Origin: Octopus sinensis
Lineage: Eukaryota
NCBI RefSeq assembly: GCF_006345805.1
Contig: NC_043001.1
Location: forward strand, 38,750,001 to 38,814,000
Reading direction: 5' to 3'
DNA: 64,000 nt
Both the position numbers and the translations under genes were made by a program. The notes below the pieces were generated by a model. That model was not told the origin of the DNA, made no database searches, and was given only the letters and a program-made list of their open reading frames with translations. Shown here in pieces: positions 1-64,000 of this stretch (position 1 is its first letter; every line of letters starts with the position of its first letter).

Positions 1-743
1 GGAGGAAAGGCCATCCATAGTTTGACAGGTTGCTGTGGAGTGTTTCTCAAGAGGTCTTCTGGGGGTTTGAAAATGTTTCTTCAGGAGAAAATGAAAATGT
101 TCTCTCTAACAATGCATGACTTCTTCTGTGGTAAGGGTTTGGCTGTCAGCAGTTTTAAGGTACTAGTAGATGACCTGATGGGGCTGAAAATCCCTTTGGT
201 CACTGCATAAAAGTGACACGTGTCTTGTTGGTCTGTGTAGCTATGGAGTTCAGCAGACTTCACATGCCACCAGCCATTCAGGATCTCTCTGAGGTGCATT
301 TGGCACATCTGCATTTCTTGTTTGAGGGGTTTCTTATTCAAGGTGTTCATGGAATTTCTTGTTGCCATTTACAGAATATTTTTGAAAGCAATACGTGATA
401 CTCTTTTCTTATTAATCAGATGTTTGACCGCAGCATTGTTTTCAGCAAACATGTCTTTATTCCAGTGCTTTGAGTAGCTGATTATCTTGTCTGCAGCAGA
501 TGTTATAGCATCAAGCAGAGTGTTCCAATCATTTGGTGAAGGATTCCCATTCTGCCTTTGTTTTGGATGCTGGTTAACTGCTCCTTGGAAGGCTTGGGAT
601 GTTTTGGGGTCCTTCAGTTTGTGACAGTCATACCTTGGGTTGTGCTTTTGAGTATTGGGATACCAAGGTGGTGAACAGATGGAAAAGTTGAGATGTGAGA
701 TCTCAAGTTGGTGATCAGTCCAGCAAGCTATTTGTTTGTACAC
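1..743 (-). mobile_element. Degenerate RTE-clade LINE fragment (endonuclease-RT linker region)
   Basis: Minus ORFs 369-743 (CWTDHQL..., DWNTLLDAITSAADKII) and 81-368 (LREILNGWWHVKSAELHSYTDQQDTCHFYAVTKGI) resemble the RTE/BovB ORF linker; broken by frameshifts. Confidence 0.7.
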
Positions 744-1720
744 TGACCACTGAAAATACTAAATAAAATTGATAATATTTCAGGTTTTGCTTGTTATTTA
801 AATTAATATGACCATTCTGCACATAACAGTTCACTTATTTTCTAAAAATGGATTGGTGAGAGTCAACTTGGTGGTGTATTGTCTCTGTATTGGCAATCCA
901 CGTATTATTTCACTGTGATGTCTACACATCCTTATAAAAAGCAAAGTTTGTTTGTTTCTAGGTTGACCACTGAAAACACTAAATAAAATTGGCAACATTT
1001 CAGGATTTTCATATCATTTAAATTAACTGACCATTCTGCAGATAACTGTGCACTTATTTTCTGAAAACGGAATGAAAAGGGGGCAAGTAGGAGGTGTACT
1101 GGCTACTATTTCTAGCAATTCACATACAGTCTATTTCACTGTAATGCTTTTTACAGAGTGAAAAAATACCCCACCTATCATGACCACTGAAAATACTAAA
1201 TAAAATTGATAGTATTTCTGGTTTTGTGTGTCGAAGTGGTTAAGTTCCTTTCAAGTGTTGGGCCTCACGGAGGCAATGACCAAGACTTTTGGCATTATGT
1301 CGTGCTTGAGAAAAAGACCCATCAAGCCAAGCAAAATCAGTCGCAACAGATACAAGTGTCACACTAATTGGCACCTGTGCCTGAGACTCATAAACACACC
1401 CCAGTGTCATGTAAAAGCACCCATTACACACTCAGAGTGGTTGGCATTAGGAAGGGCATCCAGCTGTAGAAAACGATGCCAAATCAGACTGGAGTCTGGT
1501 GCAGCCTTCCAGCATACCAGTCCAGTCAAACCATCCAACCCATGCCAGCACGGCCAATGGATATTAAATGATGATGATGATTCCGCACATAACTGTAAAC
1601 TTATTTTCTGAAAATAGATGGGGGTGACTTGGTGGTGTATTGGCTCCTATTTCTAGCAATCTACATACTATTTCACTGTAAAAAAACAACGTTTGTTTGT
1701 TTTTACACTGACCATTGTGA
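744..1720. repeat. Diverged ~220-bp tandem repeat (three units plus the start of a fourth), third unit split by an RTE tail
   Basis: TGACCACTGAAAA(T/C)ACTAAATAAAATT at 744, 964 and 1181; unit 3 resumes at ~1582 after the inserted LINE tail. Confidence 0.8.
1226..1581 (+). mobile_element. 5'-truncated RTE LINE 3' end with (GAT)n tail
   Basis: GGCATTAGGAAGGGCATCCAGCTGTAGAAA...CCATCCAACCCATGCCAGCA...ATGATGATGATGAT, the same 3' end seen on many RT-bearing copies in this window. Confidence 0.85.
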
Positions 1721-2290
1721 ACAATAAATATAAAAAGCAAAGTTTGTTTGTTTATGTAGTGAAAAAATACATTTGTTAATATAGATATGTATATACATTA
1801 ATACCTAATACATTATTCATCATTATCTCATTTGAATTTCGTTTTCATGTATTATCAGTTTTCATGTTACATTTGATAACATCTATAAACAAGATTTTTG
1901 TCCTTGGTAGCAACTGTTATTTCCTATATATTTACCCCTAGAAAGTATAAAAAATGGCTTATATTCCTTTCAAACTTTGCTTTTGTTACATTTATTCAAA
2001 CCCCAAAGATTCCTCTCAACACAGGGCTATAATGCTCCACCACTACTCCAGCTCACAATTAGAGATGCACAGATTGTCAACCAATAACAGGCATGCTCAA
2101 GTGATAAAGATCAAGCAAATGACAAGCAAATATGTGGTATCAAGCAGATTATATGCTACAACAATATTTCTGCTTCAGCAGCTCAGCAGTAAATCAGTCA
2201 GAAGTATAATGGAAATAAGACAGTTTCAAAACATTGATGACTTGATCACAATAGCAAAGTTTGAAGGTGATGCTACTCATTCCCTTTGAT

Positions 2291-2313
2291 TTATAGATAA
2301 GAAACAACACTAA
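2291..2313 (-). CDS. Candidate terminal coding exon (V)SVVSYL* of the minus-strand host gene
   Basis: Acceptor TTTTGTTTTTCTTTGGTCAG| on minus; phase-1 reading tt agt gtt gtt tct tat cta TAA; minus-strand AATAAA at 1996-1991, about 295 nt downstream. No transcript evidence available. Confidence 0.4.
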
Positions 2314-3064
2314 CTGACCAAAGAAAAACAAAATTAATTAACATTTTGTTACAGTGTAATTTGGTCTCATTTTCATCCTATTATTATATTTAGTTTTTTT
2401 TTTTACATCAATTATATGGTATATATTCTTCAACCTGTAATTACAAACACAACCGATTTTCATTTTAATGATTTATTTAGATTTCAGTTTCATCTGAATT
2501 TACGGACATGTCATATAAACATATGTCCATTATGGACAAATGTTTAATAGTTATCTATATCTATCCTTTTAAATATCATATTATTCTAAGAATTTTACAA
2601 TATGAACTGATAAACTAAGATGTTAAAAATATTTTTCATAATTCACATCATTTTCAGGCAATAATCAACTCCAACTTACAATTTTCTATTAAAAATTTAC
2701 TCATAAACACATACATATGTATCTATATACATACATGCATATAAATATGTATGTATGTGTAGCACTTGTCACTGTGTCAAAATTATTCTATTGACCTGTG
2801 AACTGTTTTCACGAGTGCATAATATATGGATACACGTAATGCCTATAAGCATTGTGGACCCCACGTGCATGTCACTATTAGTAATGCATGCCTCATGTAT
2901 GAACTTATGCATACAAGTGTATGTCTCTCTCTCTATATATGTGTACAATGTGATGCTGGTTATAATTTAGAAATGTATATTATCATGATGTGCACAGCTA
3001 CTTCTCTAATGCCAAAGACTAATTGTTGCCTTAATAATAATAATGTCAAAGACTTCCAATTTAC

Positions 3065-3090
3065 CTGAAACCTCTACCATAGTTGCATAT
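3065..3090 (-). CDS. Candidate 26-nt microexon (YATMVEVS)
   Basis: GTTTATCTTTTGCAG|ATATGCAACTATGGTAGAGGTTTCAG|GTAAAT; the phase-2 to phase-1 reading is open and joins in frame to the candidate terminal exon. Confidence 0.4.
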
Positions 3091-3129
3091 CTGCAAAAGA
3101 TAAACAGAACCGATGGAAATTTTAATTGT

Positions 3130-4030
3130 AATCTATGTTGCAACCTGTACCTGTACCTGCTAACTCTAGGCTGAAGGACCCACTATATTCAAGCAAGCAA
3201 CCGCCAAGATCCTGATTTTGAAAACATCACAACTTCCCTCCCAGGATTCCTAGATTCACAAGCTCAGAGCTGCCACAATCAATGTGAGAACAATGAAAGG
3301 TATGTCTGGTGAGATTGTTGAAATGCTTGAGTGGAGGTATGTGGATGCAAGAGATATGATGAAAGTGAGCCTCAACTAGTCTGCTCACAAACCAAAATGG
3401 AAAAGGAGGTTATGGTAGCTCAAGTATCCTTCAAACGGGCAAAGACTTTAGAGATGTTCTTAATGAAACCTTTTGTGAGTAGGTAGAGATGGAGTCATGC
3501 AACATAGAGGACAATTGGGAGTTCTTATGGGACAATCAGATATTAGAATGTGACAGATCAAACCTGTGATTGGAGCAAGGCTTCTTTCAGACCAAGGTTG
3601 ACAAAGTGGTGAAACAGTGAGATTGATGGAGTTATAAAAGAGAAGAGACAGGCTTGGAAATAATGGAAGAGTGTGGGTAGTAAAGAAATATATCAGATAG
3701 CTAAAAGAGAAGCAAGGCATCAGGTATATCTGGCTTGGGCAGAAATAGAAAGGAAGAGTTTTGCCAATGTTTTACAGTGTGAAGATCAGAGATTTGAGGT
3801 ATTTCAGATTGTTAGACTGTGTGTTAGAGAGAAACAAGATGTTGTGGGGGAGAAGGATGTACCAACAGATAATGGTACGCTTGCTCTTAGTGATCCTGAA
3901 AAGAAAGTTATTATGAAAGACTATTAAATGTGGAGAATGAATGGAAGAAAGAGAGTCTCCGTCATGTGAACCCAACACAGGGACCATCTATCCTAGTTGA
4001 CAGTAGCATGATACATAAGGCAATTAAAGA
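3130..4030 (+). mobile_element. Degenerate RTE LINE fragments (EN start and linker)
   Basis: Relic of the TINVRTMKG.SGEIVEMLE motif at ~3275-3340; ORF 3673-3927 (YQIAKREARHQVYLA...FQIVRLCVREKQDV) matches other RTE copies. Confidence 0.75.
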
Positions 4031-4032
4031 TA

Positions 4033-5313
4033 CGAGATAGTATCAAAAAGTTCCCGGACTAGTTATATTAATAAAAAATTACTTCTTTACTTACTAAGTC
4101 TTAAGATCATCTCCTTCAAAATAGTCACCTTGTGTGCCAATACTCTTGTCCCAGCGTTCCTGCCTCTTTTGGAATCCAACCTGAAAGTTGTTTTCCATAA
4201 GTGAGTTGAGGATCTTCTGTGATTAGAAGTGTTAGAACCGTGACCATTGAGCTGCATTTTCATCTTGGGAAATAGATGGAATTCTGCAGGTGCTAAATTT
4301 GGCGAACATGGTGGGTGTGGAAATCATGTTGTTTTGGGGGAGAAACTCATGAGTGAGGAGAGCTTGGTAACAGGGTACACTGTTATGAAGAATCCAATTC
4401 TTCGCACTCCATAAATCCGGCTGCTTTCACCAAATGTCCTTCCTCAAATGTTTCAAAATATCACAGTAGAAGTTACAATTGACAGTCTGGCTCTGGAGGA
4501 TGAACCCTCAATGCACAATATCACAATTGTCAAAAAAAATGATGAGCATGTTCTTGATTGATCTGTGACTCCCTCGTGCCTTCTTCAGTCATGGAGATGA
4601 AGAGTTCTTCCACTGTGATGACTGCTGCTTTGTCTCAGGGTCAAACCTGTAGGCTCAACTCTTGTAACTGGTGATGATCCTTGACATAAAAGATGAGTCA
4701 TCAGTGGCATGCTGACGAAGATCTTGACAAACTTCAACATGATACTCTTTCTGCTCAGTAGGTGAGAGACAAACTTGGCAGAAACACACCACATGTTCAA
4801 TTCAGGTATTAGAATTGCCTGCATGGACCCATACAACAGACCAACAACATCAGCAATGTCATTCATTCCTCCGACAGTCCTCATGCACAAGCTGATGAAT
4901 TTTCTCCACTTTCCTGGGGGTGATGCTTGTTCCAGGTCTTCCAGATTGCTCAGTGTCTTTCAGGAATGTTCTTCCACTTTTGCAGTGCCTGTTCCACTCA
5001 AAATATTGTGTATGATCCATTGCTTTGTTACAAGAAGCCTGCCAGAGCTTGCTCAATGTCTCTGTAGCAGACTTGCAAAATTTCAGGTTGGCTCTTTGTT
5101 CAATTTTATGTCTGTGACAAAATTATAGACTACAGAATACACATGATCACAAAAACACAAATTTCACAACTTGTAATGTAAACACAGTGATATCATTTGA
5201 CACACTGCTTCATGAAGGCCACTACTTCACAGCTTCCATTGCACATGCAACTGTATACTGCCAACTGCTGACACACTGCAGAACTAGTCTGGGAACATTT
5301 TGATACTACCTCA
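4033..5313 (-). mobile_element. Full-length (1.28 kb) but decayed mariner transposon
   Basis: TIRs TA|CGAGATAGTATCAAAAAGTTCCCGGACTAGTT and AACTAGTCTGGGAACATTTTGATACTACCTCA|TA; minus ORF pieces with FEW..HCKSGRTFLKDTEQSGRP and VSAKFVSHLL (mariner WVPxxL region). Confidence 0.9.
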
Positions 5314-5399
5314 TATCTTACTGATGGATAAACATGTGTTTAACTGAACAGTAATTGTCCATTTTTATTATTATTGTGTGTATGTATGTGTGTGTTAAT

Positions 5400-6250
5400 G
5401 TATCATCATCCTTTTAATAGCAAATGTTCCATACTCACATGGAACTGTCGACATGAAGACAAATTTCTTATAACCAAATGCCTTTCCTAATGACAACTCT
5501 CACTTATTTCCCAGTAAGGTAATATTTCCCTATTGACCAGACATGTTTTCAAAGACGATTGGAAATAAAAGGCACTATATGCATGATAGTGTCACTCATC
5601 ACATAATGTCAAGGCAAGGAGACAGTAACATACACACATGCATACATCTAAGCATACATATGGTAGGATTCTTTCAGTTTTTACATGGCACTGGCAGCAG
5701 TAACATCACTAAGTAAGTAACTTGCAAGGCAAGACTCCTCAACTGAGAGGAGGAAGAGTATCAAAAGAAGTGGCTTTGTGCTAAGTGATAAGAGGAATAG
5801 AGGGACAGAAATAACTGCTTTGCAGTAGAGGAGATGCATGGCTACCTCAGCTGGAAAAAGAAAGGGTGAGAGAGATGATTACGTGATGGGGGGAGGAGTG
5901 CATTCAAGTTACAGGGAGGTGTAAATAAGTAATTGGATAGGGTGAGTGGATAGGTAAGTTTATGAGAATGCAAAAGAAGAGTGAAAGGTTGAGGGGAAGG
6001 GCTGTAGCAAGTGGACACAAGCAGACAGAGGAAGAGTGTGAGGAGGATATGTTGTTGGGAAGAGATTTGACGGGGACACATTTTGTGCAGGTAGGTTTGC
6101 AAAGGTGCAAAGGGAGAGTGGGAGATAGAGGGAAGGGGAATACAGTGAGTGGTGAATATGGATGGAAGGAGGGGGAGGTGTTTGGATTGTGGGGAAGAAG
6201 CTTGCCTGGAGCATAGACATAAATGACATGCCTTAATTGTCCTGATTTTA
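5400..6250 (-). mobile_element. Old RTE-type 3' end with purine/pyrimidine-rich 3'UTR tract
   Basis: CATCATC tail at ~5400, degenerate ATGCCTTTCCTAATGACAAC, followed by an AG-rich low-complexity tract. Confidence 0.5.
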
Positions 6251-6299
6251 CTTAGCTGGATGAACCTTCTCAAGCACAGCGAATCACCAACTGTTTCAC

Positions 6300-6475
6300 A
6301 GGGGTTTAGTTGATTACAATGATTCTATTACTTGACTGGTACTTACTTTATCGACCCAAAATGATGAAAGGAAAAATCACCTTCAGGTGGAATTTGAACT
6401 CAGGATGTAAAAACAAGAAATGCTGCTAAGCACTTTGCCCAGTGCAGTAATGATTGAGCCAGCTCACTGTCTTAT
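6300..6475 (-). mobile_element. tRNA-derived SINE fragment
   Basis: GACTGGTACTTACTTTATCGACCCAAAATGATGAAAGG...GGAATTTGAACTCAG (antisense B-box-like); recognised from memory as a mollusc SINE body, not searched. Confidence 0.5.
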
Positions 6476-6479
6476 ATGG

Positions 6480-7038
6480 AAATAATAATAATAATCAAAA
6501 AACAGTATGGTATTCAATGCTTTATAGGATATATAAGTATTTCAACAAAATTCTGAATTAACTATTTAACAGTTGTAGAAACATTATACAATTTTACATT
6601 TGACCTCATCAGTATCTCTCAATAAATACAACAAATTTAAAGCTCCAAGTATATACACTTTTCCCAATAATAGTAATAGTGTATAGGAGTTTTGACATCT
6701 GTGGCTGCCTAATGTTTCTACAAATGTGATATAAATACTTTGGCATTTTTCGGAAACACATGTATGTCTAATAAAGTAATGGATACTATACTGGTTTTTT
6801 AATTATTACTATTATCATCGTTGTTGTTGTTATTTGGCTTGTATTCTGCACAGTAGCCTACCCCAAGTTTGATACCCTGTATCATAATACATTGGATATT
6901 AGTGTGAAGTGTGAAACCCACAACTGAGCCTGATCTTTCGCAACATATCATACTTTACAGTGTCTTTCTTTTAATATATACTTGTGTGAACAAGCTATCT
7001 TCAAGATAGCAAGTCTTACATTGGTTTGATATCATTGT

Positions 7039-7080
<42 letters not shown>

Positions 7081-9200
7081 ATCAAAATATGCAACGAGAG
7101 GATCTAGAAGTAATGCAGTACAATCATTTCACGCAATTCCATTTAATTGAACAATACAATTATTACATCAATTTAAATGCAGAGCAATCTTCAACTGCAT
7201 AAAGACATAGAATTTAATTAAATTAAATCAGATGGACACATTAGTATAATTTTACATAAAATCTCCAAGAAGGTAAGGAGATTTACAGAGAACATGCTGT
7301 CTTCACTTCAGCTTAGAAGCTACTTAGGTATCAGGAAGAAAGACTTGTTACAGATTTTGCTTGTCACTGTTTTATGGGGTCAGTTTTAATTTATAGACTA
7401 GTTTATCAAATCTTTGTATATCTAAGGCCAAAAGAGCAAGGAGTAATGCCTGTCAGGAAGTGGGCTGAGGGAATCAACAGAAATCATAATGGGTATAGTC
7501 ATAAAAAACTATCAAGATTTATTTTGAAGCAGTATCATGAGATTTGGTAAAGGAAATCTGAAATCAAGATTTTAGCTTCCAATTAAAGGGACAGGCCGCT
7601 ATTTATAATGAAAAAGGGGAAATCTTATGTGGTACTATAGTTAATAATTTGTAACATTTTAAATAATATTTCCATATTGTATAAAGTTAAAATTTAGGGT
7701 TATTCAGAAGAATATTAAAACAAAAGGATAAAAAGATTTTTCTGAATACTTTTGAGTATATACCAAACTTTTACCACATGTCGAGTGGTTACTGTTTACA
7801 TCTCGTTCAGAGATTTATTATTGCTTGCAGACAGTTTTTCGAAATCAGTGACGGAAGTTACTAGAAAAACCCGTAAGTATTTGCAAACAGGTCTTCCTTT
7901 TCATCATAAACTGGTGATTACCGTGTGTTGACAAAAGGCAAATACTTCGAAACTGCAGTCTATGCGTATCACTTAGGCTTACGAGAGAGGGATGAACTTC
8001 CTTTGCAAATACTATAAGGGCACAGATAGTGTGCCTAAAGCCAGCAGGAGACGATGATCTCCTGGGGCTAAAAGCTACAGTAACGCCCACCCTTAGTGGT
8101 TAACCATATTGAGATGGCTATTATACTTTACGTTGTCGAGCGGTTACTGTTTACATCTCGTTCAGAGATTTATTATTGCTTTTACCACATTAGAGGGAGG
8201 AAAAGAAATTATCTCATAATAGCTTAATATTTATACATATTATATACTTAAATACTAACTTATAAGATGGTATCTATGAAGATTGATCAATTAGTATATA
8301 CTGGTATTTAATAAAGGTGTACTGAGGTAAGAGAGCATGCTAACTATATATTAATTAAATAATAATCTAAGCAGTTTATTTTAAGTAGTGAATATACCAG
8401 TATTGTTTTGTATATGCTCAGTATGAATTTATAGAGGTACAAAATTAGATTCATTTTATAAATATATAAAGGCTATTTTAAAATAATAGATAATAAAATA
8501 ATCAGGTAGGGCAGAACACCATAGAAAAGGAATAAAATAGCTTAATCACTATAAACATGATAAAGTAAATATACCTTATTAACATCAATAGAGAAGATTA
8601 AGAGAAAATGTATAATAATTTAAGCATACTAAACTAAAATTAAATCTTTATTTTTTAAGCTAGTATCAATAAAGACTGATACCTGGTATTATCTAAAGGA
8701 ATATTGATGTTATAGGACATTCTAATACCATTCTAAATTTTAAAACTAAGAAGTATATTATAAGCTTTAGAAGATATTATTCTTACTCCATACATAATAT
8801 TTATAGTTTTTTAGGGGTACTTAATTTGAAAGGCTACTTATATAAAGGCCTATATAAATACTAAGATCAGGAGGGTAGAGCACTTTTAAATAATTAGGTA
8901 GGGTAGAACACCATAGAAAAGTATATGAAATAGCTTAATCACTAAAAATCATGATGAAGTATATACACAACTTAGTAACATCAATAGAGAAGATTTATAG
9001 AAAATCTATACAATTCAAGTATTCAAAACTAAAAATTTTTTATTTACTTATTTAGCTTTTATCTCTAAAGACTGTTACCCTGTAATAATGTTGTAGGACA
9101 TGCTCACTATATACTAATTTTGAGCAAAGAGGTTTCTAATAAGTTTTAAATTTCAAGATCAATAAAGTGCTACTTTCTAAGATATTTAAAGGTACAGGTG
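6480..9200. mobile_element. Highly decayed Penelope-like/AT-rich repeat relics with an internal ~390-bp diverged duplication
   Basis: AGGTAGGG(C/T)AGAACACCATAGAAAAG...CATCAATAGAGAAGATT at ~8505 and ~8897; assignment to Penelope is tentative. Confidence 0.35.
7780..8178. mobile_element. 399-bp insertion with ~44-bp terminal direct repeats and 12-bp TSD (unclassified retroelement)
   Basis: TSD CTTTTACCACAT at 7768-7779 and 8179-8190; GTCGAG(T/C)GGTTACTGTTTACATCTCGTTCAGAGATTTATTATTG at 7780 and 8135. Confidence 0.85.
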
Positions 9201-9566
9201 ACACTATGTACATATGATACCCAAAGGTCTAATCGATTATTAATCAGGTTGCCCTTATCTTTTTGTTTTAAAATTTCATGTTTCCATAGAGCAAAGCTTA
9301 CACCCATATCTACTATTTCTATAAGGCTGTGCTCTTCTTATTATTTCCCATTTGAGGCTAAACTCAATTCCACTGTCCTTCAATTCCCAAATTTTACTGG
9401 ATAATAACGTACAAATTGCTTTATACTTAAGATTAAAGGGTGACAGGTAGTTGTATAGATGCTGTTTCATATTAACCAAATAACTCATATATATAAAATC
9501 ATTAGTTGTAGTTTTTATTGTACATTTATATATCACATTCTGGGTAAGATGTAAGCATAAAGCGAA
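9200..9566 (-). mobile_element. Penelope-like GIY-YIG endonuclease fragment
   Basis: ORF 9276-9596: LTQNVIYKCTI...LSSKIWELKDSGIEFSLKWEIIRRAQPYRNSRYGCKLC, typical of the PLE GIY-YIG C-terminus. Confidence 0.85.
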
Positions 9567-11020
9567 TTGTACTTTAATATCCACTCCAATCACCACAAAT
9601 CCACTTTTGATAACTTAATCAAGGGCATCTCAACCTGCATATCTAACCTCTCTTCCACTGAGGAAATTTTCAATAATCACGCACCATATTACACTCAAGC
9701 ACTTGCTGCTAGTGGCTTTTCCCAACAAATAGAATACATCCATAACACCAGACTCAAACAATATATATCTCAAATCACATCTCAAACACTCACCAACCAT
9801 CATAATCACAACCAACCACACACACTCATTGATGGAACCCTTGAAGGTCTTACACCTAGGCAACCTAGACCCCACACATACATTTAACACTAGGTCAAAA
9901 ACTAAAACAGCTAACAACAAAAGGATTCACCGCCTACATACATTATCCAAAAGTATAGATAGCACTTCTATATCTAAAAACTTAGATAGCACTACTCCCA
10001 GACACCCTAAAATAAGTGGCAGACGCTCCATTCTGTGGTACACACCCCCATTCTCACTTAACGGTAAGAACTTAGCTAAATCCTTCTTTAAAATACTAGA
10101 CTCTAACTTCCCTCGGCAACATAAATATTATTCTATCTTTAATAGATCCACTCTGAAACTATCTTATTCTGCCCCACCCAACTTTGAATCTATTGTAGCT
10201 TTCTCTTTACTATCAAAGCTCACATAATTACAACTCTAGTCATAAGAACACTCAACATACATACAGCTCCAGCACAGATACCCTTACATTAGACCACAAC
10301 CACAACCCAACCCATCCTACTGACACTGTCCGGAACACCACCACAATTTCTACCACTCTTACAAATAGTACAATTAATAACAACAATAGTAATAATAACA
10401 ACGACAGTAATGATAATGTTAATAATACTAATAATTTAGAATCTTCTCTGACAATATTACCTCCTCCATTCCTGAACACATTCCCCAAAATTCACTTAAT
10501 TGTAACTGCCATACTAGAATCATCTGCCTGTTACAAACCCATTGTAGAAGATATAATGTAATTTATAAATGCACTGTCCTTAATATATTACACAACTCTA
10601 CAGCCACATACATAGGATCAACCCAAAATTTTAAGCAACGATATGCTGCTCACCTCCATTCTTTTAGATATGATAAACAGTAAATCTACAGCACTCGCCA
10701 ACCACATACATCATCTCAAAAATACAAATATACCCTACTGGATTCAGGGATTCCCTACAGAGGTCAACGCTCAACCAGCAAGCTTTGCCTGAAGGTGGCA
10801 CTTCACATATTAAAGCACAACTCTCCAACACTGCTAAATAAACATAATGAGACACTAAGCACATGTAACCACCACTTTTTCGTACATTCAAATTCTTCCA
10901 CAAATCCAAATGCCTAAATGACCATACAGTATATTTCCACTATACCCCTTAGGTAATCCCAATAACCTTATGAATCTACATTTTAACTCCTAATCCCTAT
11001 CTAATTCCTCTTTTATATCA
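9567..11020 (+). mobile_element. 5'-truncated Penelope-like element (RT thumb to GIY-YIG)
   Basis: YFNIHSNHHKST...EEIFNNHAPYYTQALAASGF; RRSILWYTPPFSLN...IFNRSTLKLSYS; then CNC...NVIYKCTV...YIGSTQNFKQRY..H at ~10500-10660. Confidence 0.85.
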
Positions 11021-11029
11021 CAACCATTT

Positions 11030-11285
11030 AATTATATTCGTGTGTATATGCATGCATACATATATGCATGTGTGTGTGTATGTGCGTGTATGTATGTATG
11101 TATGCAAGGTATATATATACCTGTGTGTACAGGGGCGATAATACATAGATACATGTATGTATGGATGTACATATGTACATATACATATTAATACGTGTTG
11201 TATGCATAGGTGTTGATATGTATAAATATCTATATACATGTTTAATATATGCATGTGTATACATCTTCATATATATATATATTCT
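11030..11285. repeat. Mixed (TA)/(TG)/(TATG) microsatellite
   Basis: Direct inspection. Confidence 0.9.
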
Positions 11286-11929
11286 TCTACTACTAAGCAT
11301 AGACTTGTCCTCTAACCAACCTAACCTATATTCCCAAATTCTTCATTCCACCATTTTACTACCCCCTCTCTCTGCCCCTCACATAGGCCCTATCACTACA
11401 TACCTGACAATCCTTTACTCTTTACACTCTCATACCTCTCTCTCTCTATCATCCATCAACCGCCATTCCTTCTATCTGACACACTTTACTCTCTACCCTA
11501 TCATCTTTTTACACTCTCATATTTTTCTCTCTATCACCCCACATCCCCATTCCTACTATCAATTTATCTTGACTGACCACTAACCAGTACATTTTCCCCT
11601 CTTCATCTCTTTATTATCTCTCTCCCCACTTTTCTTTTCTTTTCTTTATTCCTCTCCTCCTGTTTTTGATTTGACCTTACAAATACATTCCCACCTTTTA
11701 AGTCACTTTAAATAAAACCCCTGATTTAGTAACAATGTGTACAAACTCTATACTTGGAGTGACCAACTTTAAATATTATTGGAACTTACTCACAAGGTAC
11801 TGGACTCTTATATGTATACCATTCTGCCTAAATAATGGATCTACAGATGCAACATCCCTACATATCTCATGTCTATTTTCATTCCTCCACTTCACTCTTT
11901 ACTTCATATCTATTGCTTAACCATTTTCT

Positions 11930-14470
11930 CACACCGTCTGGCACTGTTTCTACAGCTGGATGCTCTTCCTTATGATAACAACACTGAGAGTGAAGTGGGT
12001 GCTTTTTATGTGCCACCGGCACAGGGGCCAGAGGAGCTGGCATCGACCACGATCGGATGATGCTTTTTACATGCCACCAGTACAGAAGCCAGTCAAAGCG
12101 GCACTGGCATTGGCTACGTTCGGATGGTGCTTTTTACATGCTACCGGCACGGGGTTCACAACTACAATTTCCATTTGATTTGATTTTGATATTGCTGTTG
12201 ATGTTGATGTACTTGACTCAATAGGTCTCCTCAAGCATGGCATGTCTCCCTATGATCCAAGGTACTTTTGAGTGGGCTGGTTATGTGACACTACTGTAGG
12301 TTACAGCCGTGGACTCATTTTATTTGCCAGGTCTTCTCTGTCACAGCATACCTCCAGAGGTCTCAGTCTTTTGTCATTGATCTGTGAGGCCCAATGTTCA
12401 AACCTCATGCTTCATCACCTCATCCCATGTTTTCCTGGGTCTCCCTCTACCCCAAATTCCTTCCACTGTTTGGGAGTGGCACTTCTTCACACAGCTCTCC
12501 ATATCCATCTGTAGTACATGACCATACCAATGCAAATGTCTCTCTCGTATGCCACATCCAATGCTTCTTATGTCTAACATATCTCTCAGAGAGCTTACAC
12601 ACTGGCATTACACATCCAGTGGATCATGGTAGCTTCATTTCTTTCAAGCCTACACATATCTTCAGCAGCCATGGCCCATGTTTCACTGCCGTGAAGCATA
12701 GCAGCTTGCACACATGCATCATAAAATCTACATTTCACTCTGAGTGAGAGGCCCTTTATCCCCAGTAGGGGTAGAAGCTTTCTGAACTTTGCCCAGGCTA
12801 TTCTTATTCTAGTGATAACACTCTCTGAGCATTCACTCCCCACTACAGACTTGGTCACCTAGGTAGTGGAAGCTATCAACTACTTCTAGATTCTTCCCCC
12901 CGGCATGTGATGGAATCTGCTTTCTGAGCATCTGTGGTGTTGATTGCCCCTGTCCATCTGCTGCATGTGAAAGCTATCTTCTTGGTTAATCTCCCTTTCA
13001 TGTTGCTGCACCGCATATGTGTCCATAGCTTAAACTGGGTACATCTTATGGGGTTTCTACCTAGACCTTTTCTATAGATCGAACAGGGCCACCTACCTGA
13101 AGGGGTGTGTGATGTGTTTGTTTTCCTTACTTACTAGAACTTTGGTCTTTGCAATGTTGACTCTAAGGCCCTTTGATTCTAAACCTTGCTTCCACGAAGT
13201 TTCTTCTCTAATTCTGGTAGTGATTCTGCTATGAGGGCCAGGTCATCAGCATAGAGGAGTTCTCAGGGGCAACCTGTCTTGGATTCCTCTGTTATTGCCT
13301 GGAGGATGAGGATGAATAAGAGGGAGCTGAGGGCTGATTCTTGGTGAGCCCCCACTTCTAAACAGAATTCTTCACTATACTCATTTCCAATCGTAACCCT
13401 ACTAATGGCATCTTTGTATAGGGCCTGCACATCCCTTAATAACCATTTGTCAATCCCCAGTTTCCACACTGCCCACCATATAAGGGATTGGGGGACCCTG
13501 TCAAAGGCTTTCTGCAAGTTCACAAAAGCCAAATATATCTTGGCTAGGTACTTCTCCTGCAGTTGCTGTACCAGGAATATTGCATCAGTGGTGCATCTAC
13601 CTGGCACAAAACCAAATTGCATCTCATTTAAGCAGACTCTCTCTCTTTAATTAGTTAGGCTATGACCCTTTCCATGACCTTCATCACCTGATCCAGCAGA
13701 TTGATAGCCCTGTAGTTATTTCTATCTAAAGCATCACCTTTACCTTTGTAGCAATTGACTATGGTGCTGCTGTGCCAGTCATTGGGTATAACTCCATCAT
13801 GAACCACCTGGTTTACAATACAGGTGACTAGGCCATAGCCCATACCACCAGATGTTTTAAGCATCTCATTCCTGTGGATTAGCTTCATTCCATAATTCCT
13901 TTATCTACCAGGGTGCTGTGTATTTAGATAGCTGGTCCTTCTGTTGGATCAATATTTGGCAGGCTCTCTTCCTCCCATTCATTCTCCACATTCAGCAGTC
14001 TTTCATAATGGCTCCTCCAAGCCTCATGTTTTCTGAATCATTAAAAGCAAGTGCACCATCATCCATGCAGACACATTTCTCTCTTGTGACATCACAATTT
14101 TCTCTTACACTGTCTTGCAATCCGACATACTTCAGTTCTTTGGTCCTCACATCGCTGGACATTCGCAAACTTCTTTTCTGCTTCTCCCTTGGCTATGTAT
14201 ACCTGTCTCCCAGCTTCCCTTTTGGCTATCTGGTACAGTTTTCTGCTACTCCCACCCTTCCAGGAATTCCAGGCTTGTTTCTTTGCTCTAATGGCTTTGT
14301 CTACCGTATTATTCCACCACCACAAAACTCTAGGTCTGGAAGGGACTTTGCACCATCCACAAACTTGGTCTGTGGCACTCAGTAAGCTGTCCCATAAGAA
14401 TTTCCAGCTACCATCTATGTCTGAGGACTATAGTTCCTCCTCCCTCTCATCAAATTTCTTGATGAGGATG
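11930..14470 (-). mobile_element. Degenerate RTE LINE (linker, RT, 3'UTR)
   Basis: ORFs 13263-13622 (MQFGFVPGRCTTDAIF...LQKAFDRVP), 13655-13888 (NCYKGKGDALDRNNYRAINLL), 12595-12858, 12398-12580 (RLHWYGHV...GRGRPRKTW). Confidence 0.95.
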
Positions 14471-14559
14471 TCCCTAGATGAGATATATATATATATATTT
14501 ATATGTAAGTATTATATATCATCATTATCAACATTCAACATCCATCTCCCATGTGTCTG

Positions 14560-15250
14560 ATGGTTTGGGCAGTTGTGCATACAATAACTATGGCAGCATC
14601 TGGTAATACAGGTCTCCTTCAAATCCAGGTATCCACTGCCTGCCACTGTCTCTCACTCAGTTGCAGAGATTGGATTGGAAGCACACAGAGCAGCAGAAGA
14701 AAAAGTGAGAAAGAAGAAGATGAACCAGAAAAGAAATTCACAGTGAAGTGTTTAATGATTCCTTTTCGCAATTGAATAAAACTCTTACCAGTTTCAAAGC
14801 AATGGATCCTAATGTCAACCGCTTTGCAAAGGTTGAATGTATCATTCAAGATACTGTGTATTGTTATCATAAGATATATGACAGGAAAAAAAAAAAAAAA
14901 CTATTCCAACAAAGCTCACCATGTTCCTCAAAAACCCTCTGTCTCAACCCAAGAACATGACTGTGAAGATTAAAATTGTATTTTCAATTGCACTTTTTTC
15001 ACAGGAACAATTTTTTTTATTGTATGTATGTGAAATTTCATTTGTTTTAATTTTTACATTAATTTTACATTGTATTTTTGTTTACAGTGCAATAAGGTAC
15101 TTAAGTATTTTTTACATTATATATAATAATTATAGATTAAATTTTTGTCTTTTATATTTTTGTAATGAAAATAGTGCTGAAAAATATAAATTCAACATAC
15201 AACCTGCCAGTCAGAATGGGACTCATTCGTAAGTCGAGAAGAAAGTGTAT
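14560..15250 (+). mobile_element. Tigger/pogo-like DNA transposon 3' relic
   Basis: EPEKKFTVKCL / FSQLNKTLTSFKAMDPNVNRFAKVECIIQDTVYCYHKIYDRKKK resembles the Tigger transposase C-terminus; ends in a TTCGTAAGTCGAG...TGTA TIR-like motif. Confidence 0.7.
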
Positions 15251-15399
15251 ATGCATGTGTGAGTCTGTGTGTATATATAAATATGAGTGTTATTTATCTA
15301 TACATGTAGTAGTATCAAGGAAATAAAACAAGTTGAAAATACAGTGAGTGGCCATAAGAGATGTATTTAATCAGAATCTAAACAGTACCTACTAGTTAC

Positions 15400-16115
15400 C
15401 TTATGCCAACCAACACATATCAAACCACATATACCATTTAACCTTGCTAGAACTTCACTCTCTTGTTTCCAATCTTGAAGTACAGTATAAAAAGCTCCAA
15501 CAATTAAAACAGGCAGTACTTGAAAGACAATACCTGTCTAAGATAACAGGGAATTGAATAGAACATGCCAAAGCAATAGACATTGAAGATACACCCAAAA
15601 CTCTACCTTTTATAACAATCATTACAACACAGACCACAAGAAACACTAAGACATTTAACATTAAAAAGGCAAAAAACTATATACCAGTTCAGAACTACTT
15701 CCTATAAACTGTTGAAAAGTGTGGTTCTAAATTCATAACGTGTACTAAACTTATTGAAGATACATAACATAAATTAAAATCAGCATATCTTTTTATTGTG
15801 AAAACAACTTCACTTGCTCATCAAATAATTTAACATATATCATCATATGTAATATATGCAGTGAAGATTACATTGGAAAAACCAAACTGACTTTGAAAAT
15901 GAGATTAATGATACACTAAGATTAATAATACAAATTTGAGATCCCAGGACTAGATACATATCAAACAGTGAACAGTTGGACCTATATGCAACAATGAAAT
16001 CCCATAAATTCCTATTCTTTCCAGTTTATCACTGTGCAGGTAATACCACAGAACAAACACAAATAACTAAAGAAAATTCTTTTATTTAAAAATTCAAACC
16101 ATGGTTGAGTAGGCT
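15400..16115 (+). mobile_element. Penelope-like GIY-YIG relic
   Basis: Frameshifted reading IICNICSEDYIGKTKLTLKMRL..H...RDPRTRYISNSEQLD...FFPVYH...KENSFI.KFKPWL at ~15835-16110. Confidence 0.75.
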
Positions 16116-18735
16116 ACAAAAACATCAAAAATATACAATTTGCCACTCACTATGAATGCTTTTCATTTTTATATGAAGATCCCTGCTGATGGAAGTGAAT
16201 ATGGTCTTGTTTCTGTTAAGGACATTGCTGATGTAGGGACCACTTAGTATTCAAGTCAACATTACAAAGTCATCAATAAATGCTGATATCAAAGTTACAC
16301 AGCCTATCCACTTCAACTTCCAATGAGTTTATCGTATTTACCTTTTTTGTAGTTCTCTATCACCATTCAAATATTTTTCTTAAACATTACTGCATTTAAA
16401 ATAAACTTCACCTCCTTATAAACTTCTGCCTCTCTTTTTAGGCAAGTTAGGCTACTGTCTTATTATAAGAATTGTCCACATTTTCAAGATCATACAAAGA
16501 ACAAATGAGACACTAATACTTCCCCTTAGATAATTAAGATAATAACTACTCATACAGCTACTAGACACAATCCCAAGGCTAAAACAGCCCAAAATTCAGG
16601 CGTAACTTTTATTAAGCATAGCTATTGTTCTGATTGTCACATGACATATCTACTGCATTTAACCTTTGAAGTGGCCTTTACATATGGTCATCACATGACA
16701 TTAATGCATAAATGTAGCAGAGAATTTACCACAGAAATCCCTTACCTCACTATGTGACCATTCTCAACCAATCAATCTGTACATTAACTGTTAGTGATCT
16801 GAGTCTCACTCTCTCTATAAAAACACATTTTAGAACAACAGCTAGAGGCAATACAGTAGCTGAAACAGCTCTATGTTCCTCAAATCTTATAATTTTGAAA
16901 ATCATACAAATGTGGAAACAGTCAAGTGCATTAATATTAATATATCTTCCTATACACTCTCAATGCATTTTTAACATTTTAAAAATTTCCTTTATATAAC
17001 TACTACTACTTATATGGATTAATAACTATTTTTTCTATACATATTCCCCACACAAGGAATGAAAATGTCATCAAAAACCAACCGAAACAAAAATAGACGG
17101 AGCAAAGATATTCTTAAATAACTGCAAAAGATATCTTCTAAACTTTCAATCCTGACCAAAAATATTGATCAGTTTCAGAACTGTACCAAAGGAAACTGGG
17201 CAATAGGAGTGAACACCCAACAAGTGTAATATGTAGTACCTCTGAGTTGTAATGTATTAGCAGTATGGGTAGGGATTCCTTTCTTCAACTTGTATATAGA
17301 TAATAACGGATGCTGAACAGTCTGTAATTAAAAACTTCTACTGCGTAAGAATCTATGAAATTTTTTATAACAAAAATAATTACTAAATTGCTAGAGCCTC
17401 TTTCTCAATTTGGCGGAAATTTTTTTCTGCTGGTATCAGACAAAGTGAGGCATGAACCACAGTCTTCATGTTACTATATATTTATGTAACATTACTGTTC
17501 TGATACTATACTCAGAGGCATTTGAAGCTACAACTATCACTGATACAGGATCAAAATGTACTAACAACAAATCAGATGGTAATATTTTCTTCATTTTGTT
17601 GAATGCCTTCTGACAGTTTTCAGACCAATTCCACTTTTACATCTTTTTTTAGTAGATTATTTAGTGGAGTCTTACCTTATATATCTTTGGTATATCACTT
17701 TGATGATAGTTTTCAAGTTCAAAAAAAGGTTTTAAGTAGATAAAGTTGTCAAAGAGGGCATATTTTTAATTGCATCTGCCTTTGATGGATCTGGTTGATG
17801 ACCATCTTTATCAGTAATTTGCCCTAAACATTTGATTTTTGGTAAGAATTCTCACTTGTCCTCACTCAAAGTGAAGCTGTAATCCCTTATTTTTTCCAAC
17901 ACATACTTTACGTGCTCTACATACAGGTCCCAAGGTTCACTTTTAATTACTATATTGTCCAGGCAGGCCATCACAAAGTTGCACTCTGCAAGCATCGTAT
18001 CCATCTCTAGTTGGAATATAGTTGGAGCAACTTTTATGTCAGAAGGAAGTCCATTAAATTGATATAATCCCTTATGAGTGTTTATTGTTAATACTTTTGA
18101 ACACTCCTAATCCACTTGTATCTGTAGGTATGCTTTGAAAAAACTTTCCCTCCATTTGACTTAGTGAAAATTCTTTCTGGACCTGGTAACAATTAATTAT
18201 GAGTGATCAAACACTTGTTTAACCCTGTTGAAAAATCAATGCATACCTGGATTTTGTTTTCTTTTCTTTGACGTAAACTGTTGGCATAATCAATTTTCCC
18301 AATAACCTCAAGCTTTTCAAGTCCATTCAATTCCCCATCAACTTATTTCAATGCTGTGAAAGGTACAGTTTGTTTTGGTTTAAATACCGGAATAATGTCT
18401 TCTTTTACTTGAAACTTCACCTTTCTTTTGGTGTGAAGACCTAATTCATCAGGAAAAACTTCAGTAAAAATCATTTAAAATTTTTATTTTAATTCCTCTG
18501 ACACCTGATTTGTACTGGTGGAAATACCATTCACATTTTTACAGGAAAAATATATGGAAAGGTCCCATAAGTTAAATAATTCCATTCAGTCTGTTCCAAA
18601 AGGTTTTTCCATGAAATGTAAAATCACTTATCATTTCACCCTTGAAATGTAATTTTTTTTCCTGAAACACCACATGCAATTTTTGAAGTTTCTTTCAATT
18701 TAGGTTTCGCAATTTTCTTCCTGTATCTGTGTTAA

Positions 18736-21700
18736 CTCTTTAGTGTTCAGATTAATCTGTCAAATGTAATGCTTATTTGTTCACGTTATTTTGAATTATT
18801 CAGGTTCAAGAGGGCTGTCCACAATAATTGCTTGTAACTTTGTTATTTTTTATATACAGATTTGAAATTTTGTCAGTGGGTGCTTATATACCAAAAGGTT
18901 ATAGTTATGTAATTTTAGCTGATCTTGTTGATTAACTTTGACTTTTATGTGCAAGTAAATTTAATTAACAGCAATAACATTATGGATAAACACTAAAACT
19001 GAAATTCTTAATGCATCTTACCTATATGATTTGTTGCTAAAATTATCCCGGATCTCAACCATTAACAATTTTGTCACTTTTCAAGAACAAGCACATTAAT
19101 TTGAATTACAGTAATAATTAGCATAAGATTTTATTCTTTCCCTGTATTTCATTCAAATATTCTTATCGAAAATCATCATCATCATCATTTCACATCCGCT
19201 TTCCATGCAAACATGGGTTGGACGATTTGCCTGAGGTCTGGCAAACCAGATGGCTGCACCAGACTCCAGTCTGATCTGGCAGAGTTTCTACAGCTGGATG
19301 CCCTTCCTAACACCAACTACTCCAAGAATGTAGTGGGTGCTTTTACATGCCACTGGCACAGGGGCCAGACAGGTAGTACTGGCAACGGCCATGCTCAAAT
19401 GGCGCTTTTTATGTGCCACCTGCACAGGAGCCAGTCCAGCAGCACTGGCAACGACCTCGCTCGAATGTTTTTTCATATGCCACCAGCACAAGTGCTAGTA
19501 AGGCAATGCAGGTAACAATCACGATCAAATGGTGTTTTTAACGTGCCATCGGCTCGGAGGCCAGATTGTTGCTCTGGCAACGCTCTCACTTGTACGGTAC
19601 TCTTAGTGACCCACTTGCACAGATGCCAGTCATCGAGTTTGATTTCGATTTCGACTTCACTTGCCTCAACAAGTCTTTGCAAGCAGAGTTTAGTGTCCAA
19701 TGAAGGAAAGGCATGCATAAGTGGACTGGTTACACCCCTGGCATAGGCCAGGGGTGTAACTTGCGCTTGCTGAGTCTTCGCAAGCGCAGCATATTTCCAG
19801 AGGTCCCGGTCACTAGTCATTGCCTCAGTGAGGCCCAGTGTTTGAAGGTCATGCTTCACCACCTCATCCCAGGTCTTCCTGGGTCTAACTCTTCCACAGG
19901 TTCCCTCAACTGCTAGGGTGTGGCACTTTTTCACACAACTATCCAGATCCATTCTCGCCACATGACCATACCAGCGCAGTCGTCTCTCTTGCACACCACA
20001 TCTGATGCTTCTTAGGTCCAAGGCACTAACACTCTGACGAGTATGCACACTGACATTACACATCCATCGGAGGATGCTGGCTTCATTCCTTGTGAGATTA
20101 CACATGTCCACAGCAGTCACAGCCCATGTTTTACTGCCATGTAGCTGTTCGTACACATGCGTCGTACAATCTACATTTTATTCTGTGCGAGAGGCCCTTT
20201 GTCACCAGGCTATTCTTATTCTAGCAGCTACACTTTCAGTGCACCCTTCCCTGTTACTGACTAGGTCACCTAGGTAATGGAAGCTATCAACTACTAGTTT
20301 TTCTCCCTGGAATGTGGTGGAAGTTGTTCTTTACACATTTTCAGTTTTATTTATTGCTCCCGAGCATCTGCCACATACAAAAACTATCCTCCCAGTTATC
20401 CTTCCTTTGATATTGCTGCACCTCTTATGTGTCCATAGCTTACACTGGGTACATCCTATAGAGTTTCTACCTACGCCTTCTCTACAGATGAAGCAGAGCC
20501 ATCTACCTGAAGGGATTTGTGGTTTGCCTGCCTTCCTATTTATGAGGACTTTGGTTTTAGCTAGGTTGACTCTAAGGCCCTTCGATTCAAATCCTTCTTT
20601 CCATACTTGAAACTTCTCCTCTAGTTCTGATAGTGACTCAGCAATTAGAGCAAGGCCATCAGCATAGAGGAGCTCCCAGGGGCATGCTGTCTTGAATTCC
20701 TCTGTTATTGCCTGGAGGACTATGATAAATAGGAGGGGGCTGAGGACTGAACCTTGGTTGACCCCTACCTCTACCCTGAATTCTTCACTGTACTCGTTGC
20801 CAACCCTCACCTTACTGACAGCGTCCCTGTACATGGCTTGCACGACTCACACTAACCATTCATCTATCCCTAGTTTCCACACTGACCACCAGATAAGGGA
20901 TCGGGGGACCCTGTCAAAGGCTTTCTCCATGTCAACGAAAGCCATGTACAGGGGCTTATCTTTGGCTAGGTATTTCTCCTGCAGCTGTCTTACCAGAAAT
21001 ATAGCGTCAGTGGTGCTTTTCCCTGGCAAGAAACCAAACTGCATCTCATCTAGTACAAAACTCTTTTACTAGTCAATATACCATTGGCTATGTACTCTCA
21101 TACAATTTAATGAATACATTTACATAACAGAATGTATCTAATAAAGAAAGCTCATTAACAGGTGAGGCAAAGGTGAATATAGGTGTGTAACATAAATATG
21201 TATGAAAATAAATATGTATTTTGCACTTTCATATATTATTTCTAATAAAATGAAAAGGATACATGATAGTATTACTATCAAACAACAAAATATAGTAATG
21301 CCATGTTTCTATCGTGAAACTGTCCAAAGCACTCTTTACACAAGAGCACTTTGCAAAACAAACACATACATGAGGTCTCAAAGTGATATCCTTTCGGAGT
21401 TTTACTTATTTGCAGTGAACACAATCTGCAAACTTTTTCCCTACCATTCATTTTCTCCACTTTATGGAAGTCAATATTTTCTCTCAGTTAATTTTGTTTT
21501 TCTCCCAGTTCTGTGCTTTCTGGAAGAAAAGCCCTCCCATAACTGAGATGCAATGTCAACCCAAAATTTCAAATGGTTGTAGTCCTTTGGTGGTGAAGGT
21601 ACCTTGTGGCTTTTTACATAATATATGAATTAACTATAGTTAGACATAATGCTGGAGATATATGGGTCACCATACCTTATATCAGGATTCCAGTAGTTCC

Positions 21701-22388
21701 TCAGCTGAGTAAGCTGCTTGATACCAAACATAATGTTTATAGTAAAAAAAGCTCGCATTTCCACAGTATCAGTTGGCTGTCATAATGGATCGGGTCTTCC
21801 ACGAAAATAAATTATGCTTTGAACATTTGTTTCCTCCGCGACAGTTTCAAAAAAATTTTTCAGTAAAAATAAAAATTAATAGATAGTCCAGTCATTGAGC
21901 ATTGGGAGGTAGACTGTATTATGGACTAGTCTTTTCTGTGAAATCAGAAATTGTGGTTGATGTAGTAATCTTCAACCAGGTTGCCATAATGTTTTCAATA
22001 TCATTTATATCACTTTCATTATCAAAATTTTCCTCATCTGACGAAGATTCATAAATGTGAATATGATTTGTCTTCAGACAAATTATTGCAGTTTTCATTT
22101 ATGTTTTGTACATCATCAAGAGTAAAATCTTTGAAGTTGGATTCGCTACTTGCTGATACCATATCATTAAAAACCAAGAAGTCTCAAAAATTTCACCATA
22201 TTTTTACTTGAATAAAGGTGGGAAAGGCTTTATCTCGCATTATCTGAAAGCTATGAGAATTCAATAATATGATTTGTTTATCTTTTTAGTGATTTTGTAG
22301 AGAAATCAGATATGGCAGATTTGACTGGTTCAAACAAATAAAGAGGAATAATTTTCAGCCAGTTATGGCCAGTTTAAACACTAAAGGC
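18736..22388 (-). mobile_element. piggyBac element (internally deleted transposase) with TTAA TSD
   Basis: TTAA|CTCTTTAGTGTTCAG ... TAAACACTAAAGGC|TTAA; minus-strand relic: acidic N-terminus (ESSSDEENFDNESD), INIMFGIKQLTQLRNYWNPDIRYGDPYISSIMS, and Cys-rich C-terminal domain (ORF 21278-21460: CRLC...ETSCMCLFCKVLLCKECFGQFH). Confidence 0.9.
19172..21052 (-). mobile_element. 5'-truncated RTE LINE nested in the piggyBac
   Basis: ORFs 20847-21044, 20331-20843 (QGSVLSPLLF...LLYADG), 19473-20156 (RLRWYGHV...RPRKTW); (CAT)n tail at 19172. Confidence 0.95.
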
Positions 22389-23980
22389 TTAATTATTGTG
22401 ATATCACTGCCTGTATCCAATTGTAACATGATATTCACTTTATTCATTTTTATAAACTCGAATTTTCTTTTCTGAGCCTTGCTTAGGATTTCTGTTGACA
22501 ATACCTTCTTGCCAGAATTTCTTTCATTCAACCTTTATACATTTTCGTTTCCTTTTACAATGTGAGCTTTTGTGACCTATTTTTCCACACTCAAAGCATT
22601 TTAGATTTAAAAAGGGCAGTTACATTTGAAATGTAAACCTCCGTTCCTATAGCATGGATTGGGTCTTGACATTTGTTTCTTTTTTCTATTCATTCAGGTC
22701 AACATGAATGAATATGAGAGCAATCTTTTCCTTCAATTTTATCTGCGTCATCTCTTAAATTTATAATCCTCTGGCATTCTTCTGCTACAGTCTACAGAGT
22801 TAATTTTTGGTCTTGTTCTAATTCTGTTAATATTCAGAAATGTATATCTGCATCTTTGCTTGATCAAAAATTAGACATTTGAACATGTCAAGGGTTAATT
22901 CATTTAATTTGAATTTTTCATAATCTCTTAACAACCCTGGTATAGGTGACGAAATCTTCATCATCTTCTTTAACCAAATTTAAATACTACCAATGAGTAC
23001 TGAATAGGAAACTTCTTTCACTGAAATCTTTCAATAAAAAATTATTTCATCACAACAAATCTCACCTGGTTTCTTCAGCAGAATATAGTTATATATTTTT
23101 CGTGTTCAGCAGGGGATAACTTTCTTAAAAGTAGTAGTACTTTTTTCTCATCCATCCAATTTTTACATTCTTCTTTGAACATTTCTTCATATCTTTGAGA
23201 ATATACAAAGAAGGTGATCCAGTCTTCTAGATTATAACTGAATTCTCCAATTGAGTTTGCTATGCTCTCTGGCGAGTATGAACCTTAAGTATTTTTAAAC
23301 TTCTTTAATTTTAATCCAAGCAACTGTTGGCTTTGCTGTTGTAGTTGCTGTTGTTGTTACTGTCGTAGTTGTTGTTGATGCTGATTTTGCATGGAGGCCA
23401 ATAAGTCCTCCATGTTAAACAATTTTTTGTTTTGCACCAAAAATTTTTAATGTTCAATGCAAGCTTCGAATATCTCATCACCATTTTTATAGCCTACTGC
23501 ATTGGATATATTTTCTGATTTGGGCGTAAAGTAAGGTCTTCGTATGATGTAGTACTACTGCTGCTAGATGAGGCTAAACACTTTCTATCAACTGCTTGAG
23601 TCAACTCGACAGTTCTTTATTTTATAGAAAAGTATCAGTCCATGTTTAATCATGAGGAAGTGGTCGGAATCCTTCCACAACATTATACATCTTACTCTAG
23701 AAACCAGAACTCAATGAAGTAGATGCTTTAGTAAATTTAGGCAAATTACAGAAATGACCACAAATATTTTAGGATTACTAGTTCATAATTGCTCAGAGAT
23801 ATGATATTACAACAACAAAAAAGTAAATCAATAAAAAAAAATCTTTTCAAAACTGTTGAAGTTGTGTAATCTTTTCATTGTTGTGGTAAATATAAATCTA
23901 GAAATGAAGAAATATTTCACAAAAATATTTTGAACAAATCTATACTTTGTGCTTTATAGAGATAAAGAAGAAAAACTTAC

Positions 23981-24301
23981 ATTTTATATGCAAATCGAGT
24001 TCCTTTGAATGGTTAACAAATTCACTTTTACCCGGAAAATATGCAACACACTGTAATTCCTTAAAATTCTTATTAAGGGTTAATGTCAGTTCTGATGATA
24101 AAGTGCTCAGCTTTCCTGATTTGCTTGACTTGTTTGAAATATACTTTGTGGCATTTTTTTGTGTTCCATCATTCTTAGTAATCAACCAATAGACTGAATA
24201 TTCAGGTTTGGTGTCTTTAATAAGGCATTCATAACTTTTGTTCTGATTTTCCACAGGAACTGTGTTAGAAATATTCTTGATTGTGACTGATTTTGGTAAA
24301 A
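23981..24301 (-). CDS. Internal exon encoding an immunoglobulin-like (C2/C2-set_2-type) domain of a cell-surface or secreted protein
   Basis: Acceptor TTTTTGTCACTTTTCCTATTTCAG|, donor |GTAAGT; 321 nt, phase 1-1, open: LPKSVTIKNISNTVPVENQNKSYECLIKDTKPEYSVYWLITK...STLSSELTLTLNKNFKELQCVAYFPGKSEFVNHSKELDLHIK, with C...W...L.C Ig spacing. Confidence 0.9.
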
Positions 24302-24789
24302 CTGAAATAGGAAAAGTGACAAAAATTATATTGAGAAATGAATGGAATGTGTGTGTGTATGTTTTTTTTGAAAATATATATATATATGTATATTTATTTC
24401 TGCTGGATAAGGGAACTGTAATAATAGTAATCTCATGAATATTGTTTATATATTTTTAGTTAGATGAAAAATAAAACAGGCTATTGTATGTTTATGAGTT
24501 CTGCCAAATGCAAGCTTTCTCTTCAGGTACATGATGTTGCTGTCCCCCATTCCAGGGTTCACAGGCCCACACCTTCCACACCCTCAGAGTTGGGATACTT
24601 AATATTTTTGTTAATATCAATAATCAGGTGTTGCACAATACTCACTGTTTGATCTAACTTAGCAAACCATCATATATATGGACCAACTGGAATACACTCT
24701 TATGCTTTTTTTTCTTCGGATATGCAGATGACATTTTCAAGCTCAACTCTTTTCATGGTGAGACTGACAGAGTAATCTTGCCTAACAAA

Positions 24790-27700
24790 GTAGAAGCCAA
24801 GAAGATGTTCAGATAAACAACTTTGTCTTCCAACGGACCACACATCTAAAACCTCTTTTTCAGTGCAAATTATAATTACTTCATTATTTCATTATCTATG
24901 CATATAAACACGGTTTAGTCTTCCACACCATATGTTAGAAAAAACTAAAGATCCCTACATTCAATCCAATTCTCCTTCTCTTTCATGCTCATTTATTATT
25001 GTTTTTCATTCATGTATCTAATTTTGTCACAGTTTGGCTGACCAAAACCTGTTTGTTATAGCTCTAGTTAAAAATGCAAATGTCCAATTCTATCTTCTTC
25101 TTATTATTATCATCATCAATCTTTCACACCAACAGCCAAAGTGTTTGTTGCTTCGCAGTTTGTTATGATGGCAAGTTAAATCCATTCCATTTGATCAATT
25201 ATATTACTCTAAATTCCCAAAATTCCATCTTGTCATGTTCTGTCTTCGCCCAGCCTAACTATGGACTCTCTCTCTCTCTCCCTCTCTCTCTCAGTTCCGT
25301 TAACCACTTGCTTCTCCCAACATGACATTACCTCCACTCTATCCACTCCACCCTATATAAAGTAGCTCCATTCAGATTCTGATGCCTCACATTTTAATAT
25401 CTTGCCACACAAAGTAGAATCCAAGAAAACGCTCAGATAAGCAACTCTGTTTTCCAACCTAAAACACATCTAAAACCCCCTTTTTTTAGCGCAAATTATA
25501 ATTACTTTGTTATTTCATTATCTATCTATGTAAACACAGTTTCTTCTTCCATATCATATGCTAGTGAAAACTTAAGATCCCTATGTTCAATGCAATTCTT
25601 CCTCTTTCTCTCTTCTCCTTTTCTTTCATGCTCATTTGTTATTGTTATTATTATGGAGATTTTAATGGGCATGTTGGGCGGGAATCAGGTATCTTCACTG
25701 GTGTACACAGGGGCCATGGTATTGGTTCCCGAAACAATGAGGGAACTAGGCTACTGGAGTTCTGTGATGCATGTATCCTTTTAATCTGCAACACTAACTT
25801 CAGCAAACCAGACAGCCACCTGATAACCTATCAATCAGGTGACTCTGCTAGCCAGATTGTTTTCATCCTCACCAGACTGTGGGACGCAGGGTTGCTCTTA
25901 AATACAAAGATCCTCCCAGGTGAAGAATGTACACCCCAGCATAGGTTAATCATTAGTAACTTTAGGCTCGAGGCCAGAAGGATACCAAGAAGCAGACCAA
26001 TCTAAAAAAGAAGGATTTGGAAGCTAAAGAACCCTTCAAATGGTCAGAGATTTAGGGATATCCTTATCAAGAAATTTGATGAGAGGGGAAGAGGAACTAC
26101 AGTCCTAAAGAGAAGGTAGCTGGAAATTCCTACAGCACAGCGTGCTGAGTGCCACAGACCAAGTCTGCGGATGGTGCAAAGTCCCTTCCAGACCTAGAGT
26201 TACATGCTGATGGAATAGTACGGAAGACAAAGCCATTACACTAAAGAAACAGGCCTGGAAAGCCCGGGAGGGTGTGTGTAGCAGGGAACTGTACCAGGTA
26301 GCCAAAAGGGAGGCTGGGTGGTAGGTATGCATAGCCAAGGGCGAAGCAGAAAAGAAGTTTGTGAATGTCCAGCAATGTGAGGACCAAAGAACTGAGGTAT
26401 TTAAGATTGCAAAACAGTGTGTGAAAGAAAATTGTGATGTCACAGGAGCGAAATGTGTCTGCATGGAAGATGGTGCACTTGCTTTTAATGATTCGGAAAA
26501 GAAAGAGGCTTGGAGAAGCCATTATGAAAGTCTGCTGAATGTGGAGAATGAATGGGGGGAGGAGAGCCTGCCAAATGTTGACCCAGTAGAGGGACCAGCT
26601 ACCCGAATAGACAGCTCCCATGTAGTTAAGGCAATTAAGGATATGAAACCAGGTAAAGCCCCCGGCCCATCAGGAATCACTGCTGAGATGCTTAAAACAG
26701 CTGGCTATGTGGGCTATGGCCTAGTCACCCGCATTGTAAACCAGATAGTTCATAATGGAGTCATACCTAATGACTGGCGTAGCAGCACCATAGTCAACTG
26801 CTACAAGGGTAAGGGTGATGCTCTAGATAGAAATAACTACAGAGGTATCAAACTGCTGGATCAGGGGATGAAGGTCATGAAGAGGGTCATAGCCCATCTC
26901 ATTAGGGAGAGAGTCTGCTTAGATGAGATGCAGTTCGGTTTTGTTCTGGGTAAAAGAACCACTGATGCCATATTCCTGGTTTGACAACTGCAGGAGAAAT
27001 ACCTAGCTAAAGATAAACCCCTGTACTTAGCTTTTGTGGACTTGGAGAAAGCCTTTGACAGGGTTCCCCGATCCCTTATCTGGTGGGCGATGTGGAAATT
27101 GGAGATTGACGAATGGTTAATAAGAGTTGTACAGGCCCTATACCGAGAGGCCCTGAGTAAGGGGAGAGAGTCTGATTAGATGAGATGCAGTTCGGTTTTG
27201 TGCCAGGTAGAAGCACCACTGATGCCATATTCCTGGTTTGACAACTGCATAAGAAATACCTAGGTAAAGATAAACCCATATACTTAGCATTTGTGGACTT
27301 GGAGAAAGCCTTTGACAGGGTCCCTCAATCCCCTATTTGGTGGGTGATGTGGTAACTGGGGACTGACAAATGGTTAATAAGGGCTGTACAGGCCCTATAC
27401 AGACAGGTTGTTAGTATTGGTAGGATTGGCAATTAGTGAAGAATTCTGGGTAGAAGTAGGAGACCATCAAGGTTCAGCCCTCAGTCCCCTTTTATTCATC
27501 ATAGTCCTCTAGGCAATAGCAGGGAAATTCAAGATGGGTTGCCTTTGGGAGCTCCTCTATGCTGATGACCTGGCCCTCATAGCAGAATTACTACCAGAAC
27601 TAGAAAATAAATTTTGGGTGTGGAAGTAAGGTTTAGAATCAAAAGGCCTTAGAGTCAATGTAGCAAAGACCAAAGTTCTAGTAAGTAGGAAGGCAAACAC

Positions 27701-29130
27701 ATCACACACCGCCTCAGGTGGCCCTGCTCGATCTGTAGAAAAGATGTAGGTAGAAACTCTATAGGATGTACCCAGTGTAAGCTATGGACACATAAGAGGT
27801 GCAGTAAGATTAACTGAGAAGATAGCTTTCGTGTGCGGCAAATGCACAGTGGCAATAAACACCACAGATGCTCAGTAAAGAGATTCCATCACACTCCAGG
27901 GGGAGAAACTAGACGTAGTTGATAGCTTCCACTACCTAGGTGATCAAGTCTGTAGTGGGGAGGGAGGTGGGTGCTCAGAGAGTGTTACCACTAGAATAAA
28001 AATATGCTGGCCAAAGTTAAGAAAGCTTCTACCCCTACTTGTGACAAAGGGCCTCTCACTCAGAGTGAAAGATAGATTGTACGATGCATGTGTACAAACA
28101 GCCATGCTTCACAGCAGTGAAACAAGGGCTGTGACTGCGGAGGACATGTGTAGGCTTGAGAGAAACAAAGCTACCATGATCCACTGGATGCGTAATGTCA
28201 GTGTGCACACACGACAGAGTGTAAGCGCCCCGAGAGAAATGTTGGACATAAGAAGCATTGGTTGTGGCATACAAGAGAGACGTTTGCACTGGTATGGTCA
28301 TGTACTACAGATAGATGAGGAGTGATGTGTGAAGAAGTGCCACTTCCAAACATTTGAAGGAATCCAGGGTAGAGGTAGATTGAGGAAGACATGGAATGAG
28401 GTGTTCAAGCATGACCTATGATTGTTGGGCCTCACAGAGGCAATGATGAAAGACCGAGATCTCTGGAGGTATGCTCTGACTGTGAAGACCTGGCAAATAA
28501 AGTGAGTTCACGGCTGTATCCTACATCAGTTTCGCATAACCAGCCCCAGCCCATTCAAAAGTACCTTGGATCGTAGGGTGACCTGCTGTGCTGGAGGATT
28601 ATATCAACATCAAAATGAAAATCAAATGGAAATTGTAGTTGTGATACCCATGCTGGTGGCACATAAAAAGGACCATCTGAAAGTGGCCGATGCCAGCGCA
28701 GCCTTGACTAGCACCAACTGATGTAAAAAGCACCAACCGATTGTAGCCATTGTCAGCTTCCTCTGGCCCCTGTGCCGGTGACATGTAAAATTTACCCACT
28801 ACACTCACGGAGTTGTTGGCATTAGGAAGGGCATCCAGCTGTAGAAACACTGCCAGATCAGACTGGAGCATGGTGCAGCCTCCTGGCTTCCCAGACCCTG
28901 ATCGAACCATCCAACCCATGCTAGCATAGAAAAACGGACATTAAACAATGATGATGATGATGATTCATTTATCTAATTTCATCACAGTTTCACTGACTGA
29001 AACCTGTTAGTTATAGCTCTTGTTAAGAATGCAAATGTCCAATTCCATCTCATTATTTTTATTAGTATTATTTTTATTATCATTGTTTTCATTATTATTA
29101 TTCTTTCACACCGGCAGCCAGAGTGTTTGC
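24790..29130. repeat. Diverged ~620-bp-period tandem duplication; second unit interrupted by an RTE LINE
   Basis: ACAAAGTAGAA(G/T)CCAAGAA...CACATCTAAAACC...GCAAATTATAATTAC at ~24786 and ~25409; unit 2 continues at ~28965 (ATTCATTTATCTAATT...AATGCAAATGTCCAATTC). Confidence 0.8.
25645..28964 (+). mobile_element. Near-complete but stop-riddled RTE LINE (EN through tail)
   Basis: GDFNGHVG...RLLEFCDA (25583-26005), ORF 26361-26984 (GKAPGPSGITAEMLK...QFGF), RT, PHD-like Cys cluster, (GAT)n tail. Confidence 0.95.
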
Positions 29131-29329
29131 TGTTTCAAGCTGTGACTGCCCATCCCACTCCACCACCTATACTGGAAGTATTTGTCCTCTGACCTCTATC
29201 GGATGTCTTTCCCCTGAACACCTCCAATGGCCTAAATGCTACCCCATCTCTACTTAGTGTTTAACTCCTATGAAATGTAGTGATTATGTAGGACATAAAA
29301 TGATGGTGTAGTGTATGCATGTTGAAGGC

Positions 29330-32300
29330 TATTGAATGTTTATGAGTTCTGCCAAATGCGAGCTTTCTATTCAGGCCCATACCTTCCACAACCTCAGAGT
29401 TGGTACACTTAATATTGGCACATTGAAAGGTAGGGCTGGTGAGATTGTTGAAATGCTTGAATGGAGATGTGTAGATTTGTGCTGCATCCAAGTAGTAAGG
29501 TGGAGAGGAAGTTCTGCTAGGTTCCTCACAGGCAAAGAATACAGGTATAAGATTTTCTGGGCTGGGAACACTGATGGGGTCAGGGGTGTGGGTATACTTC
29601 TTGCGGACACATGAGTTGATAAGGTAATCAAGGTAGTCAGAGTCTATGACAGAATACTTAAGCTTAGATTAGTACCGCAACATGGATTAGCAACCATTAT
29701 CTTGACTTATGCCCCTCAGCTAGGGCTACCTGATGAACAGAAAGATCGATTTTATGATGCCCTCTTACAGACTACCATATCGACAAATGAAAAGGACCTT
29801 CTCTTTGTGGCTGGCGACTTCAATGGGCATGTTGGACAACATCCAGGGGACTTCCATGGTGTGCATGGTGGCTACGGTGGGAACCAGGCTGCTGGAATTC
29901 TGTGATGCAAATGATCTCATGGTTTGTAATACTAACTTCAGGAAACCTGCTAGTCACCTATTCACCTACAAGTCTAGTGGACACACTAGTCAAACTGACT
30001 ACATCCTCACCATGAAACATGAAAGAATGCACCCCACAACATAGGTTAGTAGTTAGTGACTTCAGGACCAGGGCTGAATGGATGCCCAGAAGACAACCAG
30101 CATAGAAAAGAAGGGTCTGGAAGCTTAAGGATCCTCTGAATGGACAGAGAATAAAGGAAGTATTACTTGAATCTTTTAACAAAATAAAGGAAGATATAGC
30201 ATATATAGCATCACCTAATGTGGAAGGCAACTGGAGGTTCCTGCAGGACAACCTGTTGAGGCTACTGACCTGATCTGTGTTTAGTGCAGTGTCCCCTCTC
30301 AACCTAAGGTAACGTGGTGGTGGAACAATGTAGATGACAGGGCCATTAGACAAGAGAAACAGGCATGGAAAGACTGGAAGAATGGTGCCAGCAGGAAACT
30401 GTATCAGATTGTCAGAAGGGAAGCAGAAAAGAAAAAATTTGCCAATGTTCTGTGCCACAAGGACCAAAGACTTGAAGTGTTTCGTGTTGCTTGACTGTGT
30501 GTGAAAGAGAATCATAATATCATAGGAGAGAAATGTGTCCACATGGAGACAACACTATGAAAGGTTGCTAAATGAAGAGAATGAATGGGAGAAAGACAGT
30601 CTGCTAAATGTCAACCCAACAAATGGACCAGATATCCAAATTGACAGTGTTTTGGTAGATAAAGGTATGAAAACAAGGAAAGCCCTTGGCCTATTAACAA
30701 TAACCGGAGAGATGCTTAAAATATCTGGTGGTGTCAGCTATAGTCTAGTCACCCATATAGTCAATCAGGTGATACATGAAGGAGTCATATCCAATGACTT
30801 GGTGTAGCAGCACCATAGTCAACTGCTACAAAGATAAAGGTGACGCTTTAGATACAAATAATTATCAACTTGTTTGATCAGGTATCAACTTGTTTGATCA
30901 GGTAATGAAGGTCACGGAGAGGGTCATAGCCCAACTAATTAGGGAGAGAGTCAGTTTAGATGAGATGCAGTTTGGGTGTGTGCCAAGGAAAAGCACCACT
31001 GATGCTATATCTCTGGTAAGACAGCTACAGGAGAAATTCTTAACCAAAGATAAACCTCTGTACTTGGCTTTCATTGACAAGGAGAAAGCCTTTGACAGGG
31101 TCCCCCAATCCCCTATCTGGTGGTCAATGTGGAAACTAGGGATAGATGAGTGGTTAGTGAGAGCTGTACAAGCCATGTACAGGGATGTTGTCAGTAAGGT
31201 GAGGATTAGTAATGAGTATAGTGAAGAATTCTGGGTAAGGGAGGGGTCCATCAAGGATCAGTCCTCAGCCCCTGCTTATGGATCATAATCCACCAGGCAA
31301 TAAAAGAGGAATTCAAGACAGGATGCCCTGAGAGCTCCCCTATGCTGATGACCTTGCTCTAATAGCTGAGTCACTATCAGAACTAGGAGAAATATCAGGT
31401 GTGGAAGTAAGGCCTAGAGTTGAAGGGCTTTAGAGTCACTCTAGCAAAAACTAAAGAGGAAGGTAGACAAATCACAAATCCCTTGAGGTAGATGGCCCTG
31501 CTCGATCTGTAGAAAAGGCATACGTAGAAACTCCATAAGATGTACCTGGTGTAAGCTATTGACACATAAGAGATGGAGCAATATCAAACAAAGGCTATCT
31601 AGGAAGATAGTTTTTGTCTGTGGCAAATGCACTGCGGCAACAAACACAGAAAATGTGTAGAAAACATCTTTCATCACATGCCAGGGGGAAAACTAGAAAT
31701 AGTTGACAGCTTTCATTACCCAAGTAACCAAGTCAGTCACAGAGTTGGATGCTCTGAAAGTGTAGCTGCTAGAATAAGAATAACCAAGGCAAAGTTCAGA
31801 GAGCTCCTACCTCTGCTGGTAACAAAGGGCCTCTCGCATGATGCATGTGTGCTAACAGACATGCTACATGGCAGTAAGACATGGTCTGTGATTCCTGAGG
31901 ACATGCATAAGCTTGCAAGAAATGGAGCTTGTATGTTCCGCTGGATGTGTAATGTCTGTGCATACACGATGGAGTGTAAGCACCCTGAGAAAGAACTTAG
32001 ACTTAAGGAGCATCAGATGTGCTGTACAAGAGAGATGACTGTGCTGGTATGGTCATGTGTTACATATGTATGAGGACAGTCGTGAAAAAGTGTTACCCCC
32101 TAACAGTTGAGGGAAGTCGTGGAAGAGGTAAACCCAGGAAGACCTGGGATGAGGTAGTGAAGCACAACCTTCAAACATTGGGCCTCATGGAATCAATGGC
32201 AAGTGACCAAGACCTTTGGAGATATGCAGTGTTTGAGAAGACCTGGCAAGCCAAGTGAGACCATATGCCAGAGTAGCATAACCAACCCACTGGGCAATAA

Positions 32301-32853
32301 ACTGTGCTTGAGAAGACCTGTTGAGTCAAGTGAAATCATTGTCATGGCTGATGCCAGTGCTGCCTGATTGGCACCCATGCCGGTGGCACATGAAAATCAC
32401 CATTTGAGCATGGTTGATGTCAGTCCCACTGGACTAGCTCCCATGCCAGTGACATGTAAAATGTACCATACAACTGTGGTTGATACCAGTGCCAGCTGAC
32501 TGGTTCCATGCCTGCAGCACCTAAAAAGCGCCATGCAAGTATGGTCATTACCAGTGCTACCTGGCTGGTTCTTGTGCTGGTAGCACATAAAAAGTACCAT
32601 TCAAGCATGGTCATTGCCAGAGCTGCCTGACTGGCTCTGGTGCTGGTGGCATGTAAAAAGCACCTACTACAATCTCGGAGTGGTTGGTGTTAGGAAGGGC
32701 ATCCAACTGTAGAAACCTTGCCAGATCAGATTGGAGCATGGTGCAGCCTTCTGGCTTGCCAGTCCTCAGTCAAACCGTCCAACTCATGCCAGCAAGGAAA
32801 GTGAACACTAAATGATGATGATGATGAGGAGGAGGAGGATGATGATGATGATG
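29330..32853 (+). mobile_element. Near-full-length degenerate RTE LINE
   Basis: EN start LRVGTLNIGTLKGRAGEIVEMLE (29336-29614), GDFNGHVG, RT ORF 30890-31288, tandem 3'UTR units, (GAT/GAG)n tail. Confidence 0.95.
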
Positions 32854-34254
32854 CACACATTGAAATTGAAAACTCCATTGACATTGGAATTCAATATCTA
32901 CAGGTAAGTTACAAATCAGTCTTAACAACGAGAGCCAAGGCTACTCACTATACAATGGTATTACAGATGGCTAACAGCTGTGGCAAAGTAGGAAATAGAA
33001 CCACTAATATAAACCAGTCTAGAAGACACTTGCCCAAGGTATAGTGCAGTCAGGCTGTACTTGAAATCATATGTTTGGGAAGCAAACGTCTTAACCATAC
33101 ATTTTGTAGAAAATCCTAGTTATCATCTGTGCTATAGGTGCCTAAATCATTCTCCTTACAACCATATGCACCAGTTAAAATTTCCCTAGACTTATTCCCA
33201 ATTATGGGATCTTTTTGTTTCCATATTTTCTTTCTCCAAGTCATATTTCATTCCTGTGTCTGCTTAGCTCCAACTGTTGTGTTATTGGCCACCAATCTAT
33301 GTTGTATAGTGCACTAGCAAATCAAACCTTCTGTTTGGTTTGTTAGTAAAAATGTTATTTATTTGACTACTTATGTGTTCACCAGATTAGTATGTGTTTG
33401 ATAATTTGCATCACAGGATTCTAGGAGCATTACACCCTCCCCATTTCTTAAATCACAACCAGAACCTTCACTAACACCATGGAAAACACCATCTTGTTGG
33501 CCAACATATTAAATGAAGTTGCCAGCCACAATAATGAAAATACTATCAATCATTGTTGAGTCTATAGAAAGAACTCATAGAAGTATGGAGAGAGTGGGGA
33601 AATATTGCTTTTACACACAAGTGATGGTGAGTGAAAGACATTAAAGAAGACAATGTAACCTGAGGTAGAAAGAGAATAGAAAAAGAAAAATGACAAAATA
33701 TATAGATATATATATATATATGTAGTATCAAAAGTTTCTGCAGAAAGACAATAGAAAGAACAACATTCTATAGAGTCAATAGAGCTGAATGTTATTAATA
33801 ATATAGTCTACTGGCTCAGTTAGGTTACCCCTAGGTTACAAAATCTACATCTGTAGACAATTACTTAATGCTTATATTTCCTACGTATTTCTCATCAGGC
33901 CCAAATAAAATGATGGAGTTAACTTGCGATAACATGATTCAAAGAGACTGAATTGATTAGAGGTTATAACACTTTATCATTGATAAGTAACAATCAGAAG
34001 GACATGAAATACAGCACCATGAAATTTTTATATGTAAAATATGATTATGTAATCTTCCAGAACTGATATTACAAAAGTATAATCTAATTTATGTCTATTT
34101 TTCTTTCAATTTTACTCTAGCACAAAGAAGTTATCTAAAACAACTGAAACCAGTACATACTTACCTTCTATTTCTTATTTTTTCAATATATATTTATTTG
34201 TGTGCAACCTCTTAACTTTTTACAAACAAGTTTTATATATATATATACTATATG

Positions 34255-35018
34255 CTGTGACTTCGAAGAGCTGACAAATGAAGTGAGTTCATGGCTTGCA
34301 GGATGGCCTGCTGCGCTTGAGGAGACCTATTGTGTCAAGTTCATCAACATCAAAATAAAAATCGTATTCATATTGTAGTTGTGATACCCATGCCGGTGGC
34401 ACGTAGGGCCTCACAGAGGAAATGACGAAGACCGAGACCCCTGAGATATGCTGTGACTGTGAAGACACAACAAATGAAGTGAGTTCATGGCTCGTAGGAT
34501 GGCCTACTGTGCTAACCTTGGATCATAGAGTAACCTGCTGCTCTTCAGGAGACCTATTGAGTCAAGTACGTCAACATCAAATTAAAAATCAAATGGAAAT
34601 TGTAGTTAAGACACCAGTGCCGGTGACACATAAAAAGTACCATCTGAACATGGCAGATGCCAGATAAAAATCAAATGGAAATTGTAGTTCAGACACCCGT
34701 GCTGGTGATACGTAAAAAGCACCGTCCGAATGTGGCAGATGCCAGCGCCGCCTGACTGGTTTCCGTGTCGGTGACATGTAAAAGCACCAACCGATTGTGG
34801 CCGTTTAACAGCCTGCTCTGGCCTCTGTGCCAGTGGCACGTAAAAAACACCCACTACACTCACGGAGTGGTTGGCATTAGGAAGGGCATCCAGCTGTAGA
34901 AACACTGCCAAATCAGACTAAAGCCTGGTGCAGCCTCCATGGCTTACCAGACCCCAGTCGAACCGTCCAACCTATGCTAGCATGGAAAACGGACGTTAAA
35001 TGATGATGACGATGATGA
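34255..35018 (+). mobile_element. RTE LINE 3'UTR and tail (with partial internal duplication)
   Basis: ACAAATGAAGTGAGTTCATGGCT occurs twice (~34272 and ~34470); standard 3' end and (GAT)n tail at 35000-35018. Confidence 0.85.
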
Positions 35019-35306
35019 CTAGCTGAATATCCTGTTATTGCGGACCAATTTTTACAATAGAATGTCTTGATGGACTTTTGGAATAGCACATCCACATAAA
35101 TCGATTTTTTACATTTTTCAACTTTTTGTCCTCACATCCTGCAAACAGAGGTGGAAGGGCTTTTGATGATAAAAAAAGTTCTGAAAATGTATGAATTTTT
35201 TTACAACCCCCACACAGCACTGATTTGGCCAATTCTTTTTTGCACTACACACTGGGAGTAGCCTGGAAGTTAAAAATAAATTGGAGCTCACTATTTTTAT
35301 ATATAG
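35019..35306 (-). mobile_element. Short non-autonomous Helitron-like element
   Basis: 3' end ...CAGCTAG|T on minus at 35019; 5' end CTATATATAAAAA-like at 35306; no TSD or TIR. Confidence 0.45.
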
Positions 35307-35854
35307 TGAGAAAGAAAGTTGTGAATATATATAGACAGGGGAAAAGTTTACCATGTGACAAGCAAGAAATCAAAGAGATAGACAAATAGAGAGATCTTTT
35401 CTGTAGCTGTTAGATTTTGAACTTGGTGAAAATTTTAAAAATTGGTATATTGATGTACTTTTTCACATTGAAACCAAGTTTGCGATTCATTTATTCTAGA
35501 AAAATGATACACTGGTTTAAAGTTTGATCATTTTTACCCAATTAGAAAACAGGATTTGTATGTGATAGCTAATGATAAAATGGAAGTGATGCAAGAGAAA
35601 TAATACATAAAATAGTGGACAAAGCATTACATCGAGGATGTCTGAACAAAGCTAAACTTCTCTCAAAACCAAATATATACAACTAAAGAGGGAGAGGGAG
35701 AGAGAGAGAGAGACAATTAGACAGAGAAAGTGAGTAGGAGACAGAGAAAAGGAGAGAACAAGGAGAGAAAACTCAAAAAAAGGAAAATAAAATGACAAGA
35801 TGCATGCAAGCAAATTGATAGACAAAGCCACATATAGATTCACACACATATATA

Positions 35855-36280
35855 GGCATAGGAGTGGCTGTGTGGTAAGTAACTTGCTTACGAACCACAT
35901 GGTTCCGTGTTCAGTCCCACTGTGTGGCACTTTGGGCAAATGTCTTCTACTATAGCCTTGGGCTGACCAAAGTCTTGTGAGTGGATTTGGTAGACGGAAA
36001 CTGAAAGAAGCCCGTCGTATATATGTGTATATATATACATATATATATATTTATATGTGTGTATATGTGTGTCTATACGTTTGTCTGTCTGGGTTTGTTC
36101 CCCTAACATCGCTTGACAACCGATACTGGTGTGTTTACATCCCCTTAACTTAGTGGTTTGGCAAAAGAGACCAATAGAATAAGTACTAGGCTTACAAAGA
36201 ATAAGTCCTGGGGTCGATTTGCTTGACTAAAGGCGGTGCTCCAGCATGGCCACAGTCAAATGACTGAAACAAGTAAAAGA
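35855..36280 (+). mobile_element. Full-length tRNA-derived SINE with internal (AT/GT) microsatellite
   Basis: A-box-like TGGCTGTGTGGTAAG, B-box-like GGTTCCGTGTTCAGTCCC, body CACTTTGGGCAAATGTCTTCTACTATAGC, 3' end GCTCCAGCATGGCCACAGTCAAATGACTGAAACAAGTAAAAGA. Confidence 0.85.
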
Positions 36281-36360
36281 TAGTATACATAAAATATATA
36301 ACACACCTGTATACATGCATGCACACACACATGTTTTTATATGATAAATATGCTGCATAA

Positions 36361-36582
36361 CCCTTTGGTGTTTAAGCCGGCCATATCCGGCCCAAATATC
36401 CTACATGTTTTTACATTCAAACTGGCCATATTTAGCCTCTCACACCTAACCTACATTGACATTCTAAGAATAAACTATCATACCATTGAAACTTCAAAGC
36501 TATAAGATAATGTATGATTAATTCAAAACGATTTGAGTGAAAAAAGTCTTACATTTAACAGAGTAATTTGAACACTAAAGGG
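36361..36582. mobile_element. 222-bp piggyBac-type MITE
   Basis: (A)TAA|CCCTTTGGTGTTTAA ... TTGAACACTAAAGGG|TTAA; both halves align with the termini of the 18736-22388 piggyBac. Confidence 0.9.
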
Positions 36583-36609
36583 TTAATGTGTACGTGTGTA
36601 TAAATGTTG

Positions 36610-36613
<4 letters not shown>

Positions 36614-36657
<44 letters not shown>
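36614..36657. repeat. (AAT)n microsatellite
   Basis: About 14 perfect units. Confidence 0.95.
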
Positions 36658-36658
<1 letters not shown>

Positions 36659-38389
36659 TAAAATTGTAAGCAACATGGGTGTACTATTTTATTCTCTGCG
36701 TATGTTTTCTGGACATAGCAGCCATTAACATATTTAAGGAATAGTTTTCATAAATATCACTCAGCTTGGCTGTCTACTTGTTCATGGGACTACATCTAAG
36801 TATTAATCTATTTTATACAAATGTAACTTGATCAATCAATGCTTACAATTCTCCTCTCCCATCAACATCCCATCCCCTTTTAAAACTTATTGTACACTCT
36901 ATCCTCATTGTTTATAGGCTTATATGATAAATATGCCATTTAGAATGCACTATTGTATTAAAACTATTGTATTAATAATAATAATGATTAAATTCTAAAA
37001 CTTTATTATAAGTCTGATTAACAGTAAATAATTAAAACTGTAAGTAACATGGGGTAACTATGGTTTTCTCTGCATAGGTTTCTGGGCTTAGCATCCATTT
37101 TTGCAAACCAATTCTGCCTGCTCACCCACCTTCACCCTTTCAATCTGAAAGTACAGGACTTGCTTTCCTAGCTGCTTGTACTCCTCCTGTTCTGTGAGCA
37201 GAGGTTCTTTGTACCCACATACTTGTGTGCATGTGCCTGTTAGAGAACCACATACATGTAATTATGCACTTATGTGGATTCCATATATATGCATATGTGT
37301 ATGTAATTGTATGTGCTTGTCGGTATATATCTATATATATATATATATTTATATCTAAGTGTACGCTTATGCAGACTTCATGTGCATATATGTATATATA
37401 TATAGTTTAGAGGATAGAGAAAGGTGTTCTCTATATAGAATAAACTTCGAAGTGCTCAAGAAATTTGAACTTGAGCTGGTAGATGAGTAAATATAATGAT
37501 AACCATATTAGGCAAGTTGATTTACACAGAATATTAAATACATTCAGTAGGAAAAATATACGTGTGTATAGATATAAAATAAGTCTGACATATAGAATAT
37601 AAATGATATCAGGAGTTAAATGGGTAGAGTTTTTTGAGTTCAACAGCTGTTTCTGGGAGTTTTATAGTCTGGAATAATGGTGGTTATTTGGAACCATTAT
37701 CGAATAACATTGCCTTTGTCTTCAGGGGAGAGTTTTACACTGGAGAATTTTACATTTGAGCTGTTGACAGGATAGAGTTTGAAGATGCAATTCCATCTTC
37801 AAATACCGATAAAATATCTTAAATCAACTTGTCTAATTTGCTTGTCATTATATTTATATGTATATATATTTTTTTTTTTTACTTAAAAGGCAGCAACATG
37901 TGCTCTCTCATTCATTCACCTAGCAGCTATAATCCCGAGCACAGATAAGTTTGAATGCTTATTTTCACTTCTCGACCAATCATACATGTTTTTTATCTGT
38001 TGTTATTTATCTATCTAACTATTTTATCTAATTTCTCCATTTCTCCTCTACTAATTCTGCCTGACCAAGTCTCGCTCTCTTGTCTATATCAACCTTCGCG
38101 TATTCGCGGTGCACCCACCCTGCCCACCCCCACCACCAATACCGGATATCTCTATATTTTTGCTCCATCTATACCGGATGTCGCTTCTCCCACCACCATT
38201 ATAGGTGTCTACTCTTCGAACCCCCCTCCTCAATACACCATACATTTCACCATACATTACCCCTCTCTACGTTCTACTTGCCTAGAACCTGTCATCATTT
38301 CTCTGAACCACCCCTCCCCACTGGTGCTCCCCTATATTTCTGCACCCCCCCACTGGTGCTCCCCTATATTTCTGCACCCCCCACCACAT

Positions 38390-38688
38390 AAAAAGCACCA
38401 TCCGAACGTGACCGATGCCAGCACCGCCCCGACTGGCTTCTGTGCAGGTGGCACATAAAAAGCACCAACCGACCGTGGCCGATGCCAGACCCCTCTGGCA
38501 CCTGTGCAGGTGGCACGTAAAAAGCACCCACTACACTCGCGGAGTGGTTGGCGTTAGGAAGGGCATCCAGCTGTAGAAACACTGCCAGACCAGACTGGAG
38601 CAGCCCCTGGCTCCCCAGACCCCGGTCGAAACCGTCCAACCCGTGCTAGCGTGGAAAACGGACGTTAAACAATGATGATGGTGATGAT
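38390..38688 (+). mobile_element. Relatively young RTE 3' end
   Basis: CpG-retaining 3'UTR units and canonical ...GGAAAACGGACGTTAAACAATGATGATG tail. Confidence 0.85.
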
Positions 38689-38697
38689 ATCTATATA

Positions 38698-39756
38698 CTA
38701 GCAGCTAAGCCTGGTTTCACCCGGTCTGTTTGGATGATGTGGCTGTGATCATTTTCGGTTAGGCATAATCTATAACAGAGTTTTTTCAACCTTATCATTT
38801 CGAGTCCCGTTTCAATTGGAGCTGTATGAAAATTTTCTGACCCCAACCCCTTGTCAGAAAGCAGCTTCAGGAACTGTGAAGAAAGAATTTGTATGTAGTC
38901 TGTTTCTGAGAGCTATTCTATTGGACCTACGTCTAATCACATCTTTTAAGGTACTCACACGTACATAGAAAATTTGAGGTCATGGTAGAAAATTTTTATG
39001 ATAGTTGATTTATGGAAAAGATTGTTAAATTTTTGAAATGCAAATATGTGAATGAAAATTAAGTTCAGACCTCTACATGGTAGCTAGACCTGGTATAAAT
39101 AGCAGCCAAATCTCCCTCAAAATACTCTACAGTCTTTATCTGACAATTCTGTGTATTATGTAGTTATAATGAGAAACTGTAACTAAAGATTAAGATGATC
39201 AACCCCACAAAGAGGTGAAAGAAGAGAGACAGCATAGTAAAAGTTTTGGCTGACTGTCATCCTGTACTCCCATTGTTGCTAGCAAAATGGTATATGCCGG
39301 CTGTGTGAGCAACTGGTTGTTTTAATGGCAGAAGAAACAGAAATTTCATTAGAAAAAGTTTTAATCAATTTTCTCGATAAGTATTGGGGCTAGGAAAAAA
39401 ATACAAGATGCATTAAAAAGTTGACGTTAAGAATTGCTTTAACAGTTAGAAAATGTTCGACATTTCAATTGTCACCATATAATGAAGCTGTAAGAACTTA
39501 CGGGGAGATTGTATGTATGAAGTAAAGCAGCAATGATTTTTAACTGTACTGCCAAAGTTCTGCAACTTAATAGCAGATGTATCCAATTTAAGAAAAGTGC
39601 AGATAAAAGCTAAGTGGAGAAGTATTGAATAAGTCATTCTTATATGCTTTTAGAAAAAATATCCATGTACCTTTTTAGAGAACACAATGTGCCTGAAAGC
39701 TATTGTATTGGACCTCTGTCTAATCAGAGAGCAGAAATTGAAAGATATATGAAATG

Positions 39757-39804
<48 letters not shown>

Positions 39805-40487
39805 CGTGCATGCATGTGTATGTGAGAGAAAGAGAGATAGAATTGCTTTTGTTAGTGTGCGTGAAGAGACAAACAGAGTAATGTTGCTGGTGTGTGTGTG
39901 TGTGAGAGAGAGAGAGAAAGAACTGAAATTTTTTATTCACTTTTTGTAGTGAGTGAATGTGTGAGTGATTGACAGTGAAAAAGCGAGAGAAAGAGAGGTT
40001 ATGTATGTAAGTATGAATGACTTCAGTGACATACACACACGCAAGCATGCAGGTTTTATGTATTTATGCCTGTATGTATGTATGTATCTATGTATATTTG
40101 AGAGAAAGTTAAATGAAATTTTATTCATTTGTTGTAGTGAGTGAATGTGTGAGTGACTGACAGAGAAAAGGAGAGAGAGGTTATGTATATATGAATGACT
40201 GAATGGCTTTGGCTAACTGTCATATACACCCCTTGTTGCTAGCAAAATGGTATATGCCAACTGTGTGAGCAACTGGTTGTTTTAATGGCAGAGGAATTCC
40301 ATTAGAAAACGTTTTAATCGATTTTCTTGGTAACTATGAGGGCTAGGAAAAAATCGCATCCCAATCTATGCACCTATCTCAAAATATGTGCCATTTTTCA
40401 CGCAAATCCACCCAGCCATTTGGCTGTGAACCTCAAGACAAGGAAGAATACAACGATTGCCCATGTCCAATTTATATTAAAAAATAG
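38698..40487 (-). mobile_element. Non-autonomous Helitron-like element with internal duplication and (GT)n
   Basis: A|CTAGCAGCTAAGCCTGGTTTCACCCGG (minus 3' CTAG|T with GC-rich subterminal motif); duplicated block TTGTTGCTAGCAAAATGGTATATGCC at ~39272 and ~40232; ends TTTATATTAAAAAATAG. Confidence 0.5.
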
Positions 40488-40550
40488 CTGTATGTGTATG
40501 TAGGTATGCATGATCTAAGTGCATGCTTATGTGGACTACATGTGCACATA

Positions 40551-41996
40551 CAGTGACAACACAAAGTCAGAAATCCAAATTTGCATATATTGAGTTAATG
40601 CAGGTTAATGAAATTTATACCGTTTATGAAGTTTTTTGTAATAAATTCAATGCAGCAATCAGAATTACATTACATTGAAGAGAAACAAATTTATATGGAA
40701 AAAAAGTTGAACTTCAAAATGCAAAAGTTTACAATACATTTATACAATTAAATCTGTATTTAGTTACATAACCCTTGTTGATGATGAGAGCTTGCAGACA
40801 CTTTGAATAGTTTCCTAAATACTTTTTATGTATGTAGGGGCCTATTTTTCCCCATTCTTCTACACAAATTCTTTTCAATTCTTGTAAGTTACATGGATTT
40901 CTTTTTTGAACTCTGAGTTTCAATTTTTACCACAAATTTTTGATTGGATTATAGTCTGGAGATTGACTTCGCCATTCCAAAATATTAATCCCATTTGTTT
41001 TCAGCTAATATTTGGTCAGCTTTGCTGTGTGCTTTGAATCGTTATCATGTTGAAAGGCCCATCCTTGTTCCATGTTTAGGGAGCAAGCACTAGGTATTAA
41101 ACATCACTCTAAAATCTCCCTATATATTTCCCCATCCATTGTTCTTTTTATTATTTCTATTCTACCAATACCCGATGAGCAAAAACAAGTCCATACCATT
41201 ACTGATCCACCTCTGAATTTGACTGTACGGATAGTATTCTATGGCAGGTACTCTATGCTGTTCTCTCTTTAAACCTCGTTGATTGAGTTTCTGCTGAGAA
41301 GCTCAATCTTAGTTTTGTCAGACCAAACTACGTTTTCCCAATATGTTGCTGGTTCACTTAAATGTCTCTTTGCAAAGGCCAAATGAAATTTAAAGTGACA
41401 TTTCTTAAACAATGGAGTCTTTCTTGGAGAAGCAGAAAAGTGATCCTAATAACAAAGTGATCTACTAATTATATCTTTGCTCACATATACTTCACATGCT
41501 TCCAGGTCTTCCTGCAACTTCTTGAGTGTGGTTTGTGCTCTATTACTAGCTGTCCTTGTAAGTTTTCTTGCTGTATGCTCTGCTAACTTACATGGGTGAC
41601 TTGAACAGACTAGAGAGAGATTTCCAGTTATACATTAGCATACCAAATGAACTCAGTGGCACATTAAGCTGTGCAGAAATATTTCTGTACCCACTGCCAC
41701 TCTTATTAAGATCAACAATACGCTCATAAAGGTCTTAACCAATTTGTTTATTTTTACCCAGAACTGATGTCAGAACTGATGCAATGGCTATAATTCTTCA
41801 CAAACAAAACTCAAATCTTCTTGAACACTATGGATATTTTGGGAAACAAAATCATTTTTATTCAAAATATATGAAAAATTATTCAATTGAGTTAAACTTT
41901 TGTTTTGAATTTCAACTTTTTTCCAAATAAAGTTTTTTTCTGTTCATTATTATGTAATTCTGATTGTTGCACTGAATTTATTACAAAAACTTCATA
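40551..41996 (-). mobile_element. Decayed Tc1-family transposon with long TIRs; one TIR truncated
   Basis: ORF 40729-40923 (RNPCNLQELKRICVEEWGKI...KGYVTKY), relic of the W..QSPDYNPI motif; TA|CAGTG start; 40625-40735 is inverted at ~41890-41996. Confidence 0.8.
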
Positions 41997-41999
41997 TAT

Positions 42000-44852
42000 G
42001 GAAGCCTCTGATGATAGAGAAGAGGAGGAGCTAGGAACATACAGCTTAGAGGACAAATGAAAGTTTCTGCAGGACAATCTACTGAGAGCTGCAAACCAAA
42101 TCTGGTGCAAAGTCCCAGCTAAGCTGAGGGTGACATGGTGGTGGAATAGGGAGGTGGACAGCGCTATAAAAGTGAAGAGACAAGCCTAGAAGGACTGGAA
42201 AAATGGTGGAAAAATTATATCAGGTAGCCAGAAGGGAAGCTAGGTGACAGGTTTACATAGCAAAAGGAACAGCAGAAGGCAAGAGCTATGCCAATGTTCT
42301 ATGGTGTGAGGATCAGAGTTGTAAGGTGTTCAGGATAGCAAAGCATGTATCAGAGATAATAGGTGTGTATGTTGGGTGAGAAATGTGTGTGTGAATGGAT
42401 AATGGTATGTTTACAATTAGTGACTCAGAGAAGAAAGATGTGTTGAAGTGCCACTAAGAAAGGTTACTAAATGTGGGAAATGAATGAGAGAAGGAGAGAC
42501 TTTCATATTTTGAAAGAACTAAGGGACCAGCCATCAGAGTTGATAGCAATATAATAGATAAGGCAATTAAGGATATGAAGACAGGTAAAGCCCCTGGACC
42601 ATCAGGTATCACTAATGAGATGATTAAAATATCTGATGGTGTAGAATGCAGCCTAGTCACTCACATAGTTAATTAGATTATTCAAGAAGGCATCATCCCC
42701 AATGACTAGTGTAGTAGTATTATAGTTAGCTGCTACAAGGGTAAAGGTGATGCTTTAGATAGAAACAACTACAGAGGTATCAAACTGCCAGACCAAGTCA
42801 TGAAAGTTACAGAGAGAGTTATAGCTCAATTGATTAGGAATAGAATTAAATTAGATGAGATGCAGTTTGGTTCATCTCATCTAGTTGGGAGTACCACAGA
42901 TGCCATCTTCCAAGTGAGACAGCTGCAGGAAAAGAATTTGGCCAAAAGTAAGCCATTGTACTTAACTTTCATTAACCTGGAGAAAGCTTTTGACAGAAGC
43001 CCCACCACTCTATTATCTAGTAGTTTCCAAGGATACTAGAAGTAGAGGAGTGGCTTGTTAGAACTGTACAAGTCATGTACAGTGGTGCTGACAGGTGAGA
43101 GTTGGCCACGAATACAGTAATGAATTTAGTGTACAGGGCTCAGTTCTTAGTCCACTCCTATTCATTATAGTCCTCCAGGCCATAACAGAGGAATTCAAAA
43201 CTGGATGCCTGTGGGAACTACAATACATGGATGACCTCACTCTTACTGCAGAGTCTGTAGCAGAATTGGAGAAGAAATTCCAGGTATGGAAGTAAAATCA
43301 GGAATCAAAGAACCTTAAAGTTAACCTAGCAAAGACCAAAGTTATTAGCAAGAAAGCAGATAAAACCCTCTTTCCGTGAAGTAAATGGCCCTGCTCAATA
43401 TGAAGGAAAGGAGTGAAAAGTAATTCTATTTGCTGCACCCAGTCTAAGCTATAGACACATAAGAGATGCAATAGAATCGAAGGTGGATTAACAGAGGAGG
43501 TCACTTTCATATATGACAGATGTGCATGAACAATAAGCACTAACAGCATACAAGACTTAGACTCTCTCAATTGCCTAGAAGGCTCTATTGAGGTAGTAGA
43601 TAGTTTCTATTACCTGGCTAACCAAATTAGCAATGAAGTGGATACTTTCAAAGTATTGTTTCTAGAAAAAGGAGAGGATGGAGGAAGTTCAAATTACTAC
43701 TACCTCTACTGGCAACAAAAGAACTCTCTCAGGGTGAAAGGTAGATTGTATGCTTGTGTACAAATGGCTATACTCCATGGTAGTGAGACATGGGCTCTGA
43801 ATGCAGAGGACATGCATAGACTAGAGAGGATTGAAAGAAGTATACTCCACTGGATGTACATGAACAACAAAGCACAGATGTGTTAAGAGAAAAGTTAGGC
43901 ATAAAAGGAATGTAATGCAGTGTGCAAGAGAGGAGACTATGTTGGTTTCGATGTGATGCATATGAATGAAGACAGCTGCATAAAGAGGTACTGGTCACTG
44001 AAAGTGGATGGCACCTGAGGAAGATGGAGATCCAGGAAGACATGGGATGAAGTGGTGAGGACTGATCTCAGGATGCTGGGGCTCCATGAGCTCCAGCATC
44101 ATGAGATCAGTCCTCACAGCATTCCCCCCCACTACATTTGCAATGCTCTGTTACATATATTATGATCTTCATCTCTTGTGGGTATACCCTGGCACTTGCC
44201 ATCATTTATCTCTCTCTTTGTTACTCTACTATCCCATCTATACTCTGCCCACCATTCCTTGTAAGTATATCCTGGCACTTCTCCCCCATCTTTGTCCTAT
44301 ATCTCTTACACCCTTGCTGTCTCCAACTCCCTCTCTCTCTTTCTCTTGCTATTCCCTCTGGATGGGTAATCATGTGTCTCTTCAGCACACCTCTTTCTGT
44401 CCTCATTCTTGATCAGTCTCTCCCCCTCCATCTCTTACTCTTACCTCTGGCAAGGTAACCATGTATCTCCTTTATAGTAGCTCATCTGTTTTTGTCCTCT
44501 TTCTTATTAACTCCCTCTCTCTCTCTCTCTGTTCGGGTAACCATGTATCTCCTCTGTAGCAAACATCTGTTTTCATCTCTTTGTCAGACACTAACTTTTC
44601 ATCATCTGATAAAAGATCACTTTCTTCCATGACCCCTCTCCTCTCCAAGATTCCTTGTCTTGTAAGTTACTGGTGCCACTTAAAAAGCACCCAGTCCATA
44701 CTATAAAGTGGTTGGCATTTGGAAGGGCATCCAACTATAAAAACCATGCCAAAACAGACACAGAAGTATGGTGCAGTCTTCTGTCTGGCTAGCTCCTGTC
44801 AAACCATCCAACCCATGCCAGCATGGAAGGAGGACATTAAACGATGATGATG
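42000..44852 (+). mobile_element. Degenerate RTE LINE
   Basis: ORFs 42800-43039 and 43095-43295 (QGSVLSPLLF...LQYMDD); tail ATGATGATGAT at ~44845. Confidence 0.9.
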
Positions 44853-45654
44853 ATATATACACACAAACAAACACATAAACATATACACATGTTCACAAAT
44901 ACTGACTGAATATACAACATTTATGCAAAGTTACACAAGAGTACACTCATGGCATATGCTCCAGTTGTCTAAAGGCTCAAGATCCAACATGGAGAAATTT
45001 CCGAGTGTGGGGAAGTATAAACAATAACACAGAAGAGTTGAAGTCCACTACAGCTGTTTCAGACATGTTCTTTACTGATGGACAAAAATAGTACATCATG
45101 TAAAAAACCTGTTTTCTTCAGTGAATTATGAGTACAATTTAATACTTAGGATTCTTCACATAAATAGAACATAATACAAGTTGACCCTCCCATCTTAGTT
45201 ACTGCTGACACATATATATATATATGCACATATACATACACATACATTATACTGGTGAACAAGCAAAATCTATACACTCGTAAGTATACGTAGGTGTGTA
45301 TGTGTGTGTATGTTCTATTTTATGTGACATGTGAGGTTATTGATCATTTGCATAACAAGGAAAAGTGTATATATTTGGAGCTTCGACATTGATCATTGTA
45401 TTCATTGCAGGACACTGATGACATGAAACACATGGCTGCATGTTTCTACTACTGTTATGTGATTATTTCAGCAGATCATGTGTTTGTTTATTGTTTTTCC
45501 CAATTATTTGACTCATATTCCACACTCAAGCTGATCTCAAGTTGGTGCCTTGCATTGTACTACACTGGATACAGGAGTAGAATATGGAATCCACTAATAA
45601 GCCCAATTTTGGTTGAGTATTGCATTTTACTGCACTCCCTCTCCTTGATATATC

Positions 45655-47495
45655 ACCTTCATCATCATCATTTAACACCTGTTTTCTACACTGGCATGAG
45701 TCAGATCGCTTGACAGGAGCTGACAAAACTGGGAGCTGCTTCAAGTTCTGTTGTCTGTTGTGACATGGTCTCTACAGCTGGATACCCTTCCTATCACGAA
45801 CCACTTTACATAGTGCACTGGGTGGTTTTTATGTAATACCAGCACCAAGAGGGTCCCAAAGTGCCTTGCAAAACAAGAAAAGCCTCAACTAGGAGGGTGA
45901 TTAGTATTGAGTTTGTGTGGCTTCGAGCCATTTGAAAGGTTAGAGGTATAGAAGGACAGAAAAAGGTATTTGCAGTAGAGTAGATAGATGGATACTCCAG
46001 TTGGGAAGGAAAATAGAGTGGGTTACAGAGTAAGATAAAGAAAGTGATAGTGACAAAAACGTTTCAGGACATACACTCAAGGAATACAGGGGGTGTTGAG
46101 AATAAGTAAGGTGATACAGAATAAATGAGGTAAGTGAGCAGGGTAAAGGTGACTGTAGCAAATGACAAAGAGAGAAATATAGGAGAGGCTCAGGGGTGAG
46201 GGTTGCAATAGATATGTGAGGGGATTGGAGATGACAGTCAATAAATAAGATGTCAATGATGGAGAAGAGCAAAGGGGAGAGAAGATACAGAAAAACAATG
46301 ATTGATGAAGACAGAAGATGGGAAGATAATGGAAAATAAAAGTGGTTTGAGGTGGAGGAACAAAGGTAACTGAGAAACTAGGGAGATGTAGTATGTGCCT
46401 TTTCTGTTCTTAGGCAGTAGAAAAATGATGGGTGTTTGTAGGAGAAATGTGTGAGTGTGTAGTGGTGGAATGGTTGATAGGGCAGAGAGGATGGAGGTGG
46501 AGATAGGGCAAAACATAGACAAGCATTACCAAAGTGATTTTAGGATATCAATTCTACTGTAGTAGATGAGTCTTCTTCAGTACAGCAAGGTACCAGGTAT
46601 TTCAGTCCTTTCTCATTTCCTTAATAAGGCTCAGTGTCTTGAGATCAGCCTTCAATGCTTTGTCCCATGTCATCATAGGTCTTTCTTTTCCATAAGTTCC
46701 ATATACATTAAGTGACTGGCACTTCTTTATGCTACTGTCCTCATCCATAGGTATCGCATGAATAAACCAGTCCAGACTTATCTCTTGCACACTGCATTAA
46801 TTCCTCTTATGCCTAAATATTTTCTCAATACACTAACACTCTGCTGTACATGTATACTGGCAATGCACATCTGAACAAAGCATACTAGCTCCATTCCTTT
46901 CTAGTCTCAACATGTTCTCTACATTCAGGGCCCATGTTTGACTATCATGTGGAATTGCTGTTTGTACACATGCATCATACAATCTTCCTTTCATTTGGAG
47001 ACAGTGTGATCTTTGATTTCCAGCAAAGACAAAAGCTCCGAATTTTCTCCATTCTATTCCCATTCCAGCAGTTACACTTTTGGAACATCCTCCTCTACTG
47101 CTAATTAGGTAAGCTAGGTAGTAAAAATTATTCACTACCTGTACAGAGCCTAAGGATCATTTGAGAAATTCAACTTCCTGTGTATCTGTAGACTTTATGG
47201 ATCCTGTGCATCTTCCACATGCAAAAGCTACTTTCTCTTTTAACCTTCCTATTATTCCACTTCACCATAACTTTCACTGGATACACCATTTGGAATTCCA
47301 GCCAACACATATGCTACATATCAAGCAGGACATTTACCTGAAGGGGTAGGAAACTGTCAGTTTCCTTGCTTAATAGGAGCTTGGACTTTGTCAAGCTAAT
47401 TTTAATTAAAGGTTTTGCTTCAATGTCTGGAATTTCTTTTCTAGTTCTGTTACAGAATCTGCTATGAGAGCAATCATCAGCATATAGCAGTCCCC
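45655..47495 (-). mobile_element. Degenerate RTE LINE 3' half
   Basis: (CAT)n tail at ~45660; ORF 46833-47135 (MKGRLYDACVQTAIPHDSQTWAL). Confidence 0.85.
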
Positions 47496-47504
47496 AATGG
47501 CAGG

Positions 47505-47507
<3 letters not shown>

Positions 47508-47592
<85 letters not shown>
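47508..47592. repeat. (CT)n(AT)n compound microsatellite
   Basis: Direct inspection. Confidence 0.95.
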
Positions 47593-47599
<7 letters not shown>

Positions 47600-47619
47600 G
47601 AGAGAGAGAAAGAGAGATA

Positions 47620-48645
47620 AAAATTACTTGGAAAAGGATGTGTGGCATTCGATCATATAATAATATTAATATATGCATATATACATACATATATGTACAT
47701 ATCTACATATATATGTATATATACATGCATATATAGGTACAGGACATCAAAAAAACGTTGAACACAATGAGAAACGAAAATATAACACAAAAACAGAAAA
47801 CGAACATTTTTTGAACAACGAAAAAACAAACAGAGAAATGAGACACGCAACATAACGAATATTCCCCTTCATCAGTTGTCCCTGTTTCATCTACTCCACG
47901 TTTCGAAAGCAAGGACAATAAGCGACTTTTTTGAAACAGTCTTTCCCGCAAAATAAATTAAAGAAAATTTGGGATTTTTTGTGGAGGGTGAAAGTGGTAA
48001 CAAGAACAGGACAGTGAGAACAAGACAGTAAAACAGACGGTGAGGGCTGTTAAGCCAAGACGATAGAAAAATTATTATGAACACTAGGAAGATGAGCTTA
48101 TGAGAAGAGACAAGTTTAAGCATGTTGTCTTTAGGAAGGAAATGGGCAGAAAGATAGATTCTCTTTTGTCACATGCCAGCGATGAGAGAGTCAAGAAGGA
48201 AGAGTGAGAGAGAGGGAACGGTGAAGAGAAGAGAAGAATAGGAAAGGTCGGGAGAGAAAACCAGAAAGGATGAAGAACATGAGAGAGAGAGATAGACAGA
48301 GAAGAGATAGTAGAGATAGAAGAATGCGCATTGTAATTATTAAGATAAAACTTACTTGGAAAAGGATGCGTGGTGTTTGATCATATAATAATATAAATAA
48401 TATATAAATAAATGCATATATACATACATATTGGCCTGCTCGCTTAGCCAGCGGGGTGGCATCATTTGAAGGCTAAAACAATGCGAAGCGCATTGAACCA
48501 GCGATGTGTAGCAACATCTGATAGCCTGGTCAGTCACGTGATCACGTGATATACATACATATATGTACATACCTACATATATGTATATATACATGCATAT
48601 ATGGGTAGAAACATTTATATATGGGATGAAGGGGAATATTCTTGA
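47620..48645. mobile_element. Penelope-like terminal region with ~110-bp direct repeat
   Basis: TTACTTGGAAAAGGATG...GATCATATAATAATAT at ~47624 and ~48352; PLE assignment is tentative. Confidence 0.4.
48430..48548 (+). mobile_element. 119-bp 5'-truncated non-LTR 3' end with (CACGTGAT)n tail and 12-bp TSD
   Basis: TSD ATATACATACAT at 48418-48429 and 48549-48560; the uninterrupted site is preserved in the paralogous repeat at ~47676-47690. Confidence 0.75.
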
Positions 48646-48784
48646 AATATTTATCTATAAAATCGTCAAGAGCTTGTTTATTTTTATGTTTTTTTTATTT
48701 ATTTTTAGTGTTGCTTAATATGTTTTGCTAAAATTGCTGCTTCTTTTCAGATATCACCAGAAAAATTAATTAAAATTCATTAAA

Positions 48785-49868
48785 ATGACAGATCTATTGG
48801 ACTTTCAAAGAGAAGAAATTGTTGGTGCTCATATGGCAGGTGCTAGCATAATGCAAACAGCCCAAATGTTTAGTGTATCAAGAAGTACTGTCTTGAAAAT
48901 AACGACAGCTTTGAGAAAGAGGGAAAAACCTCCTCGGTGAAACAAAACTCTGGAAGAAAACCCAAGCTTTCAGATAGGGACTGTTGGATTCTTATGTGTA
49001 TTGTTGGAAAGGATCATAAAAGTACAGCGCCCAAAATTACTGCAGAGCTTAATGATCACTTCAAGAACCCAGTTTCCACAAAAACTGTTCACTGGGAGCT
49101 GCACAAAGCCAGATTTCACAGGAGGGCTACAATCAGAAAACCATTACTTTCAAAAACATACGTTGCAAAACATTTAGAGTGGAGTAAAAACTACCAGAAT
49201 TGGTGCATAGAGCAGTGGAAGAATGTTATTTTCTTGGACAAGTCATCCTTTACCATATTTCTGACCACCGGCCGAGTATATGTGTGGAGACAGCCAAAAG
49301 AAGCATTTGACCCAGACTGCCTTCTTTGAACTGTTAAACATGGAGGAGGATTTGTGATGATGTGTGGGGTGCTATATCTTGGATATCTGCCGGCCCAATG
49401 GTTTCTCTTCATGGCAGAATTAATAGTCAAGGCTATTTAAGCAATTTATCTGATCAAATTTATCATATGGTTGTGGAACTGTTTCTGGAGGCAAACACAA
49501 TATTTCAGGACGATAATGCACCAATTCACACAGCTAAAGTTGTTACTGAATGGCATGAGGAACAATCTAGTGAAGTTGAACATCTTATCTGGCCACCACA
49601 GTCTCCAGATCTCAATATTATAGAATATTTATGGTGCATTTTAGAAAAACAAGTAAGGATCTTGATATCCTCCACCATCATCACTACAAGAACTGGAGAT
49701 TGTTTTAGCTGAAGAATGGACAAATTTTCCTTTGGAAACAATTAAAATTTTGTACGAGTCATACCTCATAGAATTCAACCTGTAATTACTACCAAAGGCC
49801 GTCCTACCCCATATTAAAATGAATTTGTTTGAAATTTTAAGGTGTTTCTATTATTTTGTCTAACCCCT
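48785..49868 (+). mobile_element. Decayed Tc1 (DD34E) transposase and right TIR
   Basis: MTDLLDFQREEIVGA...; ORFs 48937-49329 (SGRKPKLS...WKNVIFLDKSSF) and 49362-49712 (FQDDNAPIH...WPPQSPDLNIIEYLW); ends ...TCTAACCCCTG|TA. Confidence 0.9.
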
Positions 49869-50339
49869 GTATATATATATATATATATATATCTTATTAT
49901 AAAAGGCAGATTTTATCTGCCTCCCTTTGGGAGTTATACAAATCTACAATATAGGATTTCTTCAATTACAATTTACCTAGCATTTTTAAGAGTACAATGC
50001 ATCGCGTCATGCCAGGTCCAGTTTTTAAAATTTAAACTCCAATTAAACAAAATTTACAGAAAACTCACATTCTGGTGTGTGTGTCAAATGCTTTTCTTAG
50101 TCTGGTTTACACCACACGCAAACGCACACACACAGTGGGCAACGGATAAAGTGAAACTAGATGTAATATTTGTTTCTTTCTATCACGCTGATAGATACAT
50201 GAGTAAAATGTATGGGAAGCTAACACATAAGTGTGAGTGAAAATGTTCTTGGAAGAGAGTAAATAGCCAGAGATAGTGATTTGAGGAAGACTTTACATTA
50301 AATAACCATAGTGGCTTGTGTTAGTAATAAAGTAAACAT

Positions 50340-50359
50340 ACACTCATACATACATACAT

Positions 50360-50394
<35 letters not shown>

Positions 50395-50461
50395 TACATA
50401 CATACACACACACATACATACATACACACATACATACATACATACATATACATACATACAT

Positions 50462-50492
<31 letters not shown>

Positions 50493-50615
50493 GTATTGAA
50501 GCTTGAGAACAATCAGATACATTTGCAACACATCTGTTGAAAATATTATTGTTCACACACATACATATACATATATACATACAGACAGATAGACACACAC
50601 ACACACACACACACG
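50340..50615. repeat. (CATA)n/(CA)n microsatellite block
   Basis: Direct inspection. Confidence 0.95.
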
Positions 50616-50706
50616 ATCCAGCATGGCCACAACCTCAAGGCTGAAACATATAAAAGAATAACAGAATATAAATGTGTGCATGTGTGTGAGAGAGAGAGTG
50701 TGTGTG

Positions 50707-50738
<32 letters not shown>

Positions 50739-50789
50739 TATATATATAATAATGCGGCTTTTTCAACAGCTTGAACTAAAAGTCAGAGG

Positions 50790-51185
50790 GGAATGGGATA
50801 AACTACTTATATTAACTTGCTATAAAAGCAGGTAGTAATTTTATCTTGTCCTTATTCATAGTGCAAGTTTTGAAGAGTGCATTTCGATTTTAACAGCTAT
50901 TTTTTTCAAAGCTATATTGGAACAGCCTAGAAGACGAGCCTCATCCTGAAAGATCTGTAGAACTCGACAAGGACATCCTGAAAACCCTGGTGGAACAAAA
51001 TCTCATCGTAACTGTTGAGGAACTAGCAGAGAAGCTTGGATTTGGTCATTCAACCATTCATTGAGACCTGTGTGCTATCGGAAAAGTCAGCAAATTGGGT
51101 CAATGGGTTCCTCACGAACTTTCCGAGTCTAATTGCATGCAGAGAGTGAATGTATGCTTTTCTTTGCTGTCACATCTCACCACTA
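50790..51185 (+). mobile_element. mariner transposase N-terminal relic
   Basis: SLEDEPHPERSVELDKDILKTLVEQN...EELAEKLGFGHSTIH...KLGQWVPHELS (WVPHEL motif). Confidence 0.85.
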
Positions 51186-51199
51186 CTGCGCTATGTATA

Positions 51200-51835
51200 T
51201 CTATATATATAAAACTGTAGTTGTGTGAGTGTCTGTCCCCTTCGATTTAGATTCCTAACTACTCCCACATTTTGCGGTGCAGTTTAACCAAATTCGGGTA
51301 GCTTATAGTCGTGATTCATATGGAGCCCGTCTGAGTATTAGCGCGCGTCTACGATGAGTCTACGATTTTAAAAATAATTTAACATCATTTTTTATTCCAT
51401 TTTAATGCATAATTTTTCGTGTGTCGATGGCGGCGGAGTTGGCGTCCACGCTCACACCTGCACCTGTGGGGCAGGGAGTGTAAGGAAATCAACGTTGTAA
51501 TGCGTTGTCAAGGAGACCAGCGTTCTTTTAGAACAACGACTTCATGGCTTGAAGACACCAAAATAGAAATGGCTAAGAAAGCGTCTACATGAGTCTACGA
51601 TTTAAAAAAAAATTTACCATCGTTTTTTTCCCATTTTAATGCATTTTTCGCTATTATATAAGGGAAGTAACTCTCTAAAAATGTCTACGATGAGTCAACG
51701 ATTTTTCAAAAAATTTACCATCATATTTTTTCCATTTTTAATGCATTTTTTGCTATTTTTTGGCTATAACTCTCTAAAAATGCTTATATAGTTATTTCTC
51801 TTACAAACCTGAGCAACGCCGGGCGATACTGCTAG
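51200..51835 (+). mobile_element. Non-autonomous Helitron
   Basis: A|TCTATATATATAAAACTG ... GAGCAACGCCGGGCGATACTGCTAG|T: 5'-TC, 3'-CTAG, A|T target, no TSD; three internal GTCTAC(G)ATGAGTC subrepeats. Confidence 0.8.
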
Positions 51836-51866
<31 letters not shown>

Positions 51867-51879
51867 CAAAGTACATTTG

Positions 51880-54316
51880 CATGTATGATGGTTCACTTGC
51901 ACTCAGTGATTCTGGAAAGAAAGAGACCTGGAAGTGCCACTATGAAAGGCTGCTAAATGTAGAAAATACATGAGAGAAGGAGAGTCTGCCTCATGTTGAT
52001 CCAACACAGACAAGCTATCTGAATCAGTGGTAGTCTGGTAGATAAAGCATTTAATAATATGAAGACAAGGAAAGCTTCTAGCCCATCAGTTATCACTGCT
52101 GAGATGTTTAAAACATCTTATAGAGTTGGGCATGACCTAGTCATCTGTATAGATAATCAGGTTGTCCACAAGGAAGTTATACCCAAAGACTGGTGTAGTA
52201 GCATTATAGTCAACTGCTAGAAAGGTAAGGGTGACACCTTAGACAGAAATAATTAGAGAAGTATCAAATTGCTGAGCCAGGTGATGAAGGTTACAAAAAA
52301 GGTCATAACTCAATTAAATAGGAAAAGAGTTAGCTTAGATGTGATGCAGTTCAGTTTTGTGCCAGGAAAATGTCTTACCAATACTATTTTCCTGGAGAGA
52401 CAACTGCAGAAATATTTAGCTGAAAACAAACTTTTGTACTTGGCTTTTGTTGACATGGAGAAAAACTTGGACAGGGTCCCCTGCTCCCGTATCTGGTAGT
52501 CAATGTGGAAGCTAAAGATAAATGACTAGTCGTTATACAAGCCATGTACAGGGACACTGCCAGTAAGGTGAGAGTTAGCAAAGAATATAGCAAGGAATTT
52601 AAGGTAAAGGTAGGAGTTCACCAAGGATTAATACACAGCCTCCTCTTTTGTATCATAGTCTTCTAGGCCATAACAGAGAAACTGAAGACTGGCTGCCATT
52701 GGGCATTCTTCTGCAATGATGATCTTGTTCTTACTGTTGAATCACTACAGAATTAGGGAACAAATTTCAGGTGTGGAAGCAAAGGGCCTTAGAGTTAATT
52801 TAGCAAAAGCCAAAGTCTTGGTAAGTTGGAAAAAGCACTAATCCCTTTAGGGCAATAGTCCTACTCAATATGAAGGAAAGTTGTTGATAGAAACTCCATA
52901 TGGGATGCCCAGTGATAGCTATGGACACATAAGAGGTGCAGCAATATAACAGGAAGATTTAGAGAGAAAGTAGTCTTTGTGAGTGGTAAATGTGCAGGTA
53001 CAGAAAACAGACTCTCTCAAATGTTAGAAGGGTCTGTAGAAGTAATAGATAGTTTCTGTTACCTAGGTAACCAAATTAGTGGTGAAGAAGGAAGCTCTGA
53101 AGGCATAGGTGTTAGAATAAGAACAGACTACACAATGTCCAGAGAGCTGCTACATTTGTTGGTAACAAAGAGTCTCACTCTCAGAGGGAAAGTCAGAGTG
53201 TATGATGACTGTATGAACAGCTATGCTACATGGCAGTGAATTATGGGTTCTGGCTACAGAGAACATGCAAAGGCTTGAAAGAAATGAAGTCAGCCTATTC
53301 CACCGGATGGGTAATGTTAGGGTGCATATATGACAGAGTGTAAATGATTTATGAGAAAATCTGGGTATAAGAGTATTGAAGAGAGAAGTATAGTATGGAA
53401 GAGAGAAGGCTGCACTGTAACGGATGAGGACAGCTGCATAAAGAAGTTCTAATCTCTGTCTGTGCAGGAAACCTATAAAAGGGGTAAAGCCAGAAAGACA
53501 AGGGACAAGTTGGTGAGAAATGATCTACAAAGGTAGACTCTCTTTGAGAAGATAACAAAGGAGCAAGACTTCTAGTGGTTTGTTGTGCTCGAGGAGACAT
53601 ATCAAGCTAAATAACATAATGGTCATCTATACATACAGGCATACCTTTTACAACCATAGCTCCACCTTCACATACACACATAATTCTATCCTCTGGCAAA
53701 AACCACCCACAATCTACCTCCCTAACAACCCCACCATCCGCTGCAGGCCTCTCCAGTTCTTCTCACCATTACTTGCTATATCTCTAAATATCACCCCTCA
53801 CCATTATTCTCTTTAGGTAGGTCCCCCCTCTCTCTCTCTCTCTGACTGTCTATATCTTTCTCTCTTCTACTCCCACTTCCCTCCCCTTTATTGTCCTACT
53901 GGGTTACCAAGTATCATCTCTGTCGTAAGACAGCTATCCCAGTCCCAATGTCATACTTCCACTTATCACCTGGCACATGGCCACTTCTCTTCGTTCCTCT
54001 CCTTCTCTCAACTGAGATGGTCTTGTCTTGCAAGCTACTTGGCAATGCTATGGGTGCTGGTGCCACATGAAAAGCATCTGTGCTGGCACTATGAATAAAG
54101 CATCCATGCTGGCACCACATAAAAAAAAAACCCATGCTGAAACCAAATTAAAAGCTCCTAGTACATTTTGTAAAGTGATTGGCATTATGAAGGGCATCCA
54201 ACTGTAGAAACTATGCCAAAATAGAAGACGGGAGCCTGGTGTAGCCCTCTGATTTACCAGCTCTTGTTAAACATGGAAAACATATATCAAGTAATGATGG
54301 TGATGTTGATAATGAT
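51880..54316 (+). mobile_element. Degenerate RTE LINE 3' half
   Basis: ORF 52269-52499 (MQFSFVPGK...LAFVDMEKNLDRVP); (GAT)-like tail at ~54295-54316. Confidence 0.85.
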
Positions 54317-55349
54317 GTAGCAGGTAACAACTTCAGACTTGGAGAGTTAAAAGGACTTGGAGACACAAACCAATCTGGAAAATATCCAGTTTAAGAGCAA
54401 TTTCTTCTTGATCATGGAATAGGGTAAATAAACTTTCATCCTCATTTCTAAGCAGATTGAATGTTTTTTTTAATGTAAAAAATACGTAAGTAAACCCTAC
54501 TCTTCACCAGGGTGGGTGAGTGTAAATATAAACCCCTTTCCCCCATTGTCTGTTATTTCTTAAAAAGCTTTCTCAAAACGGTAAAAGTTGTGATAATGAA
54601 AGTTTGTGATTTTCATTTTTAATACTTGTAACACATTTTTGGAGCTTTTCTATATTCATGCATGCATTCTTTAAATTTTGCAGGTCTGCCATCATATTCC
54701 AACCCTTTCAAATTTTGCTTTCTGGTATGGAAATTGCATCCATGTGTATACAGCCTGTTAATGCTTTAAGTGCATTTTCTTTTTAGTGATTTGACACTAA
54801 GTTATATGCATATTTTCAAGTGCCATGCAATATTTTTAGGCTAACTGAAGAATTCACACACACAAGATAGCAAATTTTTACAGATAAGTTTTGGTATTTT
54901 CAGAAGGTATCCTAGAAATGCTAATGTCAGCAAAACTTATGCCATCACAGCAGCCAATTCAATACAAAAACTAGAAGAACTTGTGTTGGCCTTCCATTGT
55001 GAAATTTCAAGCTTATATCAAATTCTATCCCACTCTCTCTTTCCTCATGTGGTTGAATGATTGAAATTCCTTTATTTTCAATATCGATAGGCAAATAACT
55101 TCAAACTGCTACCAAACCTAACTTCTCTCACTTGCTCTGTGAAAATATACGGTTATTTCAGATCTTGAATAATGAATATTTCATCTCTCTACTCACTGAC
55201 AAATTAATTTCAACTTAGATTGGTAAATTTCATGGTGGAATATTCTATCATGCAATATCAACTGAATCCATTTCTAATACCCACCCACTACTCACCATCA
55301 CTTCTGCAAAAGCGACTCAAGCATATGCATAAATGCTTAGTTTATATCT

Positions 55350-55624
55350 TGTGGTTGATGAAAGGAGCACAACGGAAACAAGGAAATAGGAAACAGAGGT
55401 GCAATAAGGTCTTACCTGACGGGGGATGAAGTCGGATGGCCTTCAGCCAACTTGCTCGCGTGTTGTCGTCTCGGTGCCTTGCTGGGGTCTGCCGTAGCCG
55501 GTCGATGCCGCACGTGCGTTGAGTCTCTCGCTTCCGCTTCCGCCGGCGCATGCGCCCTGCAAGACCTGTAAGCATCACTTCCGCTCCCGCCCGTCCCGTC
55601 ACACTCCTTCATCACCACACCACA
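55350..55624 (-). repeat. 3' LTR (275 bp)
   Basis: Matches the 5' LTR at 274 of 275 nt; preceded on minus by the PPT. Confidence 0.97.
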
Positions 55625-55633
55625 CGCCCCCCT
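55625..55633 (-). other. Polypurine tract
   Basis: AGGGGGGCG immediately 5' of the 3' LTR on the element strand. Confidence 0.8.
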
Positions 55634-55660
55634 GATCTATAAATCACTGAACCAGCTTCC

Positions 55661-58593
55661 TCACTCGCTCCCGCACCCGAAACTGGTTTCATAATCAGCC
55701 AGCCAGGGAGGAGGGTGCCGGTCCCTCTGTGGTCGCAGCGCGACCCTAGGACTTGTTTCTGGTGTGTTGCTGTCGACCTCGTCATCCTGTCGGTTGTTTT
55801 CGTCCTGCCTACTGTTGCTTGTCCCATCCTCTGGGGCATGGACAATCCTCCGTATGTCCAAAACGTGGCGTGGCATACCATCGATGGAGATGTTATTTTT
55901 CGAACTTACGGAGGTTATTGTCCCCTTTCCCCATTGCGATGTACACCGTGCGTTTGGGGGTTTTACCCAGACTTCCTCCCCGACCCGCACGAAGGCGTGC
56001 TCTTCCTCTGCCCCGGGTTGCATTGATTTAGTACACGGATGCCTCCACTCGTACCTGAATATTGCTCTGTGTGGCACCGATTCCTCAGCCTGTCCGGATC
56101 GGGGAGACAAGTTGTACCAAAAAACTGCTTCAAGCGGCGAAATGTGCCCCCTTTCCGCTATGGCCTTGACTGTCCGATGGTGCCTCTCCACGATCCCGTT
56201 ACCGCCCGGCCCCTATACGCTGCTCTGAACAAGCGTCGCACGTTCCACCGATCAAGCATAACCCTCAATGCTTCCGAACGAAATGCCGCCCCGTTGTCCA
56301 TCAGTAGTTCTTCCACGGGACCTCTCTCTAAAAATATCCCGTTCAGGATCTGCACGATCTCGTCAGCAATGCCCGATCTCAACTCCCTCCAAATGGCCAG
56401 CCGGCCCGGCCCACAGTCGACCATGGAGAGGTACGCTCGCTGACGGTAGTGTGTCACATCCACAGCTAGCCTTTTCCAGTTCTGCTCCACGGAAAGGCTT
56501 CCCTGTTCATGCCCACACAGAGCAGGGTCGATGGACTGACACCTGTCGCAGCTCCCGACCACCTTCCGGACGCTTCTCCTGGTCACGTCAGCATCAATCT
56601 TTTTTGCCAGATACAGGGTCCTGTCCACCCCCAGGTGATGCATAGCGTGCAATTTCTTCAGCTCGGAGTCATCCAACCGACACGCCGCAGCTATCCCTCT
56701 CCGCGCCTCCTCCGGTTCTTCCAGCCACGCCCTTTTCACCCTGGTCAGTACGTCCGCCTTGTTTTTCTCCGAAGGCACGAAGACCACGTTCAGCTTGAGT
56801 CCGAATTCGGCGATCAGTTCACCTAGAACTCCTAGGCGGCGCTTCACTAACATCTCCGCAGCACCTTTCGTCCGCACTCTCCTGTCACCGGTGATCACTG
56901 ATCCTACCCAGCCAAGCACAGTGGCCAAATCCGTCCGCATTTCAATCGTGCGCAGCCCCCATTTCAAGGCCAAGTTCACCCCTTTCAGTAGCGCGTCTAG
57001 TTCGGCGACATTGATGTGGTTGAAATCATCTGCTTTCCGAAGCCAGGACGCGTCCTCCACCGCAGTGCCTTCGATTGCCAACACCACCCCTATCGCTATA
57101 CTGCTAGCGTCACACCAGACAGTCCCGCATTTCGTCCTGGGCACGTACCAGTTCCCCCTGACTGGGTCTTCCGCTCTTGTCCTCTCTAGGATCTCCTGCA
57201 TCATCGCCACCGTCCCTTCTCCCACCTTGTCGCCCCACCTCTCTCCTTCTGCTCGTCTCTTGGTGTAACTACACGCCGTGCGCAGCCATCCAGCGATCGG
57301 GTAGTGACCGACCAACTTCCCACACACCGAGAACAGCTCTCTCCTGCTGACGCTGGAACTCAGCTCTGGGATTTCATTTCCTCTCCGGAACACCAATTCG
57401 CCTGATCTATCTCTTCGCAGCTTCAGCCCCAGTGCGGCTCCCCCTTCAATCGACTCCGGCGGCTTAGCAATCAGTCCGAACTTCTCCAGATGTCTCACTA
57501 CCTCGTCGGCTGCCACTACAGTTTCGTCCACCAAAATGTCGTCAATGTAGGAGCTGGTGGCCTTTCTAATCTTGCCGTCTTTCCCCAGGACGGACCTAAG
57601 CACTGCCGACATGATCTTCGGAGCAGAATTCAGCCCGAAACCCAGCCTGGTTAGACAGTACGTCCGGCCCTTGTACCGCACCAGCTGATATCGCCATAGT
57701 TTGTCGCTCACATGGAGCTGCAAGTATGCCGATCTCAAGTCGACAATCGTCGCTGCCTCAGTCGACTGTCTCCACTTGCGCAATGCCTCACCACAAACGT
57801 CTGTCGCCTCACCTCCCGTGTGACACGATATGTGCTGGTTTAACTCCCTGAAGTCCAGCACCGGTCTAACTTTTCCCTTCGTAGGCTGCACCACCGCCAT
57901 CAGGGGTAGCACTCCGCCCGCTACCTCCTCCTTCCAAGGGACAAGGATCCCTTCCTTGATCCACCTCTCCACCTCGTCTTCAAACTCAACCCTGGCGTGG
58001 CCTTTCAGAGTATGCTGGTAACAGCTCACCCTGTTCTCCAGTGTCGGGGGCTCGTCCTTCCATTTCCACTCTATCGTCCACCGCCGACCATCGAACGCCG
58101 CCTGAAAGTCCTTGTCCTCGATGGTGTAAGCAGCGCCGTCCCTCGCGGGGCTCTGCTCCCTCTGGTCATCCTGACTCGCAGCGCACGACGCCCCCACGCT
58201 TCCGAACGTGACCTTATTTCCCACAACGCTGACGCCACCGAGGCAGTTGATGGCGTCCATCCCCATCACCACATCAACTCCATTTATCACGCGTTCGGCC
58301 ACAATTGCCTGTAGCCTTAGCGTCGCGCCGCGCACCACTATCTCTACCGCGCTGCTGCCTCTGCAACGGATTTCGCTGCCGTCGACCGCCCGGACACTAC
58401 ACACCCCGTTCCATTCCTTCGTCACCCTCGAAGTCACCAGGGTGGTCGTACAGCCCGTATCCACAAGGGCCTTGAACCTCTCCCCCTCGGCCTCCACGTC
58501 GATCACTGGCAGTGTCTCCAATAGCGCCTCTACTCGTTTGAGGGGAAAGTTCGAGAGGCAGCAACTTCCCCGCGGTCGTTTCCCTGGCCGCAA
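55661..58593 (-). CDS. pol: Pol (protease, RT, RNase H, integrase) in the -1 frame; one frameshift near 56210
   Basis: ALVDTGC; LGFGLNSAP...YIDD; WCDASS...NVAELDA...RTD; HAMHHLG...CDRC; VDVTH, MDNG; the VERHHR part continues in ORF 55661-56191. Confidence 0.93.
58526..58584 (-). promoter_or_regulatory. Predicted -1 ribosomal frameshift signal (slippery heptamer plus H-type pseudoknot)
   Basis: G_GGA_AAC in the gag frame, 6-nt spacer, stem 1 GGGGAAGUU/AACUUUCCCC, stem 2 GCCUCU/AGAGGC. Confidence 0.8.
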
Positions 58594-59294
58594 TCACGGG
58601 CAATGTGCCCTGTCTGCCTGCATCGATAGCAAACTGGCCCCAGCTGCGTACAGTCCCGCGCCATGTGCGGTCCCTGGCATTTAAAACATCGTCCTGAGAA
58701 CGGCCGCTCTCGTTGCACGGTGGGCTTCCGTACCTCTTTCTCGTGACGTCGTCCGTCTTTACGCGCCTCCGTCACCGCCATCGCTACCCCCTTCCGCTCC
58801 GAGTGTCTCGTCAACCCGCGAGCATGAGTTACGAGCTCGCTCAATGGCATCTTTTTGACCCCGGGCAGTTGTTGTAGGTGAATTCCTACGTCATCGGGGA
58901 AGCCATTTACGAATGCCAGTCGGGCTGCTCTCTCCAGTCCTTCTCCGGCAAACCCGGCCAGAGTCGCTAGCCTTCTAGCTTCCGCCGCAAAATCATCTAC
59001 CTGGCCTCCCGTCCACCTGATTGCACCCAGCTTAGCAAAAGCTGTGTACTCGCATTCCGTGTATGCGTCACACAAGCGCCGCTCTATATTCCGATCGCAG
59101 AGCCGTTCTTTTTCGTCCATTTCTAGGTAGAGCGACAACGCACTTCCTTCCAAATACAGGACCATAAGACTCGCCACGTCGCTTATGCCCTGCAGTCTCG
59201 CCACCAGCCTGATTTTCCGAATCCAGGCCACTACATCGCCTTCGCCGTTAAAAGATCTAACGACGTCACTGGCGATCCTAATTTTTGCCGACAT
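58530..59294 (-). CDS. gag: Gag (254 aa) with two CCHC-type zinc knuckles
   Basis: ATG (MSAKIRIASDVV...) 32 nt after the PBS; CFKCQGPHMARDC and CYRCRQTGHIARDC. Confidence 0.93.
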   Translation of the reverse strand: MSAKIRIASDVVRSFNGEGDVVAWIRKIRLVARLQGISDVASLMVLYLEGSALSLYLEMDEKERLCDRNIERRLCDAYTECEYTAFAKLGAIRWTGGQVDDFAAEARRLATLAGFAGEGLERAARLAFVNGFPDDVGIHLQQLPGVKKMPLSELVTHARGLTRHSERKGVAMAVTEARKDGRRHEKEVRKPTVQRERPFSGRCFKCQGPHMARDCTQLGPVCYRCRQTGHIARDCGQGNDRGEVAASRTFPSNE

Positions 59295-59326
59295 CGTGTT
59301 GAAAAAAATGTGAACACTGACTAAAT

Positions 59327-59338
59327 GCCGAAATAGCT
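59327..59338 (-). other. Non-canonical primer-binding site AGCTATTTCGGC
   Basis: Directly abuts the 5' LTR; lacks TGG; is the reverse complement of GCCGAAATAGCT, nt 1-12 of metazoan tRNA-Phe(GAA). Confidence 0.75.
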
Positions 59339-59613
59339 TGTGGTTGATGAAAGGAGCACAACGGAAACAAGGAAATAGGAAACAGAGGTGCAATAAGGTC
59401 TTACCTGACGGGGGATGAAGTCGGATGGCCTTCAGCCAACTTGCTCGCGTGTTGTCGTCTCGGTGCCTTGCTGGGGTCTGCCGTAGCCGGTCGATGCCGC
59501 ACGTGCATTGAGTCTCTCGCTTCCGCTTCCGCCGGCGCATGCGCCCTGCAAGACCTGTAAGCATCACTTCCGCTCCCGCCCGTCCCGTCACACTCCTTCA
59601 TCACCACACCACA
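59339..59613 (-). repeat. 5' LTR (275 bp)
   Basis: Identical to 55350-55624 except one position (59507 A vs 55518 G). Confidence 0.97.
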
Positions 59614-59869
59614 TATCTTTTATTATATTTTTATGACCCATGAACATGTACATAGACGTATGGAAAATATTTGCAATGTATGTGTATACACTTGAATGAA
59701 GGCTTTCTAGCACTGAAGGAAATTAAAACTGAATTGTAACATTATTTTTCACACTAATCACAAGGACCTGCAGCCTCTAGGCATGTGACCCCAAAAATCT
59801 TTCTCTTTCATTAACTGAAAGCATTCTTCAAGACTCCTTGGTTCTACAGATGCAGAGACAGGTAGATTT

Positions 59870-60500
59870 ATATGGTCTGATCAATAAGTATCCGGACTGT
59901 TGCCATAATAACAAAGCTACAGCATGCAAAGTGAAACTGCTAGGCACCTTTAACTCCACTGTGCATGTGCACTAAGTTTGACGTTCTAGGTCACTTCTAC
60001 TGTTTACAGCAGTGTTTAGAAGTAATGTGTGTAGTGTATGTTCATCACATTGACCTGCTCAGTGGCCTATGCAGTTTTCAGAGGCCTACACAAAATTTAA
60101 AAAAAGTTTTCATCATTCTTGACACAATCAAGATTTTATGCAACTATAATCCGAGTGTCCTTTTGGTCAGCTGAAAGCAGTTTTGGCACAAACTTGGTAG
60201 ATATGCACCACATACCCAAATCTTCAGTGATAATGGACTGATAACTAATCTGTACATCTGATAACTCATGGATGGTGATTTGACAATTTCCCCTCACAGC
60301 TGCATGCCCATCTGCGATGTTTTATTCAGTTCTGCTGGTTGCAGGTCTCCCAGAACATTTGTCACAGTTGGCATTTTTTGACCATCTTAGAAACGTCTGA
60401 ACCACTTGTACACTTGTGTACGGATCATACACTCCTCTCCATACACTTTCTGCAGCTTTGCATAGGCTTCTGAGCAGGTACTGCCATGGAATCTTTCTCT
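59870..60500 (-). mobile_element. mariner relic
   Basis: TIR-like GGTCTGATCAATAAGTATCCGGACTG at ~59875; minus reading SEAYAKLQKVYGEECMIRTQVYKWFRRF at ~60395-60480. Confidence 0.7.
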
Positions 60501-60609
60501 GTTATGGTCATATATTGTGTCCAAGAAGTATGAATGAGGGGAACCTCAGCTGGACTGCTTACAGGCAAAGGGGCACAGATACAAATTTTTCTGAGAAAGC
60601 AACAAAAAC

Positions 60610-63600
60610 AGACTAAGTAGTATGGGTATTCTATTAGCAGAGAAATGAAGTATAAGGTGACTGAAGTAGTGTGATAGGATTATTAAGCTTAGAATAACCT
60701 TGGTTGATGTAATTGTGTCAGTGATCTCTGCATATGTTCCACTTCAAACTCACATACTCAGAAAGGCCACATCTGCAGACTACCTTGACAATGAAAGATG
60801 ACAACATTCACATCATTGCATGAGTCTTCAATTGACATGTTGGACAGCACTCCAATGAATTTCATGGTGAGCATGGAAGCTGTGGTTTTAGTTCCAGAAC
60901 TGAGGAGGGGACAAGGTTACTGAAGTTTTGTGATGCTCATGGCTTACCAGTCTGCAACACCAAGTTCAGAAAACCTGCCAATCATATGATCACTTATCTA
61001 AAGATCGAGAGATGCAAGCCAATATAGAAAAGGATGTTGTAGAATTTCAAGGATCTTCCAAAAGGACAGAGATTTAGAGATGTCCTTAATGAAGCCTTTG
61101 ATGAGAAGGGGGAAGAGATAGAGACATATAACATACAAGACAACTGGAAGTTCCTACGAGACAATCTACTAAGAGCAACAGACCAAATCTGTGATTGGAG
61201 CAAAGCCTCTGCCAGGCCAAGGTGATGTGGTGGTGGACAGTGATGTTGACAGGGCCATAAAAGAGAAGAGATAGGTCTATAAAGAATGGGATAAAAGGGT
61301 GGGAGTAGCAATTAATCATATTAGAAAGCTAAAAGGGAAGCTAGACATCAGGTTTATCTAGCTAGAGTAGAAGCAGAAAAGAAGAGATTTGCCAATGTAC
61401 CACAATGGGAAGATAAGAGATTTGAAGTGCTCCGAATTACCAGAGTGTCAGTGAGAATCAAGATAATGTGCAAGTGTGTGCAGATGGATAATGGCATGCT
61501 TACATTTAATGATGTGGACAAGAAAGAGGTGTGGAAAAGTTACTATGGAAAACTGTTGAATGTAGAGAATGAATGTGATAAAGGGAGTCTCCCTCAAGTG
61601 AAACCAAGAGAGGGACCAGCTGTCCTAGTGGTCAGCAGTATGGTAGATAAGGCAATTAAAAGCTAAGATGCTCAAAATATCTGGTACGGTAGGATACCAG
61701 ATAGTCACCTGCATAGTTAACTAGGTCATTCAGGAAGATGTAAATTCTAGTGTTTGGAGTAGCAGCATTATTGTTAGCTGCTACAACAGTAAGGGGGATG
61801 CTTTAGACAGAAGTAATTAATTATCAAACTCCTGGACCAGGTGATGAAAATTAGAGAGAGAGTTATAGCTCAATTAATTAGGAGCATGATTAGGTTTGAT
61901 GAAATGCAGTTCAGTTTCATCAGAGAGAGAAGCACTGCTGACACTATTTTTATAGTGAGGCAACTGAAAGAGAAGTATTTAACTAAGAATAAACCATATA
62001 CTTGGCATTTGTTGATCTAGAGAAAGCCTTTGATAAAGTACTCTATTGTGTGATATGGTGTGCTCTGAGGAGACTGGGGATAGACAAGTGGCTGGATAAA
62101 GTTGTACAGACTATGTACAGAAACGCTGTCAATAAGGTGAGAGTTAACCATGAGTGCAGCAAAAAATTCATCAAGGCTCAGTCCTTAGTCTCCACCTTTC
62201 CATTATTGTCCTCCAACAGAGAAATTCAAGACCAGCAGCCCTAAGTTATCTTAAGAAATGTTCACATGCTTCAGAACAGCTGCAGCAACATCGACAATAA
62301 CAACAGTAATGCCGGTGGCATGTAAGAGAACCATCCGAAAGTGGCCATTGCCAGCGCCACCCCGACTACTATATACTGATGATCTTACCCACATAGCAGA
62401 CTCCACATTAGAGCTAGAAGAGAAATTCCACTTGTGGAAGCAAAATCTGGAATCAAAGAGCCTTAAGATTAACTTAGTGAAGACTAAAGTCTCAGTAAGC
62501 AAGAAAACAGACAGGACCCTCCCTGCTTCAAATAGGTGGCCCTGTTTGATTTCTGAGAAAAGTGTAGGTAGGAACTCCATACGGTGTACCCAGTATAAGC
62601 TATGGACACACAAGAGGTGCAGTGGATTAATAGGAAGTTTATCAGAGAAGGTAATATTCATACACTGAAAATGCACAAGATCCATAAAAACTATAGAGAC
62701 TTAGGAAATTGATTCTCTCAAAAGCCCTGGTGGCTCATTAGAGATAGTAGGACCAAGTTAGGAGTGGAGGAGGATGCACAGAGAGTGTGATAGCTAGAAT
62801 AAGAATAGGGTGGAGGAAATTCAGAGAGCTGTTACGTTTGTTAGCTATGAAAGGCTTTCCTCTTCAAATGAAAAGAAGATTGTAAGACGCATATATACAG
62901 ACATCCTACATGCTAGTGAGATGTAGGCCCTGAATGCAGAGGACATGCAAAGGTTAGAGAGGAATGAGAATGGAATGCTCTGTTGGATGTGTAATGCAAG
63001 CATACATGTTCGACAGAGTGCTAGTGTACTGAGACAGAAGTTAAGCATAAGAGGAATTAGATGCTCTGTGCAAGGAAGAAGACTACATTGGTTTGGTCAT
63101 GTGATGAAGATGGATGCTGACACTCCATAAAAAAGTGCCAATCTCCCTAAGTAGACAGAACACATCGGAATGGGACACTCAGGAAGACATGGGTACTAAA
63201 GACGACCTCAGGATGCTAAACCTTTCGGGTAAGATGACAAAGGACTGAAATGCTTGGTACCTTGGTGTACTGAAGAAGACCCATGCTCCACAATAGAATT
63301 GTTAATACTGGTCCCTCTGGTGAAGAGAATTGGCCTGCAAGAGTCCTGTGCCAGTGCCATGTAAAATCACCCAGGACACTCTGTGGTTGGCACTAGAAAG
63401 GACATCCAGCCATAGAAACCATGACATATTAGACTAGAGCCTGGTACAGCTCTTCAGCTTGCCAGCTCTGGTCAAACTGTCCAACCCATACCAGCATGAG
63501 TCTTCTTAAAGTGAACTTAGTAGAGACTCAGTATCTGAACTGAGAGCTGTAAGACAGATACAGGAATAAAGTCTATGAAGACAAGGAAAGCCCCTGGTTA

Positions 63601-64000
63601 ATCAGGAATTACCACAATCATCTTCATCATTATCACCGTTTAATGTCCATTTACCATGCTGGAATGAGTCAGATGTGTCTTTTACATGGCACTAGCACCA
63701 GTGAGGTCACCAAGTAACTTGCAAGTCAAAAATCCTTCAACTGAGAGCGTGAGTGGGTTATGACATAGTCACTAGTATGGTTAATCAGGTTGTCCACAAA
63801 AGTATCACGCCCAACAACTGCTACAAATGTAAAGGAAAGGGCTTAGACAGAAGTAATTAGAGGCATGATATTCCTGGAGCAGGTCATGAAAGTAACAGAA
63901 AACAGTTATAACCTCAACTAATTAGGAAGAGAGTTAACAAAGATGAGATACAGCTCGTTTTTGTGTCAGGGCAACCAGTACTGATGCTATCTTCTAAGTA
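60610..64000 (+). mobile_element. Degenerate, rearranged RTE LINE fragments
   Basis: EN relic, ORFs 62002-62244 (LAFVDLEKAFDKV), 62258-62668 (LYTDD...KTKV...Cys cluster), 62945-63130; tail at ~63340-63500; further RT fragments to the window end. Confidence 0.85.

What the first reader, a model, noticed from the sequence alone, without database searches (positions are those of the whole stretch)
59327..59338. LTR retrotransposon PBS complementary to the 5' end (nt 1-12) of tRNA-Phe: candidate new priming mode
Seen: on the element strand the 5' LTR (...CAACCACA) is followed directly by AGCTATTTCGGC, with no TGG. Established: metazoan cytosolic tRNA-Phe(GAA) begins GCCGAAAUAGCUCAGUUGG. A canonical Phe PBS would read TGGTGCCGAAACCCGG (3' end). 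Known exceptions are copia/Ty5 (tRNAiMet cut in the anticodon stem) and Tf1 (first 11 nt of its own RNA, cut by RNase H). The match includes TAGCT (nt 8-12), which only the 5' strand has, and stops exactly at the LTR edge, so the primer's 3' end points into U5. Inference: minus-strand synthesis is primed by a 12-nt 5' tRNA-Phe fragment, either a pre-existing tRF-5 or one made by a Tf1-like RNase H cut of annealed tRNA. I know of no description of this mode but cannot check the literature.
Basis: partly seen in the sequence, partly recalled or inferred. Interest (0 to 1): 0.88.

Follow-up and report, generated by a model that had tools for sequence, protein, structure and literature searches.

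The report
tRNA 5'-end primer site, LTR retrotransposon
A young LTR retrotransposon, and about fifty relatives from molluscs, crustaceans and environmental DNA, carry a 12-base site exactly where reverse transcription must start. The site pairs with the first 12 bases of the host's phenylalanine tRNA instead of a tRNA's tail, which points to a way of priming that I could not find described.

Summary
On the minus strand lies a 4,264-bp LTR retrotransposon with 275-bp LTRs (1 mismatch) and an AGATA target duplication. Its 5' LTR ends ...CAACCACA at 59339. AGCTATTTCGGC follows at once (59338-59327). This is the exact complement of nt 1-12 of metazoan tRNA-Phe(GAA).

The match is not chance. In 52 related elements (35-79% Pol identity) the same 12-nt slot directly abuts the LTR end. 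Hosts include Argonauta, Aplysia, a crab, a mantis shrimp and many environmental contigs. tRNA positions 1-3 and 7-12 hardly change, positions 4-6 vary, and both flanks drift.

Four variants equal the 5' ends of real eukaryote-type tRNA-Phe genes found in public data. One equals tRNA-Lys(CUU). No element carries the complement of the site in its LTR, so Tf1-type self-priming is excluded. Often gag starts 0-20 nt after the site, which leaves no room for another PBS.

The best reading is that the first 12 nt of host tRNA-Phe prime minus-strand synthesis, after a cut between nt 12 and 13, probably by the element's RNase H. The cut and the priming are inferred, not shown. I found no description of this mode in the searchable literature.

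The parts
59614..59618 (-). target-site duplication AGATA, upstream copy
   Evidence: the same 5 bases follow the 3' LTR
59339..59613 (-). 5' LTR, 275 bp, TGTGG...CCACA
   Evidence: 274/275 identical to the 3' LTR; no other copy in the window
59327..59338 (-). primer-binding site AGCTATTTCGGC, complementary to nt 1-12 of tRNA-Phe(GAA)
   Evidence: the same slot is filled in 52 relatives
59252..59260 (-). TTAGATCTT inside gag, complementary to tRNA-Phe nt 35-43 (anticodon arm); possible second contact, weak evidence
   Evidence: 6 of 13 GAAA-type elements have 8 nt or more of complementarity downstream of the PBS, against 1.1 in shuffles; position not conserved
58530..59294 (-). gag, 254 aa, two CCHC zinc knuckles
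   Evidence: zf-CCHC 2.6e-9
56158..58593 (-). pol in the -1 frame relative to gag. Order: aspartic protease, RT (YIDD), DUF7047, cellular-type RNase H, integrase zinc finger and core. The reading frame breaks in the integrase near 56200
55661..56191 (-). rest of the integrase (GNGIVERHHRT... to the C terminus) in another frame; this copy has a frameshifted integrase
   Evidence: the family consensus FRAAYRPSGNGIVERHH is split between two frames here
55625..55633 (-). polypurine tract AGGGGGGCG abutting the 3' LTR
   Evidence: similar tracts in relatives
55350..55624 (-). 3' LTR
55345..55349 (-). target-site duplication AGATA, downstream copy

Best explanation
The 12 bases after the 5' LTR are the element's minus-strand primer-binding site. 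They pair with the 5'-terminal 12 nt of the host's cytoplasmic tRNA-Phe (acceptor-stem 5' strand, U8, A9 and the first three D-stem bases), not with a tRNA 3' end.

The LTR ends at the base before the site, so DNA synthesis must start from a 3'-OH on tRNA nt 12. The tRNA therefore has to be cut between U12 and C13. I think the cut is most likely made on the annealed tRNA by the element's own RNase H. This would parallel Tf1 RNase H, which cuts that element's own 5' end after nt 11. A ready-made 12-nt 5' fragment is the alternative.

Plus-strand strong-stop synthesis would then copy the 12-nt RNA to its 5' end. That would explain why the site is exactly 12 nt long. It would also explain why its variable positions follow the host tRNA.

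Shown: the anatomy, the complementarity, its conservation, and its match to real tRNA genes. Inferred: priming itself, the cut, and the enzyme.
For: 1. Anatomy in the window. LTRs, target duplication, polypurine tract, gag and pol are all present. The site abuts the LTR and no TGG lies before gag.

2. Family-wide conservation. 52 loci carry ...CA|AGCTAT-NNN-GGC in the same slot. LTR-pair boundaries found independently of the motif place the site at the first base after the LTR in the window, L001-L004, L015 and L245. Both flanks carry almost no information. The motif was found only 4 times elsewhere in about 330 kb of those loci.

3. The variants equal real eukaryote-type tRNA-Phe(GAA) 5' ends.
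- GCCGAAATAGCT: L144, L163, L164, L198, L217.
- GCCGTGATAGCT: L152, L158 and L232. In L232 it sits in an array of 5S rRNA plus 25 metazoan-looking tRNAs, and only Phe matches 12/12.
- GCCGCGATAGCT: L133, in a tandem unit with Metazoa_SRP RNA.
- GCCTAGATAGCT: L091.
- GCCCGGCTAGCT equals tRNA-Lys(CUU) in L232 and L198, and matches L041.

4. The variants are interspersed on the RT tree. Two molluscs have GAAA (Argonauta L001, Aplysia L245). Two malacostracans have TAGA (crab L002, mantis shrimp L003). This is as expected if the host tRNA sets the site.

5. There is no self-primer. The longest complement of the site in up to 450 nt upstream (at least 200 nt) is 7 nt or less in 41 elements.

6. gag often starts 0-20 nt after the site, so there is no space for another PBS.

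7. The RNase H domain is present with its conserved motifs.
Against: - There is no biochemical evidence. No strong-stop cDNA, small-RNA data or cleavage assay was available.
- The window's host is unknown and the window holds no tRNA gene, so the host tRNA-Phe was not read directly.
- I found no matching tRNA gene for GCCGGGATAGCT, GCCGTAATAGCT, GCCGAGGTAGCT, GCCGTGTTAGCT or GCCTCGGTAGCG.
- Whether malacostracan tRNA-Phe starts GCCTAGA is unverified. L091, which carries such a gene, has no known host.
- L246, 79% identical in Pol to the crab element, has GAAA and its host is unknown.
- A 12-nt RNA primer needs a cut inside the D stem, and no enzyme has been shown to make it.
- Part of the conservation table is circular, because the search pattern fixed 8 of the 12 positions.
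Confidence: 0.65

Rival explanations
1. The pairing is the same, but the primer is a pre-existing 12-nt (or trimmed 13-16-nt) 5' fragment of tRNA-Phe made by host nucleases and packaged. It is not a tRNA cut in place by the element's RNase H.
For: 5' tRNA fragments are a known small-RNA class (reviews found). Nothing in the sequence data tells the two routes apart.
Against: Known 5' fragment classes are longer (14 nt and more; tRFs are given as 16-35 nt in PMC7515703, abstract). A longer fragment would leave an unpaired 3' flap at the LTR edge, because the LTR base next to the site is A in 43 of 44 contexts, opposite tRNA C13. Tf1 sets a precedent for a cut by the element's RNase H (PMC4600332).
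Confidence: 0.2
2. The 12-mer binds the 5' end of tRNA-Phe, or a 5' fragment, for another purpose such as packaging, translation control or host silencing. Minus-strand synthesis is then primed by something not yet seen.
For: Extra complementarity to the tRNA-Phe anticodon arm lies downstream in some elements, so tRNA contacts beyond priming are possible.
Against: The site always starts at the first base after the LTR, which is the position that defines the primer's 3' end in every LTR element. No other candidate PBS exists, and gag often starts within 20 nt. The site is exactly as long as the distance to the tRNA's 5' end, as expected if the primer is copied during plus-strand synthesis.
Confidence: 0.1
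3. Tf1/sushi-type self-priming: the site pairs with the 5' end of the element's own transcript.
For: No TGG, an 11-12-nt site directly after the LTR, and pairing with an RNA 5' end all resemble Tf1.
Against: No copy of GCCGAAATAGCT occurs anywhere else in the window, even with 1 mismatch allowed. In 41 elements the longest complement of the site in the upstream LTR is 7 nt or less, mostly none.
Confidence: 0.02
4. Chance resemblance, or the primer is the 3' end of some other cellular RNA that ends in ...GCCGAAAUAGCU.
For: The host genome was not available, so other RNAs could not be screened.
Against: The site recurs in 52 elements. Its variants equal five different real tRNA 5' ends. Complementarity never extends past tRNA nt 1, as expected if the partner RNA ends there.
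Confidence: 0.03

Closest known systems
Tf1 / Tj1 / sushi-group self-priming (Schizosaccharomyces Tf1; Levin 1995, 1996, as summarised in PMC4600332)
   Same: The site abuts the LTR and lacks TGG. The duplex is 11-12 bp and involves the very 5' end of an RNA. A cut at the end of the duplex is needed to make the 3'-OH, and in Tf1 the element's RNase H makes it.
   Different: Here the partner is a host tRNA, not the element's own transcript. No complement of the site lies in the LTR. The proteins are not close to chromoviruses. The nearest solved structures are retroviral IN and RT, and no Ty3 hit appeared.
copia / 1731 / Ty5 'half-tRNA' priming (5' fragment of tRNA-iMet cut in the anticodon stem-loop; from my own knowledge: Kikuchi 1986, Ke and Voytas 1999)
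   Same: The primer is a 5' piece of a host tRNA produced by an internal cut.
   Different: There the PBS pairs with the anticodon-stem region (about nt 25-39) of initiator tRNA-Met and the primer is about 39 nt. Here the PBS pairs with nt 1-12 of tRNA-Phe (or Lys), so the primer would be 12 nt, cut in the D stem. The element has Ty3/retrovirus gene order, not copia order.
Canonical tRNA 3'-end priming (retroviruses, Ty1, Ty3, most Gypsy and BEL elements)
   Same: A host tRNA is the primer, the PBS lies next to U5, and different lineages use different tRNAs.
   Different: The canonical PBS starts with TGG and pairs with the last 8-18 nt including CCA. For tRNA-Phe it would read TGGTGCCGAAACCC. 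None is present. Current pipelines look only for 3' ends (for example PMC13524379), so this type would be scored as 'no PBS'.
Skipper elements of dictyostelids (non-canonical polypyrimidine site; PMC5006619)
   Same: LTR elements without a TGG site and without a self-primer in the LTR.
   Different: Skipper has a degenerate pyrimidine tract with no identified partner. Here the partner is identifiable base for base.

Membership tests
LTR retrotransposon with Ty3/retrovirus gene order | two LTRs with TG..CA ends, target-site duplication, polypurine tract | tested here: met
   275-bp LTRs 274/275 identical, TGTGG...CCACA, AGATA duplication, AGGGGGGCG before the 3' LTR
LTR retrotransposon with Ty3/retrovirus gene order | gag with zinc knuckles; pol in the order PR-RT-RNase H-IN | tested here: met
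   two CCHC knuckles; DTG protease, YIDD RT, DUF7047, RVT_3/RNase_H-type RNase H, HHCC + DDE integrase
Ty3/gypsy (Metaviridae) proper | RT and RNase H of the Ty3/gypsy type (Pfam RT_RNaseH families; Ty3-like RT) | tested here: inconclusive
   No RT_RNaseH hit; the RNase H hits RVT_3 and RNase_H. Best solved relatives are MMTV integrase (2e-16) and MLV RT (2e-5), and no Ty3 RT or integrase appears among the matches listed (one search shows the best 60 of 144). No phylogeny with reference elements was run.
BEL/Pao | Pao-type peptidase and associated domains (Peptidase_A17, DUF1758/1759/5641) | tested here: not met
   none of these families hit
Canonical tRNA 3'-end PBS | TGG... complementary to a tRNA 3' end within a few bases of the LTR | tested here: not met
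   no TGG between the LTR and gag; the site reads AGCTATTTCGGC
Tf1-type self-priming | a sequence complementary to the PBS at the transcript's 5' end inside the LTR | tested here: not met
Tf1-type self-priming | RNase H cut at the end of the primer-PBS duplex | not testable with these tools
   needs an enzyme assay
copia-type half-tRNA priming | PBS complementary to the anticodon-stem region of tRNA-iMet | tested here: not met
   The site matches tRNA-Phe nt 1-12. The iMet gene in L232 starts AGCAGAGTGGCG, unrelated to the site.
Proposed tRNA 5'-end priming | 12-nt site at the first base after the LTR, complementary to nt 1-12 of a host tRNA | tested here: met
   Window plus 52 loci; five variants equal real tRNA genes
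Proposed tRNA 5'-end priming | the site matches the tRNA of the same host genome | not testable with these tools
   No host genome could be scanned for tRNAs. Indirect support only: molluscs have GAAA, malacostracans have TAGA.
Proposed tRNA 5'-end priming | strong-stop cDNA joined to the 12-nt tRNA fragment | not testable with these tools
   needs experiments

The most novel reading that the evidence does not exclude
A widespread, compact (about 4.0-4.9 kb) lineage of retrovirus-like LTR elements lives in marine invertebrates and other eukaryotes. It starts reverse transcription from the first 12 nucleotides of host tRNA-Phe (tRNA-Lys or others in some branches), released by an RNase H cut after nt 12. 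This would be a third way of using a tRNA as primer. Mechanistically it would bridge tRNA priming and Tf1-type self-priming. Standard PBS finders overlook it because they test only tRNA 3' ends.
Probability: 0.5. Interest if true: 0.9.

Novelty: new variant of a known kind. Interest (0 to 1): 0.85.

Why it matters
Primer choice is one of the defining steps of retroviral and LTR-retrotransposon replication. Only three modes are in the textbooks: the tRNA 3' end, a half-tRNA cut in the anticodon stem, and self-priming.

A fourth mode conserved across a deep family would matter in several ways.

- It would show that the PBS can read the other end of a tRNA.
- It would give a natural trans-acting counterpart to the Tf1 RNase H cut.
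- It would predict that host 5' tRNA fragments, not 3' fragments, can target or feed these elements.
- It would explain why annotation pipelines report such elements as lacking a PBS.

The comparative data also show a PBS tracking host tRNA-Phe acceptor-stem variants. That makes primer copying during plus-strand synthesis directly testable.

Tried and rejected
- Self-priming was rejected.
- A canonical PBS was rejected.
- Insertion into a tRNA gene was rejected. The site is internal, and the target duplications flank the LTRs.
- There are no tRNA genes or Rfam families in the window.
- The window's gag is not on record in the assembly index, so other copies from the same host could not be fetched.
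- A protein scan of viral contigs and the first metagenome scan found nothing. The scan with an alignment gave 76 loci.
- Folding U5-PBS-leader gave no structure beyond shuffles (z = 0.66).
- Complementarity of U5 to the rest of tRNA-Phe is not above chance.
- Nine literature searches were run: priming terms, the site and tRNA sequences as text, and DUF7047. They found the tRNA-Phe sequence but no description of a PBS complementary to a tRNA 5' end. Levin 1995 could not be opened.
- The host of the window was not identified. Its other content is metazoan-type repeats.

Full report
**What is there**

The finding lies in a complete LTR retrotransposon on the minus strand, 55350-59613 (4,264 bp).

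- The two LTRs are 275 bp, differ at one base, begin TGTGG and end CCACA. The 5-bp duplication AGATA flanks them.
- The internal part encodes a 254-aa Gag with two CCHC knuckles.
- Pol lies in the -1 frame. It has an aspartic protease, RT (YIDD), a DUF7047 domain, an RNase H of the cellular RVT_3/RNase_H type, and an integrase.
- The integrase reading frame is broken near 56200, so this copy is defective.
- A polypurine tract AGGGGGGCG abuts the 3' LTR.
- The first base after the 5' LTR is 59338. From there to 59327 the element strand reads AGCTATTTCGGC. The gag ATG follows 32 nt later, with no TGG in between.

**Is the match real?**

The 12-mer is the exact reverse complement of GCCGAAATAGCT. 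That is the 5' end of tRNA-Phe(GAA) in human (PMC10505166) and Drosophila (PMC7038984). It is also the 5' end of eukaryote-type tRNA-Phe genes I recovered from public contigs (L144, L163, L164, L198, L217).

It occurs once in the window even with one mismatch allowed. The pairing ends on one side at tRNA nt 1. On the other side it ends at the LTR edge, where the LTR's A faces tRNA C13.

**Relatives**

Pol has hundreds of relatives at 35-79% identity. The representative library holds 677 clusters at E <= 1e-30. Named hosts are Argonauta hians, Aplysia californica, the crab Petrolisthes manimaculis and the mantis shrimp Oratosquilla oratoria. Most others are 3.5-5-kb contigs from sequencing-run and metagenome assemblies.

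I fetched 4 genomic loci, 76 metagenome loci and 4 more. Wherever the start of gag and its upstream sequence were present, the same slot was filled.

- In 52 loci...CA is followed at once by AGCTAT-NNN-GGC or a close variant.
- Four further loci carry versions degraded by 1-3 changes.
- LTR pairs define the boundary without reference to the motif. They put the site at the first base after the LTR in the window, L001-L004, L015 and L245.
- The motif was found only four times elsewhere in about 330 kb of these loci.
- The 14 bases on either side carry almost no information, apart from the terminal ACA of the LTR. My search pattern fixed 8 of the 12 positions, so the table is informative only for the flanks and for positions 4-7.
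- In many relatives gag starts 0-20 nt after the site.

**The variants are tRNA 5' ends**

Written in the tRNA sense, the sites and their locus counts are:

| Site (tRNA sense) | Loci |
|---|---|
| GCCGAAATAGCT | 16 |
| GCCGTGATAGCT | 10 |
| GCCGCGATAGCT | 10 |
| GCCGGGATAGCT | 5 |
| GCCTAGATAGCT | 4 |
| GCCCGGATAGCT | 2 |
| GCCCGGCTAGCT | 1 |
| GCCGTAATAGCT | 1 |
| GCCGAGGTAGCT | 1 |
| GCCGTGTTAGCT | 1 |
| GCCTCGGTAGCG | 1 |

Positions 1-3 and 8-12 are constant or nearly so, position 7 is A in 40 of 44 contexts, and positions 4-6 vary. This is how acceptor stems vary among tRNA-Phe genes.

Scans for the tRNA-Phe body recovered eukaryote-type tRNA-Phe(GAA) genes with four of these 5' ends. These genes have no encoded CCA, and T-runs follow several of them.

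- GAAA: the loci listed above.
- GTGA: L152, L158 and L232. In L232 the gene lies in an array of 5S rRNA plus 25 tRNA species that look metazoan. Phe is the only one matching 12/12; tRNA-His shares 10 of 12.
- GCGA: L133, in a 3.7-kb tandem unit with a Metazoa_SRP RNA.
- TAGA: L091.

tRNA-Lys(CUU) in L232 and L198 starts GCCCGGCTAGCT, the site of L041. GCCCGGATAGCT is the 5' end of human tRNA-Lys3, from my own knowledge and consistent with the papers hit. I found no gene for the remaining variants.

On a neighbour-joining tree of the RT region the variants are interspersed. Within the crab element's close relatives, both TAGA (L002, L247, L248) and GAAA (L246) occur. The two molluscs have GAAA and the two malacostracans have TAGA. 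This is what one expects if the host's tRNA sets the site, but the hosts' tRNA genes could not be read here.

**Rivals**

- Tf1-type self-priming is excluded. The complement of the site is absent from the window. In the upstream LTR of 41 elements it never exceeds 7 nt.
- A canonical PBS is absent.
- Insertion into a tRNA gene is excluded by the target duplications.
- A non-priming role for the site cannot be excluded by sequence alone. It does not explain why the site always starts at the base that defines the primer's 3' end, nor why it is exactly as long as the distance to the tRNA's 5' end.

**Mechanism**

U5 ends where the primer's 3'-OH sits, so the primer must end at tRNA nt 12. This is inferred from the general scheme of LTR-element reverse transcription. 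The tRNA has to be cut between U12 and C13.

The closest precedent is Tf1. There the first 11 nt of the transcript pair with the PBS and the element's RNase H cuts at the end of the duplex (summarised in PMC4600332). I therefore favour a cut by the element's RNase H on annealed tRNA-Phe. A ready-made 5' fragment is the alternative.

Plus-strand strong-stop DNA would copy the 12-nt RNA to its end. This would regenerate a 12-nt site and let the primer's sequence overwrite positions 4-6. Retroviruses are known to copy the primer into the PBS (PMC7472051).

**What it is close to, and novelty**

The gene order is that of Ty3/gypsy elements and retroviruses. However, the RNase H is of the cellular type, a DUF7047 domain lies between RT and RNase H, and the nearest solved structures by sequence are MMTV integrase and MLV RT rather than Ty3. 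I did not place the lineage phylogenetically.

The priming mode resembles Tf1 (5' end of an RNA, 11-12 bp, a cut needed) and copia/Ty5 (a 5' tRNA piece). It fails the defining feature of each.

Nine full-text searches found no description of a PBS complementary to a tRNA 5' end. A recent large survey searched only the 12 nt at tRNA 3' ends (PMC13524379). The searchable library lacks most older subscription papers, so prior description cannot be ruled out.

**Housekeeping**

In some searches my scripts held the window slice 55200-59760, or the 3,714-bp internal region, as one string. Searches wrote such a slice to the scratch folder, and copies of the fetched loci were also written there. Nothing of that length was printed.

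I deleted all scratch files and worked piecewise afterwards.

Noticed in passing
window 56158-58593 (-); A2: The Pol of this family has a cellular-type RNase H (Pfam RVT_3/RNase_H) preceded by DUF7047. By sequence it is nearest to retroviral integrase (MMTV, 2e-16) and RT (MLV, 2e-5), with no Ty3 hit among the matches listed and no BEL/Pao domains. The lineage may be an unclassified retrovirus-like group; 677 clusters at E <= 1e-30.
   Followed up: partly
window 59252-59260 (-); L005, L017, L055: 6 of 13 GAAA-type elements have 8-9 nt of extra complementarity to tRNA-Phe within 150 nt downstream of the site, against 1.1 in shuffles. Of the 7-9-nt matches within 250 nt downstream, those in four elements (the window, L005, L017, L055) fall on the anticodon arm (nt 31-43). 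The positions are not conserved and AGATCT is a palindrome, so this may be nothing.
   Followed up: partly
L011, L022, L031, L041, L044, L049 (contig ends): Many metagenome contigs of the family have identical 110-151-nt ends and are circular permutations with a period of 3.96-4.63 kb. This is as expected from assembly collapse of the two LTRs, or from one-LTR circles.
   Followed up: no
L001 2970-2990 and 7020-7035: In the Argonauta copy both LTRs end ...ATCAAG instead of ...CA, with TCAGT as the target duplication. Complementarity to tRNA-Phe is then 13 nt (through C13).
   Followed up: partly
L133/L137/L175, L232, L164, L144: Contigs filed under bacterial MAGs (Gracilimonas, Denitrobaculum, Endozoicomonas and others) carry eukaryotic Pol III gene arrays. 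One is a 3.7-kb tandem unit with Metazoa_SRP RNA and seven other tRNA species besides Phe. Another has 5S rRNA plus 25 tRNA species in 4.4 kb. These are probably host DNA binned by mistake. L164 also has a tRNA-Phe body with a TAA anticodon.
   Followed up: partly
L126, L130, L140 and other Thermoplasmata loci: tRNA-Phe of Thermoplasmata archaea starts with the same 12 nt (GCCGTGATAGCT) as one eukaryotic variant. Methanothrix has GCCCAAGTAGCT.
   Followed up: no
L045 150-165, L054 72-88, L073 205-222, L075 325-340: Four elements carry sites degraded by 1-3 changes (for example AGCTATCGCGCA, AGCTATCCGGAC, AGCTATCACCGGGC). They are probably old, decayed copies.
   Followed up: no
L051 1409-1420: One basal element has CGCTACCGAGGC, which in tRNA sense is GCCTCGGTAGCG. 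That 5' end has a GCG D stem and resembles elongator tRNA-Met rather than Phe. No matching gene was found.
   Followed up: no
window 19473-21072, 26361-26984, 30890-32073, 48937-49329: Fragments of non-LTR retrotransposon RT (RTE/CR1-like motifs) and of a Tc1/mariner transposase. They indicate an animal host rich in repeats.
   Followed up: no
window 50308-50640; 44676-44758, 54143-54225, 63351-63433; 52123-52599 vs 61805-63820: A long (ACAT)n/(AC)n microsatellite. An 83-nt SINE-like repeat in three copies. Two 73-75% identical copies of another repeat lie on either side of the LTR element.
   Followed up: no
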